From Geosiphon pyriformis uo1 (lineage: Eukaryota; Fungi; Glomeromycota), in contig JAAOMT010000226.1 in the NCBI GenBank assembly GCA_016748015.1, positions 124,001 through 188,000 of the forward strand: DNA of 64,000 nucleotides, written 5' to 3'. Numbering within the stretch: the first letter of the stretch is position 1; every line of letters starts with the position of its first letter. The notes beneath the pieces are model-generated. The model searched no databases and was not told the origin of the DNA. It saw only the letters and a program-made list of their open reading frames with translations. Positions 1 through 64,000 of the stretch are shown here, one piece after another. A program made the position numbers and the translations under genes.

Positions 1-841
1 AGAAAGATATCAATGTGAAATAGATAAAGATTAAAGGTCATTTTGGTATTTGTGACAATAAAAAAGCTGATGCTATGGCTGGTAATACTACATGCTCTCA
101 GTTTTCCTTGCTGGTGGGAGTACAAAAATGTTTCTTGATGGCTAAGGACATGGTTGTGTTTGGCAATTCTTGGCATTTTATTCAAAACTTGTACAGATCT
201 ATTTGTCATGCTCATTGGGAAGTTGGACTTGGTTGTAATATTGTTCCAAATGCTTTGATTGGAAATATTAACTGGAGAGCCACTTCAAGAGTATAGCATC
301 TTGACTTGCATATGCTTGTGGGGTCTACTAGTCAAAAGTTTTCAGTTCTACATTTGTATCTAATAAAAGCTGTACATCATAACTTCTAGTGGCAGTTAGG
401 AAAAAATTGTATAATAAAAGTTATCCTGGTGTACAATGTTTGCTGTGTGGTAAAGTGGAGCTGCCTGATTATGTTTTTTCATGTGCCTTGAATATTGGTG
501 TTCAGGAGGAGATTTTGGCTAAGGCTTCTGCTTCTTGAATATCTTTGGTAGGAGCTGGTGCTTTGTCTTCTTCTACTGTTTTGTGGTTTCTTGATCTGTG
601 CTTATTAGATATTGGTCTATACTCAATTGTGTGCAAAGGGTTTGTTATGGAGGATTGGTATGTGGAAGCAGCTGGAGTTTTTGATAATAGAAAAGAGACT
701 GTGGGTGTTGTTGTCGATTATGTAAGATGTTTTGTTAAGTTACATTGTTCTAGGATCTGGCTGGTGAGATTTAAGCATAAGGTAGATATAGAAAGAGCTG
801 GTTTGGTCAGGAATGGTGAGTTGGTGTCAGGTCTGACATGG
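1..841 (+). mobile_element. Degenerate non-LTR retrotransposon (LINE) ORF2 3' part: end of RNase H and C-terminal CCHC region; interrupted by element A
   Basis: Reads VK*IKIKGHFGICDNKKADAMA (RNase H WxKxKGHxGxxxNxxAD motif, TGG>TAG), then YPGVQCLLCGKVELPDYVFSC; the reading continues after 30212. Confidence 0.8.
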
Positions 842-1616
842 TGTTACAAGTAATTATTTGGGGTCTTAAATCAAATAACAAACTCATAACTTGGTGCTCA
901 ATATCTACTCTGATGGCTGATGGTGATAGTATTAGTATGTTGTCTTTATCTGAAGGTTTTGATTGAGAGTCTTTTGTATAATAGACAGAGATTCAATGAT
1001 GAAATAGTTGGTTGGTGAATGGTGTTCCCAATTTTTGTCTTCAGTTTGGTGGCCAGTTTATTTTGGCAGTTGTGCTTTTTTAGTAAGCTATCTGTTAATA
1101 TATATATAATTTTATCCTTATTTCTGGGTCTTTTACCAGACTATCTGTAATGTTAATTACTCAGTGCTTTAATCCTTAACCAGTTAGTATACAACAAGAA
1201 AATCAAGAAAAAGAAAATAAAAAGAAGAAAATAAAGAAATGAGCCAAGACAATATGCAAGTTAGGATCTGTCAATAGCCGTGATCAAGAGCTATTGTTTC
1301 AGTGTGGTTAAGTATCAATTGCTATCAACATGAAATGTTAATAGTGAAGAGTAAGTGGAATGGTAAATAATTATTTATTAATATTTGTGAATAGAAGGTT
1401 GCTTAGATAAAATCTAAACTAAGAAGTCTCTAATGGAAGGATTCTGTTTTTTTACTTTTAACACTACTGCTATATATACATAATTAATGTTCTATGAGAT
1501 TGCTCACATTCCTGAGTGATGTGCTATGATTTCTTGAGCAATGTGCTCATGTACCACATACTATTCACTTATTGGTCTACTATTTCCCTATATCTGTTTT
1601 CTTTTTATGAGTAATA
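842..1616 (-). repeat. 3' LTR of A
   Basis: TGTTACA...GAGTAATA; homologous to 29334-30208; purine tract abuts it on the minus strand. Confidence 0.93.
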
Positions 1617-1630
1617 TTATCTTCTTCTTT

Positions 1631-2297
1631 TTAATATTGAGCTCCGTCAAAATCTTCATTCTGAATTAGCTCTAATACTTTTTTTTCTAGTATTGTTTGT
1701 TCAATTTTATTTTTTACGTTTTCTACTTGTATATTGTTCATTCTTCCCCATTAATTAATGGTTATGGTTTCCCATGTCAGAGTGTAACAGTATTTCTGGA
1801 TAGTTCTAAAATATGTTGTGTAGTCAATAAATTGTTCTCACATATAGTGTTGAGTTTGTCTTTTTTTCAATAAATTCTTTAATTTGCTGTATTATGTTTT
1901 GGTTAAATACTCTTTTGAATTTGTTGATATACAACTTCTGAATATTCAACTTTTGACCTAATTAATAGTAGCAGTATAATATTGGAAGTTGTTCTGTCTA
2001 TTGCTTTCAATTCTCTTTTGTAAGTTCTTTTGTTAGTGCCATAATAAGTATTTTTCCAAAAGTGTTTCTTACTTTTTCTATTATGTTATTTGACCAGTTT
2101 TTATTACTCTTTGATATTTGCTAATATGGTGTATTTTTTGTTTTTTTTTTGGTATTTCAATAGCAAATTGTTTGGTTGTTAATGATAATTTCTATTTTTA
2201 ATAATTGTTAACTTAATGCCTGAAATAATTGCTAAGCTATGATGTGAATATGATCTGGTATTTCCATTTTCTTGGTTGCTTTTGTTGTGTATACTGT
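1631..2297 (-). pseudogene. ORF3 of A (accessory ORF after integrase)
   Basis: Homologous to ORF3 of C/D/E; ends DFDGAQY* at the PPT; several premature stops. Confidence 0.75.
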
Positions 2298-2326
2298 GTC
2301 TTTATATACTCTTTTATTGTTTGATT

Positions 2327-3703
2327 TTATGTGTTTGGTCCAATGATTATGATTGGTTCCAGATCTCGTGAAATCTCATCTGGTTGGACTAGTATTTGTT
2401 GTACTCCTAATTGTAGAATGTTATTGGTAGATGATGATACTATTTGGTGATATGATTTCAGTCAATCACCATGTGCTGCTTTGGCTAAAATTTTGTTGTC
2501 TCATCTTAGTTTATAAGCTCCATTTCCGAGAATTTCTTCTATGTAAAATAGTCTGTCCTATTTGGGGTCAAATTTTCCACTCCATTGTTTTTTTGCTTTG
2601 GTACGATGTAAAAGTACTTTGTCTTCAATCTTGAATTTAACTGGTTTGTCTGGTAGTTGATTATCATGTCTTTTTTTTTGTTTTTCTTGTGACTTTTGGA
2701 TGTTATCAGCTGCTCTTTGCCATTTATTTTCTAATGTTTCCATTAAGTCATATGTTCTTTTTAGCAATGTTTCCTGAAAATTGTCTTCAGTTATTGGTTC
2801 TGTTAGATAAGTGGTGACTTCCATCTCAACTGGTAATGTTGCTGTTCTACCATATACTAATTCAAATGGTGTTGCTTGTATAGTGTCTTGCTTCATTGTC
2901 CAATAAGCAAATAATACTAATAGTATGAACAAATCCTATTTGTTCTGATTTTCTTGACTGATCTTGGCGATTGCTTTACACAATGTTTTGTTAAACCTCT
3001 CAACTAACCCATTTGTTTGTGGATAGTATGATAATGATAATGGTTTTTTGATTCCAAATCTCTGACTTAATTCTGCTAATGTTCTGTTCACAAAGTAAAT
3101 TCCTTGATCTGATAATAGTTCTTTTGGACATCCATGTTGACAAATCAAATCTTGATGAATGAATTTGGCAACAAATTCTGCATCTGCTCTTTAAATGGCT
3201 TTTGCTTTTGGCTATTTAATGAGATAGTCCATGGCTACTGCAATATATCTGTTGCCTCTGCTGGTGATTGTTAATGGTCTGACTAAGTCAATTCCAATGT
3301 AATCAAATGGTTGTCCCACTTTAATTGGTCTTAATGATTCACTTGGTCTTGTTCCACCTCTTTTCTGACAAACATCACAATTCTGAACATATTAGATGAT
3401 GATTGGATACATTGATGGCCAATAATATCTCTTTCTGATTCTTTTTATGGTTACTTCTTTATAAAAATGTCCTGCTGTTGGGTTTGAGTGCATGTTAAAT
3501 AATATTGTCTCTTTCTCTGGTTCTGTGATTACTCTAATTGGTTGATCTGAATTTTTTCTGTTCTTCTAGAAAAGTATATTTTGATGGTTGATCAAATATT
3601 TTGATTGTTGTTTTATGTTTCTTTGTTCTTTTTGAGATAATTTCTCCTTGAACAATTGGATATTTATATAATATTGAAGTTGTTGGTATTTTTGTATATT
3701 CAT
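2327..3703 (-). pseudogene. Integrase of A
   Basis: MNIQKYQQ start, H2C2 region, LLSDQG, PQTNGLVERFN, TPFELVYGR, tail LEPIIII. Confidence 0.9.
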
Positions 3704-3733
3704 CTTTTGTTATATTTTTGGGTTGGAATGTTT

Positions 3734-6700
3734 TTAGATTTGTCTCATTTGTGACAGTCCGTCAGCATTTCCATTGTCTTTTCTTTTTTTATAATGTACT
3801 GTATAATTAAATGATGAAAGTTCTATTTTCTATCTGGCATGACAATTGTTTGCAAATTCTTGTTTCTGAATTGAAGTCAATTCTTTGTGGTTAGTATACA
3901 CATCAAACTTTTGACTCAAGTATTCCTTCCATTTGATAACAGTCCAATAAATAGCTAAGTGTTCTAGTGCTGGAGTTTCATAGTTCTTTTCAGCTGGACT
4001 TAAGCTTCTACTGGCATAAGCTACTGGATGTTCTTTTCCATTGGGTTTTTTTTGTGAGAGTACTGCTCCCAATGCTTGGCTTAATGCATCAGTGGTAATT
4101 ATAAATAGTTTGCTGTGGTCTGGATACATCAATACTGGAGTTTGGATAAGCTTTTTTCTTAATATATCAAAAGCTTTTTGTTGAGTTTTTGTTCATTCAT
4201 ACTTCATATTCTTTGTTTGGAGTTGGTATAATGGTTGAGCTATTTTGGAAAAGTTCTTAATGAAGCAGTGATAGTATCTGGCAAATCCCAAGAATGCTCT
4301 CAATTCTGTAAGATTATTTGGTACTGGAAAGTTCTTAACAATCTCAATCTTGTCTGGATCTGTTTTTATTCTATCTTTGCTCACCACATGTCCCAAAAAC
4401 TTGAGTTCAATTTTTCCAAAGAAACATTTGGTCACATTTAGCTTTAGTCCAGCTCTTCTTAATCTTTCAAACACTTGTTGAAGATGATACAAATAATCAT
4501 CAAATGTTTTTGAGAATACATTGGTGTCATCCAAGTATACAACTACTGATTTCTATAGTAATCCAGTATAGACAATTTCTATGAGCTGTTGGAATATTGC
4601 TGGAGTGTTCATCAAGCCAAATGGCATGACTTTAAATTCAAAATTTCTCTTTTTTGTGATAAATGCTGTTTTCTCTTTGTCGGCTGGATTTATGACTACT
4701 TGCCAGTAACTACTATCTAAATCCAGTGTTGAGAATCATTTATTTCCTCCAAAAGCATCAAATTCTTGAATCTTTGGAGTTGGATAGCTATCACCTTTAG
4801 TCACTCCATTCAGTTTCTGATAATCCACACAGAAACAGATCTTTCTATTTTTCTTCTGGACTAGTACTACTGGTAATGACTATGGGCTCATTAATGGCTG
4901 AATTAGTCTGTTGTTAAGCATTTGGTTAATTTCTTGATGAATGATCTCATGGCTAGCTGGTGGTACTCTGTATGCTCTTTGTTTAATTGACATTGCATTT
5001 CCAGTTTTGATCTGATGCTGGATGATGTTGGTTCAACCAAATTCATTTTTGATCGCAAAAATGTTATTGAAATTGTTGAGTAACATTTTTAGTTGTATTT
5101 GTTGAAGTGGGTCTAGATTCCCCATGTTTATCTGTTCCAATTGTTTTGGTTGGAGCAGATAACATTCACTTCATCTATAGATGGTTTGTGATGTGATGTC
5201 CACATATCCACAAAGTTGTGGAAAATCTGAAACGTGGTTTGGTGGTTGATCCTCAACTTGAGTGACTAAATATTCAATAATAGTTCCTTTTGGTATTTCG
5301 ATGACTTTTTCAGTTGCTTTATAAATGGGAATTTTGATGTTTTTGGGGTTTTTGGCTGATATGTAGAGATTAGTAAGTCCAATCTCTCCTAATTCACAAA
5401 TGGTGGCTTCTGCTTTAAACAATTAAGCTTAATCCTTTACTTTTCTTTTTATGGCTAACATATACTGGTCATATGATGGAATGGAAATTAATTGATGGGT
5501 TGAGATAATTTCTCTTTTGTCAACAATTTTTTTCTCTGCCATATTGACTGATATGTCTATTCTACTCATTGATTCAAATCTCTGTATCCTCTTGCTGTTA
5601 TACCTAATTTTTCTCTTTTTTCCACTGAAACTAACTGAGCTATTTTTACCAGAGGTAAGAATATTGTCTGTGCTATCTTTTCATTTGGCTTTATAATATA
5701 GGTCTTTTCTGAGTCATTTTGTAGCATGGCAATGATATTTCCTATGTATTCTATATCAATTATTCTTCCTTTGATGTTGATTTTTTTTTTCGCTAAACTA
5801 CTTTTAGATGCTAATTGGACTATAGTTATTGCTAGAATTTTCAGAGCTATTTTGAAATCAATACATGTGTGTGAATTTGGTTCCAATTTGATGGCTTCTT
5901 TTCCTGGATATCTCAGATCAAACCCTATATCAGTATTATGTGTGCATTCTGACATGATACCTTCATTATTATTACTATACCATTTAAGTTCCTGCTCCTT
6001 AGAGAGATCAGGAAGTGCAATGTATATTTTGAGATTGAAATCAGAGTTTAAATTATTAATATTTTCATTGCTATATTGCGCAGAGCTAAAACAGGTGTTT
6101 TCATCATTGTCATTGTCAAAGTTTGAATCGGGATTGAAAACTGATTCCGATTCTATTATGCAGCTGCTAATTGGTTCTTCTTCTGAGATCGTGTAGATCA
6201 TGCATAGTGGTGAATTATAAATGAGGTCACACTCATTACAATATTGAAAGTCATAAGGAATTAAGCAATGTTGACATAACTGAGTATTCAACTGCTTCAA
6301 ACGCTGCTTTTGTTCTTCCCTGGTAGATGCTAGCTCTTAATAATGTTCATGGAATTGTTCTGGATCTAGAAAATTTATGACTGGTTCTGGGTTCCAGTCA
6401 AGTTTTATAGGTTCAGATAGGTTATTTTTAATCGTTTTTATTTCTTCTGGAGTCACTTCTTCAATTTTGACAAGTACCATTTGCCAGATTTCATCATCAT
6501 CATGTGGGCATCTGTCCAGACATTTGATGGCTCATCTCCAAACAGCATCTATGGGCATTTTTTTTTACCCAGTTGCTTATAAGAATCGTGTATTGACATG
6601 ATTTGTTACATGTTCCTTCTCAACCAGGAATGTCATTCCATATTTTTTCGTCCAAAAGAGTTTCTCCACAAGCCAAGCAGGGTTTGTTATCCCATTTTTC

Positions 6701-7202
6701 TACTCATTTTGGTCTTTTAAAACATTCAAGGACACATAGGCGACAATAGAATTTGGTTGCTGAAGTATACTCCTCATTGTCACTACAGCAAGCACCCATT
6801 GATGACAATTTCTTACTGCAATTGACACACACCAGTTTTGGATGATGATAAGTAGATTGTTGTGGTGTAGTGTAGGAATTATATGTGGTGGTGTTGGTAG
6901 ATATTAATCCTTTTTCTTTTTTCTTTCTTTTTTTTTTTGTCTTTTCTTTCCATTCTTAAGTTGGTTCTTCTGAGTCGTAGTTGGTTTCCCAGTTTTGGTT
7001 GGCATTCTAGGTAAGTTTTTTTTTCTGCTTTCCTTTGCTGTTGTCATCCCATGAAGGTACTGGCAGCAGCTTATTGTATTCTGTGTCAGCCCAGAAAACT
7101 TGATAGACTTCTCAGGTAGGTTTTTTTTCTTCTTTCTTGAATTCGATGAGTGGTGTTGTCGAGTTAGTGGTCTTGAAATAACCACACATGGCTAATACAT
7201 AT
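3734..7202 (-). pseudogene. A pol: Cys-rich module, dUTPase (~5560-5940), RT, RNase H
   Basis: LCQHCLIP; GFDLRYP..SKSSLA..GRIIDIEYIG..IAQ; YLDD; TTDALSQALGAVLSQ..PVAYASR. Confidence 0.9.
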
Positions 7203-8204
7203 TGTTACCAGAGGTTTTTGGTCTCTTTTTTTAAATGTTGTTAATGTTGATTTGCTGTGAATTCACATTTTCAGGAAGTAGTTGGACCTTTAGTAACTGA
7301 ATTTATCTTCAAATTATCTCCTATAATTTGAATTACTGGGCTTATAAGTGGAATAGCCAATTCTTTGCCAGTTACTTTATGTAGTTATGTTGTAGTAAAC
7401 GTCAACTTTTTCTCAGGAATTGCTCATCTGGAAGCTCATTAAAAATGTGTAGTTACTTTGCTGTGAAAGTCAACTCTTCTACAAAAATCTCATTTGTAGG
7501 CTACTCTAATGATTATAATAAGAAAATAAAAGAAATGTAAAAGAAATTGAATTCTGTAAAGGGAAACGTTTTCTATCCAGGCCTGGAGTCACTAACAGTT
7601 TACTGAAATTGGTAGCTAATCAATTTCAAAATGTTAATTGTGTTTTGGAGGTTTTCCAAGTGCAATAATTTAAGGAATTTGGTTTTTTGAATTATTTGAT
7701 ATTTTATTTCTTTTTTGTGTGTAGGAATAGTTCTAAGTAATAAATCTAAAGTAAGATACATTTTCTTGAAAAAAAAAGCTCTTCTTTAATACAACTTGTT
7801 GTAATACTAGTCTATGGACTTGTACTTTTTCTCTTTGCTTAAATTTTGGTGAACTAAAGATACATTTTAATGAACTACAAATTATTTCGCTGAATTATTG
7901 ATTAATTTGGGTGAACTATTCATAATTTTGGTGAATTTTTATAAATTTTGGCGAATTTCTTATAAATTTCGGCAAATTTCTGTAAATTTTGGCAAATTTT
8001 AGAATGTTACAAAGTTCAGGGTATTGTATAATTTGATCATTCTACTTTCTGTCATACTAATTGAATTATTTAATTGAATTGTGATATGTGATAATTGATT
8101 AAATAATAAGTAATAATTTGAAATAATATTAATATACTAATTAATTTATAGAAATTATAAGAGTAATTTTATGCTAATTGATAGCTAAAATTCTACTGGT
8201 AACA
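7203..8204 (-). repeat. 3' LTR of B
   Basis: TGTTACC...GGTAACA; contains a ~20-bp AATTTTGGCGAATTT array at ~7840-8000. Confidence 0.93.
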
Positions 8205-8900
8205 TAATCTCCTCCTCAAGACTGAGCTCCGTCAAAGTCCAAGCACTATCTGTGATATTGAAATAGTGATCCAAAATAATTGAAGTAATCTGATCTGAAA
8301 ATTGTTGAAATTTCAGTTTTGTGAGTTTGCCAATGTATTGGATTTTTATTGGTTGCAGTATTGGATTTTGTAGAACATTTTCACAAGTATTAAACAAATT
8401 ATAAAGTCTAAAAGCTGCTCTAAGTTTGTAGTGAGTATTTGTTAGTCCAGCTGCTGTTTTAAATTCATTGTGAATTTGTTTTTGTATAGCTTCAGGAGTG
8501 AGATTTGTTGCTTCAAGTTCCAGTTTTTGTTCATAAAGTGTCTTTCCAATGTGAAAGTATTTATAGATAGGGGTGTGTTCATTGTTTTGTTTATTGAGAA
8601 GTAGTAGAAGTTTTTGTTACATTGTAGCATTCGGTAAAATGTCAATAGGGACAATTAAAAAATTTTCTTCCAGTGCTTGCTTCAAAAATCTTGGTAACCT
8701 ATTTTCAGAGTGACTTCTTGTTTTTCTTCTATAGGGGTGATAGTTCTGTGGATGATTTACTACTGGGGCTGTGGTTTTTTTCTAAATATAATTAATTTGA
8801 CTTCCATTAATTGTTATGAATAAGTCAGGAAGTGTTTTCAAGGCTAACATTAACTTTTGGGATATTTGTTAAATATTTTAGGGAATAATAATGATAAAAT
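8185..8900 (-). pseudogene. ORF3 of B
   Basis: Frame reads ITINGSQI...YKYFHIGK...RAAFRLYNLF...IGKLTKLKFQQFSDQITSIILD, which aligns with ORF3 of C/E; start uncertain. Confidence 0.7.
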
Positions 8901-9018
8901 TGACTAATTATGAAAAAGGAGAATAAAGAAAATTATTTTTGGGTATGAGGTTTTTATTTTTTTTATTTTTATTTTTTTTTTGTGTAATTATTTTTTTATT
9001 AAAAAATTATTGTAAAAT

Positions 9019-10346
9019 TTAAGTGTTCAAGTTTGGTTGTTGTTCTATTATAATTATTGGTTCTAAATTTCGGGGAATATCTTTAGGATTAATTAAAGAA
9101 GAATGTGTATCAATTTGTGGAATTAATAGTTCAGGATTGTTTTTGGAATAATAGTGTTTCAATCTGTCTCCATGTGCAACTTTTGCTAGTATTTTGTCAT
9201 CAAATCTTAACTTGTATGATCCATTGCCTAGAATTTCATGGATATAAAATGGTCCATTCCATTGTTTTTCAGCCTTAGTTCTGTATAAGAGAACTTTATT
9301 TTCAACTTTAAATTCGTTGGTAATGGGTGGTAATTTGTTGTCATGTCTTTCTTTTTGTTGAGCTTGAGAATGTTCAATATGAGTTGCTGCTATTCTTTTT
9401 TTTTCTTCCAGTGTACTAAAAAGAGTGTAGGCCCTTTTTTAGAGTGTTTCTTAAAAGTTCTCTTCATTAATTGGTTGCACAGAGTATGTTTCTACTATAA
9501 AATTAATTGGTAATGTTGCTGTTCTTCCATAAATTAAATCAAATGGTGTGTGTTTTGTAGTATCTTGTTTTAGTGTTCTGTATACTAGTAACACTAATGG
9601 AATAAAGATATCTCATTCCTGCTCAAAATCTGTTGAGACTTTGGCTAGAGATTCATACAATGTTCTGTTGAAATGTTCTACAAGTCCATTTGTTTGAGAG
9701 TGATAAGGTAATGATAGAGGTCTTTTGATATTGAATTATTCACAAATTTTTTGTATCAAGTTGTTCACAAAATGTGTTCCTTGATCAGATAAAAGTTCAA
9801 TTGGGCATTCATGTCTACAAATAATGTCTTCATAAATGAAATTTACTACTGATTTTGCATCTGTTTTTTGGATGGCTCTAGCTTCAGGCTATTTGATTTC
9901 CTTGGATTGTGATAGGTAATAGTCTGACTAAATCAATTCCAACTTTGTCAAAAGGTTGTCCAACTTTGATTGGTTTTAAAGGTTCTGTGGGGCAAGTTCC
10001 TCCTCTTTTTTGACAACTATCACAAGATTCTATATATTGTTGAATGTTTTTTGCATGTGAGGCCAAAAATAATGTTCAAGAGTTCTTTGAATTATTCCAT
10101 CTCTTCCCAAGTATGCTGAAAACGGATTTGTGTACAGTTATATAAAATTGTTTCTTTTTCATTCTCTTGTACTAATCTGAGTGATTGGTTTGGATTTTTG
10201 TGATTTTTATAATAGATTTTGTTATGGTGTATAAAATATTGCTTTGATTGGTGTTGTAAATAATGTTTTTTACTTGGAGACCAATTCTCTGACATGGTAA
10301 GAGTCTCCAAATAGTTTTTAAGATTGCTGTAGTTTCTGGGATCCAT
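9019..10346 (-). pseudogene. Integrase of B
   Basis: MDPRNYSNLKNYL; CDSCQ; LLSDQGTHF; GPFYI; tail NLEPIIIIEQ. Confidence 0.88.
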
Positions 10347-10403
10347 TGTTGTTTGGTTATTTTGTTGGTAGGTTGGTAAGTTATGATGGAATTGTTGTTG
10401 GTG

Positions 10404-12075
10404 TTAGGCTTGTTTCATTCTTAAGAGGCTATCAACATTGGTGTGTAGTTTTCTTGGTTTGTAATATACAATATATCTGTAGTCTGCTAGGAAGTCATTC
10501 CATTAAGACTGTTTGTCACTTTGTTCAGTTTTCTTTTTATTAAGCCATTTGAGGCCAATATTGTCAGTTATTATGTCAAATTCTTTTCCATTCTTCAGGT
10601 ATTGTTAAAAGTGTTTGAGAGCCCAGATGACTGCAGTGGCTTCCAATTCAGTTGAGCCATATTTGAGTTCTGTTGGCTTGAGTGTTCTACTGGCATAAAC
10701 AATAATTTGTTCCTGGCCATTTTCATTCAATTGTGATAAAATGGCACCAAATGCTATGTGTGAAGCATCAATAGCTAATTGAAACCATTTGTTAAAGTCT
10801 GAATAAGCAAGAATTAGGGCTGTTGTCAATTTTGTTTTGAGAGTTTCAAAAGCTTTTTGTTGTTCTTCAGTCCATTTGTATGACACGTTTTTGTTGGTAA
10901 AATAATTGAGTGGTTTGGCAATTTCTGAGAATCCTTTTATGAATTTTCAATAGTAAGAGGCTAATCCTATAAATCCTCTTAGTTCTGTAGTATTTTTGGG
11001 GGTTTAAAAGTTTTTGACAGCACTGATTGTTCCTGGATTTGGTTTGACTCCATCTTTACTAACTATGTGTCCAAGAAAAATCAAGCTTGTTTTTTCAAAG
11101 TGACATTTCTCAATGTTTAACTTTAATTCTGCTTTCCATAATCATTGAAAAACTTCTTGCAGGTGAATAAGGTGGGCTTCAAAGCTTGGTGAGTATATAT
11201 CAATATCATCAAGATAGACAATTATTGATTGCCATAAGAGCCCTTCATATACAACATCTATGAGTCACTGAAATGTTGTTAGTGCATTGCAGAGTTCAAA
11301 AGGCATAACATTAAACTCATAGTTTCCTTCTTGAGTGGTGAATGCTGTTTTGGGTCTATCTTTTGGGTCCATTTCGACTTGCCAGTATCCACTTTCCAGG
11401 TCTAAAGTTGAGAAGAACTTGGCTTTTCCTAGAGCATCTAGCATGTCATCAATTCTTAGAAGAGAGTAGACATCTCCAATTGTAACACTATTCAGTTGTC
11501 TATAATCAACACAAAATCTGATTTTTCCGTTTTTCTTTTTAATTAAAACTACTAGTGAGACCCAAAAACTTCTTGATGGTTGAATCAATCCATTATTGAA
11601 CATTCTTTGGACCTCTTCTCTAATGAATTGGTGGCTGGCAGGTGGCACTTAATAAGCTTGTTGACGTTTTGGTGGAGCATCTTCTGTATGATTTTGATGT
11701 TAAACAATATCCATTTTTCCCAAGTCATTGTTGTCTTTTGCAAATATATCTGCAAATTCAGCTATCAATTGTTTCAATTGTCTTTGTTGTTGAAGTTCTA
11801 AGGAATCCATGTTGATTTGAGAGAGTTTTTCTTCTAAAATGTGGTAGTTTTCAGTAGTGGAAATAATATTTGGATTTGGGAGTAGAGTGTGCTTTACAAT
11901 TTCGATGAAATTAGAGACAATTTGAGAGTTTTTATCTTGAAAGATATTGCTGTGTATAATTCTAATTTCTAATTTGTTTAATAAGACAATAGGGTAATTA
12001 TTGGGGTTGTAGAATATAACTTGAAATTTTTTCATTCTTTTGGGAATATAAACGTTTGGAATTGATATTTCATGC
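10404..12075 (-). pseudogene. B RT-RNase H
   Basis: RFCVDYRQLN, LDLESGYWQV, YLDD, AIDASHIAFGAILSQ. Confidence 0.9.
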
Positions 12076-12974
12076 TGTTATTCATAGAATATAGGAAATA
12101 TATTATTATTAGCAAGTAGATATTAGCCAATCAGAAATAGATGTAGTAAATGTAGAATTCCAGGATTCCTCTTATTAAGAATTGCAGGATTCCAGGAATT
12201 CCAGGATTCTTGTTACAAGGAATTGAAGAATTGAGGAATTTCAAATATGTATATATAACAGTAGTATTAGAAGCAGAAAAAAAGAAAGAATTAACACCAA
12301 GAATCCTTAGCTTAGTTACCACAATCCTCAAATAAATAATTATTCACTATATTAGATTCATTCTTCATTATCAACACTTCATGTTAATAGTAAATAATAC
12401 TTAACCATACTAAAACAGTAGCTCTTGATCACAGCTATTGATGGGATACTAACTTGCAAATTGCCTTGGCTTATTTTTTATTTTTTATTTTATTTTTTCT
12501 TTATTTTCTTTGCTGTCTACTAACTTGATTAAAGAATTTACTCTTGGAGGACTTACGGAGGAATAAAACACACTTAAACAATACTTACTTTTAGAGAACT
12601 TATGGAGGAATAAAACTTACTTAACCAATACTTACTCTTGGAGGACTTATGGAAGAATAAACTTGCTTAAACAATACTTATTCTTGGAAGACTTATGGAG
12701 GAACTGACATCAGAAAACAGCACTGACATACACTTATGGAAGATATTGTATTAGGAGAATCATCAACCATCAAGCTGAGCAAGCAATTGATGAAACTACA
12801 GTTTCAGGAAACTACTAATAAACTGTTATTACTGAATCTCTGTCCATTATACAAAGAACTCAATTAGAAAACCTTTAGATAAAATACCTTCAGATTATCA
12901 TCATTATTAATTGCTTTGAGCACCAAGTTACGAGTTTATTATTTACACAACACCTCAAAGAATCACCTGTAACA
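12076..12974 (+). repeat. 5' LTR of C
   Basis: TGTTATTC...TGTAACA; TATATA ~12250; AATAAA 12331; four ~47-bp units at 12538-12703. Confidence 0.94.
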
Positions 12975-12976
12975 TT

Positions 12977-12993
12977 TGGTGCTCTCTGTGAGG
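12977..12993 (+). promoter_or_regulatory. Primer binding site of C
   Basis: TGGTGCTCTCTGTGAGG, 2 nt after the LTR; equivalents in A, D, E, F. Confidence 0.85.
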
Positions 12994-13035
12994 TATAATT
13001 CTATAGAGAACCAGTGCCAACAACATTATCCAAAC

Positions 13036-16000
13036 ATGGCAGAATCAGAAATTATAGGAGCCAACCACTTAGGATTTGCAAAATTCTTGTTTCAACAATA
13101 CAGTCAACAATTAGGATTAAACAGTAATCACTACCCAGCCAAATCAGCCTTCAACTATTACATCAATGATAAAATCACAGACTGTTTAGGAGGAACTGTT
13201 AATATTGAGTCAGCAAGAGAAAATTTTTATACAGAATTATTTCAACACACCAGCTTACCAAGAAATTACAGTTTCACCCCAATCATCAGGGAAATTAATC
13301 AAATCATTGAAAGATACATACAACAACAATTTTCCATTACCTACGCAGACAAAGGTAAAGGAAGAATACAAACACCAGCAGTGACACCAAAAAGAATACA
13401 GTTACCTGGTTGGAAGAAACACAGAGTAGAATTACCAACCACTCCATCATATCACTACATACCTGGAAGCACCATCAACATTTTATCAGTAAACATGTCC
13501 ACATTAAACATGACATTAATATTTGGAAGATTTCAGTTTCAAAGCAAACAATGGAAAGAAGACTTACTAAGACCATATGGTGCATATTTTGAAAGATTTA
13601 AATCATGATCCCTAATGCCATCAGGAATTCAATTACCAATACCCTAACCAGATTTCAGAGCTGCTACTCCATGGAAATTATTAGAGAAAGAAGAAAAAGG
13701 AAGTGAAGATCAAAGATTTACTTACCAAAACTCAATCTCAGAAAACTCGGAATTCGGAATCCCAAACATTCAAACTCTGCAAAACTCAAACATAGAAAAT
13801 CTGGAAATTAAAACTCTGAATATTAGAACTTAGCAAAATCAAAACAATCAGAACTCCAATTTAATTAATCAGCCAAACATACTTCCAAATATTGTCATCA
13901 ATCACCCACCAATTGATCCGATAGTCAAACCCATTTAGCAGCCACCTCAACAATCAAATCTGCAAATCCAACAGTCACAAGGACCACTTTAGCAACCACT
14001 ACTGCAACAACAACCACTACAGCAGCCATAACAACAACTAAACATAAACCAAATGGCCTACGCACCTATTGCCAAGTTAGAAAACTTTACTGATGAAGAA
14101 GACGACACTCAAGCATGAATCAATGACATCTCCAAGGCCATTATAGTGAACAATTGGGATGATGCCAGAGTCTTATAGACAATCCCATACTTTCTCAAAG
14201 AAACTGCCAATTCTTGGTATCAGAGTTTAGCTGCCAGATCACAAACATTCCAACAATTCAAAACTGCCTTTCTGGAATATTTTAGCAACAATAACAGTAT
14301 TAATTGTCTAGCCAATACTTTCACCACAATCAAACAGAATAATACTGAAGCAGTCACAACATACCTAGAATGCTTTCATAAAGTCCTATGCCAAATTCAA
14401 GCCATCAATGCTGTGTATTTCACAGAACCCCAAATCCTCAACCAGTTTATTTGTGGCCTGCACAGTAGCATTTTGCAACATGTACGCCCATTACACCCAG
14501 CCAACCTTCAAGCTACAATTACACATGCCAGAGATTTTGAATTAGCTGAGCTAAAAGCCAATCACACTCAAACTGTAAATTTAATAATGAATGGATCATC
14601 TGATTTGGATTCCAAATTGAAGCAAATCAGTGATATCATCAATCAGAAAATAGAGGGATACTTAGCTGACAATAGCATGATTTATCAACCTTCTCAACAG
14701 CATAACAATTAGGGAAACAGGAATTGTTTCCAAAATCAGTTACGTCCATTGTCATCATCCAATCAGCAATGGCAGCCAGAGATGCATGTTTGCCACAACT
14801 GTGGTAAACAAAGCCACATAAAAGCCAACTGCAACACTTATAACTGACAATCGGGAAATCAACATTGAAACCCTAATCACCGATTCCAAACCCTGAATCA
14901 ATATCAAAATCAAGAGCAAAATTAAAACACTTACCTGCCAATGATGCAGCAGCCAATTTATTAAGCACCAATATATCAGACTTCAGTTTATTAACCGCAG
15001 CCACCAGCAATATATCAACTGCAGCCATTCATAATATATCAACCACACCCACAAGTAATCTATCAATCTCAAACCATTCAAACACCACTCCAAAACTTAC
15101 CTCAACATGGAACCCAAAGACTGAGAATAACACAACAAAACTGAAGATTGGCGATGGTTGTCTACCAACTGATCTTCAGTTCTTCTAACTTACCATCAAG
15201 ATTACATTCTCGAAATTCGGGTACTGATACCACCCAAAATCTGAATTCCCAGAACTATTTAAGTCTTCTGGTTACCTCAGAAGACATCACACCCAACAAC
15301 CCGGAACCCAACCCAATCCAAAAACTTACCAGCAATGGTTACTGAAAATGAAACATTAGCAGCCATCTTCCTGTTTGAGTTCGAAAAAACCACCCCAGTC
15401 CTATTATTCAGTGGAACCACCCTTGAAGAAAAACTCATTACAGCAATGTATACTAATGCCAAAGTAGATGGCCACTCCATTAAATTAATCCTAGACAGTG
15501 GTTCAGCAGGCAGTATTATCATGTGACAACTCATGGACCAATTAAGTCACTGAGTTGATCGTGCTGCTAGTGCTCATATAATCACTGCTGATAGAGCAAC
15601 CAAAACTCCAATCAGTAAAATTGACAATTTCCCATTCAAAATCAATGGCATTATAATACCCATAAAAGTCTTGGTAATGAAAGCCACTTAGTATCAAGCA
15701 TTCATTGGCAATGATTGGTTATTCAAAACCAATGCAATGCTTGACTGGACCACCCAGAAACTCCAACTCAGCCAAAATGGCCAACACACACGAGTCCCAG
15801 CAACGTGTGGCCATTTCAAACTCAGCAATATTAGGACAACAACACTGCTTATCAAATTCAAGAAGGAAGAAAACAAACCAATGTGGAAAGTGTATCAAGT
15901 ATTATGGACCAAGGTTGACCACAATGAACTGCCACCAATACTTTCTTGGAATGACAACAACAACGAGAAAAGAAAACAAAGAGCAGAACTTACCTGGGAA

Positions 16001-19000
16001 ACAGATAACCTGACTTGAACCAATAATGACAAACTGACATTGAGCTGGGAATGGAAAAAAAACAAAGAAAGCAATAAAGGGAAGAGAAAAAAGAAGGAAG
16101 AAGAAACAACATTCACTAACACCACTGCTCATAACTCACACATTTATCTATTAGTACCAACTAATTATCATTGATCAAGGCTGATATGTGTTGATTGCAG
16201 CAAGAAATTGTTGTCAATGGGCGCATGCTGTGGCAACAATGAAGAATATTCAATGGCCACCAGATTCTACAGCTGCGCATACATCATAAAACACTTTAAA
16301 AGACCAAACCAGGTGGGAAAATGGGACAATACACTATGTTTAGCTTGTGGAGAGACACTTTTGGACGAAGGAATGTGGAATGACATTCCTGGTCAAAGAA
16401 AAATATGTGATACTTTGTGCCAGTACACAATCCTTATCAGTGATTGGGTTAAGAAAAGGACATCCATAGAAGTCGTCTGGAGAAGAGCAGTATGATGATT
16501 GAAAATTTGTTTACATAACAATGATAAAATCTGGAGAATAGCCTTCACCAAAATTCAAGAAACATTATCCAAAGAAATCAAAGAAGTCAAAAACAACCCA
16601 CCAGAACCCTTAGAACTCAATTGGGACAAAGAACTAGTCATAAATCTCTTGGAACCAAAAGAGTTTCATGAACATTATCAAACTTTAACACCTACAAAAG
16701 AAAAACAAGAGCAATATTTGGCCCAAATAAACACCAGACTATGTGACCACTGTTTGATTCCCTGTAACTTCCAATATTGTAATAAGTGTGACCTCATTTA
16801 CAATCCACCACCACGCATGATCTACACAATCCTAGAGGAAATTGAACCAATCAGCAGCTGTGCATCCAAATCGGAATTACTGTTCAATCTCGATTCAAAC
16901 TCTGACAATGACAATAACAAAAACACCAGTTCCAGCTCTGTTCAAATTGGCAATAGCAATGACAATGATTCCAACTCAGATTCAAACTCCGACCCATAAT
17001 ATGAACAATATATTGCACTGTCAGACTTTTCCAAAGAACAGAAGTTAAAATGGTATAGTGACAATAATGAAGATATTATGCCAGAACACACACATAATAC
17101 TGATGCTAAGTTTGATCTGTGGTATCTAAGAAAAGATGCCATCAAATTAAAACCACATTCACGCACTTACATTGATCTGAAAGTAGCATTAAAAATCTTA
17201 GCAACAACAATGGTTCAACTAGCATTTAGGAATAGTTTAGCAAAAAAAGAGATTAATATAAGAGAAGAAATAATTAACACAGAATATGTAGGAAATATCA
17301 TTGTTATGCTACAAAATGATTCTGAAGAGGCCTATATCATAGAGCCAAAGAAAAAAATAGCACAGACAATATTCCTGCCTCTGGTGAAAATAGGGAGAAA
17401 TTAGAGATAACAGCAAAAAGAATACAGGGATTTGGATCAATGAGTAGAATAGATATACCAGTCAATATGGCAGAAAAAGAAATTGTTGACCAAAGAGAAA
17501 TTATCTCAACGGGTTAAGCAATTTCCATTCCACCATATGGCCAGTACATGGTAGAGATAAAGTGGGAAATAAAAGAACAGAATCAGATTTTTGAAGCAGA
17601 ACCAACCCTTTGTGAATCAGAAGAGATTAGACTCATCAATCTCCATATACCAGCCAAAGATTACAGCCACATCAAAATTTCTATCTATAATAACACAAGA
17701 AATGTCATAGTAATATCAGCTGGAATCATCATTGGATACTTAGACACTAAAATAGAGGATCAACCACCAAGCACCATTTCAGACTTTCCACAGCTTTGTG
17801 AATATGTCAATATCACATCACAAACAATATACAGATGAAGTGAATGTTATTTGCTCCAACCAGAGCAATTGGAACAAATGAACATAGAAAACTTAGACCC
17901 ATTCCAATGTATGTAGCTTAAGATGTTGCTCAACAATTTCAACAACATTTTTGCCAACAAAAACAAGTTTGGCCGAACTGACATTATCCAGCATCAGATC
18001 AAGACTGGAGATGCAATGCCAATTAGCATACAGAGTACCACTAGCTAGCCATGAGATCATTTGTTAAGAGATAAACCGAATGCTTAACAACAGGCTAATT
18101 CAATCATCAATGAGCCCATAGTTATTACCAGTGGTACTCGTCTGGAAGAAGAATAGAAAAATCCAATTTTGTGTGGACTACAGAAAACTCAATAGTATAA
18201 CTCGTGGAGACAGCTATCCAACCCCAAGAATACAAGAATTGTTTGATGCTTTCAGTAGAAACAAATGGTTCTCAACATTAGACTTAGACAGTAGTTACTG
18301 GCAAGTAGCCATAGATTCAGCCAACAAAGAGAAGATGGCATTCACCACTAAAGAAGAGAATTTCAAATTTGAAGTAATGTCATTTGGCTTAACCAATGCT
18401 CCAGCCACTTTCCAATGGCTAATAGAAATTGTTTATACTGGCTTATTGTGGAAATCAATAGTTGTATACTTGGACAACACCAATGTATTCTCAAAAACAT
18501 TTGATGATCATCTTCATCATTTTCAACAAGTGTTCGAAAGGCTAAGAAGAGCAGAACTAAAGTTAAATACAATAAAGTGCTTCTTTGGCAAGACAGAACT
18601 AAAATTTTTGGGACACATAGTCAGCAAAGACGGCATCAAAACAGATTCAGAGAAAATAGAGATAGTAAAGAACTTTCCAGTACCAACCAATGTGACTGAA
18701 TTAAAATTATTCTTGGAATTTGCAAGCTATTATTAATGCTTTATAAAGAACTTTTCAAAGATAACTCAATCACTCAATAATCTGCAAACCAAGAATACAA
18801 AATATAAATGAACAAAAAGTCAACAAGAAGCTTTTGATATTCTGAAAAGAAAGCTCATTTAAGCTTCACTACTAATCTATTCAGATCACAACAAACCATT
18901 CATCATTATCACCAATGCATCAGGCCAAGCATTGGAAGCAGTACTATCTCAGAAGAGACCAGATGGTAGAGAACATCCAGTAGCATATGCCAGCCAAGGT

Positions 19001-19270
19001 CTAACACCAGCTGAAAAGAACTATGGAACACCAGAACTAGAACATTTAGCAATCTATTAGGCAGTTATGAAGTAAAATGAATACTTGAGCCAAAAGTTTG
19101 ATATATACACGAATCATAAAGAGTTAACATCACTTCAAAAGCAAGAATTTGATAATGGCTGCCAATTCAGATGGAAAATGGCCCTGTTACAATATACTTA
19201 TACTATACACTATAAGAAAGGAAAAAACAATGGAAATGCCAATGGTTTGTCGCAAATAAGACAAATCTAA
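13036..19270 (+). pseudogene. C gag-PR-Cys-rich-dUTPase-RT-RNase H polyprotein region
   Basis: CHNCGKQSHIKANC; LILDSGSAG (~15490); CVDC/CLAC/CDHC..C..CNKC; dUTPase ~17090-17445; YLDN (from YLDD); ends NANGLSQIRQI*. Confidence 0.92.
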
Positions 19271-19332
19271 GAATATTTCAACCCAAAAATATAACAAAAC
19301 CAGAACAATACCAACGAAAAATATAACAAAAG

Positions 19333-20715
19333 ATGAACATACAAAAATATCAACAACTTCAACATTATATAAACACTTAACAGTTTAAGAAGAATTTATT
19401 TCAAATGGAACGAAAGAGTATCAAACAACAATTAAAATATTTTATTACTCACCAAAATATACTTTATCGGAAAAATAGAAGAGATCTAGATCAACCAACC
19501 AGAGTAATTACAAAGCCAGAAAAAGAGACAATATTATTCAACATGCACTCAAATCCAACAGCAGAACACTTTCACAAAGAAGCAACCATGGAAAGAACCT
19601 GAAAAAAATACTATTGGCTATCAATGTATCCAGACATCATCCAATATGTTCAAAATTGTGATGCTTGTCAGCAAAGAGGAAGAACAAGACCCAATGAACC
19701 ATTAAGACCAATCAAAGTGGGACAACCATTCGACTGTATTGGAATTGATTTAGTCAGACCATTAACAATTACCAGCAGAGGAAACAGATACATAGTAGTA
19801 GCCATGGACTATCTCACTAAATGGCCAGAGGCAAAAGCAATTCAAAGAGCAGATGCAAAATCTATTGCCAAATTTGTTCATTAAGATTTAATTTGTCAAC
19901 ATGGATGTCCAAAAGAATTATTATCAGACCAAGGAATGCATTTTGTGAACAGAACATTAACAGAATTAAGCCAAAGATTCGGAATTAAGAGACCATTATT
20001 ATTACCATACCATCCACAAACCAACAGATTAGTCGAAAGATTTAACAGAACATTGTGTGAAGCAATAGCTAAGTTCAGCCAAGAAAACCAGAATGATTGA
20101 GATTTGTTGATACTATCAGTACTATTTGCTTATTGGACAATGAAGCAAGATACTACACAAGCAACACCATTTAAATTAGTATATAGTAAAACAGCAACAC
20201 TACCAGTGGAAATAGAAGTCAGCACATACCCAACCAAACCAATAACAGAAGAGAATTTCAAAAACACATTGTTGAAAAGAACATATGACTTAATGGAAAC
20301 ATTAGAAAACAAATGACAGAGAACAGCTGATAACATACAAAGGTCACAAGAGAAACAAAAAGAAAGACATAATAACCAACTACCAGATAAACCAGTTGAA
20401 CTCAAGATTGGAGACAAAGTACTACTACATCATACCAAAGTGGAAAAACAATGGAGTGGAAAATTTAACCCCAAATGGGACAGATCATTTCACATAGAAA
20501 AAATTCTAGGAAATGGAGCTTACAAATTAAGATTAAATAACAAAATCTTGACCAAAGTAGTACATGAAAATCGACTGAAACCATACCACCATAAAGCATC
20601 ATCATCCACCAGTAATATTCCACAACTGAGAGTACAAAGAATACTAGTCCAACCAGATAAGATTCCACAAGATCTGGAACCAATTATCATTATTGATAAC
20701 AACACATCCAATTGA
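19333..20715 (+). pseudogene. Integrase of C (own ATG)
   Basis: MNIQKYQQLQHY; H..H..CDAC; GIDLV, SDQG, VERFN; tail LEPIIIID. Confidence 0.9.
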
Positions 20716-20739
20716 TTAACAGAAAGAATATATAAAGAC

Positions 20740-21399
20740 ATGGTCGACACAATAGAAAAACACAGAAAAATAGAAATTACTGACAACATTCATTTATTAG
20801 CACAACAAATCTTTCAATTAATCCAACACCAGGAGATAGAAATTACAATTAATCAACAAACCATTTGATACAAAAGTACTACAAAAATACCACAACACAA
20901 AATACAGAGAAAACTCGAAAATGTTGTTGACAAAATCATAACCAAAATAAAATTGGCCATGAAAGAACAACAAATAGTCAGATTACACCAAGAACTTACC
21001 GAAAAAACTTGGACTTGGTGGATGCAACAATTTCCGAAAAACTATTGTTATTTTTACTTGGGACAACACGTAAATATCCAGAATTTGTACACTGACAAAA
21101 CAAAATGGTTATTTGACACAACAATACTGAGACAACTGAAACAATATGTGGGAAAGAACAATCTAACCACACAAGCTCAAGCCATTTACCAGCTATATAT
21201 GGGATTTCAGGACTAACCAGAAATCTTACTCAACACAGCAATAGATACAGTTACGAGTAATCAATTGGGAAAAATGACCAATGCCCAATTTGAAGAACTA
21301 CAAACTCAAATAACACAAGTAATACTCGAAAAAAAAGTTCAAGAAATAATTCAAGAAGAGGAATTAAAAGAGTTAGATTTTGATGGAGCTCAATATTAA
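20740..21399 (+). pseudogene. ORF3 of C (~219 codons, two premature stops)
   Basis: MVDTIEKHRKIEITD...YFYLGQH...AIYQLY...LGKMTNAQFEEL...LDFDGAQY*. Confidence 0.8.
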
Positions 21400-21412
21400 A
21401 AGGAGGGAATAA

Positions 21413-22341
21413 TGTTACTCATAGAATATAGGAAGTATATTATTATTAGCAAATAGATATTAGCCAATCAGAAGTAGATGTAGTAAATGTGGAATTCTAG
21501 GATTCTTCTCAGAGAAATTGCAGGATTCCAGGAATTTCAGGATTCTCCAGTGAAGAATTGCAGGATTCCAGAATTCCAGGATTTCTCTCATCAGGAATTG
21601 CAGGATTCTAAGAATTCCAGGATTCCTGTCACAAGAAATTGAAGAATTGAGAAATCTTAAATATGTATATATAGCAGTAGTATTAGAAGCAGAAAAAAAA
21701 AAAATTGACACCAAGAATCCTTAGCTTAGTTACCACAATTCTCAAATAAATAATTATTCACTATATCAGATTCATTCTTCACTATCAACACTTCATGTTG
21801 ATAGTAATTAATACTTAACCATACTAGAACAATAGCTCTTGATCACAGCTATTGACAGGATACTAACTTGCAAATTGCCTTGGCTTATTTCTTATTTTTT
21901 CTTTTATCTTTTCTTTATTTTCTTTGTTGTCTATTAACTTAATTAAAAGATTTACTTTTGGAGGACTTACAGAGGAATAAAATGTACTTAAACAATACTT
22001 ACTTTTGGAAGACTTATGGAGGAATAAACTTGCTTAAACAATACTTACTCTTGGAGGACTTATGGAGGAACTGACATTAGGAAACAGCATTGGCATACAC
22101 TTACGGAGGATATTGTACTAAGAGAATCATCAACTATCAAGCTGAGCAAGCAATCGACAAAACTATGGTTTCAGGAAACTACTGATAAACTGTTACCACT
22201 GAATCTCTGTCCATTATACAAAGAACTCAATTGGAAAACCTTCAGATAAAATACCTTCAGATTATCATCATCACTAATTGCTTTGAGCACCAAGTTACAG
22301 GTTTGTTATTCACATAACACCCCAAAAAATTATCTGTAATA
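21413..22341 (+). repeat. 3' LTR of C
   Basis: TGTTACTC...TGTAATA; three ~47-bp units; longer GGAATTCC array. Confidence 0.94.
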
Positions 22342-25300
22342 ATGCTTCAAACAAATTTGTTCATTGGATTCAAAGATTTGTTGGATAGTAGTGGGTTTTG
22401 AGCAAATGTAAATTTCGTGATGTTCTCCAAAAGGTGAAATAGTAACTGGTTGTGAAAGTTGAAGAATCTGGTGAGATTCATTTTGTATATTAAGGGCTAT
22501 GTTTACTGGAACTGTAAATCTCTAGTTGAACCAAAACCTTGCATTCCTCTTTCACTTTTTCCCAATTGTTCTTTATTGTTAACTGATTGTAGACTTGAAA
22601 TATTAATTAAGGGTAGGTAAATTGCTTGAGCAATTTTTTCAGCATGTTCAATCTTAAATGATTTGTCTGTTTCATTCTGCAACATGATAGTGATGTCTCT
22701 AGTGTATCCTGTATCTATAACTCCTCCTCTAATATTGATTCTTTTGCTTGCCAATGATGATCTGGAGGCAATTTGAACCATTGCTCCTGGTGGTATTTCA
22801 AGAGCAATTTTGAGATTGATTTTTGTCAAGGACTTTGGTTGGAAAACCAAAGTATCTTTTCCTGGATATCTTAGGTCATATCCAGCATTAATTTCGTGTG
22901 CTTTTTCTGGTCTGATTCCTTGGCCATAGTTGTCGAAATATTTAAGTTGTAAAGGTGGTTGCTTTTTAAGAAGATAGATAAGGATGGTTGGTATTCTTTA
23001 AAAATTTCTTGTTCTGTTTCCTCAGCCCAATTGGATGTTAATCCAAGTGCCATGTAGATTTCAGTAAGTGGCATTTCTTTCTCCTCTTCAAATTCAAATA
23101 CTGGGGCTTTTTCTGATTGTTTGTTGAAAGTACTACAAGTAGCAGGTACTATAGTGTGTTGTTCTTGGTATGAGATTTTTAATTCCTGAGTTTCCCAGTC
23201 CAAGTTTGCATTGGCTTTAAGAAGCCAATTATTTTTAACCAGAGCTTGGTATTGGGGTGCATCCATGACTAGCACTTTGACTGGAATAGTAATTCCATCA
23301 ATGGTGAATGATAAATTGTCAATTTCTCCTACTGGTGTCTTCTTCATATCATCTGCTGTAACAATTACAGTTTGGGCTGGTCTGTTAATAATTTTTTGAA
23401 GCTGTTGCATTAACTGGTAAGTGATAATACTTCCAGCTAATCCACTGTCTAGAATTAATTGGATGGGTTTTTCTTCAACTGTAGCTTCAGTATACATGGC
23501 AGTAATAGCTTTTTGTTCATTAGCTGCTACATTACTAAGTAAGAATGGTGATTCATTTACTTCAAATTCGAATGGAAATATATCTGAAAGGTTGGCGTTT
23601 TGAGCAATTTGAGCTGGTAGAATGGTATGATTGGAAGGGTTTGTTCTTGGTACTGCAGTTTTACCTTCAGAAAGTACAGTTTGTTGAAAATTCGATTCTT
23701 CAGTCATTGTTAAATAACTGGGTTGAGTGTAAAAGTAATTTGGTTTTTGCTGACCAGAATTTTGGGGAACTAATTGGTTATTTGGGTTGATTCTATTGTT
23801 GTTATTCTGAAATTGATTTTGAGATGTAAATTGGTTATGTTGAACCAATCTTCTTGCTGGTACTTGATATTGTTGAAAGAGTTGTGTCTGATATTGCTGA
23901 ATTGGTAAAGGTTGCTGATATTGTTGCTGTATTGGTTGTAGAGCTGGTTAATAGTAATTGTTTTGATTTTGGGGTCTTGGTGAATAATAAGTTGGTGGTG
24001 GAGGTTGGTAATAAGATTGTTGTGGTGAAGAATAACATTAATTACTCCTATTTTGTTGGTCTCTTTGTAATTTCCTACAATTTCGTTTCCAGTGTCCTGG
24101 AATTCCACAATAATAACAATTTTGAGATTGGTTGTTGGATGGTAATCCAAAATTGTTTTGGTTGTGTTTTTGTGGGGGTTGATATCTTTGTGGTTGTTGT
24201 TGCTGTTGTTGTTGGTTTGTGAAGTAGCTTTCAACCTTCTTTGTGAGTTGGTCTATCTTTTCTTCAGCTGCTGAACTGGTTTCTCTAATAGTTAGGTTGA
24301 CAAGTTTGGTGTGGTTTGCTTCTTCCATAGCCATTTCATAGTTCTTTACATATCTGATGGCAGTTGCTAAGTCTGCTGGAGCATGTGAGTGGACTTTCTT
24401 AATCAGTTTGTCTTTTAACCCTGCTATAAATTGGTCCAGGATCTGAGCATCAAAATAATAATTATTGGTTTCCAATTGTCGAATCCATCAAAGAAGTTTG
24501 TTGAATTTTCCAAGATAGGTCATGACAGTTTCAGATGTTTCTTGTTTGATATTGCAAAAGCAATTGCAAAGAGTAATAGAGGTGTTATTGTCAGTGAATT
24601 GTTGTAAGAAAGCATCTTTAAATGCTTGCCAGTTTTCAAATGGTTCTTCTAAGTTTTCAAACCATTTTCCTGCAGTTTTTTGGAGAAAATATGGAATTGC
24701 TTTGAGCATTCTTGCTGCATTCCAACCATTTGCATTTTTTGCTTTTTGAACTTTGTTAAGTCATTCTTGAGAACTGGTATTATTATCTTCACCAGTGAAT
24801 TTTGGAATCTTTGCAATGTAAGCAGTTGCCATTTACTCTTTGTTTTCTGTGGCTTTTTCTTGTTCTGATTCAGTTGCTTCACTTTCCAAATTTTCTGAAT
24901 GATCACTTTTGTTTTCCTGCAAGTATTCAATAATATTGGTGTTTGTTGATATGGGTTCCTGTTGTTGAGTAGGATTTCTAGGTGACTGAAAATCTTCTGG
25001 TCTGGAGAAATGGTTAAGTGGTAAATTTGGTGTTTGTGGTCAAGCAAGCGAAATTGAAAATGGTGTAATAGAAAGTGGTAATTTGACACTGGTTCTTTGT
25101 TCAGGTGTTTACAAGTGTTTGGCAGTTGTTTTTGATAGTATTGAAGTGTTTAAAGTGGTTTTTGCATGTTGTTTCACTTTTTGTTTGCCTTTGTTGCTTG
25201 TTTCTGTTTCTGATTCAAAGTCAAGAGAGTATTTAGACTGTACTGGGTATTTTTCTTCACAATACTTAATAATGTTGTAATTGAGTTCTTGAAAGTAGGT

Positions 25301-25549
25301 GGCAAGTGTTTCACTGTTAAGATCTTCAGTTTCCAATCGTGAATAGTACACTAGATTATTTTAGAGATTGCTTCTCACTTCTAAAATGTTGTAATTTCCA
25401 AGAAGATAATTGTTGATATGGTTTTCAATGTATTGGTAGAGTGTTCTTTTAACAATTTCAATTCCGTCTGGGATGTTGAATCTCTGTCTGCAATGGGTGT
25501 AAATTGACTGATAATACTCTAGAGTTGTTGTGTTTGGTGTGGTCACCAC
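22342..25549 (-). pseudogene. B gag-protease-dUTPase
   Basis: CYYCGIPGHWKRNC knuckle; LILDSGLAGS; AGYDLRYP..ASRSSLA..GGVIDTGY..IAQ..RGMQGFGST. Confidence 0.9.
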
Positions 25550-25595
25550 TTTGAAGTTTGTTGTTGCTGTGTTATTTCCGTGAAAGAGCACCAAA

Positions 25596-26587
25596 TATTA
25601 CCAGAGGTTTTTGGTCTCTTTTTTTGAATGTTGTTAATATTGATTTGCTGTGAATTCACATTTCCAGGAAGTAGTTGGATCTCCAGTAACTGAATTTATC
25701 TTCAAATTATCTCCTATAATTTGAACTACTGGGCTTATAAGTGGAATGGCCAATTCCTTGCCAGTTACTTTATGTAGTTATGTTGTAGTAAATGTCAACT
25801 CTTTCTCAGGAATTTCTTGTCTGGAAGCTCACTAAAAATGTGTAGTTACTTTGCTGTGAAAGTTAACTCTTTTACAGAAATCTTGTTTGTAGGCTACCCT
25901 AATAATTATAATAAGAAAATAAAAGAAATGTAAAAGAAATATAAAAGAAATTGAATTCTGTAAAAGGAAACGTTTTCTATTCAGGCCTGGAGTCACTAAC
26001 AGTTTACTGAAATTGGTAGCTAATCAATTTCAAAATGTTAATTGTGTTTTGGAGGTTTTTCAAGTGCAATAATTTAAAGAATTTGGTTTTTCGAATTATT
26101 TGATATTTTATTTTATTTTTTGTGTGTAGGAATAGTTCTAAGTGATAAATCTAAAGTAAGATATATTTTCTTGAAGAGAAAAGCTCTTCTTTTATATAAC
26201 TTGTTGTAGTACTAGTCTATGAACTTGCACTTTTTCTCTTTGCTCAAATTTTGGCAAACTAAAGATACATTTTAATGAACTACAAGTTATTTCACTGAAC
26301 TATTCATAATTTCGGCAAATTTTTATAAATTTTGGCGAATTTCTTATAAATTCAGTGAATTTCTGTAAATTTTGGTGAATTTTAGAATGTTACAAAGTTT
26401 AGGGTATTGTATAATTTGATCATCTTACTTTCTGTCATACTAATTGGATTATTTAATTGAATTGTGATATGTGATAATTGATTAAATAATAAGTAATAAT
26501 TTGAAATGATATTAATATACTAATTAATTTATAGAAATTATAAGGGTAATTTCATGCTAATTAATAGCTAAAATTCTACTGGTAACA
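25596..26587 (-). repeat. 5' LTR of B
   Basis: Colinear with 7203-8204; PBS adjacent. Confidence 0.93.
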
Positions 26588-29271
26588 ATGTGTGTGTTGA
26601 CTGTTATTGTCCAGTCTAGTATGGCGTTGGTTTTAGATAACCAGTCATTCCCTATTAATGTCTGATATTGGGTTGCTTCTATCACTAGGACTTTGATGGA
26701 AATGATGATGCCATTGACTTCAAAAGGGAAGTCATCAATCTCATCAATGGGAGTTTTGGTTGTTCCATTGGCGGTTATAATTTTGGCACTGGCAGCACAA
26801 TCAACTCGGCAACCTAATTGGTCTATTAATTGTTTTATAATGATGCTGCCAGCTAATCCACTGTCTAGAATCAGTTTAATGGAGTGGCCATCAACTTTGG
26901 TATCAGTGTACATGGCAGTAATAGGTTTTTCTTCTAGAGCGGCTCCACTAAATAATGGTGTGGTTGATGGTTCTTCGAGTTCAAACAGGAAAATGGCATC
27001 CAGTGATTCATTCTTGGTGATAGTAGCTAGTAGAATGTTGCTGGTAAGTGTTGAGTATTGGTTGGTTTCTGGGTTATTGGGTTGAGCATCTTCTAAGATA
27101 ACCAGTAAACTTAAATAGTTCTGGAAATTCAGATGTTGGGCATACTCAGTGCCCGAATTCCATTGTCGAGATTCTGCTGATTGTATGGAAAAACTGGGGA
27201 TTAGTTGGTAGACTATCATTGATGATCTCCAGCTTTATTGGGTCAATCTTGGCCTTTGGGTTCTGTTTTAAGGTAAGTTCTGTGGTGGTGTTTGAATTTG
27301 TTGGGGCTGATATATTACCTAAGACTGTGGCTGGTAAATGGGTTGTGGCTGTGGCTAATAAATTGCTAGTGTTGTCGGTTGATAAATTGGTGTTTGATAT
27401 ACTGGTGGTTGATAAGGTGACTGCTGCATTATAAGTAAGTAATTTTGATAATATGGCTCTGAGTTTGGTGGGTTATTCGAAATTTGAAACTGGCAATCTG
27501 GGTTTCAATATTGATTTCCCAATTGTTGGTTATTTAAGTGATGATGGCAATTGATTTGTAGGTGTTCTTGTTTACCACAAAAGTGGCAAACATGCATTTC
27601 TTGTTGCCACTGTTAATTGGTCGATGATAATGAACATAACTGATTCTGGAAACAGCATTAACAGGCTAGCAAACATCTTCATTACCATTAAACAAGGAGA
27701 AAATGAAGCAGTCACTACTTACTTAGGACACTTCTATAGGAATCTGCACCAAATTCAAGCCATTGATGCCAATTATTTCACAGTGGCCCAGATCCTAAAT
27801 CAGTTTATTTGCAGACTATGCAGCAGCATTCTGCAACATGTATGTCCAATGCATCCCGTCAATCTGCAAGCAGTCATTACAAATGCCAGAGATTTTGAAG
27901 CCACTGAATTAGAAGTTAACCACATCTAAGCCGTTAATCTAGTAATGAATGGATCATCTGAATTGGATTCCAAATTGAAACAATTTAGTGATTTCATCAA
28001 TCAGAAATTAGAGGGATACTTAGCTGACAATCGTGCAATTTATCAACCACCACAACAACGCAATAATTCTAAAAACATGAATCATTATTGTTGCTAAAGT
28101 ATTTTAAGAACTCAATTTTAAATGCATTAAAATCTTGGGGTTTGTTGACTAAGCTTTAATATCATGAATTAGTGGTATCTTGAAGAAAATATGAAATGGC
28201 TTGCATGGCTCTGGTGTCATTCCATCTATTAGTTGCTATGGCTTTTTCTACATCATTAAGCCATATTTGGACATCATTCTCTTTGCCGGTGAATTTCTTG
28301 AGTTTTGCTATTGGAGCATAGGCCATTGAATCCAAGTTTGGTTGTTGAAGTTGTTTTTATGGCTTTGAAAGTGGCTGTTGTGGTAGTTGAGATGGTTGAA
28401 GTGGCTTTTGTTGCTGTTCATCAATTGGTAAAGCTGGGAGTGGATTGATCACAATTACTGGAGGTAAGTGTTGTTAATTATTAATGTTGGGGTTTCAATC
28501 ATTCTAATTGTGCTGCATTTGAAAATTTGGAGTTTTAATTTCTGGATTTTCTGGAATCAGGTTCTGGTAAGTAAATTCTTGATCTTCAGATTCTTCTTTT
28601 TTTTTCTGTTTTTCTTTTAATTCTGTTAATTTTCAGGGAGTTGTGATTCTGAAATCTGGCTGTGGTAGTGGTGATTAGAATCCTGATGGCATTAGCAATT
28701 GTGATTTAAATCTTTCAAAGTAATTGCCATATGGTCCTAATAACTCTGCTTTTCATTGTTTACTTTGAAATAGAAAGCATCCAAAGGTTGATGTCATGTT
28801 TAATGTGGACGCGTTTGTTGATGAGATGTTGATGGCATTTCTGGGCATATAATAGTATGATGAATTGGTGAGTGATTCAACTCAGGTTTTTTTCCAATTG
28901 GGTGGTTGTATTTGTTTTGGTGTTACTCTTGAGGTTTGCAATCTTTTTTTGTCTTTATCTGCATAAGTGATAGGGAATTGTTGTTGTGTATATCTTTTAA
29001 TGGTTTGATTGATTTCCCTAATAATTGGTGCAAAACTGTAGTTTCTTGGTAAGCTGGTATGTTGAAATAATTCTGTATAGAAGTTTTCCCTTGCTGATTC
29101 AATGTTAACTGTTCCTCCTAAGCACTCTGTGATTTTATCATTGATGTAAAAGTTAAAGACTGATTCTGCTGAGAAATGATTATTGTTCAATTCTAATTGT
29201 TAACTGTACTGTTGAAATAAGAATTTGGTGAATCTTAAATGGTTTGTCCTTATGATTTCTGATTTTGCCAC
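26588..29271 (-). pseudogene. A gag-protease (with an internal inversion)
   Basis: LILDSGLAGS aspartic protease motif; CHFCGKQEH zinc knuckle; MAYAPIAKL capsid region; N-terminal AESVFNFY domain. Confidence 0.88.
27654..28083 (+). other. ~430-bp inversion inside A gag
   Basis: Gag segment SINRLANIFITIKQGENEAVTTYLG... reads on + while both flanks read on -. Confidence 0.85.
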
Positions 29272-29333
29272 TTTTGGATAATTGTTGATGGTGCTGGTTC
29301 TCTGTAGAATTATACTTTACAGGGAGCACCAAA

Positions 29334-30208
29334 TGTTACAAGTGATTATTTGGGGTTTCAAATCAAATAACAAACTCATAACTTGGTGCTCAGTATCTAT
29401 TTTGATGGCTAATAATAATAGTATTAGTATGTTGTCTTTATCTAAAGGTTTTAATTAAAAGTCTTTTATATAATAGACAGAGATTCAATGATGAAATAGT
29501 TGGTTGGTGAGTGGTGTTCCCAATTTCTGTTTTCAGCTTGGTGGCCAGTTTATTCTGGCAGTTGTGCCCTTCTAGTAAGCTATCTGTTAATATATATATA
29601 ATTTTATTCTTATTTCTGAGTCTTTTACCAGGCTATCCATAACGTTAATTACTTAGTGCTTTAATCCTTAACCAGTTAGTATACAATAAAAAAATCAAGA
29701 AAAAGAAAATAAAAAAAAGAAAATAAAAAAATGAGCCAAGGCAATGCACAAGTTAGAATCCGTCAATAGCCATGATCAAGAGCTATTGTTCCAGTGTGGT
29801 TAAGTATCAATTGCTATCAACATGAAGTGTTGATAGTAAAGAATGAGTGGAATGGTGAATAATTATTTATTAGTATTTGTAAATGGAAGGTTGCTTAGAT
29901 AAAATCTAAACTAAGAGGTCTCTAATGGGAGGATTTTGCTTTTTTACTTTTAACACTACTACTATATATACCTTATTAATATTCTACAAGATTGCTCACA
30001 TTCCCAAGCAATATGTTATGATTTTTTGAGCAATGCTCATATTGCTGAGCAATGTGCCCTAATTTTCTAATATTGCTTTATATTGCTAAGTAATGTGCTG
30101 TGTTTTCTGACATTGCTCTACATTGCTGAGCAATGTGTTCACATACTACATATTATTCATTTATTGGTCTACTATTTCCCTATATTTGTTTTTTTTTTAT
30201 AAATAACA
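29334..30208 (-). repeat. 5' LTR of A
   Basis: Followed on the minus strand by PBS TTTGGTGCTCCCTGT; 100 bp longer than the 3' LTR owing to extra CATTGCT..AGCAATG units. Confidence 0.93.
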
Positions 30209-30212
30209 ATGG

Positions 30213-30490
30213 TGTATAGTGCAAATGTTATCAGATAGTGTGGTTAGGATGCTTGGCATTGTTAACTCCCTTGCTGTTAGTTTTGGCTGTTGTAGATCTT
30301 GTCTTTTCTTTTCTAGGTTAGATTGTAATCCACATGTTATTATAGGTGTGTAATGTTGTCTTGTCTGGCCCGAGTGGCTAGCCACATATAGCAAGTACAT
30401 AAACTACATTTAGTTTGAGCCTCTTAGTATGGCTTTTTGTACTAGATAGTGGTTGGACTTCACTTGTTAAATGCATTTAATAATAATAAA
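30213..30490 (+). mobile_element. Continuation of the same LINE: ORF2 C-terminus, 3' UTR and (TAA)n tail
   Basis: Resumes after TSD ATGG as CIVQMLSDSVVRMLGIVNSLAVSFG...PHVIIGV*; ends TTTAATAATAATAAAA at ~30476-30491. Confidence 0.7.
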
Positions 30491-31715
30491 ATTTGGTTAT
30501 TTAAATGTATTTTAAGTTTTTTAAAACTATTAAAGCTGTTTTTGTTTATTAATTAATTTTAATAATAAAAAATAAGTTATTGTTTTTCATAATATATTTA
30601 ATACCAAACTAATTAATTTTTTTTGGTTATATAGTTTTAAGATTAATAATTTGGTTTTTAAGATTAATAGTCAAATTTATTTTATTTTTTAATTTTTTAA
30701 TATTAATTATTATTAATAATTTGCTATTATTATTTTTAAATTTAAAAAGCTTTTAATAAAATAATTATTAAAATTAATGTTTTATGCAAAAATTATATTT
30801 AATAAAAAATTTTTAAGTATTAATATTTTAATAGATATTAAAATTAAAATTATTTGGTTTTTAATTATAAAGTTTCTTATGGTTTTTAAAAACAGTTTAT
30901 TGAGTTTTTTATTATATTTAAAATTTTTTTTAATTAATTTATTAGCTTAAATTTTATGTTAAAGCTGTTGTTTTTCTGTTTAATTTTTTAAAAACTTTAT
31001 TAATATAAAATATAAATTAAAAATTGATTTTTTTAAAATTCAAATCACAAGATTTTTTAAGTTTAATTAAATTTATAATATTAAAAATTAGTTTTTTGGC
31101 TTTGTTAAAATTAATTCTTTTATAAATATTGAAAATTGTTTGTTTTTTAAAAGCTTAAATCAAGTATATTGTTAATTTAATTATTATTGTACTTAAAAAT
31201 TCCAATTAATTTAAAGTTAAAAATAAAGCTTAAATTATAAATACTCATAAATTTAGAAGTTTTAAATTAATTAATAATAATAATAATAAAATATAATATA
31301 TATTTTATGTTAAAAAATAAGATTAAGTTTAATAATTGAAAAATAATTGCAAGTATTTACTAAATACTTTGTTAAATTAAAACATTAAATATTTTTGATT
31401 TAAAAAATAAATAAGTATTTATTAACTTAAGTTTAAGTAATTAATCACATATAATAAATGTGTAAATCATACTTATAGTTTAACTTTTTTGGAGTTTTCA
31501 ATATAAGTTATAATAAAATTACACTTAATTAAAACATAATAAAAAACAATTAATAAATTTTAAAATTAATATAAGCAAATCCAATTTTTGAAAACTTTAG
31601 TTATTAATCAATTTATAATAAACTAAACTTTATTCTAATATATTTTAAAATTAAAATCCAAAATACTTGATCATTAAAACACAAAATTATAATATTTGTT
31701 TTTATTTTAATGAAG
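30491..31715. other. Extreme AT-rich tract, probably fully decayed repeat
   Basis: Very few G/C and no ORFs; switches abruptly to CpG-containing DNA near 31720. Confidence 0.55.
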
Positions 31716-32084
31716 ACAAACATCTCGTGATTTTAACTATTTCTTTTTGGTACAAGAACCTGTGTTTCAAACGAATAAAATCTGGAAATCACGGTTACCA
31801 CTGTATCCGAATACCATTTTAGAATATTGGCAAGGATCATTAAATTTGATCAACAACAATTAAACAGCAAACAAATTAAAGGTTAGCAATTCATAGGGAA
31901 CCTCATAGAATTGGATTTGATTCAAAACACTACCCAAAGCATCAAGATAAACAAGGAAAAAATACAGTTTTAAAACCCAGAGATAATAAAAAAGCTTGGA
32001 AGGATATTAGCCAACATGGGCTTTCTTTATGATCTGATCGTTGAAATCATGTCTAGATTATATTATGTTACTATTGATTACTTT

Positions 32085-35000
32085 TTAGGAGACAAGCGCG
32101 GGGCGTTTTTGTATCTCATGGTTTTCGGGTTGAGACTATTTTTATTGTGATAGAATACAGAAATAAGTATTCAAAGTTTGTTAATTAATGATTAAGAAGT
32201 TGATTTTTAAACAATTACCTCTTCGACTTTTCGTTTCCCAAGTATAGAATTGGGAGTACTTTGAAGTGATGATTGGGCATTTTCTTGATTCTGAAATATC
32301 ATCAATTTGATTCAGAGGTCAGAAAGTGCAGGGCTTTGGAATAAAAATATTTGGTGTATTGAATTGCATACCTTTACCACGTCAGCATAGCAGCTAGCAT
32401 GATATATAACACTATCAACTTCTATTGCATTCTTGAATATCCATTCATCATCAGGATCACTATAAAATTTCTTAAACTTTTCTTGACAAATTGGACAAGG
32501 TTTGCTGATTTTTTCCCAATCTAAAGGTACAATGACAGTTGACTCATTAACTTCATCCTTTGTTTGCGAAGTGTTGGTAGAATTCTTAGAAGAGGAGATA
32601 TTATCAAAATCAAAAAAAGCAGGTGTTTTGCTATTATTGGAGTCTGTTTCTCGAGAATAAATCCAATCCTGAAATCAATCATAAAATTGTAATGAATGAA
32701 TTTGGAATATGACCATGTTAAGAAAAGGAAAAATCTTCTATATATATCACCTCCTCGTTAACAAACCAACTCCTGCTTTGTGCTTTTTTTGCTTTATCTT
32801 TCATTCTTCTATTCTGTCGAAAATGCCAGTCTAAGTGAGTATCCATCTTAGACTTGCCCTCTTCTGTTTTTGCGTATCTAAATCCACATTGTTTGCATTG
32901 TAGAGGATATGCATCATAAAGCACCGAAACAGTTCCTTCACGTCTCCTATTACAGGTTGAGATTTAACCAGTTTATAACTTGCCGAGATATTTTAACTGA
33001 CTGGCTTTACCAACTTAATACATAGAAAATAAAAAACTTACTTTTGTACATCGCTGCTTGTAAGCTCAATTTTACCAATATCGCCAAGATGAGAAGATTT
33101 TGCCGGGACGTCTACTGTAGGTGGTGTAGATGTATTAGAAACGACACCCACACCATTATTACCATTATTACCAAGATTAAACCCAGCCATCGGATTGAGT
33201 ATATTTGGATTAGAACCTAACAATCCAAATTCCATTAAATTTCTAACCAAAGCATTGGGATCAGATACTAATGAAGTGATTGTTGGAGGAACAGGGGGCA
33301 CCATATTCAAAGATTGATTATAAGGGCTTGTCTGTGGAGCATTAAGAGTATTTGGTGGTTGAGCTATTAATGTGGATCCAATGGAAGCCGGAAGATTTGT
33401 AAATGGGGCAGGAGTAAGGTTTACACGGGTTGCTGTAATGGAGGGACTCATATTATAAGTCGCTATTTGTTGACGAAACTGTTGAATTTGATCGGGTGTC
33501 AACATTGTTACTTGCATGACTTCCAAAAGCTAATGATCGAGGAAATAATTTAATACAGAATGCGTATATCCCAAAATTTTACCAAAAAAACAAAATTAAT
33601 TTTAAAGGCTCACCTGTTGCAGCGCTTGAATTTGATTTTGGTTATTGAGATCTCCAGCATTTTGTAAAGCGTATTGTTGCCGTTGCAATAATATAGATCG
33701 ATATTCTTGCAATAGATGCGCTTGATCCGGCGGAGGTACGAATACTTGCTTTGGTTGCTGCAAAGGAAGGTGAGCAACAGGTGCCTCGGATGCATACTAA
33801 TGACCGTATAAAAGAACCCCAAAAGAAAAAACATCAATATCTAAAGAGACCCTGATTTCTAAACGTTGGGTGTCTTCTGCAGCGATCTCAGAAGGAAAAG
33901 CAATCAGTATTGCTCTTTAAAACAAGATTTGTAATATAAGGCTTTGCTTTGTTCATGGTTTTTTGTTTTTCAATTTTTTTTTACTTCTTTGATGTTTTCT
34001 TTTTTTTTTCTTATTTGATATATTTTTTTTCATTTTCATTTTGTTTTAATTTTTTTTTTGATTTGCTTATTTTATACATTGTCATTTTTTGAATTTTCAA
34101 TTCGACTCTTAGGTCGACATTATATAAGTTCATTTTAATACACGACCTTTCCAACCATATCAATCTGAAGACCCGCAATTTGCAAAAAAATGAAAACAAC
34201 CTCAGCCTATGGCTGTGCTCTTGGTATGTTCTCAAACCATTTTTAAACATATAATACATGGGAACATCGGTACGGCAAAACATAAGTTTTCGTAGATGTA
34301 TCCGCCCACCCACCCACCCACCCACGAGCAGTGGCCAAATGCTTACAAATAATTGTATTTCACATGAAAGACTAGAAATTGCAATGTACAAAGAATGATA
34401 AGATACTTACCAGCTGGGTTGAATAATATCCTTGGCGACTTGGTGGTGTTATGGTGAATGAGGAACCGCCATTGGTATAATGGCGGTTTTCAGGCCATTG
34501 ATTTTGAAGCTGTTGGACCTGCTGAGGTGATTGAACCGCTTGCTGCTGTGGTTGAGATTGATGCTGGTATTCGCTTATTGAAGTCTGATTTTGTTAAAGT
34601 TAAGATCATGAAAGCAGAAAAATTGAATTTATTATTGTTTGAGGAAATTGATAAACCTTACCATCCCAGCAAGAAAATTAGGATTTATATGAATATGTGT
34701 TCTTCCACTGTCTATCGATCCTCTGGATTGGTGGCGCATTTGTTGCTTAACTACAGCCCTTTCAATTGATCCAGTTACATCAGGCGGATAAACGGGACCA
34801 CCATTAGGTCCAACTTTCCAAGTTGCGAGTACACGCTCAAATTTTTGTTTTGTGGCATCATCGACCACATTATATGCATCGATAAAAGTATGCAATAGGT
34901 TGTGTGAAAAAAGTTGGATATATGTGCCACCCACGTTTTTGCTAATCGAATCTAACAAATAAAGTACTGGCAACTTTTGGGGCGGAGGGGACTACAAGAT

Positions 35001-35245
35001 GCGTATTTGTTTTTTTCAATATCTAGTGGCAGAAAGCGTCTTTTCTAGTACTTCTAAAAGGTAATAAAACTCACCCCCTTAATTTGATCTTCAATAGCTT
35101 GGACGATGGCACGCGCAACATGAACATTCTCTTGGGCGATAATAGTCAAGTTGGTGATGATCGGCTTGGAGTTAAAGGTTAGCTCTGATAGTTGGGCACG
35201 ATATTCAATACGAACTGCTTCCAAATCGGTCTCTGGATTGTTCAT
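32085..35245 (-). CDS. PCF11: Pcf11 cleavage/polyadenylation and termination factor, 653 aa. Exons 35245-35075, 34991-34662, 34584-34411, 33796-33614, 33529-33042, 32946-32751, 32668-32372, 32290-32219, 32135-32085
   Basis: CID motifs [13 protein letters not shown] and [12 protein letters not shown]; zinc finger QCKQCG...HLDWHFRQN; RSWF...DW Clp1-binding region; second finger CPIC...EW...YHASC. All introns are GT-AG and the spliced frame is open (1962 nt). Confidence 0.93.
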
Positions 35246-35421
35246 AGCTCAATAATTAAAGGCTATACAGAAGAAAAAAGCAAGAATCTAGTTAGTAGTT
35301 AATAGAAGTTTGGACATTCGTAGTCAGCTCAGAAATTTTTCTAGTATTTATTTCGACTATCACTGGTTCTTTAATTATAGGTTTCATCAAGCCTATCAGC
35401 CCTTGGCACTAGAACCTGTTG

Positions 35422-35429
35422 ATCACGTG
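35422..35429. promoter_or_regulatory. E-box ATCACGTG (bHLH/Cbf1-type site) ~180 bp upstream of the PCF11 ATG
   Basis: Motif match only; it retains its CpG at the edge of the AT desert. Confidence 0.35.
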
Positions 35430-36232
35430 CTTTATGTAAGGTTCAAATTTGATAAATTTTTATTAAAGTAAAAATAATGGTTTAAAAATTACCAAAATTA
35501 TTGAGTGTAAAAATAGTTATAAAAACAATAAAATTTTTTTAATATATTTAAAATAACAAAATTAATTTATAATAATAAATATTTATTTAAAATTTAAAAA
35601 TAGTAAAAATAATAATATTTAAGATATAAAAAACAAAAACAATTGTTAAATTTTAAATTTTATGTTTTATTAAACTATTTTAATATATTTAAAAAAACAG
35701 TTTTGTTTTTAATTTATTCAAATTTTAATATACAGTAAATTTTATTAAAATATATGTAATTATAAAATTAAAATAATATTAGTTTTTAATAACTTAAATA
35801 ACTTTAAAAAATTAGATTATTTGTAAATTATTTTTTATTTATTTATTTTAATTAAATATAAATATTTATTTATATTTAAATATTTATAATAAATATAAAT
35901 TACTAATCTTTTTTTCTTTTTTGTTTTTATAATTAAACTTAAAAAAAATAATAAAATAATTATAATTCTTATTTTTAATATTGTTTTTATTAATTTTAAT
36001 AATTAAAAAGTTTTTTTAAAGTAAAAACAATTAAATAATACTTTTTTAAAATACGTTTTTTAAGTAATATAAAATTAAAACAGCTTTTAACTGTTGTTAA
36101 AACATTATTTTTGGCTTTAAATAAAAGTTTTTTATTCAAAAATATTTTTAAATAACTAATTAAAAGTAATTTTAATATAATAATAATAATAATAATTATT
36201 ATTATTATTATTATTTTAAATTTAAATAAATA

Positions 36233-37071
36233 TATTACTTATAAAAAAAATATAAAAATAATAATAGTATAAATAGCCAATACCAAAATAAAAAATTATT
36301 AGAACACATAATATTAAAAATTTTAAAAATTACAAAATATTAATAAAAATGCCAGAAATTTTAAAAATACCAGAAAATTTAGTAATAACTTAAAGAAATT
36401 GTAAGGATTTTAAAAATTTTGTATTACAAAATTTAAATATATATAATAAAAATAATAAAAGTCAAAAAAAATTAGTTAATTATTAAAACAAGACAACAAA
36501 TAAGTTTACTTTAAGATTTGTTTAATTATTTCTACTTTTATTAATAATTACAAATTAATCAACTATTTAATAAAAATCTTTATCTTATTTATTAATTAAT
36601 AAATTCAAAATTATTGTATTAAAATTTATATTATTATTATATTGATATTGTTAATATTTATAATAACTATTTAATAAAACTAAAACAATAGTTCTTGATT
36701 AAAGCTATTAATAAAATACTAATTATAATTTTATTATTTTATTAATTATATTTGTTTTAAGTTACTAATTAATTGTAAAAAAGTATTAAGATTATAATAT
36801 CAAAGATTGTTAAATAAAAAATCAGAAAAAAACATAAACATAATTAAAAAACTAAGATTACTTATGAAAAAAGTGCAAATATTAGAATAAATTAATTATT
36901 AAACTAAAAAAATTATTAAAATTATTATTAATTACTGTTAAATAAATTTCTGTTTATTATATAAAAAACTTTAATACAAAATTTTCAGGAAATTTTTAGA
37001 ATATACTTAATCAATTTAAACATTAAATTACAGAAATTATTAATATATACTTAAAAAATCTATTTGTAATA
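36233..37071 (+). repeat. Heavily decayed solo-LTR-like relic of the same gypsy family
   Basis: TATTACTTATA start (cf. TGTTACTCATA); AACAATAGTTCTTGATTAAAGCTATT at ~36685 (LTR hairpin motif); TGTAATA end. No clean TSD. Confidence 0.6.
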
Positions 37072-37199
37072 ATAATCTAATTATTAATAATATATATAAA
37101 CAAATTAAGTATTTATATTAATATTAATATTTTTATTAAGTCTAAAAAAAATATATATCTATTAAATAAATCAAAACTAATTATAAAAGTTTTAATAAT

Positions 37200-40100
37200 A
37201 TTAAGTCTTCAAATTTGGGTTTAAGTAAATTTAAGATTCTAACTATTAAAGTAGGTAGATTAAAATCAAAAATAATGGCTCTTAAAGTTTCAGTTAGTTT
37301 AATTTTAATGAAGTTAAATTAGTTTTATATTAGTTTAGATGCTTTGTTGCTTTTTTTATCTCAATAATTGATTTAATATGAAAGTTTACTATATGCAATA
37401 TTCAGAATATCAATGTTTTTGTAAAGCAAAAAAACATTGTTTGTTGGCATATAAGTATCAATAATATGATCTTTATAGTTACAAAAACAAAATTAAGATC
37501 TAATATTAAGTTATAGATTATAAATAAGTTTAATAGAGTGTAAATTTTTATGTCTGATTTGAATAAGAGTTTTTTTGGTGCTAATATGGCTATTGTTATG
37601 AATAATTTTCTGGTTTGACATGTTTTTAAGATGAAAAAAGTTTTTAGTCAAATTATTTCAGTATAGTTACTCTTTAAAGACAAGTTTTCAATTATAATTT
37701 TGGGTTTATATATTGGTGCTTTTGCTAAAATTAGATTTAATCAGGCTGCAAAAATCAATTTTTACATTGTTAAAATAGTTAACTTCAGCATTTTTATTGT
37801 CTTAAGTGAGATTTCAATAAAGATAAACTTAAGAAAAGTACAAGTTTCAAGTTCTATTTGAATTTAGAATTGGTTAATTTGTTTAGTGAGTATTTATTAG
37901 TTAAAGTTTTTACTTAAAACAATTTGAGAGATAGTAAAAAAACCTTAAATTACATTTTTGTAAATAAAAATTTGTTATCAATAGTAGTTAGTTATGAAGT
38001 TGGCTTTATTTCTGATTTTTTTAACACTAATTACAAAACAGTTTCAGTTTTAATTAATATAAATAGTTTTTTAGATATCTAATTGAATAATATATATAAA
38101 CAAGCTAATAAAGATTACTGAAAATTTAAATTTAACAATACAAATAGTGTTAAATAGATATAATTTAAGGAGTGTTTTTCTGTCAAGTTTTTATTAATAA
38201 TAAATAAGTTTTTTGAAACTAGAATTTGTAAAAATTTGGATGTTATATAAGAGCTATTAAAAAAAGTAATAATAAAATCAGCTAATAAAATATTTTTTAG
38301 ACTTTGGTTTAGTAAGTTTTAATGTTCAAAAAACAGACAATTTTCAAAATTTTTTGGATGGCAAAGAAGCTGTCAAGATCATAAATATGATTCAAAATAA
38401 TAATAAATTAATATATATTTTTAAACAATTCTTAACAATCTGAAAAAAATACAGGAAGTTTAAACTTAATAAGTCAAGAATGATAGAGAAAATATTTATT
38501 AAGAAAACAATTGAAAAACACATGAAAAGTTTTTGTTCTAATAAAGAAAATATAATAAGTAGTATTTTGGATCAGTCTTTTTGCAAGATAGTTCTAAATT
38601 ATTTAGTAATTAAAAATAAGTTGGTTTTAAAACCAAAAAAGATTAAGTTTAATATTAACAAGATTATAGAAAACTAAACAAAAAAAGTGAATCATGTTTA
38701 CAGTAATGTCTGATCTTTGGGCTTGTTAATATGTATTTTTAAATTATGTAAATAATGATGCTTTTTCTAAAGTAATAAAAAAAATTAGTATATAAGAATT
38801 AATTACAGTTATTAATAGTCTACTTAATAACAAAGCTACTAAACTATTTGACATCTTTAATAAACTTTAAAAGCATAATAGTAATACTATAATGAAACAT
38901 TTTTTAAAGCTTCTAAATATATATTTGTCTCTTAATAATGTTTTGTTCTATGAAAAAAGCATAGATTTTGTTTGCATATTGTAAATTTAATATTCTTTAA
39001 AATAAAATTTTTTTTATATTAAAAAGCACTTTGATTCAGTTTTTTGTATTTGCTATTAAGTCTGTAATAGAAAATACTCTAGAAAAAAATAGAGAATTGT
39101 GGTTGGTCCTACAAAATATGTATAAAGCATATGACTTAGTTAGATAATATTACTTAAAAACTAACTTACAATAGATTAAAATATGTAATTAGTTTATTAA
39201 ATTTTTTAACAACATATATAAAGATAGAATCAATAAAGTAATGATTAATTTTGGTTTTTTGAATAATTATAGAGTGCATAATAAATTGGATTAGAATAAA
39301 GTATTTTCATTTTTTTTTTAAAAAATTTTTTATAATTCACTCTTGTGTAAAGTTAAGAGACATGAATATTTGGGTGAATACCAAATTAATACTAATCAAA
39401 TTGGGCAGAATTAAGAATAGTAATAAAATAATTTTTTTTTGCTGCTAGTATATTTATGAATAACACAATTTGGGTTAGAAATTGTTAGGCTTTTATACAA
39501 TATGCTTTAGATATTGTAAGCAAATTTTTTATAATCAATAATATTTCAATAAACAATAAAAAAATAATAATTATTCTTATTAATTAGAATATTAAGATTG
39601 CTTCTTTGAAGATTAGTGGCTTACCAATTTCAATTGTCAAAAAAAATAAAATACACAGATACTTAAGAATTTTTTTATTAACTGAGAAATTATCAAAGCC
39701 AAATTTGGCTAAGACTCATTTTAATATTCAAATTTTTGTTAATATAATGCTTAAAAAAACTATTACAGATAAACAGTTCTCTTATTTGGTATTAGCTGTT
39801 TTATAGCTTATTGTTAACTATAAGTCTTAGTTTAGTTTTGTCTTATTCAGTATGTATTGTAAATAAGATGTTATAATTAAAAAAAATCTCAAATTTAAAG
39901 CCAATCTATTACATAATTTTTTTAGTAAAGTGCTACATTATTCTTTTTTTTATGGTTTAAAATCATTTAAACAAATACAAACTGAAAGCAAATTGGCATT
40001 TGTGATAAATTTTTTTAATGCTTTAGATATTTTTGGACAGTTATTTTGTAACAAACTTTTGAACTTACAGATTTTAGGCTGGATTTTTTTAAATTTTTTG

Positions 40101-41283
40101 TAATATTTTATAAAGTTGTATATCAGTTCTGTCAATAATTTTTTTGGCCAATAATTTGTCTTTAGGTAATAATTTGTTTAATACATTTTGTAATCCTGAA
40201 AGATTTTTAATGTTAGATATTTTAGAAAAGTCTTTGTATTACAATTTGGTTTGCTTTTTGAAAAAATTTGAAGTGGCTTTTAGTGATAAGCTTTTGGACA
40301 AAAAAAGTAGGGTAATAAATTGGAAAACATTTTATTATTAAAAAAAGTTGGATCCTAAAAGTTCTATGTTATTTTGGTTTAAGTTAACATCAAAATTTCT
40401 GCATGATATTAAAACATCTTTAGTTAATTTTACTCAAACCAACATATTATATGGTCTGAGTATTCTAAAATCTAACAAGTTTTTTAATGTGTGTGAATGC
40501 TTGTATAAGATTTGATCTAATACTATTAAGATATATACAAATGGTTCTTTGAAAAATTTAGGTTTTGTTAATGTTATTTATAAAGCTGCTGTATATTTTT
40601 TAGCCATAAATATGAATATTGGAATTAAAGTAAATGGTTTTTTGTTATTAACTTTGGCTAAATTACAGGCTGTTGCTTTGTTTTTGGAGTATGTTCTTTC
40701 ATCTTGTGCAGTAATTTTGTATTTGGATAATCAAATAGCTATTAATTCTTGTGTTATTAAAAAAAGTTTTGTGGTGTCTGATTTTTGTAACTATTATTAA
40801 ATAGAAAGGAAGCATATTACAAATTTAATAAGAAATAAGAATCTTTTAGTTAGATGAATAAAAGTTAAGAATTATTTGAAAATTCTTAACAATGAAAAAA
40901 CAAAACAAATAACAAGTAAAACTGTTGGTTTTCTCTTGTTTCTGCTGAGTAAAGTACATAAATATTATATTGTGGCTAATAATATAGCTGTTTTTGACAA
41001 TATCTAATATTTGTCTATAATATATACTGTTCTATTTGTTATGTTTAATGAAAAGTTAATTTTGGTTATAAGATAGTACTAAGCAATTTAATTAAGAACA
41101 CTAATTAACAGTCTACTATAAAAACATAATATTCTAATTAACATATATTGTCTAAACTTATTAGCAAGAATTTTGTTAATTTGCATACATACTTAATAAA
41201 AACCATATATGACTGTTTATCAATAACAGTTAAAAAAAATTGTATAATAAGAAATATTTAGGTATATTGTGCTTATTGTGTGA
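37200..41283 (+). mobile_element. Highly degenerate LINE: ORF1 end plus ORF2 (APE endonuclease, RT, RNase H, start of CCHC)
   Basis: ICNIQNINVFVKQ (APE start); QNMYKAYDLV (cf. QDMxKAYDSV); FMNNT (cf. FVDDT); IYTNGSL and LAKLQAV (RNase H); LCLLCD cut by F. Confidence 0.78.
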
Positions 41284-41537
41284 TGTTACTTATAAAAAGA
41301 GTACAAGAAAAATAGTAAGAAAAGCAGATAAAAAAAATAGACCAATAAGATAATAGTATTGAGCACATAAACACATTGCTAGTGAATTATAGCACATTGC
41401 TTAGCAATATGAGCAATATTAGTAGATTAGAACATATTGCTTGATTAAGACATATTGCTTAACAATATAAATATTGTTCAAGAAATTATAACACATTGCT
41501 TATAAATGTGTAAAATTTTATAAAACATTAATTATGT

Positions 41538-42389
41538 TGTTACAATTGATTATTTGGGGTCTCAAATCAAATAACAAACCTGTAATTTGGTGTTTGATTG
41601 ATATCTTGGCATTGGTATCTAACAGTTTTTGTTGATTTAAAGGTTTAATTGTAGAGTCTTTTATATAATAGACAGAGATTGAATAGTTGTTTTTAGTAGT
41701 CTTCTGGAATTGCAATTTTGTTAAATTTCTTTCTCAGTATAGTGGCTGGTAATTCTCCTGGTAAGCTATTCTTAAATCTATGAGTGTTTTACTCTTGTTT
41801 CACAGGTCTTTTACCAGTTCCTATGATGTCTGTATTTCAGTGCTTTTTTTTTAATCAATTTAGTAAAATAACAACAAAAGAAAGAAAAATAAAAATAACA
41901 ATAAAAGAAATAAAAAAATAAGCCAAGACAATAATAATTAGTATTCCACCAATAGCCATAATCAAGAGCTATTGTTTCAGCATGATTAAGTATTTAAGAC
42001 TATCAACATGAAATATTGATAGTAGAGAATGAATTGAGATAGCAAATAATTATTTATTAATATTTGTGAAAGGAAAGTTTTTCTAGATCAAATCTAAACT
42101 GAAAGGTCTGTCTTTTCTACTTCTAATGCTATTGTTATATATATATGATTGAGATTCCTCAATTTCTCAATTTTTCACACCAGAAATCCTGGAATTCCTG
42201 GAATTTTGTAATTCCTTTTGAGAAAAATCCTAGAATTCTGGAATTCTGTGATTTCTTATATGAAAATCCTGAAATTCCTGGAATCCTGCAATTCTTCTTA
42301 AGAGGAATTCTGAAATTCCACATTTACTATGGCTATTTCTGATTGGTTAATATATATGCTAATATACTTCCTATATTTTATGAGTAACA
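41538..42389 (-). repeat. 3' LTR of D
   Basis: TGTTACA...GAGTAACA; PPT adjacent. Confidence 0.92.
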
Positions 42390-42402
42390 TTATTCCCTTC
42401 TT

Positions 42403-43054
42403 TTAATATTGAGCTTCATCGAAATCTCTTAATTCTAACTCTCTGTTGTTGAGTATTTCTTGAACTTCTTTTTTAAGTATTATTTGTGTTATTCTGTTCT
42501 GTAATTTTTCAAATTGGGCATTGGTTATTTTTCTCATTTGGTTAATTGTAATGGAGTTCATTTCTGAATTAAATAAGATTTCTAGTTTGTCTTGAAATCC
42601 AGTATGTAGTCAATAGATAGCTCTTGCTTGTGTAGTTAAATTGTTTTTTCTCACAAATTGTTCTAGTTGTTGTAGTATTGTTGTATTAAATAATCATTTT
42701 GTTTTATTCATGTATAAGTTCTAAATGTTCAAGTATCATCCCAAGTGGAAGTAACAAAAATTCTTTAGAAATTCGAGTATCTATTATTTTTAAGTTTCTT
42801 TAGTTAACTCTTAATATGTGGTGATATTTATTGGTTTTTTTATTGCTACTTTTATTTTCAGAACCATTTTGTCAATGGTGTTTTCTGTTTTCTTTTGATT
42901 TGGGTATCTTTCTGATATCTCAGTATCAAATGGTTTATTGGTTAATAGTAATTTCCATATTTTGTTATTAAATCAGTTGAAATAGTTGTTGTGCTAGTGC
43001 ATGAATGTTATCAGTGATTTCTATTTTTCTGAAGTCTTCCATCATGTTTACCAT
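42403..43054 (-). pseudogene. ORF3 of D
   Basis: Homologous to C/E ORF3; ends DFDEAQY*. Confidence 0.75.
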
Positions 43055-43084
43055 GTTTTTATATACTCTTTTTATTGTTCAATT

Positions 43085-44461
43085 TTATGTGTTTGATTCA
43101 ATGATTATGATTGGTTCCAGATCTTGTGAAATCTCATTTGGTTGGACTAGTATTTGCTGTACTCCCAGTTGTGGAATATTATTGGTGGATAATGATATTG
43201 TATGGTAATATTGTTTCAGTTGGTCACTATATACTGCTTTGGCCAAGATTTTGTTGTCCCATTTTAATTTATAAGCTCTATTTCCAATAATTTTTTCTAT
43301 GTAAAATGGTCCATCCCATTTGGGGTCAAATTTTCTACTCCATTGTTTTTCTGTTTTGGTATGATGTAAAAATACTTTGTCTTCAATCTTGAATTCAACT
43401 GGTTTATTTGGTAATTGGTTATTGTGTCTTTCTTTTTGTTTTTCTTGTGACTTTTGGATGTTATTAACTGTTCTTTGTTGCTTGTTTTTTAGAGTTTCCA
43501 TCAAGTCATATGTTCTTCTTAGCAATGTTTCCTGAAAATTGTCTTTAGTTATTGGTTCTGTTAGATAAGTGTTGACTTCTATCTTAACTAGTAATGTTGC
43601 TGTTCTACTATATACTAATTCAAATAGTGTTACTTGTGTAGTATTTTGCTTTATTGTCTGATAAGCAAATAATACTGATGGTATAAACAAGTTCTATTCA
43701 TCCTGGTTTTTTTGACTGATCTTGGCAATTGCTTCACACAATATTCTGTTGAATCTTTCAACTAATCTATTTGTTTGTGGATGATATAGTAATGATAATG
43801 GTCTTTTGATTCCAAATCTTTGACTTAATTTTGCTAGTGTTCTATTTACAAAGTGAGTTCTTTGGTCTGATAATAGTTTTTTTAAACATTCATGTTGACA
43901 TATTAAATCTTGATGAACAAATTTGGCAATGGATTCTGCATCTGCTCTTTGAATGGCTTTTGCTTCTGGCCATTTAGTAAGATAGTTCATGGCTACTGCA
44001 ATATATCTGTTGTCTTTGCTGGTTATTGTTAATGATCTAATTAAATCAATTCCAATATGATCAAATAGTTGTCTCACTTTGATTAGTCTCAATGGTTCAC
44101 TGGATTTTGTTCCACCTCTTCTTTGACAAGCATTACAATTTTTAACATATTGAATAATATCTGAATATATTGATGGCCAATAGTATCTTTTTTTAGTTTT
44201 TTCTATGGTTGCTTCTTTGTGAAAATGTTTTGCTATTGGGTCTGAGTGCATGTTGAATAATATTGTCTCTTTCTCCAGTTCTGTGATTACCCTGGTTGGT
44301 TGATCCAGATTTCTTTTGTTCTTCTGGTAAAGTATATTTTGATGGTTGATAAAATATTTTGCTTGCTGTTTTATGTTGTTCTGTTCTTTTTGAGATAATT
44401 TCTTCTTAAACAATTAGATATTTATATAATGTTGAAGTTGTTGGTATTTTTGTATATTTAT
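43085..44461 (-). pseudogene. Integrase of D
   Basis: ORFs 43694-44413 and 43085-43690; KWDGPFY; LEPIIIIE; start codon mutated to ATA. Confidence 0.9.
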
Positions 44462-44491
44462 GTTTTGTTATATTTTTGGGTTGAAATGTTT

Positions 44492-47400
44492 TTAGATTTG
44501 TCTTATTTGTGACAATCCATCAGCATTTTCATTTTTTTTTTCTTTTTTGTAATGAACTGTATAATTAAATAATGAAAGTTCTATTTTCTATCTGACATGA
44601 CAATCATCTCTGAATTCTTGTTTCTGGATTAAAGTTAATCCTTTGTGATCAGTATACACATCAAATTTTTGACTCAAGTATTTTTTCTATTTGATAACTG
44701 TCCAATAGATTGCTAAGTGTTTTAATGCTAATGTTCCATAGTTCTTTTCTGCTGGACTCAAGCTACAGCTGGTGTATGCTACTGAATGTTCTCTTCCATC
44801 TAGTTCTTTTTGTGATAATACTGCTTCCAATATTTGACCTGATGCATTGATAGTAATGATGAATAGTTTGCTGTGATCTGGATACATCAATACTGGAGCT
44901 TGAATAAGCTTTCTTCTTAGTGTGTTAAATGTCTTTTGTTGAGCTTCTGTCCATTTATATTTCACATTTTTGGTTTGTAGATGATAGAGTGGCTGGGCCA
45001 GTTTAGAAAAGTCCTTGATAAAGTGGCAATAATAGCCTACAAATTCCAAAAATGTTCTTAGTTCTGTCAAGTTGGTTGGTACTGGAAAGTTTTTTACTAT
45101 TGCAATCTTGTCTGGATCTGTCTTGATACTGTCTTTGCTTACAACATGTCCCAAAAACTTAAGTTTGGTTTTTCCAAAAAAGCATTTGTTGGCATTTAGT
45201 TTCAATCCTGCTCATCTGAGTCTTTCAAATACTTGTTGAAGATAATATAGATAATTATCAAATGTTTTTGAGAACACATTGGTGTCATTCAAGTATACAA
45301 CTACTGATTTCCATAGTAGTCTGGTATAAACAATTTCCATAAGCCATTGGAATATAACTGAAGCATTTATCAAGCCAAATGGCATCACTTCAAATTCAAA
45401 GTTTCCTTCTTGAATTGTAAAAGCCATTTTCTCTTTGTCTTCTGATTTCATGGCAACTTGCCAGTAACCACTATCTAAATCTAGAGTTGAGAACCATTTC
45501 TTCCCTCTAAAAACATCAAAAAGTTCTTAGATCTTTGGAGTTGGGTAACTGTTGTCTTTGGTTACTCTATTCAATTTCTGATAATTCACACAAAATTGTA
45601 TTTTCCCATTTTTCTTTTGGATTAGTACTATTGATAATAACCATAGGCTCATTGATGATTGAATTAGCCCATTGTCAAACATCCAATTTATTTCTTGATG
45701 AATAATCTCATGGCTGGCTGGTGGTACTCTGTATGCTCTCTGTTTAATTGGCATTGCATTTCCAGTCTTGATTTGGTATTGGATGATGTCAGTTCTACCA
45801 AATTTGTTTTTGCTGACAAAGATGTCATTGAAGTTGTTAAGTAATATTTTAAGCTGCATCTGTTGAAATGGGTCTAAGTTTCTCAGATTCATTTGTTCCA
45901 ATTGTTCTAGTTGGAACAGATAACATTCTTCTCGTTCATATATTGTTTGTGATGTAATATCCACATATTCACAAAGTTGTGGAAAATCTGGAATGATGTT
46001 TGAAAGCTGGTCTTCAATTTTTGTGGTTAAGTATTTAATAGTGGTTCTTTCTGGTATCTTAATGATATCTCCTGTGTTGTTGTAAATAAAGATTTTGATG
46101 TGGCTGTGTTTTTTGGCTAATATGTATAGATTGACTAATTCAATCTTTTCTGATTCACAAAGTGTTGCTTCTGCCTCAAAAATCTGAACTTGATCCTTGA
46201 TTTTTCTCTCTATAATTACCATGTACTATTCATATAGTGAAATAGAAATTGGTTGACAGGTGGAGATAATTTCTCCCTTGTCAACAATTTTTTTCTCTGC
46301 CATATTAACTGGTACATCTATTCTACTTGTGGATCCGAATTCTTGTATCTCTTTTGCTGTTATCCCTAATTTTTTTCTGTTTCCCACTAATACAAATTAA
46401 GCTACTTTAACCAAAGGTAAGAATATTGTCTGTGCTATCTTTTTGTTTGGATCTATGATATAGGTCTTTTCTAAGTCATTTTGTAGCATAGCAATAATAT
46501 TTCCTACATATCCTATATCAATTATCCCTTCTTTAATGTTGATTTCTTTTTTTGCTAAGCTACTCCTAGATACTAGTTGAACTATTATTGTTGCTGGAAT
46601 TTTCAGTGCTATTTTGAGATCAATGTAGGTGCACAAATGGAGTTCCAATTTTATGGCATTCTTCTTTGGATATTACAGATTAAACCCTATATCAGTATTA
46701 TACACACATTCTAACATGATACCTTTGCCATTATTGCTGAACTATTTAAGTTCTTGCTCCTTGATAAGATCAGAAAGTGTGATAAATGTTTTGGGATTTA
46801 AATCAGAGTTTGAATCTGAGTCTAAATTGTTGTTGTTGTTATTATTATATGGAACAAAACTGAAACTATTGTTTTTGTTATCATTGTTATCGAAGTTTGA
46901 ATTGGGATTAAAATTTAATTCCGATTCTGATACACAGCTGCTAATTGGTTCTTCCTCCTCTGGAATTGTGTAGATCATACAGATTGATAGATTGTAAATG
47001 AGGTCACACTCATTACAATATTGAAAGTTATAGGGAATTAGGCAGTGTTGACACAGTCTAGTATTCAACTGTTTTAAGCATTGTTCTTGCTCTTCTCTAG
47101 TGGGTGCTAAGTTTTGATAATGTTCATAAAATTTTTCTGAACCTGTTTTAATATTTAAAAATGCTTCTGGATTGGGAATTAAAACAATGTCAACTGGTTC
47201 TGGTGGGTTGTTTTTAATCTCTAAAATTTTGCTAAGTGTGACTCTTTTGATTTTGGCATTGGTCATATGCCAAATCTTGTCTTTGTCATGTGGATACTTG
47301 TCCAAGCAATTGATTGCTTGGTGCCAGGCTGCAGTAATAGACATTCCATAACTCACCCAGTTATTGATAAGGATTGTGTATTGGTACAAAGCATTACATG

Positions 47401-48619
47401 TTCCTTTTTGCCCAAGAATGTTGTTCCATATTTTTTTATCGAGCAACTGTTTACTGCAAGTAAAACATAGTTCATTGTCTCATTTTCCTTGACATTTTAG
47501 ATACCTGTATTATTCTCTATAGCACAGTTTATAGTAGTAATGTGTACATGTTTAGTAGTCTTCATCTGATACTACTCAAGCTCCTATGGAAAAAAGTTTT
47601 TTTCTACAGTCTTTGTATTTGAGAGGTATGTATAGCAGTTGTGGTAGTGGCTTATAAACTGAATATGAATTTGTCCAGCCACTATTTATTTCTTTGGTGT
47701 TGATGGCTTCTTTGGTTATGTTTTCTTCTTCTCTCTTCTTTCCCTTTCTCTTGTTGTTTTCTTCTCACTTCCAAGTTGATGGTTTGTTTAAGTCATTGTC
47801 AGTTTCCCAGGCTTGGTCAGCATTCCAGGTAAGTTTTTCTTTTGTTTTCTTTTTTTATTGTTATTTCAGGAGAGTATTGGTGGTAGTTTATTATGGTTTT
47901 CTTCAGTCTATAATACTTGATAAGCTTCTCAGGTAGGTTTCTTTTCTTCTTCTTTGAACTCAATGAGCAGTGCTAACATGTTAGTGGTCTTGAAATGGCT
48001 ACACATGGCTGGTACGCTTGTGTGTTAGCCGTTTTGGCTAAGTTAAAGCTCCTACATGTTTTAATCCAACATTGTATTGGTGTTGGACAGCCAGTTATTG
48101 CCAATGAGTACTTGGTATTAAGTGGCTTTTATGATTAATATCTTAATTAGCACAATAATACTATTGACTTCTATAGGGAAGTTATCAATTTTACCAATAG
48201 GGATTTTGGTTGCCTCATCAGCAGTGATTATGCAAGTACTGACAGCACAATTAACTTGGTAACCTAATTGGTCTATGAGTTGTCATGTAATGATGCTGCC
48301 TGCTAATCTGCTATCCAGGATTAATTTAATGGTCTGTTCATTGACTTTGGCATTGATATATATTGTTATAATGGATTTTTCATTAAGTGCTGTTCTACTG
48401 AAGAATGGTGTCTCCCTTTGGGTTTCTAATTCAAATAAAAAGATGACTGCTAATGAGTTATCATTGGTAATAATTGCTGGTAGTATGTTGTTGATAAGGA
48501 GTTGGTTTTGGTTGAGTTCTGGTTTGTGGGGTGTGGTGTCTTTTGAGGTGACCAGAAGACTTAAATAGTTCTGAAAATTTGGGTTTTAAGAGTACCCAGT
48601 TTCCAAACTCTGCTGGCAT
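44492..48619 (-). pseudogene. D PR-Cys-rich-dUTPase-RT-RNase H
   Basis: LILDS(R); LCQHCLIP; VSRSSLA..GIIDIGYVG..IAQ; YLND; RNase H motifs. Confidence 0.9.
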
Positions 48620-49498
48620 TGTTACAGGTGACAATTTCTGGTGTTGGATTAAATAACAAACCCATAACTTGGTGCTCAAAGCTATTCTCGTTGTCGATGA
48701 TCTGAAGGTTTGGTGTCTGAAGGTTTTGTATCCGAAAGGTTTGGTTGAGTTCTTTGTATAATAGACAGAGATTCAATGGTGATAGTTTTATCCGTAGCTT
48801 CCCAAAACCGCAGTTTTGTTAATTTCTTTCTCAGCTTAATGGCTGGTATTCCTCCTGGTAAGCTATTCTCAAGCAAGTATTCTACTCTTATTTCTGAGTC
48901 TTTTACCAGTCATGTTTATCCTGATGTCAGTGCCCCACACATTAATTCTCAATAGAGTTAGTAAACAACAATAAAATCAAAGCAAAAAAATAAAGAAAAG
49001 AAAAGAAAATAAAGAAAGAAAAAAATAAGCCAAGACGATTTGCAAATTAATATTCCGTTAATAGCCATAATTAAGAGCTATTGTTCCAGTATGGTTAAAT
49101 GTCAATTACTATCAACATGAAGTGTTGATAGTGAAAATAGATTTGAGATAACAAATAGTTATTTATTAGATGATTGTGATTTGGAGAGTTGCTTAAATTA
49201 AATCTAAACTGAGAGGTCTCTCTTTTTAGCTTCTAATCTTACTGCTATATATACATAATTGAGATTCCTCAATTCCTCAATTCTTCACAACAGGAATCCT
49301 AAGATTCCTGGAATTCTGCAATTTCTTTAAGAGGAATCTTGGAATTCTGGAATCCTGCGATTCCTTATGAGAATCTTGTAATTCTTGGAATCCTGCAATT
49401 CTTAAGAGGAATCCTGGAATTCCACATTTTTACTACATTTACTTTTGATTGGCTAATAACTATGCTAATATATATTTCCTATATTTCTATGAGTAATA
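48620..49498 (-). repeat. 3' LTR of E
   Basis: TGTTACA...GAGTAATA. Confidence 0.93.
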
Positions 49499-49511
49499 TT
49501 ATTCTCTCCTT

Positions 49512-50171
49512 TTAATATTGAGCTCTGTCGAAATCTAACTTTGTTAATTTTCCTTTTTGAAGTATTTCCTGAATTTTGTTTTCGAGAATTACTTGTGCTA
49601 TTTGAGTCTGTAATTCTTCAAATTGAGCATTGGTGATCTTTCCTAATTGATTACTGGTAATTGTATCTATTGCTTTGTTGAGTAAGATTTCTGATTGATT
49701 CTGAAATGCTGTGTGTATTTGGTATATGGCTTGGACCTGTGTGGATAGGTTGTTCTTTCTCACAAAATGTTCTAATTGTTGTAGTATTCTTGTGTCAAAT
49801 AATTGCTTTGTTTTATCCATATATAAATTCTGAATATTCACGTGTTGTCCCAAGTAAAAATAACAATAGTTTCTTGGAAATTGTTGTATCTATCAATTCC
49901 AGATTTCTCTGGTCAATTCTTGTTATAATCCGACTATTTGTTGTTCTTTTATGGCCAATTTTACTTTGGTGATTATTTTGTTGACCATATTTTTGGATTT
50001 TCTCTGTATCTTATATGGTAGAGTTTTTGACGTATTTTTGTAACAAATTGTTTGTTGATTGATTGTAATTTCCATCTCTTGGTATTGAATCAATTGAAAG
50101 AGTTGTTGTGCTAGTGAGTGAATTTTGTCTGTAATTTCCATTTTTCTGATATTTCTTGTCATGTCTACCAT
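49512..50171 (-). pseudogene. ORF3 of E
   Basis: ORFs 49923-50171 and 49512-49853 are one frame broken by stops. Confidence 0.8.
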
Positions 50172-50200
50172 GTCTTTATATATTTTTTTGATGGATTAAT

Positions 50201-51577
50201 TTACGTGTTGTTGTTAATGATGATGATTGGTTTCAGATCTCATGGAATCTCCTCTGGTTAGACTAGTATCTTCTGTACTCCTAATTGTGGAATATTACTG
50301 GTGGATGGTAGTGTGATGTTGTGGTATAATTTTAGTCGATCTTTATGTGCTGCTTTGGTTAAAATTTTGTTATCCAGTTTTAATTTGTAAGCTTCATTTC
50401 CTAGAATTTCTTCTATGTAAAATGGTTCATCCCATTTGGAGTCGAATTTTCTACTCCATTGTTTTTCCGCTTTGGTATGATGTAAAAGTACTTTGTCTCC
50501 AATCTTGAATTCAACTGGTTTGTTTAATAGTTGATTATTATGTCTTTCTTTCTGTTTCTCTTGTGACTTTTGTATGTTATCAGCTGCTTTTCTTTGTTTG
50601 TTTTCCAATGTTTCTATTAAGTCATATGTTCTTTTCAACAAGGTTTCCTAGAAATTCTCTTCTGTTATTAGTTTAGTTGGATATGTGTTAACCTTTATTT
50701 CCACTGGTAATGTTGCTGTTCTATCGTATACCAATTTAAATGGTGTTGCTTGTGTAGTGTCTTGCTTTATTGTCCAATAAGCAAATAATACTAATGGTAT
50801 CAACAAATCCCAATTATTTTGGTTTTCTTGGCTGAGCTTAGCTATTGCTTCACACAATGTTCTATTGAATCTTTTGACTAATCCATTGGTTTGTGAATGG
50901 TATGGTGATGATAATGGTCTCTTAATTCCGAATTTTTGGCTCAATTCTGTTAATGTTCTGTTCACAAAATGTGTTCCTTGGTCTGATAATAATTCTTTTG
51001 GACATCTATGTCAACAAATCAATTCCTGATGAATGAATTCAGCAATGGATTCTGCATCCACTCTTTGAATTGCTTTCACCTCTGGCCATTTAATGAGATA
51101 GTTTATGACTACTGCTATGTATTTGTTTCCTTTGCTGGTGATTGTTAATGGTCTGACTAAATCAATTCCAATCTGGTCAAATGGTTGTCCCACTTTGATT
51201 GGTCTTAATGGTTCACTGGGTCTTGTTTCTCCTCTTTGCTAACAAGCATTACAATTTTGAACATATTAGATGATGTCTGGATACATTGATAACCAATAGT
51301 ATTTTTTTTTGGTTCTTTCCATGGTTGCTTCTTTGTAAAAATGTCCTGCTGTTGGATTTGAGTGCATGTTGAATAATATTGTCTCTTTTTCTGGCTCTGT
51401 AATTACTCTGGTTGGTTGATTTAGATCTCTTCTATTTTTCTGATAAAGTATATTTTGGTGAGTGATAAAATATTTTGATTGTTGTTTGATACTCTTTTGT
51501 TCTATTTGAGATAAATTCTTCTTGAACTGTTGAGTGTTTATATAATGTTGGAGTTGTTGATATTTTTGTATGTTCAT
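50201..51577 (-). pseudogene. Integrase of E (own ATG)
   Basis: MNIQKYQQLQHY start; DDE core pieces; KWDEPFY. Confidence 0.9.
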
Positions 51578-51639
51578 TTTTTGTTATATTTTTTGTTGGT
51601 ATTGTTCTGGTTTTGTTATATTTTTGGGTTGAAATGTTC

Positions 51640-54600
51640 TTAGATTTGTCTTATTTGTAACAAACCATCAGCATTTCCATTGTTTTTTCTTTTCTTATAG
51701 TGTATAGTATAAGTATATTGTGAGAGTGCCATTTTCCATCTGGATTGGTGGCCATTATCAAATTCTTGCTTTTGAAGTGATGTTAACCCTTTATGATTCG
51801 TGTATATATCAAACTTTTGGCTTAAGTATTTGTTTCACTTCATAACTGCCTAATAGATTGCTAAATGTTCTAGTTCTGGTGTTCCATAGTTTTTTTTGGC
51901 TGGTGTTAGATCTTAGCTGGCATATGCTACTGGATGTTCTCTACCATCTGGTCCCTTTTGAGATAGTGGCCTAATGTATCAGTGGTAATAATGAATGGTT
52001 TGTTGTAATCTGGGTAGATTAGTACTGGAGCTTGAATGAGCTTTCTTTTCAGAATATCAAAAGCTTCTTGTTGACTTTCTGTCCATTCATATTTTGTATT
52101 CTTGGTTTGCAGATTATTGAGTGGTTGAGTTATCTTTGAAAAGTTCTTTATAAAATGTTGATAATAGCTTGCGAATCTCAAGAATGATTTCAATTCAGTC
52201 ATATTGATTGGTACTGGAAAGTTCTTTACTATCTCTATTTTCTCTGGATCCGTTTTGATGCCATTTTTGCTAACTATGTGTCCCAAGAATTTTAGTTCTG
52301 TCTTGCTGAAGAAGCACTTTGTTGCATTTAACTTTAGTCCTGTTCTTCTTAGTCTTTCGAACATTTGTTGAAGATGATGAAGATGATCATCAAATGTTTT
52401 TGAGAATACATTGGTGTCATCCAAGTATACAACTACTGATTTTCACAATAAGCCAGTATAAACAATTTCTATTAGCTATTGAAAAGTGGCTGGGACGTTG
52501 GTTAAACCAAAGGGCATTACTTCAAATTTGAAATTCCTTTCTCTAGTGGTGAATGCCATCTTTTCCTTGTTGGCTGAATTCATAGCTACTTGCCAGTAAC
52601 CATTGTTTAAGTCTAATGTTAAGAACCATTTGTTTCCACCAAAAGCATTGAACAATTCTTGTATTCTTGGAGTTGGATAGCTGTCTTCATGAGTTATACT
52701 ATTGAGTTTCCTGTAGTCCACACAAAATCAGATTTTTCTATTCTTCTTATGGACAAGTACTACTGGTGATGACCATGAATTCATTGATGGCCAAATTAGC
52801 CTGTTGTCAAGCATTCAATTGATTTCTTGACAGATGATCTCATGGCTGGCTGATGGCACTCTGTATGTTCTTTGTTTAATTGGCATCACATCTCCAGTTT
52901 TGATCTGGTATTGGATGATGTCAGTTTGGCCAAACTTGTTTTTGCTGGGAAAAATGTCATTGAAATTGTTGAGCAACATCTTGAGCTACATACATTGGAG
53001 TGGGTCTAAGTTTTCCATGTTCATTTGTTCCAATTGCTCTGGTTGGAGCAAATAACATTTGCTTCATCTGTATATTGTTTGTGATGTAATATTGACATAT
53101 TCACAAAGCTATGGAAAGTCCGGAATAGTGCTTGGTGGTTAATCCTCTATTTTAGTGTCTAAGTATCCAATAATGGTTCTGGCTGATATTACTATGACAT
53201 TTCTTGTGTTATTATAGATAGAAATTTTGATGTGACTGTAATCTTTGGCTGGTATATAAAGATTGATGAGTTTAATCTCTCCTAATTTACAAAGAGTTGG
53301 TTTTGCTTCAAAAATCTGATTCTGTTCTTTTACTTTCTGCTTTATCTCTACCATGTACTGGCCATATGGTGGAATGGAAATTGCTTGACCCGTTAAGATA
53401 ATTTCTCCTTGGTTAACAATTTCTTCTTCTGCCATATTGACTGGTACATCTATTCTATCTGTTGATCCAAATCTTTGTATTCCTCTTGCTGTTATCCCTA
53501 ATTTCTCTTTATTTTCTACTAACACTAATTGGGCTACTTTAACTAAAGGTAGGAATATTGCCTGTGCTATTTTTTTGTTTGGCTTTATAATATAAGCCTT
53601 TTCTGAGTTATTTTGTAGCATAGCAATGATATTTCCTATGTATCTTGCATCAATTATTCCTCCTCTGATGTTTATCCCTCTTTTTGCCAAACTACTCCTA
53701 GATGCTAGTTAAACCATTGTTGTTGCTGGAATTTCCAGTGCTACTTTTAGATCAATGTAGGTGCACAAATATAGTTCTAATTTAATGGTGTCTTTTCTGG
53801 GATATCTCAGATCAAATCCTGTGTCAGTATCATGCGTGTGTTCTGGCATGATACCCTTATTATTGTCACTATACCATTTAAGTTCCTGCTCTTTAGAGAG
53901 ATCAGAAAGCACTATGTATATTTCAGGGTTTGAGTTGAAGTCTGAATCGTAGATATTTTTATTGCCATATTGTGTGGAGCTGGAACTGATGTTTTTGTCA
54001 TCTTCATTGTCAGAGTTGGAATTGGAATTGAACATTGATTCTGATTCCGATGTGCAGCTGCTGATTGGTTCCTCTTCCTTGGGGATTGTGTAGATCATGT
54101 ATGGTAGTGGATTGTAAATAAAGTCACACTTATTACAATACTGAAAGTCACATAGAATTAAACAGTGGTCACATAATTGAGTGTTTAGCTGTGCTAACTG
54201 CTCTTCTTGTTCTTTTTTTGTGGATGCTATTTGTTGATAATGTTCATAGAATTCCTCAGGATCATCCTCAACATTGCCAAAAATGTCGAACGTTACAGCA
54301 TATTCTGGCTCTGGAAGGGATAATGGATTGGTTTTGATTTCCCACAACTCGCTAGCTGTAGCTCCTTCTGTCATTGCATACACCATTCTCCAGATCTCAT
54401 GTTTGTCATGTGGGTAGCCTTCCAGATGTCTTAAGGCTTATTTCCATGTATTGTCGATTGAAGTTCCTTTCCATACCCAATTGTTTATTAGGATTGTATA
54501 CTGACATGTTTCATTGCATGTTCCTCCTCATCTTGGAATGTTATTTCACATTCCTTTGTCCAGAAGCATTTCTCCACATGCTAGACATGGCATATTGTCC

Positions 54601-57600
54601 CATTTTTTTACTTTTGGTGGTCAGCCATCATGTTCAATGATGCATGGGCGACAATAATATCGTGTTGCTGTCTGCCAATTTTTGTTGTTGCCACAACATG
54701 CACCCATTGCAGACAATTTTTTGCTGCACATAATGCATACAAGTTTAGGTTGACAGTAGGTGGCCTGAGGTTGTGTAAAATATGGGACATATGTAGGGGT
54801 GGTAGATTGTGCTGGCTCTTCTTTTTGTTCCTTCTCTTTTCCTTTCTCTTCCCAAGTCTATTTTGTGGTTGGTTTACTTTGGCTGTGATCACTTCAAGAT
54901 CTCTGATTTGTTCCCCAGATAAGTTTTTCTTTTTCTTTCTTTTTCCCTTTGTTATCCCATGAGAGTATGAGTGGCAGTTCATTGTGGTTGACATTGGTCC
55001 ATAAAACCTAATATGTTTCCCATGTTGGTTTCTTTGTTTCCTCCTCAAGTTCAATCAATGGCTGTGAATTGGTTGGTTTAAAGTGGCCACATACTGCTAG
55101 TGCCTGAGTATGTTGACTGTTTTGGTTCAGTTGGAGCTTTTGCATTATTTAATCGAGTACGGCGTTTGTTTTGAATAGCCAATCATTTCCAATAAGAGCT
55201 TGGTACTGAGTGGCTTCCATCACAAAGACTTTGATGAGTACTGTGATGTCGTTAATTTTGATAAGTAGGTTGTCTATTTCACCTATTAGAGTTTTGGTCG
55301 CTCCATCAGCTGTAATTATACATGCACTAGCAGCACAATCAACTCGGTGACCTAATTGGTTCATGAGTTGTCGCATGATGATGCTGCCTGCTGAACCACT
55401 GTCTAGGATTAATTTGATGGAGTGGCCATCTACTTTGGCATCAGTATACATTGCTGTAATGGGTTTTTCTTTAAGGGTGACTCCACTGAATAATGAGACT
55501 GGGGTGGTTTCCTCAAACTTAAACGGGAAGATGGCTGCTAATGTTTCATCTTTGGTGACTATTGTTGATGGTATGTTGCTGGTAAGTTTTTGGATTGGGT
55601 TGTTTTCCAGGTTGCTAGGTGTGGCATCTTCTGGAGTAACCAGGAGACTTAAATAGTTCTGAGAATTTGGGTTTTGGGTGTGACTGGTATCCAAATTCCG
55701 TGGGTGTGATCCTGATTGTGGGTTTGATGAACTGGAGATTGGTTGGTAAACAACCATTACTGATCTCTAGTTTTGAATGAATCTGGATTAGGAGTTGCCT
55801 AATGTCATTTGAGTAGAATTTTGGGGTGGTGTTTGCATTGGTTGTTGGGGCTGATAAATTATTTGGGGTTGCAGCTAATAGATTACTGGTGGCTGCAGTT
55901 AATAAATTTGAGGTTGATATACTGGTGGTTGATAGATTGGTTGCTGCATTATTGGCAGGTAAGTGGTTTGATATTGGTCTTGATTTGGATAGCAATTCTG
56001 AGTCTGAAATCTGCGATCAGGATTTCAATATTGATTTCCCAATTGTGAATTGTTGCTATAAAATCTGCAGTCTGCTCTTATGTGTCTTTTGTTTACCACA
56101 GTTGTGGCAAACACGCATTTCTGGCTGCCACAGCTGATTAGGTGCTGCTGATGATAATAATGAATGCGACTGATTTTGGAAACAATTTGCGTTTTCTGGA
56201 TTATTGTGTTGTTGTAATGGTTGATAAATTGTGCAATTGTTAGCTAAGTATTTTTCTAATTTCTGATTAATTGAATCACTGAATTGTTTCAATTTGGAAT
56301 CCAATTCAGATAATCCATTTATCACTAGGCTCACAGTGTGGGCATGATTAGCTTCTAATTCGGCAGATTCAAAATCTCTAGTATGTGTGACTGCATCCTA
56401 GAGAGTGGCTGAATGCAATGGGCATATGTGTTGCAGGATGCTACTGCGCAAACCACAGATGAATTGATTGAGAATCTGTGGCACTGTGAAATAATTAGCA
56501 TCAATTGCTTGGATTTGTCGCAGATTTCTATAAAAGCATCTTAGATATGTGGTAACTGCTTCAGTTTTTTCTTGTTTAATTATAGTGAAAGTGTTGGCTA
56601 ATTTGTTGATGCTGTTGTTATTGCTAAAGTATCTCAAAAATTTTAGTTTGAAGACATTGAAATCTTGGAATTTGTCAACCAGGCTTTGATATCATGAATT
56701 TGCTGTATCCTTAAGAAAATATGATATGACTTGCATGGCTCTGGCATCATTCCATTCATTGGCTGCAATGGCTTTTTCTACATTGTTTAGCCAAACTTGT
56801 GTATTGTTCTCTTTGCCAGTGAATTTGTCAAGCTTCACAATTGGTACATATGTCATTTGTTGTTGTTGCTGTGGTGGAAATTGTTGTTGTTGTTGAGGCA
56901 GTACTGGAGGTGGTTGTTGATTTTGTTGGTTTGGTGTTTAGATGGGCTGGTCAATTGGTTCTACTGGTGGTTGATCAATGATGATAACTGGAGGTAAGTG
57001 CTGATTAATTACTTCAGGGTTTTGATTTTGTGGTGCTTGAATATTCGGGGTGTCAATTTCTGGATTTTTTTACTGAGTTTGAATGTTTGGGGTTCCAAAT
57101 TCTGGGTTTTCAAGAATCGGGTTTTGGTAAGTAAATTCTTGATCTTCCAATTCTTCTTTCTCTTCTTTTTCAGATAGTTCTCACGGGGTAGTGGTTTCAA
57201 AGTCTGGTTGAGGCAGTGGTGATCGAATTTCTGATGGTGTTGGTGATCACGATTTAAATCCCTCAAAATATTTACCATATGGTCCTAGTAGATCTGTTTT
57301 TTTTTGTTTACTTTGGAATGGAAATTTTCTGAATGTTGATATCGTGTTTGATATGGATGTGCTTGCTAATGTTATATTAATGGTGCTTCCCAGTGTGTAA
57401 TGATAAAATAGAGCAGTTGGTGATTCAATTCTTGTTTTCTTTCAAGTAGGTGGTTGTATTCTTTTAGGTGTTATCACTGATGTTTGTAGTTTTCCTTTGC
57501 CTTTACTGGCATAAGTAATTGGATATCTTTGTTGGGTGTGATGTTCAATTTCTTTGTTGATCTCAGTAATGATGGATGCAAAATTATGATTTGTTGATAA

Positions 57601-57819
57601 GCTGGTATTTTGGATCAATTCACTGTAGAAGGTTTCTCTTGCTGATTCAGTGTTTACTGGTGTTCCCAATAAGTAGGCGATTTTCTTGTTGATGTAAAAA
57701 TTGAAGGCTGATTCTGTGGATATGTGATTATGGTTTAATCCCAGGTGTTGACAGTAATATTGAAATAAGGATTTTGCAAATCCTAAATGGTTTGCTTCTA
57801 TTTTTTCTGATTCTGCCAC
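51640..57819 (-). pseudogene. E gag-PR-Cys-rich-dUTPase-RT-RNase H
   Basis: CHNCGKQ; LILDSGSAG; TGFDLRYP..GGIIDARYIG..IAQ..RGIQRFGST; YLDD. Confidence 0.92.
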
Positions 57820-57880
57820 TTTTGGATGGGGTTGTTGGTACTGATTCTTTGTAAGATTATATTTCACAGGGAGCACCAAA

Positions 57881-58764
57881 TGTTAAAGGTAACAATTTCT
57901 GATGTTGGATTAAATAATAAACCTGTAACTTAGTGCTCAAAGCTATTTTCATTGTCGATGATCTGAAGGTTTGGTGTCTGAAGGTTTTGTATCCGAAAGG
58001 TTTGGTTGAGTTCTTTGTATAATGAACAGAGATTCAATGGTGATAGTTTTATCTGTAGCTTCCCAAAACTGCAGTTTCGTCAATTTCTTTCTTAGCTTGA
58101 TGGCCAGTATTCCTCCTGATAAGCTATCTTCAAGCAAGTGTTCTACTCTTATTTCTGGGTCTTTTACCAGTCATGTTTATCCTGATGTCAGTGCTCTGCA
58201 CGTTAATCCTCAATAAAGTTAGTAAACAACAATAAAATCAAAACAAGAAAATAAAGAAAAGAAAAGAAAAGAAAATAAAAAAAGAAAAGAAATAAGCCAA
58301 GACAATTTGCAAGTTAGTATTCCATCAATAGCCATGATCAAGAACTATTGTTCTAGTGTGGTTAAGTGTCAATTACTATTAACATAAAGTGTTGATAATG
58401 AAAATGGATTTGAGATAACAAATAGTTATTTATTAAATGATTGTGATTTGGAAAGTTGCTTAGATTAAATCTAAACTGAGAGGTTTGTCTTTTCAGCTTC
58501 TAATTCTACTGCTATATATACATAATTGAGATTCCTCAATTCCTCAATTCTTTACAACAGGAATTTTGAGATTCTTGGAATCTTGCAATTTCTTTGAGAA
58601 GAATCCTAGAATTCTGAAATCCTGCAATTCCTTGTGAGAATCCTGTAATTCCTGAAATCCTGCAATTTCTGAGAGGAATTCTGGAATTCCACATTTTACT
58701 ACGTCTACTTCTGATTGGCTAATAACTATGCTAATATATATTCCCTATATTTCTATAAGTAACA
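57881..58764 (-). repeat. 5' LTR of E
   Basis: Colinear with 48620-49498; PBS adjacent. Confidence 0.93.
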
Positions 58765-58768
58765 GCAT

Positions 58769-60825
58769 GATCCTGATTGCTGAATAGATGAACTGAGAAT
58801 CAGTTGGTAGACAACCATTGCTGATCTCCAGTTTTGGGTGACTCTTAATCTGGGATTTCCTAATATTATTTGAGCTGAGTTTAATGGTAGTGTTGGAATT
58901 TGTTAGGGTTGATAAATTACTTGAGGCTGTAGTTGATATATTAGTTGAAGTTGGGGTTAGTAAACTATGAATGTTGGAGGCTGATAAATGGGTGGTTAAT
59001 AGATTGGCTACTGCATTATAGGTAAGTAATTTGGTTGATATGGTGCTGAGTTGAGTTGATAACTTGGAGTTTGAAATTGGTGATCAGAATTTTGATATTG
59101 ATTTCTTGATTGTTGATTATCTAGTCTTAACCTATAGTTGATTCTTAAATGTTCTTGTTTACCACAGTAATGGCAAACATGCATTTCTTGCTGCCACTAT
59201 TGATTGGTCAAGAATGATAGATGCAACTAATTCTAAAAATAATCTATGTTTTCTTAATTATTGCGTCATTGTGGAAATTAATAAATTGCCTAATTGTTAG
59301 TTAAGTATCTCTCTAATTTTTTGTCAATGGAATCACTGAATTGTTTCAGCTTAGAATCCAATTCAGATAATCCATTCATTACTAGATTGATGGCTTGTGC
59401 ATGGTTGGCTTTGAGTTCAGTAAATTTAAAATCCCATGTATTAGTGACTGTATCTTGAAAAGTTTGTGGGTGCATTGGGTGTACACATTAAAGGATTCTA
59501 CTGTGCAGTCTACGAATGAACTGGTTTAGAATCTGTAGCACTGTAAAATAGTCAGCTTGGATTGCTTGAATTTGGTGCAAATTCCTGTAGAAACATCCCA
59601 AGTAAGTGGTAACTGCTTTAGTTTCTCTTTGTTTAATTGTGGTGAAGGTGTTGGCTAGGCAATTAATACTGTTATTATTACTGAAATATCTTAGGAAGAC
59701 AATTTTAAATTCCTGAAATGTTTAAGGTTTAGTGGCTAAACTTTAATACTATGAGTTGGCAGTATTCTGTAAGAAATAGGAAATAACTTGGAGTGTCTTG
59801 GCATTGTTCTATTTATTGGCTGTGATGGTTTTTTCCACATTATTTAGCCACACTTGTGCATCATCCTCTTCACCTGTGAATTTTTTGAGTTTTGCTATGG
59901 GGGTGTAGGCCATTAGATCTATATTTGATTGGTGTGGTAATTGAAAAGGTAGTGGTTAAGGTGGTATTGGTGACTATTAAATTTGTTCAGCAATCAGATC
60001 AATTGGTTGCTGATTGATGACAATTTCTAGAGATAAGTTTTCCTGATTAATTAACTCAGAATTCAGATTATTCAGAGTTTACTGGATTTGAATATTCAGG
60101 TTTTCAACTCCCAAATTTTCTGTGATTGGATTTTGATAATTAAATTTTTAATTCTCTTTTTTCTCTTCTTCTAATGCCGTTATCTCTCAGAGACTTGTAA
60201 TTCCAAAATCTGGTTGAGATGGTGGTGATCAGAATCCTAATGGTATTGGAGATTGTGATTTAAATTCTTCAAAGTAATTGCTGTAAGTTCCTAATAATTC
60301 TACTTTCTTTTGTTTACTTTGAAATGAGAGTTGTCCAAATGTTGATGTTACATTTAATGTGAGCATGCCTGTTGATGTGATGTTAATGGTACTATCAGGT
60401 ATGTAATAGTATGATGAATATAGTGAAGATTCAATTCTTTGTTTCTTCTATATTGGTAATTGTACTCCTTTTGGTATTACTGCTGGTATTTGTAATTTTC
60501 CCTTACTCTTATCTGTGTAGGTAATGGGAAATAGTTGTTGAGTGTATCTTTCAATTTCTTGATTGATCTCTCTGATGATTGGGGTGAAACTATAATTCCA
60601 TGATAAGCTAATGTATTAGATTAATTCTATATAGAAATTTTCTCTTGCTGATTCAATGTCAACTGGTCTTCCTAGAAAATCTGTGATCCTCTCATTAATG
60701 TAAAAGTTGAAGGCTGATTTTGCTAAATAATGATTGTTAGTTAAGCTTAATTGTTGGCTGTATTGTTAAAATAAGAATTTGGCAAATCCTAAATGGTTTG
60801 TTCCTATGATTTTTGATTCTGCCAC
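58769..60825 (-). pseudogene. D gag (5' of the E insertion)
   Basis: VAESKIIGTNHLGF; MAYTPIAKL; CHYCGKQEH. Confidence 0.85.
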
Positions 60826-60887
60826 TTTTGGATGATTGTTGATAATACTGGTTTTCTGTAGAATTATACTTCACAGGGAGCACCAAA

Positions 60888-61721
60888 TATTATAGTTGAT
60901 TATTTGGGGTCTCAAATCAAATAACAAATCTGTAACTTGGTGCTTAATTGATATCTTGACATTGGTATCTAACAGTTTTTGTTGATCTGAAGGTTTAATT
61001 ATGGAGTCTTTTATATAATAAACAGAGATTAAATAGTTGTTTTCAATAGCCTTTTAGAATTGCAATTCTGTCAAATTTTTTTCTCAATATGGTGGCTGGT
61101 AATTCTCCTAGTAAGCTATTCTCAAATCTATGAGTGTTTTACCTTTGTTTCACAAGTCTTTTACTAGTCCCTATGACATCTGTATTTCAGCACTTTTCCT
61201 ATAATCAATTTAGTAAAATAACAACAAAAGAAAAAAAAATAAAAATAAAATAAAAGAAATAAGAAAATAAGCCAAAGCAATAATAGTTAGTATCCTGTTA
61301 ATAGCCGTGATCAAGAGCTATTGTTCCAGCATGGTTAAGTATTCAAGACTATCAACATGAAGTGTTAATAATGGAAAATAGATTGAGATAGTAAATAATT
61401 ATTTATTGATATTTGTGAAGAAAAAGTTTTTCTAGATCAAATCTAAATTGAGAGGTCTGTCTTTTTTACTTTTAACACTACTGTTATATATATATAATTG
61501 AGATTCCTCAATTTCTCAATTTTTTACACCAGAAATCTTGCAATTTCTTTTGAAAGGAATCCTAGAATTCTGGAATTTTGCAATTTCTTGTACAAGAATC
61601 CTGAAATTCCTGGAATTCTGCAATTTCTCTTGAGAGAAATCCTGAAATTCCACATTTATTATAACTACTTCTGATTGGCTAATTTATATGCTAATATATT
61701 TTCTATATTTTATGAGTAACA
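60888..61721 (-). repeat. 5' LTR of D
   Basis: Colinear with 41538-42389; PBS TGGTGCTCCCTGTGA adjacent. Confidence 0.92.
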
Positions 61722-62446
61722 ATATATATATAGCAAGAGTGTTAAAAGCAGAAAAGACAAAATTCTCAGCTAGAATTCATAGTGAGAACACCTAGTTAAA
61801 AGCAGTTCAAATTCATATCATATATCAATAAATTATTAATTATTACTTGAATCCATGTTATTATTATTTGATTAAAAAAAATATTAATCATCTCTACTTT
61901 ATTAACACTCCATATTAATAGAATTCAATACTTAACTACACTAGAACAATAGCTCTTGATCACAGCTATTGACAAAATACTAATTTCTTTTCTTTTTTTT
62001 CTTTTTTTATTATTTTTTTATCTTCTTTTATTTTCTTTTGTGTTGTTTGCTAATTGATTAAAAAATTAAACACACAAAATTATTGATGTTAAAAGGACTA
62101 GTAAAAGACTCAGAAATAAGAATAGATATTCGAAATTAAGAGATAGCTTACCAGAGAACCAGTCATCAAGCTGAAAAATAAATTGATAGAATAATCATTC
62201 TGGAAGACTATAGACAACAATGCATACTAACTTAAGAGTTAGAAAAAAAACTAAAAACATTACACCAAGATATTAACATTGAATCTTTGTTTATTATACA
62301 AAAAACTCAACTATATTACTTATTAAGTATCAAGTTATGGATTTGTTATTTGTATCAACATTCCAAATAATCACCTGTAATATTTGGTGCTTCCTGTAAA
62401 ATATAATTTAACAGAGAACCAGTACCAATAGCAATCATTCAAAACA

Positions 62447-64000
62447 GTGGCAGAATCAAAAGTAACAGGGACAAACCACTTGGAATTCATGAAAGCTTTA
62501 TTTCAACACTATTAATCTTACCTAGAATTAACAAGTAACTATTGGCCAGCAAAATCAACTTTCAATTTCTACATCAATAAAAAGATCAAATCCTATTTAG
62601 AAGATCAAAGAGATTCAAAAGCAGTACTTACCAACTTTTATAGTGAATTATTTTAGAATACCATGCTTTTACAAAATTATTTGTTCATTCCAATAATTAC
62701 AGAAATCAATAGAAAAATTAAGAAACACACTAAACAGAAATTTTTTATTATCTTTGCAGACAAAAACAAAGAAAAGTTATAAACACCAAAAAACATATAA
62801 CTATCTACTTAGAAAAAACCAAGAATAGTTTTATTTATTTACTCATTATATTTTTATATACCAGGAAGTATCATCAACATAATATTAGTAGATACATCTA
62901 CATTAATCATGAAAACACCAGCAATAAAAATTATGTTCTAAAGCCAACAAAAAAAAACCAATTTATTAGAAACTTATGGCAATTACTTTGAAAAATTTAA
63001 ATTATGATTACTTATACCATTAAGATTTTGATTACTACTATCTCAACCCAATTTCAGAGCCACTAGTCCTTGAAAAATAACCAATTTGAAAGAAGAAAAA
63101 AACAAAGATCAGGAATTTACTTATCAAAATTTGATCTTAGAAAACCCAGAAATTCAAATCCCAATTGTTCTAACTCAGCAAAATCAGAACAATCCAAACT
63201 TCACTCCTATTGTTCTTCAAAACTTACCTTCAGTAATTATGATTGATCTATTACTAGTTGTACCAATAGCTAACTGCAACAATTTCAACCACAACAATCA
63301 TAATACTTACAACTGTTATTTGCATCAATGGTCTACATACCAATTGTAAAACTTGAGAAATTTACTGGTAAAAAATACAACACACAAGTTTGGCTCAACA
63401 ATATAGAAAAAGCCATCACAGGCAATCCCATATTTTTTTCAAGATACTGCTGACTCATAATATCAAAGCTTGATCCAAAAATCTCAAAACTTTAATGCAT
63501 TCAAACTAGAATTTCTAAGATATTTTAGTAATAATAATAGCATTAATTACTTAGCAAATACTTTTACAACTATCAAACAAGAAAATACTGAAGCAGTCAC
63601 TACTTACTTAGAATGTTTTTATAGAAACCTACAACAAATATAAGCAATTGACATGAATTATTTTACAGCACCACAGATTTTAAACCAGTTCATTCATAGA
63701 CTACATAGTAGTATTCTACAACACATATATCCAATGCATTTACAAACACTTCAAAATGCAGTTACTTATGCCCAAAATTTTGAATTGGCTGAGTTAGAAG
63801 CCAATTATGCTTAAGCCATTAATTTAGTAATAAATAGATTATTTGACTTGAATTCCAAATTAAAACAATTCAATGATTTTAATCAATCAGAAATTGGAAG
63901 AATACTTAACAAACAATCAGGCAATTTATTAATCTCTACAATATTGCAAAAATCCAGAAAATTCTAATTGCATTTAACACCAGCCACATCTATCATTATC
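62447..64000 (+). pseudogene. F gag (partial)
   Basis: VAESKVTGTNHL...LANTFTTIKQENTEAVTTYL...ILNQFI. Confidence 0.85.

Follow-up and report, generated by a model that had tools for sequence, protein, structure and literature searches.

The question raised by this locus is whether the LTR retrotransposons nested in it chose their insertion sites by sequence and, if so, whether that choice sends new copies into dead repeats. Self-alignment of the window (the whole stretch of 64,000 nucleotides of Geosiphon pyriformis DNA that was analysed) showed two nests, A > B > C and F > D > E, the outermost elements A and F being hosted by two different LINEs. About 11% of the window has no repeat origin, 89% being repeat, and a single host gene, PCF11-like, was seen at ~32.3-35.3 kb. 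The features are collected in Table 1.

Table 1. Elements, flanking duplications (TSDs) and host features in the window; insertion sites are written on the + strand.
Feature	Positions	Strand	Details
Element A, decayed Gypsy retrotransposon	842..30208	-	LTRs ~842-1617 and 29334-30208, 9.6% mismatched; contains B; site tctgac ATGG [A] ATGG tgtata
A left TSD ATGG, C before	838..841	+	within 3' end of LINE ORF
A right TSD ATGG	30209..30212	+	paired copy
Element B, second Gypsy family	7203..26587	-	LTRs ~1 kb, 5.9% mismatched; contains C; site taatac ATAT [B] ATGT gtgtgt
B left TSD ATAT, likely mutated from ATGT	7199..7202	+	centre CG in paralog C, TG in paralog E
B right TSD ATGT	26588..26591	+	paired copy
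Element C	12076..22341	+	LTR 12076-12974, PBS, gag, dUTPase, RT, integrase, PPT, LTR 21413-22341; LTRs 8.1% mismatched; site tatttc ATGC [C] ATGC ttcaaa
C left TSD ATGC with the C at -1	12071..12075	+	span flagged by the original prediction
C right TSD ATGC	22342..22345	+	paired copy
Element D	41538..61721	-	LTRs 11.5% mismatched; contains E; site ttaatt ATGT [D] ATAT atatat
D left TSD ATGT, T before	41534..41537	+	TATA-like part of F LTR
D right TSD ATAT, mutated from ATGT	61722..61725	+	paired copy
Element E	48620..58764	-	LTRs 9.4% mismatched; site ctgctg GCAT [E] GCAT gatcct
E left TSD GCAT	48616..48619	+	paired copy
E right TSD GCAT, G after	58765..58768	+	paired copy
Element F	41284..64000	+	D splits the 5' LTR; end of an LTR near 62382; leaves window
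F sole visible flank GTGA	41280..41283	+	central TG; not ATGN/NCAT
PCF11-like host gene	32300..35300	-	CID, Clp1-interaction and C-terminal domains; non-repeat control
Old LINE, heavily decayed	37212..41279	+	3' part received F

Elements A to F are decayed dUTPase-carrying Ty3/Gypsy retrotransposons, with the integrase placed after the reverse transcriptase as in the Gypsy order, LTR ends of the TG...CA type, a PBS inside the 5' LTR, a PPT inside the 3' LTR and a TSD of fixed length. In element C the domains are Retrotrans_gag/Ty3_capsid (14179-14709), dUTPase (17000-17401), RVT_1 (18122-18733) and Integrase_H2C2 with rve (19603-20097), the integrase comprising H2C2, rve and SH3-like parts; a protease was called in B, upstream of the B dUTPase, and, as to the RNase H expected between RT and integrase, PF17917/PF17919 are carried by relatives among the matches listed. 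The C-terminal ORF of C matches SH3_Tf2-1, and no chromodomain was found at E<=0.05 in the one decayed copy scanned. The only solved structures matched by the integrase piece of C, at weak E-values, were the PFV and Ty3 integrases. All 120 listed relatives of the B dUTPase (the best 120 of 281) are Geosiphon pyriformis proteins with 71-88% identity, and the RT search named no close relative. The LTR-start pattern occurred at 120 loci in viral contigs, none window-like past 14-21 matched letters, and the LTR/PBS pattern at eight loci in metagenome contigs, with no relative by blastn and one weak tblastn match; the LTR pattern had no match in prokaryote genomes, and a related-locus scan of viral contigs with P0006 returned no loci. 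An extra ORF (20869-21216) lies between the C integrase and the 3' LTR and has no Pfam match above the cut-off. The primer-binding site of B (25573-25603) departs from those of A, C, D, E and F after common first bases, so that different tRNAs may prime the two families.

The five TSDs that gave rise to the original prediction (ATGG/ATGG, ATAT/ATGT, ATGC/ATGC, ATGT/ATAT and GCAT/GCAT for A to E) are real and as described, and so are the bases before ATG on the ATG strand (C, C, C, T and C) and the flank of F. A central TG/CA step is present in all five, taking the ATAT copies of B and D as the mutated ones, which the fit to ATGN also requires; this was shown for D, and for B the C-to-T/G-to-A bias argues for it. 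The empty sites of three elements confirm that the TSD has 4 bp: across A the LINE frame picks up at the identical residue 822, the empty site of D is found letter for letter in A's own LTR, and the site of C is crossed by 18 contigs (10 + 8) of B-family relatives, in which ATG(C/T) stands once. Extension to 5 bp fails at 5/5 sites, and a TSD of that length was rejected. Element D landed in a TATA-like ATGTATATATA stretch of the F 5' LTR (41534-41537), and this insertion likely disabled the promoter of that LTR.

Chance is not a good account of the agreement among the five sites. When five sites were drawn at random from the window with a free strand flip, three of the four TSD positions were shared in 108 of 2,000,000 draws, a figure that should fairly be somewhat higher because the simulation gave the mismatched copies of B and D no leeway; ATGN/NCAT makes up 3.35% of 4-mers. 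An integrase with no preference at all, the agreement being due to chance and to a strand chosen afterwards, has in its favour the sample of five, a motif picked afterwards and two mismatched TSD pairs, but given those draws and the non-random flanks at other junctions it is scarcely credible. The central dinucleotide is YR at all six visible sites, against a background of 23%; of the ten half-sites of A to E, as seen from the two LTR ends, all have Y at position 2 and nine have R at position 1; and the -1 flank is C in four sites (p=0.003) and Y in all five (p=0.009), both values being before correction for choosing the position afterwards. The +1 flank is R in only 2/5.

Such a bias could reflect a non-palindromic Y|ATGN motif read on either strand, of the kind that Kirk et al. 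propose for retroviruses, or a soft symmetric preference for R-Y-R-Y. The paired sites fit the first in 5/5 cases, with C at -1 in four of them, and according to the same proposal non-palindromic motifs may underlie palindromic averages (10.1101/034991). The GTGA flank of F, on the other hand, retains R-Y-R and not ATG, while the ATGG of A breaks the R-Y-R-Y pattern at position 4. Under symmetric models, five window sites of ATGN type are improbable (0.0015-0.018 in one set of simulations and 0.013 in another), and the window sites alone favour something sharper than a symmetric motif.

Additional sites came from contigs of run X1 placed on LTR ends; runs X2 and X3 gave no placements. In a first analysis 5,586 contigs were placed, and six of the 357 loose-end rows were used. 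At the D-type 5' LTR start (61721), 23 contigs depart with mixed flanks (agreement 0.44) and the plurality string G,C,A,C; flanks beginning with A are missing from this row, since the flank in the window itself begins with ATAT, an effect that was modelled. The GCAC consensus has a probability of 0.02-0.17 under symmetric half-site models in which G takes 30-45% of position 1, and of 0.0145 under background-weighted RYRY, and it arose in 0/20,000 simulations under strict ATGN/NCAT, central-YR-only or random choice. It bears directly on Y|ATGN: with C as the plurality at position 4, at most 11 of the 23 junctions can be NCAT, and a C there was obtained in 0/20,000 simulations of strict ATGN/NCAT and in 16/20,000 of a half-strict mix. 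In a second analysis 290 contigs were placed and six of 22 rows were used, the remaining rows having <=5 contigs each. Six contigs with mixed flanks join ATGC at the C-type 5' LTR start, T being the commonest non-C flank, which speaks for Y|ATGN. At random, ATGC is expected 0.8 times per 400 junctions (p=2e-4) or 3.0 times per 1,500 (p=0.09, not significant), and its count is inflated because contigs matching extra flank bases are placed more easily; the six junctions thus show a bias without discriminating between the models. A second row at the C LTR start, which may include PPT-side contigs, holds 10 contigs whose last base is not C; its consensus is ACAG, the final G of which neither model predicts. 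All in all, a Y|ATGN motif appears unlikely.

The same data bear on the simplest version of the rule, in which the central YR step alone matters and the outer bases track genome composition. All six visible sites have that step, and it is a general rule of 4-bp integrases, but under this rule five ATGN-type sites would have a probability between 1e-4 (central YR) and 8e-4 (central TG/CA), and the GCAC consensus would appear 0 to 2 times in 20,000; we regard it as very unlikely. Window and junction data taken together are fit best by a symmetric motif in which A and G are both common at position 1, the support for R-Y-R-Y outside the window consisting of a single plurality string, that of the 23 contigs, from which the window's own flank had filtered out flanks beginning with A. 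No model accounts well for both sets, and the true motif may have some asymmetry. As for the preference for CATG-like flexible YR steps that had been proposed, the bias and the flexible central YR step hold, but a strict ATGN/CATG rule is contradicted by GTGA, by GCAC and by the 0/20,000 simulations.

We therefore consider it probable that these sites were selected by a Gypsy integrase with a soft symmetric R-Y-R-Y preference, a bendable central YR step and a 4-bp duplication. Judging from known intasomes, the 4-bp stagger would impose a sharp kink on the target, at which the central YR step loses its stacking, and the two LTR ends would each read a half-site of their own, Y|R-Y. In a CpG-depleted genome such a preference would read mostly TG/CA. 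The prominence of ATG in the five sites can then be ascribed to the AT-richness of the genome, to the decay of CG centres to TG/CA, whether earlier or later than the insertion, and to best-strand flipping, which sharpens a small sample. The motif would choose the exact base inside a region, and the nesting itself would follow from the abundance of repeats and from selection against genic hits, perhaps with chromatin targeting.

The decay of CG centres deserves closer attention, since the original prediction held that flexible YR steps accumulate in deaminated old elements and suggested looking for an ancestral ACG. The differences within the five LTR pairs comprise 381 transitions and 20 transversions. 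Among visible CpG positions 70% differ, versus 22-25% of other cytosines, and the CpG pair states (23 opposite, 22 with one lost, 4 with both kept) imply that each copy has lost ~81% of its CpG since insertion. Changes are frequent at non-CpG cytosines as well, with a bias for a 5' T (TCA 0.33, TCC 0.31, TCT 0.29), the change being low in GCA (0.09) and GCT (0.12). Such a pattern resembles the decay of cytosines methylated in all contexts, or else a RIP-like process; RIP signatures are reported as undetected in Gigaspora margarita and Mucoromycotina. The outer B LTRs are closer to each other than those of the nested C (5.9% against 8.1% mismatched), and LTR divergence is therefore a poor clock here. 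The PCF11-like island (32300-35300) has a CpG o/e of 0.69, against 0.00-0.16 in the repeats on either side, and this step is a sharp edge of the mutagenic mark.

The ancestry of the target centres differs among the sites. The codon at the target of E is ATG in D, ACA in C and E, and TCG in A, states from which we infer that its centre was CpG; no relevant match was found among 120 proteins, so that this ancestry rests on three DNA paralogs. For B, in addition to the paralogs in Table 1, the relatives have Trp in four cases and Arg in one, while 8/13 matches belong to another subfamily (Ile) and are uninformative. The target of A reads Trp in the window, and Gln and Cys in the two LINE proteins that span the site (2 of 5 proteins), a pattern consistent with a decayed Arg (CGN) codon. 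In contrast, the targets of C and D are genuine TG: that of C is His in 55/57 matching relatives and Tyr in 2, and hence not a CpG scar, and the ATGT of D is seen again in the 3' LTR of A and in both C LTRs. Ancestral CpG thus applies to the centres of A, B and E but not to those of C and D, and deamination accounts for 3/5 sites, against ~18% of the ATG/CAT triplets in the elements (107/585 tested, a lower bound) with CpG ancestry. The scars may be older or younger than the insertions, the data fitting both.

It is conceivable, then, that CpG-centred and possibly methylated sites are preferred, that many TG/CA centres are their decay products, and that methylation draws insertions into silenced repeats. 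The excess of 3/5 over 18% (p=0.044), the fact that GCAC is what GCGC would decay to and the loss of CpG from the LTRs all go in this direction. Cytosine methylation is described as having made strong target preferences for a retroviral integrase in vitro (PMC11054761), and a bimodal CG methylation is described in Rhizophagus (10.1101/2021.03.30.436303). But the baseline of 18% is a lower bound, and p rises to 0.10-0.16 if it is 25-30%; C and D stand on genuine TG; no TSD pair retains CG or has TG against CA; the passage from an intact CG to ATG in both copies has a probability of 0.12 per site; and the likelihood is flat with 0-30% of insertions on intact ACG and drops to about a third at 60%. 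A preference for CpG centres is therefore improbable, and a target consisting of CG at every site is ruled out by C and D. A variant in which a 5-methyl-pyrimidine before G is what the integrase recognises, so that A-5mC-G and ATG would be equivalent targets, and in which the CpG methylation of old repeats by the host, with the TG scars it leaves, would mark silenced repeats as landing pads, seems to us more doubtful still; if true, it would make nesting self-reinforcing and chromodomain-free, written in DNA chemistry.

With the R-Y-R-Y preference as the probable rule, the second part of the question can be addressed. The idea that flexible steps accumulate in deaminated old elements and thereby steer new copies into dead repeats found no support. 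ATG/CAT recurs every 30 bp and is as dense in the host gene (3.54% of positions) as in the two nests (3.59% and 3.50%; odds ratio 1.0, with a single gene as control); in the oldest LINE it is rarer (2.34%, p=0.003 against that single gene), and continued decay removes the motif. The same holds for CATG, with 2.7 per kb in the gene, 2.6-3.1 in the nests and 1.2 in the oldest LINE. The low share of ATG/CAT triplets with CpG ancestry, ~18% in the elements, likewise speaks against steering. Two AT-rich spacers, with 2.0% and 0.7% ATG/CAT, lie below the nests, and a taste for ATG would mildly avoid such spacers, toward genes as much as repeats; the density of RYRY is flat over gene, spacers and repeats (4.1-6.2%). 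All six insertions are hosted by repeats, which needs no motif, because the window is 89% repeat and LTRs are given as 41.2% of the G. pyriformis genome (PMC11952901); selection presumably removes genic insertions. It is thus likely that the site preference does not direct new copies into dead repeats, and that the nesting sites reflect the ordinary preference for bendable DNA known from Drosophila Gypsy clades.

Those clades offer the nearest parallel. They too are Ty3/Gypsy elements with 4-bp TSDs and an alternating purine-pyrimidine core, the targets being described as T-ATAT-A in the 412 clade, C-ATAT-G in the Idefix clade and TATA in the gypsy clade (PMC3276498, PMC5408687), and as CGCG in the ZAM group (PMC5408687). 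The half-site of 412 and Idefix, Y|AT, is the left half of all five Geosiphon sites. However, the Geosiphon host is a fungus, the centre is TG/CA (or CG) and not TA, and G/C is apparently common at the outer positions; the ATAT core with its Y and R flanks is not reproduced, the centre being TG/CA and the +1 base a purine in 2/5. The Geosiphon motif acts like the 412/Idefix motif, yet it is a different motif. One review describes sequence-specific integration as exclusive to errantiviruses and their derivatives. Retroviral integrases with a 4-bp stagger, including that of PFV, are likewise described as kinking the target and enriching a central YR step (PMC4422553), the same stagger and flexible centre as here, but the reported PFV consensus V-Y-R-B is weak, and R at position 1 looks stronger in the Geosiphon sites.

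Among fungi, dUTPase-bearing Gypsy elements have been described in Postia, Phanerochaete and Tuber (PMC2864245), and PosPlaTy3-5 is reported to carry its dUTPase between protease and RT, as the Geosiphon elements do. Unlike the latter, with their 4-bp TSD, these elements are discussed together with chromoviruses, and the chromovirus example given there has a 5-bp TSD; a TSD of this length is given for the chromoviruses SM-Tcn1 and Tyl3 (PMC2864245, PMC5014426), and the text available of PMC5014426 gives no TSD for Ylt1.

Chromoviruses have, as a rule, a 5-bp TSD, and the Geosiphon elements depart from it, with 4 bp at 5/5 sites. Plant Gypsy elements are reported to nest often, also within their own family (PMC6911290), as those of the window do, but 4-bp TSDs are a minority there (11.6%, same source). 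According to PMC6911290, plant 4-bp TSDs have GC-richer central dinucleotides in AT-rich surroundings, and nested and non-nested copies have similar TSD logos, which argues against motif-driven nesting.

The observation is therefore real, and the biology behind it is for the most part known. For this lineage it is apparently new to the literature: a search that covered mainly papers outside subscription, and neither supplements nor the genome paper, gave nothing on the length or motif of TSDs in Glomeromycotina elements. Taken as it stands, the observation brings a Gypsy lineage of a fungus, one that covers much of its host genome, under the 4-bp R-Y-R-Y target rule of retroviruses and insect Gypsy clades. 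Two practical consequences would follow. The Geosiphon Gypsy elements would escape LTR finders that expect 5-bp TSDs, and in genomes where CpG decays, TSD logos built from old insertions display TG/CA at places that may once have been CG. The thousands of old insertions, whose paired TSD copies record the state of each site at insertion, offer a test of a preference for methylated CpG; were the integrase to favour it, silencing itself would send new copies into repeats.

Three minor observations concern the decayed elements. Many annotated Geosiphon 'hypothetical proteins' (P0121-P0245) are fragments of these Gypsy and LINE families, and such annotations would inflate the Geosiphon gene count. 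An isolated short piece at 36649-36759 resembles the middle part of an LTR. Finally, in one contig of run X1, the depth of which is about single-copy, the 3' end of an LTR is followed directly by an LTR 5' start (61721, 62382); it resembles a head-to-tail LTR-LTR junction, but as a single contig with 80% likeness it may be a repeat artefact.

Follow-up and report, generated by a model that had tools for sequence, protein, structure and literature searches.

The window, a stretch of 64,000 nucleotides from contig JAAOMT010000226.1 of Geosiphon pyriformis, is a nest of decayed LTR retrotransposons surrounding a few host exons. In four decayed Ty3/gypsy copies within it, an in-frame module of ~205 residues separates the protease from the dUTPase. 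The reference copy of this module belongs to a complete element at 12076-22341 (+), whose LTR pair and ATGC target-site duplication enclose Gag, protease, dUTPase, RT, RNase H and integrase in that order. The features that define a Ty3/gypsy element (TG...CA LTRs, target-site duplication and the order protease-RT-RNase H-integrase) are thus all present. The features of this element, and the other module copies in the window, are as follows.

12076..12974, + strand: 5' LTR (TG...CA), preceded by the target-site duplication ATGC at 12072-12075
12977..12993, + strand: candidate primer-binding-site-like TGG... stretch directly after the 5' LTR, from sequence
14179..14712, + strand: Gag capsid domain (Pfam Retrotrans_gag E 1e-13, Ty3_capsid E 1e-8)
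near 14790-14835, + strand: Gag CCHC knuckle, 3' of the capsid domain, seen in the sequence
15446..15772, + strand: aspartic protease (DSG), by tblastn with the P0239 protease, 61% identity
15773..16174, + strand: Trp/Lys/Glu-rich variable linker upstream of the module, from sequence and divergence comparison
16175-16999, + strand: module, reference copy, in the same frame as the protease upstream and the dUTPase downstream, interrupted by in-frame stops
16187..16282, + strand: finger 1 (family pattern C-x2-C-x24-C-x2-C), modelled as a treble clef; here the last two ligands have decayed
16337..16420, + strand: finger 2, C-x2-C-x19-C-x3-C, predicted treble clef continuing into a helix
16421..16741, + strand: net acidic helical domain of ~105 residues, interrupted here by two stop codons (16493-16498)
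16742..16789, + strand: finger 3, C-x2-C-x3-C-x4-C-x2-C, with the preceding helix the most conserved part
16853..16996, + strand: S/N/D-rich acidic linker, restricted to this subfamily group
17060..17450, + strand: dUTPase, decayed, frameshift near its end (Pfam dUTPase E 1e-11)
18017..19270, + strand: reverse transcriptase and RNase H; the Gag-Pol frame stops there, at a stop common to 4/4 copies
19333..20715, + strand: integrase, separate ORF, SH3-type C-terminus
20740..21399 (start approximate), + strand: extra ORF after the integrase, function unassigned by profile
21413..22341, + strand: 3' LTR, then ATGC at 22342-22345
6217..6844, - strand: module copy with two frameshifts, by sequence comparison
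22994..22997, - strand: internal-deletion junction, entire module lost; P0282 matches up to residue 448 and P0231 resumes at residue 274
46994..47611, - strand: module copy of a divergent subfamily without the CC pair, by sequence comparison
54102..54752, - strand: module copy with all ligands intact; RT-integrase block in common with the 12-22 kb element

The element (12072-22345) is nested in an older element of a sister family, whose halves lie at 22342-25600 and 8000-12071 (-). Its two LTRs are identical at 768 of 842 aligned columns, and transitions make up 72 of the 74 differences. Nearly all of this decay is C-to-T or G-to-A (contexts CT 30, CA 29, CC 9, CG 4), CpG in the element stands at 0.2 of expectation, and the decay is neither a clean RIP nor a CpG-only signature. 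Host-gene exons with a CID domain lie amid AT-rich DNA at 32300-35000 (-), the CID near 34.6-35.0 kb; we take this gene to be Pcf11-like.

Pfam found no chromodomain in the four integrase tails of the window or in that of the metagenome relative L002, which were SH3-type or unmatched, and judged by this integrase C-terminus the host element is not a chromovirus. The integrase occupies its own ORF in all four window copies, the sister element and L002, an arrangement that, from the sequence, would need an unusual expression route. At the RNase H/integrase junction (19268-19335) the stop is also present in the sister element, and the integrase of the intact L002 begins in the -1 frame, overlapping by 8 bases (8478-8485). 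The ORF after the integrase (~220-230 residues; 20740-21399 in the window, 746-1441 in L002) ends at the polypurine tract and diverges strongly between subfamilies; its L002 version matched no Pfam, NCBIfam or PHROGs family. A further stretch of ~100 residues between dUTPase and RT (17518-17900) is without a Pfam match and relaxed, and is missing or far shorter in L002.

An earlier note on this DNA had described a multi-CxxC module between protease and dUTPase, foreign to canonical gypsy Pol and constant in its Cys spacing. This description holds: the module reads in frame, recurs in three minus-strand copies, and is a conserved accessory block for which no library family reached its cut-off. 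In reading order the 16-kb copy presents CxxC, CC, GKWDNTLCLAC, CxxxC, a helical stretch, CxxCxxxCxxxxCxxC and the S/N/D tract. Some motifs of that list are less general than the three conserved clusters. The CC pair occurs in 37 of the 67 stored proteins showing the site, with CI, CS, WV or WI in other subfamilies; the second CxxC of finger 1 has decayed in the 16-kb copy, where S and Y replace the two Cys, whereas the 6.7-kb and 54.7-kb copies retain it; and the S/N/D tract is missing from distant lineages, which bear other acidic linkers.

The conserved core consists of 12-13 ligands, all Cys, in three clusters (groups of 4, 4 and 5) around the helical domain. Among 120 stored family proteins, each of twelve ligand columns is covered by 21-96 sequences and is Cys in 90-98% of them, in counts that drop residues in poorly aligned windows and draw on many gene models that skip parts via false introns; the thirteenth is Cys in 58% of 91 sequences and Ser in 30%. 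Exceptions at the twelve columns are almost all Tyr, the G-to-A product. Since decay is nearly all transitions, agreement among dead copies reflects the ancestral state and is not in itself a sign of selection. Cys clustering in the module is not chance: the intact ORF P0239 has 17 Cys in 215 module residues against 3 in the other 849, and L002 has 14 in 191 against 19 in 1827. Because Cys pairs are conserved, the module is probably zinc-binding.

Every one of the 120 matches listed among 132, and every one of 42 in another search, was a Geosiphon pyriformis gene model; one of these, P0042, repeats two ORFs of the window on inspection by eye. Searching 1.84 billion representatives with a profile produced 433 matches at E 0.001; among the best 150, ten were looked up, mostly the most divergent, of which nine were Geosiphon and one was P0239, an ENA record with an uninterrupted ORF of protease, module, dUTPase and RT. 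A motif scan of JGI metagenomes yielded 144 pattern matches, three of them confirmed. L002 has a 2018-residue ORF from Gag to RNase H with the module in the same slot, L001 has protease and module in a single ORF, and L003 is a broken partial copy. Two distant metagenome lineages carry the module in uninterrupted ORFs, with ~27% identity between them, and when L001/L002 were compared profile to profile with the Geosiphon/P0239 set, the probability was 98.3 over 154 columns. The shared core comprises finger 1 (C-x2-C-x24(22)-C-x2-C), finger 2 (C-x2-C-x19-C-x3-C; in L001/L002, x20 and a His), a helical part of 96-105 residues and finger 3 (C-x2-C-x3-C-x4-C-x2-C). The module lies directly upstream of dUTPase in 62 of 68 cases and also in L001-L003 and P0239, over a link of 60-138 residues that is acidic and not conserved. 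L001 and L002 carry a second orphan domain, CWC-x10-CxxC, between protease and module (L002 5240-5570, L001 852-1184), with no family at cut-off in the profile libraries. One little-decayed Geosiphon subfamily (P0061, P0163-P0165, P0258), with module copies 83-92% identical, is probably younger than the window copies.

The suggestion that the module is a chromatin reader of the PHD, RING, ADD or CXXC kind found no support: the ligand patterns do not fit and no profile matched at its cut-off. PHD fingers have a C4HC3 ligand order with a conserved His as fifth ligand, whereas the conserved ligands here are all Cys, with no His at the required place and no Pfam PHD match. The RING pattern is C-x2-C...C-x(1-3)-H-x(2-3)-C/H-x2-C...C-x2-C; with the CC site not conserved (W or I/S elsewhere), cross-brace ligands 3 and 4 are missing, and the only such match was Prok-RING_4 at E 1.6 or worse. 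The conserved columns lack the CxxCxxC repeat that occurs twice in zf-CXXC. An ADD domain is a GATA-like finger followed by a PHD finger, yet finger 1 is at best weakly GATA-like and finger 2 has four ligands. For the CDCA7-type zf-4CXXC_R1 there was no Pfam PF10497 match, the CC site is variable, and the Atlas match is absent for P0239. The LIM profile, which requires two zinc sites within one 55-residue unit, reached 21.6 bits against a Pfam cut-off of 22.9, over its second half and in one of twelve proteins. GATA fingers are C-x2-C-x17/18-C-x2-C with a basic tail, and the spacing of 22-24 and neutral charge found here set finger 1 apart. The zinc domain of NC-dUTPase is no match either, as the module has no CCHC knuckle and the Gag knuckle is separate.

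What remains is a weak suggestion, from modelling, that fingers 1 and 2 are two tandem treble clefs. In two structure models, with pLDDT about 47-83 over these fingers, the second Cys pair of finger 1 coincides with the start of a helix (H35-42, H36-43), and another helix follows the second pair of finger 2 (H81-94, H84-97). This resembles the treble clefs of LIM, GATA, TRASH/L24e and MYM/FCS, in which a CxxC knuckle is combined with another Cys pair where a helix begins; the fingers differ from these families in spacing (22-24 and 19-20 residues), in the absence of a cut-off score and basic tail, and in being fused to a helical domain and a third finger. Fingers 1 and 2 drew weak profile and fold matches within this class, GATA- and L24e-type ones among the fold rows. 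For TRASH/MYM (zf-FCS), which combines an F/Y-C motif with the spacing C-x2-C-x(19-22)-C-x3-C, finger 2 fits the spacing, reads RYFC in L001/L002 and has an L24e-labelled chain among its fold rows, without a Pfam match. A search of openly accessible main texts returned nothing on this module. We regard it as a real and conserved accessory domain with three fingers, apparently still without a name, that belongs to a fungal gypsy lineage; its function we infer below.

The module is the divergence peak of pol. It had been placed among the most variable pol regions, which is true of finger 1, the helical part and the upstream linker (0.14-0.23 transversions per site) and untrue of finger 3 (0.03), which falls with dUTPase, RT, RNase H and integrase (0.02-0.06). 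Its ligands are nevertheless kept across lineages whose RTs are ~50-64% identical. We estimated pN/pS from transversions only, which discounts decay, pooling six non-independent pairs in which finger 1 of the 47-kb copy was poorly aligned and the 6-kb copy was without protease. Values were 0.40 for finger 1, 0.24 for finger 2, 0.35 for the helical part and 0.16 for finger 3, compared with 0.08-0.14 for protease, dUTPase, RT and integrase, 0.08-0.19 over the enzymes as a whole and 0.37 for the post-dUTPase stretch; between L001 and L002, pN was 0.21-0.31 and pS, saturated, 0.69-0.83. The module is under purifying but relaxed selection, and at the resolution of pooled transversion counts no sub-region reached a pN/pS of 1, so that no positive selection was seen.

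Module and enzymes have not always travelled together. Between the 16-kb and 54-kb copies, no 300-base bin from 17481 to 20180 exceeds 0.007 transversions per site, compared with 0.03-0.18 in the 5' half, where the pol peak is at the module; the two copies are recombinants with one RT-integrase block and different module versions. Among the four copies, module distances do not track LTR distances: the closest module pair is 6.5/16 kb, and the closest LTR pair, 42/49 kb, has modules among the most distant. The copy deleted at 22994..22997 belongs to a sister family that normally bears the module, and is dead and frameshifted.

As to function, the zinc-binding half of the proposed zinc-binding host-interaction module is probable, and a host role is what we would choose first, tentatively: a particle-borne, protein-docking adaptor engaging a host factor, with three Cys clusters predicted to bind zinc. 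The predicted tandem treble clefs would lead into a helical bundle and then a fourth-Cys-pair finger. Fast-changing fingers 1-2 and the helical surface would face the host, the conserved last helix and finger 3 would be structural or face the element, and the partner might be a silencing, RNA-decay or trafficking factor. Retroelement polyproteins are cut by their own protease within the particle, and one copy of the module would therefore enter it with each Gag, making the module abundant there; the protease would free it alone or joined to dUTPase. The fingers are neutral to acidic and change fast while their Cys scaffold stays fixed, which suits protein docking better than a nucleic-acid chaperone and argues for the adaptor. 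Because the integrase is separate from Gag-Pol, the module could not steer integration covalently, unlike an integrase chromodomain.

The main rival, which we consider rather unlikely, is a module that is never cut from the dUTPase trimer and tethers it to particle RNA or cDNA, keeping uracil out of new DNA, as is thought for the zinc-knuckle half of betaretroviral NC-dUTPase. The constant position upstream of dUTPase invites this reading, as do the GATA- and L24e-type folds, treble clefs of these types being nucleic-acid binders. Precedent exists in the uncleaved zinc-knuckle-dUTPase fusion of M-PMV and MMTV, where, in the accessible text (PMC1802613), a zinc-binding domain likewise sits directly N-terminal to dUTPase; that partner is a basic CCHC nucleocapsid joined by frameshift, whereas the Geosiphon module is a separate 200-residue C4-type unit 3' of the protease. 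Its charge is neutral to acidic, Gag already has its own knuckle, the link to dUTPase is not conserved, the module diverges far faster than dUTPase, and their co-occurrence is one inherited event without independent cases. Clearly less probable is a regulator that binds the element's own transcript or LTR for export, separate-integrase translation or local anti-silencing. The integrase ORF gives such a factor something to do, and CERV of the C. elegans gypsy element Cer1, a Cys-rich accessory protein with a replication role, needs its Cys loop for genomic RNA export (PMC10309623, accessible part). CERV derives mostly from an ORF region after pol and has one candidate C4 loop; the likeness is functional only, as it is for NC-dUTPase and for VANC of Arabidopsis MuDR, a lineage-specific factor facing host silencing that is a stand-alone, MAIN-derived gene of a DNA transposon (PMC13547354, accessible part). 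Against a regulator of this kind, the module is not basic, and its distances do not follow those of the LTRs.

A captured host-gene fragment or structural spacer that merely keeps the frame open would explain the variability and the loss of the module from one sister copy, and is improbable given pN/pS well below 1, ligands kept between distant lineages, the dead state of the deleted copy and the absence of a host gene as source among the matches with names. Least probable is a chromatin reader of a known class (PHD, RING, ADD, CXXC or CDCA7-type zf-4CXXC_R1) guiding insertion or reading methylated DNA. The integrase without chromodomain would leave room for one, AM fungi methylate TEs at CpG (10.1101/2021.03.30.436303, accessible part), CpG is depleted in this element, and zf-4CXXC_R1 was among Atlas neighbours (score 0.80 for P0005); this score is no better than chance and did not recur when the intact P0239 module was used, none of the five families matched in Pfam, and the module is not linked to integrase.

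Other dUTPase-bearing fungal Ty3/gypsy elements include PosPlaTy3-5 of Postia placenta, whose dUTPase lies between protease and RT as here, and elements of Phanerochaete and Tuber (Tmt1); the accessible text of PMC2864245 reports no Cys-rich module beside dUTPase, and a term search of PMC3248453 found no mention of dUTPase or zinc finger. The surveys of such elements are of the chromodomain type, whereas the Geosiphon lineage has no chromodomain and a separate integrase ORF. LTR elements make up 41.2% of the G. pyriformis genome (PMC11952901; for context, 10.1101/2023.09.13.557621, both in their accessible parts), and their proteins seem undescribed. That distant lineages keep an unnamed multi-finger domain of 200 residues within Gag-Pol suggests a step, in replication or counter-defence, beyond the standard gypsy model, and the intact members L002 and P0239 make it testable. 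A module that only tethers dUTPase would have arrived by convergence at what retroviruses do, while a host-factor adaptor would add to the few TE accessory proteins of fungi that travel in particles. More speculatively, and in our view unlikely in full, the protease-dUTPase junction of this clade may be a cargo bay for particle-delivered accessory proteins, with the three-finger cassette playing, in an LTR retrotransposon, the part of lentiviral Vpr/Vpx/Vif: an exchangeable zinc adaptor that disarms host silencing or a DNA-uracil pathway and that contributed to the spread of the lineage over about 40% of the Geosiphon genome.

Another recurrent feature beside the module is a short W-[AS]-[DEA] motif with acidic residues after it, at 23020-23035 (-) in the window and in the linkers of P0061, P0239, P0282, L001 and L002. 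It precedes the module in most lineages and follows it in P0239, and it may be comparable to the WAD motifs in the tails of translation factors.

Follow-up and report, generated by a model that had tools for sequence, protein, structure and literature searches.

The window analysed here, a stretch of 64,000 nucleotides from a Geosiphon pyriformis contig, carries five decayed, nested LTR retrotransposons of Ty3/gypsy type (copies A to E) from a lineage in which integrase (IN) is encoded apart from pol, as an open reading frame (ORF) with a start codon of its own. We are nearly certain that the split itself is real and not a product of decay and, on the sequences compared, it is a trait of the whole lineage. 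It apparently represents a variant of the Ty3/gypsy kind that is undescribed in the literature searched. In the textbook view, integrase enters the particles of LTR retrotransposons and retroviruses within the Pol polyprotein; an IN encoded apart from this polyprotein would need an unusual route into the replication particle. The features of the junctions suggest that IN may be made by termination and restart of translation (reinitiation), to which we assign a probability of about one half.

Window copies and their junctions

The window has a GC content of about 30%. Its LTR elements are nested, with C in B, B in A, and E in D, and the LTR pairs of the five copies, with TG...CA ends, are 88-94% identical. 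C and E are about 90% identical to each other, while B is divergent (about 66% identical in DNA). Decay of the copies is almost entirely by transitions, which account for 164 of the 175 differences between C and E. Copy C lies on the forward strand and begins with a 5' LTR (12076-12974; TG...CA; 91% identical to the 3' LTR over 848 aligned nt), just 3' of which is a PBS-like TGGTGCTC at about 12977-12984. There follow a stop-broken Gag capsid region (14053-14712; Pfam Retrotrans_gag E 1.8e-13, Ty3_capsid E 1.6e-8), a broken region with protease (PR), a Cys-rich insert and dUTPase (15404-17404; Pfam dUTPase E 1.4e-10, with the aspartyl protease at E 1.4e-5, under the cut-off), and reverse transcriptase (RT) plus RNase H (RH) at 17861-19270 (Pfam RVT_1 and RT_RNaseH). 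A spacer of 62 nt (19271-19332), which is A/C-rich, AUG-free and unstructured, separates RNase H from the stand-alone IN ORF (19333-20715), whose 460 codons include five internal stops and no frameshift. The element closes with ORF3 (20740-21400), weakly similar to the helical ORF3 family of the clade, and a polypurine tract with the 3' LTR (21398-22341). The Cys-rich insert between protease and dUTPase (about 16170-16810, forward strand) matches no Pfam family and has counterparts in A, D and E.

Exact 4-bp target duplications flank C (ATGC, 12072-12075/22342-22345) and E (GCAT, 48616-48619/58765-58768); those of B and D are off by one mismatch. The duplications are alike (ATGC, GCAT and ATAT/ATGT in C, E and the flanks of B and D), which suggests a target-sequence preference. 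The elements thus have the LTRs with TG...CA ends, PBS, polypurine tract and target duplication of canonical Ty3/gypsy elements, and Pfam recovers the domain order Gag-PR-RT-RH-IN, with dUTPase between PR and RT in C. They depart from the canonical form in that IN is not encoded within pol for release by the protease: all five window copies and 10/10 in-clade loci from metagenomes are split. Because IN lies outside the pol reading frame, we file the elements as a gypsy-derived variant and not as canonical members.

At the junction of C, RNase H ends in ...GLSQIRQI followed by TAA (19268-19270), and the ATG at 19333, 62 nt further on, opens MNIQKYQQ in a different frame; the spacer holds additional TAAs at 19292-19294 (RH frame) and 19324-19326 (IN frame). 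The other four junctions are on the minus strand. In A (3701-3736) the stop at 3734-3736 and the ATG at 3701-3703 stand 30 nt apart, and the spacer between them holds a second in-frame TAA; in D (44459-44494) the stop at 44492-44494 and 30 nt precede a start mutated to ATA; in E (51575-51642) the stop at 51640-51642, 62 nt and an ATG are found; and in B (10344-10406) the stop at 10404-10406 precedes 57 nt without any G, open and in frame, and then an ATG. The positions and spacer lengths that the initial annotation had given are correct, and its description of RNase H ending in RQI-TAA in A, C, D and E, with a new start (ATA in D) beyond a spacer, is confirmed. Pfam places RT and RNase H upstream of the stop and H2C2, rve and a Tf2-like SH3 domain downstream of it.

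In all five copies, the TAA stands at one and the same distance from the motif that closes RNase H. Among 951 gap-free codon columns covering RT-RH and IN in A, C, D and E, no other has a stop in 4/4 copies; two further columns carry stops in three of the four, and CAA to TAA decay elsewhere in these copies affects 16 of 175 cells. Sequencing data support the fixation of the TAA: across 2,101 contigs from one DNA run, which may be the window's own sample, no variant of at least 3% falls at either TAA of the C junction among the 40 strongest of 45 variants, the five weakest including one T>C of unplaced position. At the ATG of this junction, G>A makes up 19% of depth, similar to other G>A sites. 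Read depth, measured on the copy C reference only, suggests that the short spacer is the commoner form, and the extra 32 nt of the C and E spacers resemble, as read from the alignment, a decayed duplication of the spacer end. The change of frame reported for the C and E spacers is upheld and, because the two copies are about 90% identical, can be refined to a single event. The spacer had also been described as G-poor and A/C-rich; its G-poorness holds for all five window spacers, but only 3/11 metagenome spacers are G-poor at p<0.05, and G-poorness as a clade-wide signal was rejected.

Integrase and the split in relatives

The IN of C has an N-terminal extension, followed by H2C2, a DDE core and SH3. 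Its best 120 homologues, 40-48% identical and 392-453 aa long, contain IN domains only. The close homologues with names are from Rhizophagus and Cetraspora, so a Glomeromycotina-like fungus is the likely host, and the intact relatives probably come from mycorrhizal fungi. The Met of the MNIQKY column is the start of 100 of these 120 proteins, all 100 having D, E or N as residue 2; a further 17 start further down, and three are slightly longer with Met in that column. H72, H79, C109, C112, D139, D199 and E235 are invariant across 93 selected IN rows. An AlphaFold model of an intact relative's IN (pLDDT 89.6) matches PFV and Ty3 integrases over about 390-430 columns (Ty3 7q5b, E 2e-24). Given this fold match and the invariant DDE and H2C2 residues, the ORF encodes the whole enzyme and not a fragment. 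A C-terminal chromodomain is absent from P0001 and from the Pfam lists of the 120 homologues, and a chromovirus was ruled out on this ground. No relatives were found in viral contigs. As the search with the IN of C is blind to fused proteins, longer proteins were searched separately. Four of the best 120 fell in the score range of the clade, all of them fungal gene models, and the other 116 scored at most 239 bits. These four joined models lack the IN N-terminal helix, and three of them also lack the RNase H end or all of RT; hence, they look like predictions that skip the junction.

Eighty metagenome loci were examined, and the counts of split and fused loci use those with RNase H in view. 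The split is present in 10/10 such in-clade loci (L001, L005, L008-L010, L013, L016, L018, L022 and L026), which are intact. Their spacers measure -8, 30, 62, 63, 74, 89, 110, 163, 365 and 727 nt, with two junctions in frame, three at +1 and five at +2. The layout of Gag-Pol without IN, then IN, then ORF3, first proposed from the window, is thus also that of intact relatives, and the contrary case of an open, in-frame RH-IN junction in intact copies was encountered in none of the ten. In five further loci, a homologue of the long Pol tail ends upstream of the IN start. Outside the clade, 26 of the 33 loci with RNase H visible are fused and seven were flagged as not fused. Six of the latter (L036, L049, L053, L057, L069 and L080) have no Met at the aligned start and resemble decayed copies, and L032, on a long branch outside the clade, is split and has an ATG of its own. 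The clade counts leave out L032, L024, L046 and L064. In L024 (492), L046 (213) and L064 (1764), which have no RNase H in view, an out-of-frame ORF overlaps the IN start.

In a FastTree analysis of RT-RH (141 rows), the window copies fall in a 36-row group (support 99) in which 34 rows are without IN. Of 20 IN-less proteins in this group, 16 end 1-6 residues past the RNase H motif, three have tails of 166-356 aa and one is cut short. The initial annotation had allowed that the stop of B might be a mutated CAA; these 16 protein ends, together with the shared offset of the stop in B and in A, C, D and E, largely remove that doubt. The two IN-bearing exceptions are P0125, a gene model, and P0271, a true fusion whose IN is fronted by a Met-led helix. 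In the IN tree, a 68-row group (support 98) includes only four long rows, the joined fungal gene models. An IQ-TREE analysis of 52 of the 141 RT rows places three fused rows inside an unresolved cluster with split rows, these RT trees holding gypsy-like relatives without a named gypsy reference set. A tree constrained to unite the 24 split rows could not be rejected (p-AU 0.52), so a single origin of the split is plausible from these trees. An ancestral fused Pol may have been split near the old protease cut site, as a Met fronts the PFV/Ty3-like IN fold and the Met of fused P0271 is similarly placed. P0271 and P0131 are fused Pols whose linker has a Met-led helix like the N-terminus of the stand-alone IN, and they are candidates for the ancestral state.

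ORF3 belongs to a conserved family of about 145 aa, all-helical and 3' of IN (e.g., L001:2284-2715). A profile built from eight ORF3s gathered 437 cluster representatives. Among the 80 loci, the profile of the family gave clear hits in 11, every one of them from the split clade, and in no fused locus. The window ORF3s link weakly to this family (C, E 0.25; the best window hits are B, E 0.0065, and D, E 0.076). IN-ORF3 junctions resemble RH-IN junctions, at -4 to 129 nt with one ATGA overlap. There was no consistent Pfam family among 119 members, no solved homologue, no viral match and no convincing Atlas neighbour. The structural model (pLDDT 95.6, all-helical) matched no fold clearly (best E of 0.31 and 0.11 with Foldseek, best Z of 5.1 with VIA), which does not prove a new fold. 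ORF3 could have a role in IN translation or delivery. More ORFs without a Pfam match lie 3' of ORF3 in L005 (6804-7436) and L001 (3226-3781), and L012 has, near the end of its IN ORF (1326-1376, minus strand), a Hammerhead type III-like match that stays under the gathering score (29.6 bits, E 0.022).

A 41-nt RNA motif with an outer and an inner stem ends 3-15 nt 5' of the IN ATG in seven loci. On eight pairs, 56 of 56 cells pair, 14 with two-sided changes (0/500 shuffles; slid controls at most 54%), a score that is inflated because the structure came from the same sequences. Across 81 sources, the motif model recovered an eighth locus, L030 (E 1.5e-9), and a weak variant in L004 (E 0.076), and it found nothing in the window. 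The sites are L002:585-625, L005:4463-4503, L006:185-225, L011:490-530, L015:175-215, L019:8-48, L025:492-532 and L030:19-59, with the variant at L004:24-62. The carriers fall in one 13-row IN sub-branch (support 93), together with two R. irregularis proteins. In 23 loci searched up to E 5, no Rfam model matched the motif, nor did any at the junctions or in the window, and the motif pattern had no matches in viral or prokaryotic genome contigs. The motif may act as an entry site, ribosome tether, ribozyme or nuclease block. The same sub-lineage has an RNase H C-terminal tail of 166-356 aa with a conserved His/Cys cluster and no Pfam family, carried by L005, P0270, P0279 and P0302 and by the upstream ORFs of L002, L006, L011, L015 and L025. 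The 727-nt RH-IN spacer of L018 (6706-7432) contains repeated hairpin-like words, part of the 3' half of the motif and a TATA-like run, a candidate internal promoter.

A single in-frame TGA followed by CTA stands between protease and RT in L008 (870-875), L018 (3358-3363) and L022 (1585-1590), which are otherwise intact; L022 also has a single TGA at 481-483. TGA-CTA is a leaky stop context, and these three are likely readthrough sites.

Routes to a free integrase

Reinitiation, internal entry and a subgenomic RNA had been listed in the initial annotation as candidate routes. If IN is made by restart, ribosomes on the full-length RNA would terminate at the RNase H stop, scan a short, AUG-free, unstructured spacer and restart at the IN AUG, and ORF3 would be read by the same route. 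Nine metagenome spacers of at most 190 nt hold a single ATG where shuffles predict 10.6 (Poisson p 3e-4), and the seven short spacers with RNase H in view hold one where 5.7 are predicted (p 0.02). The five window spacers have no ATG and an MFE near 0, and ATGs lie close upstream of the stop in 17/17 junctions listed. As these are the properties that scanning from the stop requires, restart is favoured for the short spacers. Stop and start overlap at the RH-IN junction of L022 and at the IN-ORF3 junction of L006 (ATGA), and A is at -3 in 18 of 27 starts. There are precedents: mammalian LINE-1 restarts after a spacer of 63 nt, stop-restart is used by the victoriviruses and hypoviruses of fungi (PMC5972666), and yeast is described as inducible to reinitiate on bicistrons (PMC11952965). 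Several points count against restart. Without special elements, reinitiation that follows a long ORF is described as rare (PMC5972666). The spacers of L008 (365 nt, 7 ATGs) and L018 (727 nt, 12 ATGs) are full of ATGs and so could not be crossed by scanning from the stop; an AUG-free spacer is also expected of a transcript starting near the stop; and in one sub-lineage the stable stem-loop directly before the AUG points to another route. TURBS motif 1 is UGGGA. TGGGA was absent from the 100 nt before the stop in all 15 junctions, as was notable upstream structure, and a TURBS motif or upstream structure was rejected as the basis of restart. The lineage may use more than one expression route. 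A free IN would reach the particle or cDNA untethered to Gag-Pol, perhaps with the help of ORF3 or because its translation takes place on an RNA that is undergoing packaging.

IN, and ORF3, could instead be made from a separate subgenomic mRNA, through an internal promoter or a leader spliced to the spacer, which we consider possible but less likely than restart. The L018 spacer combines many ATGs with its TATA-like run about 250 nt before the start, and that of L008 has its seven ATGs; spacer length and frame are free, and AUG depletion would suit any 5' leader. AG directly precedes the ATG in A and C, but this is not conserved and the G-less spacer of B offers no AG acceptor. Spacers of -8 and 30 nt, moreover, leave no promoter room outside the RNase H coding sequence, and the ATGs found near upstream of the stop in all 17 listed junctions do not favour this route. 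Internal entry, with ribosomes recruited by the A/C-rich spacer or, in one sub-lineage, by a structured RNA element that might instead cleave or protect the RNA to yield an IN template, strikes us as unlikely. A-rich leaders aid cap-independent starts in yeast. The covarying motif lies 3-15 nt before the IN ATG in seven loci, and its model found L030, outside its training set, in the same place; however, it is absent from the window and the other loci searched, has no Rfam match, and owes part of its pairing score to the circularity noted above.

It is also conceivable that a fused Pol-IN is still made by readthrough, frameshifting or a stop-removing intron. B and L009 have spacers that are open and in frame, the TGA-CTA stops of three relatives may reflect recoding elsewhere in the lineage, and four fungal gene models join the upstream ORF to IN. 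Against this, only two of the ten intact junctions keep the frame, and in 12/15 junctions the spacer itself contains a stop that closes the IN frame, the other three being B and L009, closed by the RNase H stop only, and one overlap. No good donor-plus-acceptor pair for in-frame fusion was found in any of the 15 junctions, and splice-fusion was rejected; the joined gene models look like predictions that skip the junction; and a fused product would not need a conserved Met. A fused Pol-IN is thus very improbable and, as far as sequence can decide, largely refuted. Hardly credible is the remaining reading, in which the stop arose by CAA to TAA mutation in dead copies and the Met is incidental. 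Transition decay is indeed heavy (164/175 C-E differences), and two other columns have stops in 3/4 copies, but every copy has the RNase H stop, which the contigs of the family show as fixed, 100/120 homologues start at the same Met, and the ten intact split loci refute this explanation.

Comparison with known elements

Yeast Ty3 and the dUTPase-bearing PosPlaTy3-5, the latter as described in the part of PMC2864245 consulted, share with the window elements LTRs, PBS, PPT, a Ty3-type capsid, the order PR-(dUTPase)-RT-RH-IN and the IN fold. They differ in that their IN is in the pol frame, whereas here it lies outside pol with its own start and is accompanied by a conserved ORF3 that matches no known family. 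Fungal LTR elements, in the sections of PMC3248453 and PMC2864245 that were available, have one or two ORFs with IN as part of pol. Other systems resemble the elements in expression, as far as the consulted sections of PMC5972666 describe them. LINE-1 ORF1/ORF2 shares two long ORFs, a spacer of about 60 nt and a proposed restart, but it is a non-LTR element whose downstream ORF is the whole enzyme, with no particle packaging needed. The stop-restart of victoriviruses and hypoviruses and the TURBS of caliciviruses share a downstream ORF on one RNA and use in fungi, and a stop/start overlap of their type is seen in L022; by contrast, window spacers are 30-62 nt, and TGGGA or structure is missing from 15/15 junctions. 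Caulimoviruses, in which TAV is found, are likewise reverse-transcribing elements with several closely spaced long ORFs, and TAV accepts spacers as short as a few nt and as long as 700 nt (PMC5972666, same sections), compared with -8 to 727 nt here. ORF3 could act as such a transactivator, although it has no sequence or fold match to TAV. To our knowledge, caulimoviruses have no integrase. Ginger/GIN DNA transposons encode a gypsy-type integrase as a stand-alone ORF, whereas here IN follows gag, PR, RT and RH within an element bounded by LTRs; a transposon of this type was ruled out by the presence of RT, RH and LTRs.

No description of the layout or the motif was found in the accessible parts of the literature searched, a search that Repbase, subscription journals and supplements, including Additional file 1 of PMC2864245 (a list of element structures), fell outside. 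The split layout is not mentioned in the consulted parts of 10.1101/2021.03.30.436303, PMC5911963, PMC6431247 and PMC13465315.

A diverse lineage that keeps IN as a separate gene shows that elements can do without the polyprotein coupling. How IN finds cDNA and how fungal ribosomes translate downstream ORFs could be studied in this natural system, with testable parts in the spacer, the RNA motif and ORF3. A broader proposal, which we consider rather doubtful, is that an old fungal LTR lineage has become polycistronic and virus-like (Gag-Pol, IN, ORF3), with a new class of structured RNA before the IN AUG in one branch and ORF3 jointly driving the translation and delivery of free IN; if true, this would be the first life cycle of an LTR retroelement without polyprotein delivery of integrase. 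There is also a practical consequence, as gene callers split or mis-splice these elements. Rhizophagus IN-only entries are named DDE integrases or transposases, other models are joined, and such mis-called elements would distort transposon counts in mycorrhizal genomes.

Follow-up and report, generated by a model that had tools for sequence, protein, structure and literature searches.

The LTR retrotransposons of the window (the whole 64,000-nucleotide stretch of Geosiphon pyriformis DNA analysed here) carry a third gene, ORF3, between the integrase (IN) gene and the polypurine tract (PPT), and this gene is conserved and has evolved under purifying selection. ORF3 was reassorted as a module relative to near-identical integrases rather than inherited with IN. 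Judged by the sequence searches described below, its product falls in no catalogued family, and we conclude that it probably represents a new protein family, encoded in a slot that is itself of a known kind. We tentatively favour a role for this protein as a soluble, separately transcribed nuclear DNA-binding regulator of its own element, acting as a transactivator or an anti-silencer.

Organization of the elements

The window contains a nest of decayed LTR elements, with element C lying in B, B in A, and E in D. Pfam matches place gag ahead of a PR-RT-RH-IN order in element C, as in Ty3/gypsy elements, and the hallmarks of that group (paired TG...CA LTRs, a primer-binding site, a PPT and a target duplication) are all present; the coordinates are collected in Table 1. 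The target duplication of C is 4 bp (ATGC) and lies outside both LTRs. Target duplications could be read in C, E, B and D (four of the five elements), and these 4-bp sequences are biased, with ATGC found twice and ACAT/ATAT twice. A dUTPase is sited between PR and RT in element C, a position also described for fungal elements (PMC6431247). Membership of the chromoviruses was considered and rejected, since IN of C and of the metagenome element L001 gave no chromodomain match in Pfam; IN ends about 40 residues past the SH3-like domain.

The integrase is a cistron of its own. RT-RH closes with a conserved TAA, and the position of the IN start is kept in all six elements (ATG in five, ATA in D), 24-62 nt beyond the RNase H TAA across an A/C-rich spacer (window 19268-19335; L001 772-801). 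A 32-nt duplication alters the frame from RH to IN in C and E. Because IN is separate, the elements are likely to be tricistronic (gag-pol without IN, IN, and ORF3), with ORF3 literally the third cistron.

The two LTRs of a pair are 88-94% identical and differ by 56-98 transitions as against 2-3 transversions; CpG is depleted (O/E 0.19). Several further features of these elements were noted. Two regions are without a Pfam match, namely a highly variable Cys-rich stretch of about 440 residues that is inserted after the protease and before the dUTPase (about 15750-17070, + strand), and a Gag N-terminal extension of about 390 residues ahead of the capsid-like domain (13006-14050, + strand). Near the start of U3 each LTR family carries a tandem array peculiar to it, with units 20 to 41 nt long, and the end of U5 pairs with the primer-binding-site sequence as a hairpin (12905-12995, and also in E, A, D and B; z -2.0 to -5.2). 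This hairpin recalls Tf1-type self-priming, although no transcript start is evident at the paired word. Elsewhere in the window, the region from 30000 to 41000 is very AT-rich (GC 11-31%) around an island at 32000-35000 with GC 33-37%, and this island contains several ORFs of 100-163 codons.

The ORF3 gene and its copies

Table 1. Positions of the features discussed, numbered from the first nucleotide of the window
Feature	Position	Strand	Remarks
Element C, whole	12076-22341	+	
5' LTR of C (12076-12974) and primer-binding-site position (12975-12984)	12076-12984	+	
Decayed gag, protease, Cys-rich insert, dUTPase, RT and RNase H of C	13006-19270	+	
RNase H stop of C	19268-19270	+	Upstream of IN ATG
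Integrase of C, separate cistron (H2C2, rve, SH3-like)	19333-20715	+	Own ATG
TATA-like word	20729-20736	+	Candidate internal promoter
In-frame upstream ATG and 10 codons, ORF3 of C	20740-20769	+	
ORF3 of C, conserved start to stop	20770-21399	+	Start is codon 11, ATA here
N-terminal helix-strand-strand module	20770-20877	+	pLDDT about 55-62 in P0003 model
Basic low-confidence linker	20878-20925	+	[RKH]x2-5PY in 6/8 clades, not in copy C
All-helical conserved core, three-helix centre, G-x-x-N turn	21001-21357	+	Predicted
Putative cis-acting DNA word before PPT, AGCTCA core	21386-21397	+	In 6/6 elements, in two different frames
PPT of C	21398-21412	+	
3' LTR of C	21413-22341	+	Tandem array of about 40-nt units at 21491-21648
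ORF3 of A	1631-2267	-	Frameshift, many stops; tail to 1634 in other frame
Divergent ORF3 of B	8188-8889	-	2 stops; frame crosses PPT into 3' LTR
ORF3 of D	42403-43024	-	Frameshift, many stops
ORF3 of E	49512-50141	-	3 stops
LTR tandem arrays	12155-12240, 21491-21648, 7842-8000, 29991-30137		

A preliminary description of this DNA reported an ORF of about 220 codons between IN and the PPT in all five two-LTR elements. The position holds for all five, but the gene is closer to 210 codons, is decayed, and begins at 20770. In element C the frame from 20740 to 21399 (+ strand) comprises 219 codons, with two in-frame stops, at codons 43 and 159, and its stop codon abuts the PPT. The upstream ATG at 20740 is found in C, D and E and is missing from A, and the start that the clades have in common is codon 11 (20770) instead. 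A mean of 14 stops is expected in the C frame, and none of 5000 composition-matched resamples had two or fewer. When all six frames of the window were searched with an HMM of the family, only five loci matched, all of them lying after the integrase gene and before the PPT (C, 20770-21387 on the + strand; E, 50141-49521; D, 43024-42418; A, 2267-1746; B, 8889-8188). None of the five frames is open today, there being two stops in C, three in E, two in B, and many together with a frameshift in D and A. Intact relatives exist as P0003, P0162 and P0270, and these natural copies make direct expression and testing possible.

The family comprises eight clades, drawn from a 23-row tree together with pairwise identities, which are about 20-45% identical and have one predicted helical domain in common. 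Identity between the B clade and the C/D/E clade is about 20%; aligned as profiles they give a probability of 77% (E 2e-5 over 182 columns), whereas a reversed control gave 0.2% and 40 block shuffles gave at most 1.7%. In blastn comparisons no match reaching 120 nt connects the LTRs of B with those of the other elements, so that the likeness of the B protein despite unrelated LTRs, already suspected from its motifs, is borne out. The C-terminal DFDGAQY was rejected as a protein motif. B and L001 read the same DNA word in another frame, which argues for a cis-acting signal and not for protein conservation. In B-type elements the ORF3 frame passes through the PPT into the 3' LTR (window 8188-8230; L001 3085-3148).

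Selection on ORF3

Selection at the protein level had been proposed from the motifs kept by B, with a dN/dS near 1 named beforehand as the result that would count against it. Codon models fitted to ORF3 of C, E, D and A gave an omega of 0.21 (GY) or 0.28 (MG), which is far from that value; the bootstrap interval is 0.12-0.28, and omega = 1 is rejected with a likelihood-ratio statistic of 107.5. Both the N-terminal part (0.14) and the core (0.20) are constrained; the corresponding values are 0.34 for IN and 0.20 for RT. Of the five other frames of ORF3, four gave omegas of 1.2-2.3, and the antisense shadow frame gave 0.26, a frame in which omega is also low for IN and RT. Pairwise Nei-Gojobori values are 0.26-0.33, and were replaced by codon models because of the transition bias. 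Decay after insertion should raise omega, and thus the ORF3 values are likely to be conservative. All of these DNA-level tests concern the copies in the window (five, with omega computed on C, E, D and A).

Predicted structure and family searches

The preliminary description supposed a helical protein, and the models agree insofar as they are mainly helical, but the N-terminus also has two short strands. The full-length model of P0003 has a pLDDT of 77, with a confident helical core, a low-confidence N-terminus and a disordered basic linker, and the core domain of L001 modelled by itself reaches a pLDDT of 87 and a pTM of 0.82. Most of the columns common to the eight clades are hydrophobic, the others including G, N and one S/T position; no conserved acidic or Cys set and no catalytic-looking set is found in them. 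Four basic positions, kept in six of the eight clades, flank the G-x-x-N turn between two helices. The pI of the whole protein ranges from 5.4 to 9.9.

Searches of the ORF3 domain against Pfam, PHROGs and NCBIfam gave nothing above cut-off, neither a described gypsy domain, a confident match to which would have spoken against novelty, nor, in Pfam, a ParB-type helix-turn-helix or RNA-binding family. Foldseek returned nothing at E <= 0.001 from PDB or BFVD. In a structural search of 48,161 chains with the core domain no row reached Z 8, the level below which matches are noise (13 for helical bundles). Rank 2 was residues 101-200 of Spo0J/ParB (1vz0_A), at a sub-noise Z of 5.8 with rmsd 4.3 over 94 aligned residues, tied with unrelated rows; of the five best rows it alone covers the whole domain, and the row above it is a designed protein. 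With the full-length model the best Z was 5.5, on long helices, and Spo0J was absent from the top 50. Absence from these match lists does not in itself exclude a ParB, helix-turn-helix or env family.

The DNA-binding region of ParB and the N-domain of YhcG are probably related helix-turn-helix-type domains. Seven of 60 members matched DUF1016_N (PF17761) at E <= 1, the best at E 0.0028, with matches seen in B-clade members; the best score was 18.2 bits against a curated cut-off of 32.8, and spurious-looking matches were equally strong (Glypican 5/60, FtsQ 15/60, phrog_23683 13/60). A profile of the YhcG N-domain, built from 45 of 76 extracted domains, aligned to ORF3 with a probability of 3% (E 0.015), a value reached by 9 of 100 block shuffles; the alignment covers 58 columns without a long gap, with a colinear Y-x-x-I-G ... 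G ... Y-x-x-F, at a noise-level score. The YhcG N-domain is described just as helical and unassigned (PMC1189080). Importin-5, from a sequence search of PDB, was dismissed as helical noise (E 0.008 with one alignment and 7.1 with the other). We regard the Spo0J/ParB and YhcG matches as two weak hints of a helix-turn-helix-type domain, and not as an assignment. The earlier suggestion of nucleic-acid binding thus gains slightly, from the fold hint and the conserved basic residues, but the 1vz0_A match itself lies in the noise.

Proposed role

The regulatory role proposed above builds on the gene itself, its position, the selection on it, its modular exchange and the solubility indicated by hydropathy, together with a predicted fold. 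ORF3 would be transcribed from an internal TATA promoter just past the IN stop and translated from the Met at codon 11. All four of the related copies C, E, D and A keep the word TATATAA unchanged between IN and ORF3, 41 nt before codon 11; with this spacing the leader would be very short. In L001 the spacer is AT-rich and about 320 nt long, with a TATA word 125 nt upstream, and none is present upstream of B ORF3. The basic linker would then direct nuclear import. By the published PY-NLS consensus, for which yeast Hrp1 is an example (PMC2408616), the linker is a candidate PY-type import signal in most clades: [RKH]x2-5PY occurs in 6/13 and 5/11 members of the two B subclades, 2/2 of the P0251 clade and 1/3 of the A clade, and both metagenome clades carry it in the linker as well. 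The window copies E and A do have this motif, and it is absent from copy C and from 19/19 database proteins of the C clade. B-clade members without a match mostly have SY or LY, and the YHPY of that clade is identical to the end of the Hrp1 signal.

Once in the nucleus, the three-helix core may contact DNA in the manner of a helix-turn-helix, through the G-x-x-N turn and the basic helix that follows it. The target would be the element's own LTR, in which the family-specific tandem arrays are candidate sites. A search for words in common between the region upstream of ORF3 and the LTR of the same element gave no excess beyond chance (exact words, 6 by 6, a comparison whose power is lowered by decay), with p 0.14-0.31 in four elements and no common word in the other two. 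A more ambitious form of this proposal, which we consider doubtful, is that these elements are a tricistronic lineage whose ParB-like helix-turn-helix protein activates its own LTR, or counters its silencing, in a sequence-specific manner, a module-swapped fungal counterpart of Tas or VANC that helped LTRs to fill about 41% of the genome despite methylation-type decay.

A role at the level of RNA is a minor but real possibility, the protein acting either as a Rev/CERV-like exporter of genomic RNA or as a caulimovirus P6-like factor for translation of IN. IN is cut off from RT-RH by the TAA, and is shifted in frame in C and E, so that it needs a subgenomic RNA or reinitiation. Hrp1 and Nab2 are RNA-binding proteins. 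Both are yeast cargoes of the PY-NLS pathway (PMC2408616), and CERV provides a precedent in an LTR retrotransposon (PMC10309623). Against this, the searches gave no RNA-binding family above cut-off, the sequence ahead of ORF3 shows no conserved splice acceptor rich in pyrimidines, and the weak fold hint favours DNA-binding domains.

Exchange of ORF3 relative to integrase

Between elements D and A, about 1450 nt of IN contain 15 transversions, as against about 125 in 620 nt of ORF3. Counted per 300 nt, transversions amount to 0.3-1.9% in IN and 19-23% in ORF3, with a step at the IN/ORF3 border, such that ORF3 alleles only about 65% identical in DNA stand on near-identical integrases. The step is repeated at four-fold sites (4/81 in IN and 8/11 in ORF3), which points to recombination and not to relaxed constraint. 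C and E have pol in common (0-1.7% transversions) and differ more in ORF3 (5%), gag and the LTR. The dUTPase-RT-RH-IN cassette (17200-20250, compared with E, D and A) is itself a mosaic, near-identical between C and E and, in IN, between D and A, whereas the gag and LTR backbones that carry it are more divergent. As ORF3 lies next to the LTR, their joint inheritance requires no functional link and does not prove one.

These comparisons bear on whether ORF3 is a cofactor of the integrase or particle, whether as a chaperone, a carrier for nuclear import or a substitute in trans for chromodomain targeting. ORF3 lies directly 3' of an IN that has no chromodomain match, the target duplications are 4 bp long and biased, and the protein bears a candidate import signal. 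However, ORF3 was inherited apart from IN, which weakens an obligate partnership; the divergent D and A alleles stand on near-identical integrases, C and E differ in ORF3 on a common pol, and the same target bias is seen among elements with very different ORF3 alleles. We therefore think a cofactor role unlikely, and the suggestion of an IN chaperone in the preliminary description is weakened, ORF3 alleles that differ by about 20% in transversions being found with integrases that differ by about 1%.

Distribution of the family

Database matches to copy C are all named Geosiphon pyriformis (107/107), as are all 120 listed of the 204 matches to copy B. Searching 1.84 billion representatives with a profile yielded 113 matches at E <= 0.001, and the eight new ones that were looked up comprise six from Geosiphon and two metagenome proteins; no other named fungus occurs among the listed matches to C and B or among these eight. 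Scanning of metagenome data with two peptide patterns found at least two relatives among 592 stretches. In L001, RT-RH is followed by IN (interrupted by one stop), about 320 nt of spacer, an intact ORF3, a PPT and an LTR, and L002 has the end of IN, an extra 128-codon ORF and a partial ORF3. Thus both the gene and its position are conserved beyond one assembly. The additional ORF of L002 (425-811) lies between the end of IN and ORF3 and has no Pfam match. No relatives of ORF3 were found in viral contigs or phage records.

At least 353 proteins of the family were gathered; 69 of them are longer by at least 40 residues, and 53 of these 69 match other parts of the window elements. The apparent family expansion in Geosiphon is therefore one of a transposon gene annotated as host genes, and these 'hypothetical' proteins, at least 353 in number, are a single transposon-borne family. 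Kinship with a helical domain expanded in mycorrhizal proteomes, as the preliminary description supposed, is hinted at by one language-model match, in which P0270 queried against the Atlas hit a Mucoromycota hypothetical cluster of 98 members (0.94, 176/256 features); P0003 gave no match there. This Atlas match, the exchange of ORF3 as a module and the further unrelated ORF in the ORF3 slot of L002 could indicate a gene taken up from the host or a foreign source, or a factor in copy-number control, immunity or addiction that acts on other elements or on the host rather than on its own expression. We consider this quite unlikely, as no stand-alone host homologue was seen, all five window copies are element-bound, and the extended database proteins mostly match element parts.

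Comparison with known systems

Third ORFs in the sense orientation are commonly classed as env-like. An env-like protein, or a small membrane protein for cell-to-cell transmission, would agree with the sense orientation and env position of ORF3, but is very improbable: in nine of nine proteins the highest 19-residue hydropathy window is 0.27-1.29, none exceeding 1.3, hydropathy reveals no hydrophobic leader (N-terminal 11-residue maximum 0.47-1.4) or membrane-length segment, no furin-type cleavage site is found, and the model is compact, soluble and helical. The preliminary description had likewise seen no signal peptide or transmembrane segment, in agreement with these hydropathy values. No fusion-protein fold appears in the structural match lists, which do not in themselves exclude one.

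Published accounts of LTR elements in fungi give gag and pol as their genes (PMC3248453). In the literature searched we found no account of the ORF3 family, of a sense non-env fungal ORF in this placement or of the separate IN cistron; the Geosiphon genome paper and Repbase-type entries were outside this scope, and prior mention is possible there. LTR sequences are reported to make up 41.2% of the G. pyriformis genome (PMC11952901), and an element-encoded regulator, if ORF3 is one, would be a concrete candidate for how LTR expansion escapes control. At the least, the elements have in ORF3 a deep, selected, non-env third gene.

The nearest parallels in position come from Ty3/gypsy elements of plants and fungi, and are the extra ORFs of maize Grande (gene23), RIRE2, Retand, PvRetro13 and Botrytis Boty, which are described as occupying the same slot between pol and the 3' LTR in all copies and as conserved like pol (PMC7264820). 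According to the same source, GENE23 of Grande is a nuclear protein with a promoter of its own, the Grande-type ORFs are antisense, and the sense ones are env-like, some with transmembrane domains. ORF3 differs from the Grande-type ORFs in being sense, apparently soluble and without a Pfam family. The overlap with Spo0J/ParB and the YhcG (DUF1016) N-domain is weak and at noise level in both cases; ORF3 has no match to a ParB N-terminal or nuclease family, and its context is that of a eukaryotic retroelement.

Three accessory proteins offer models of function. Tas/Bel1 of foamy viruses, encoded by an accessory gene at the 3' end, binds both the LTR and an internal promoter and activates them (PMC4929722), and is itself expressed from the internal promoter (PMC13220597); it can serve as a works-like model only, since no link in sequence or fold and no common target word was found, and ORF3 belongs to a fungal host and an element without env. 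VANC of VANDAL/MuDR is a transposon-encoded accessory protein that counters silencing (PMC13547354), for which the points of comparison in the ORF3 elements are heavy transition decay in the host and family-specific LTR arrays; VANC, however, is from dicot DNA transposons and is MAIN-related, whereas ORF3 has no such match. The LTR retrotransposon Cer1 of C. elegans encodes CERV, a nuclear accessory protein other than env, which is made from a spliced mRNA and exports RNA (PMC10309623), whereas ORF3 shows neither splice evidence nor homology to it. Extra ORFs in this slot are thus of a known kind, and CERV, Tas and VANC may be regarded as functional analogues only of the protein that we propose.
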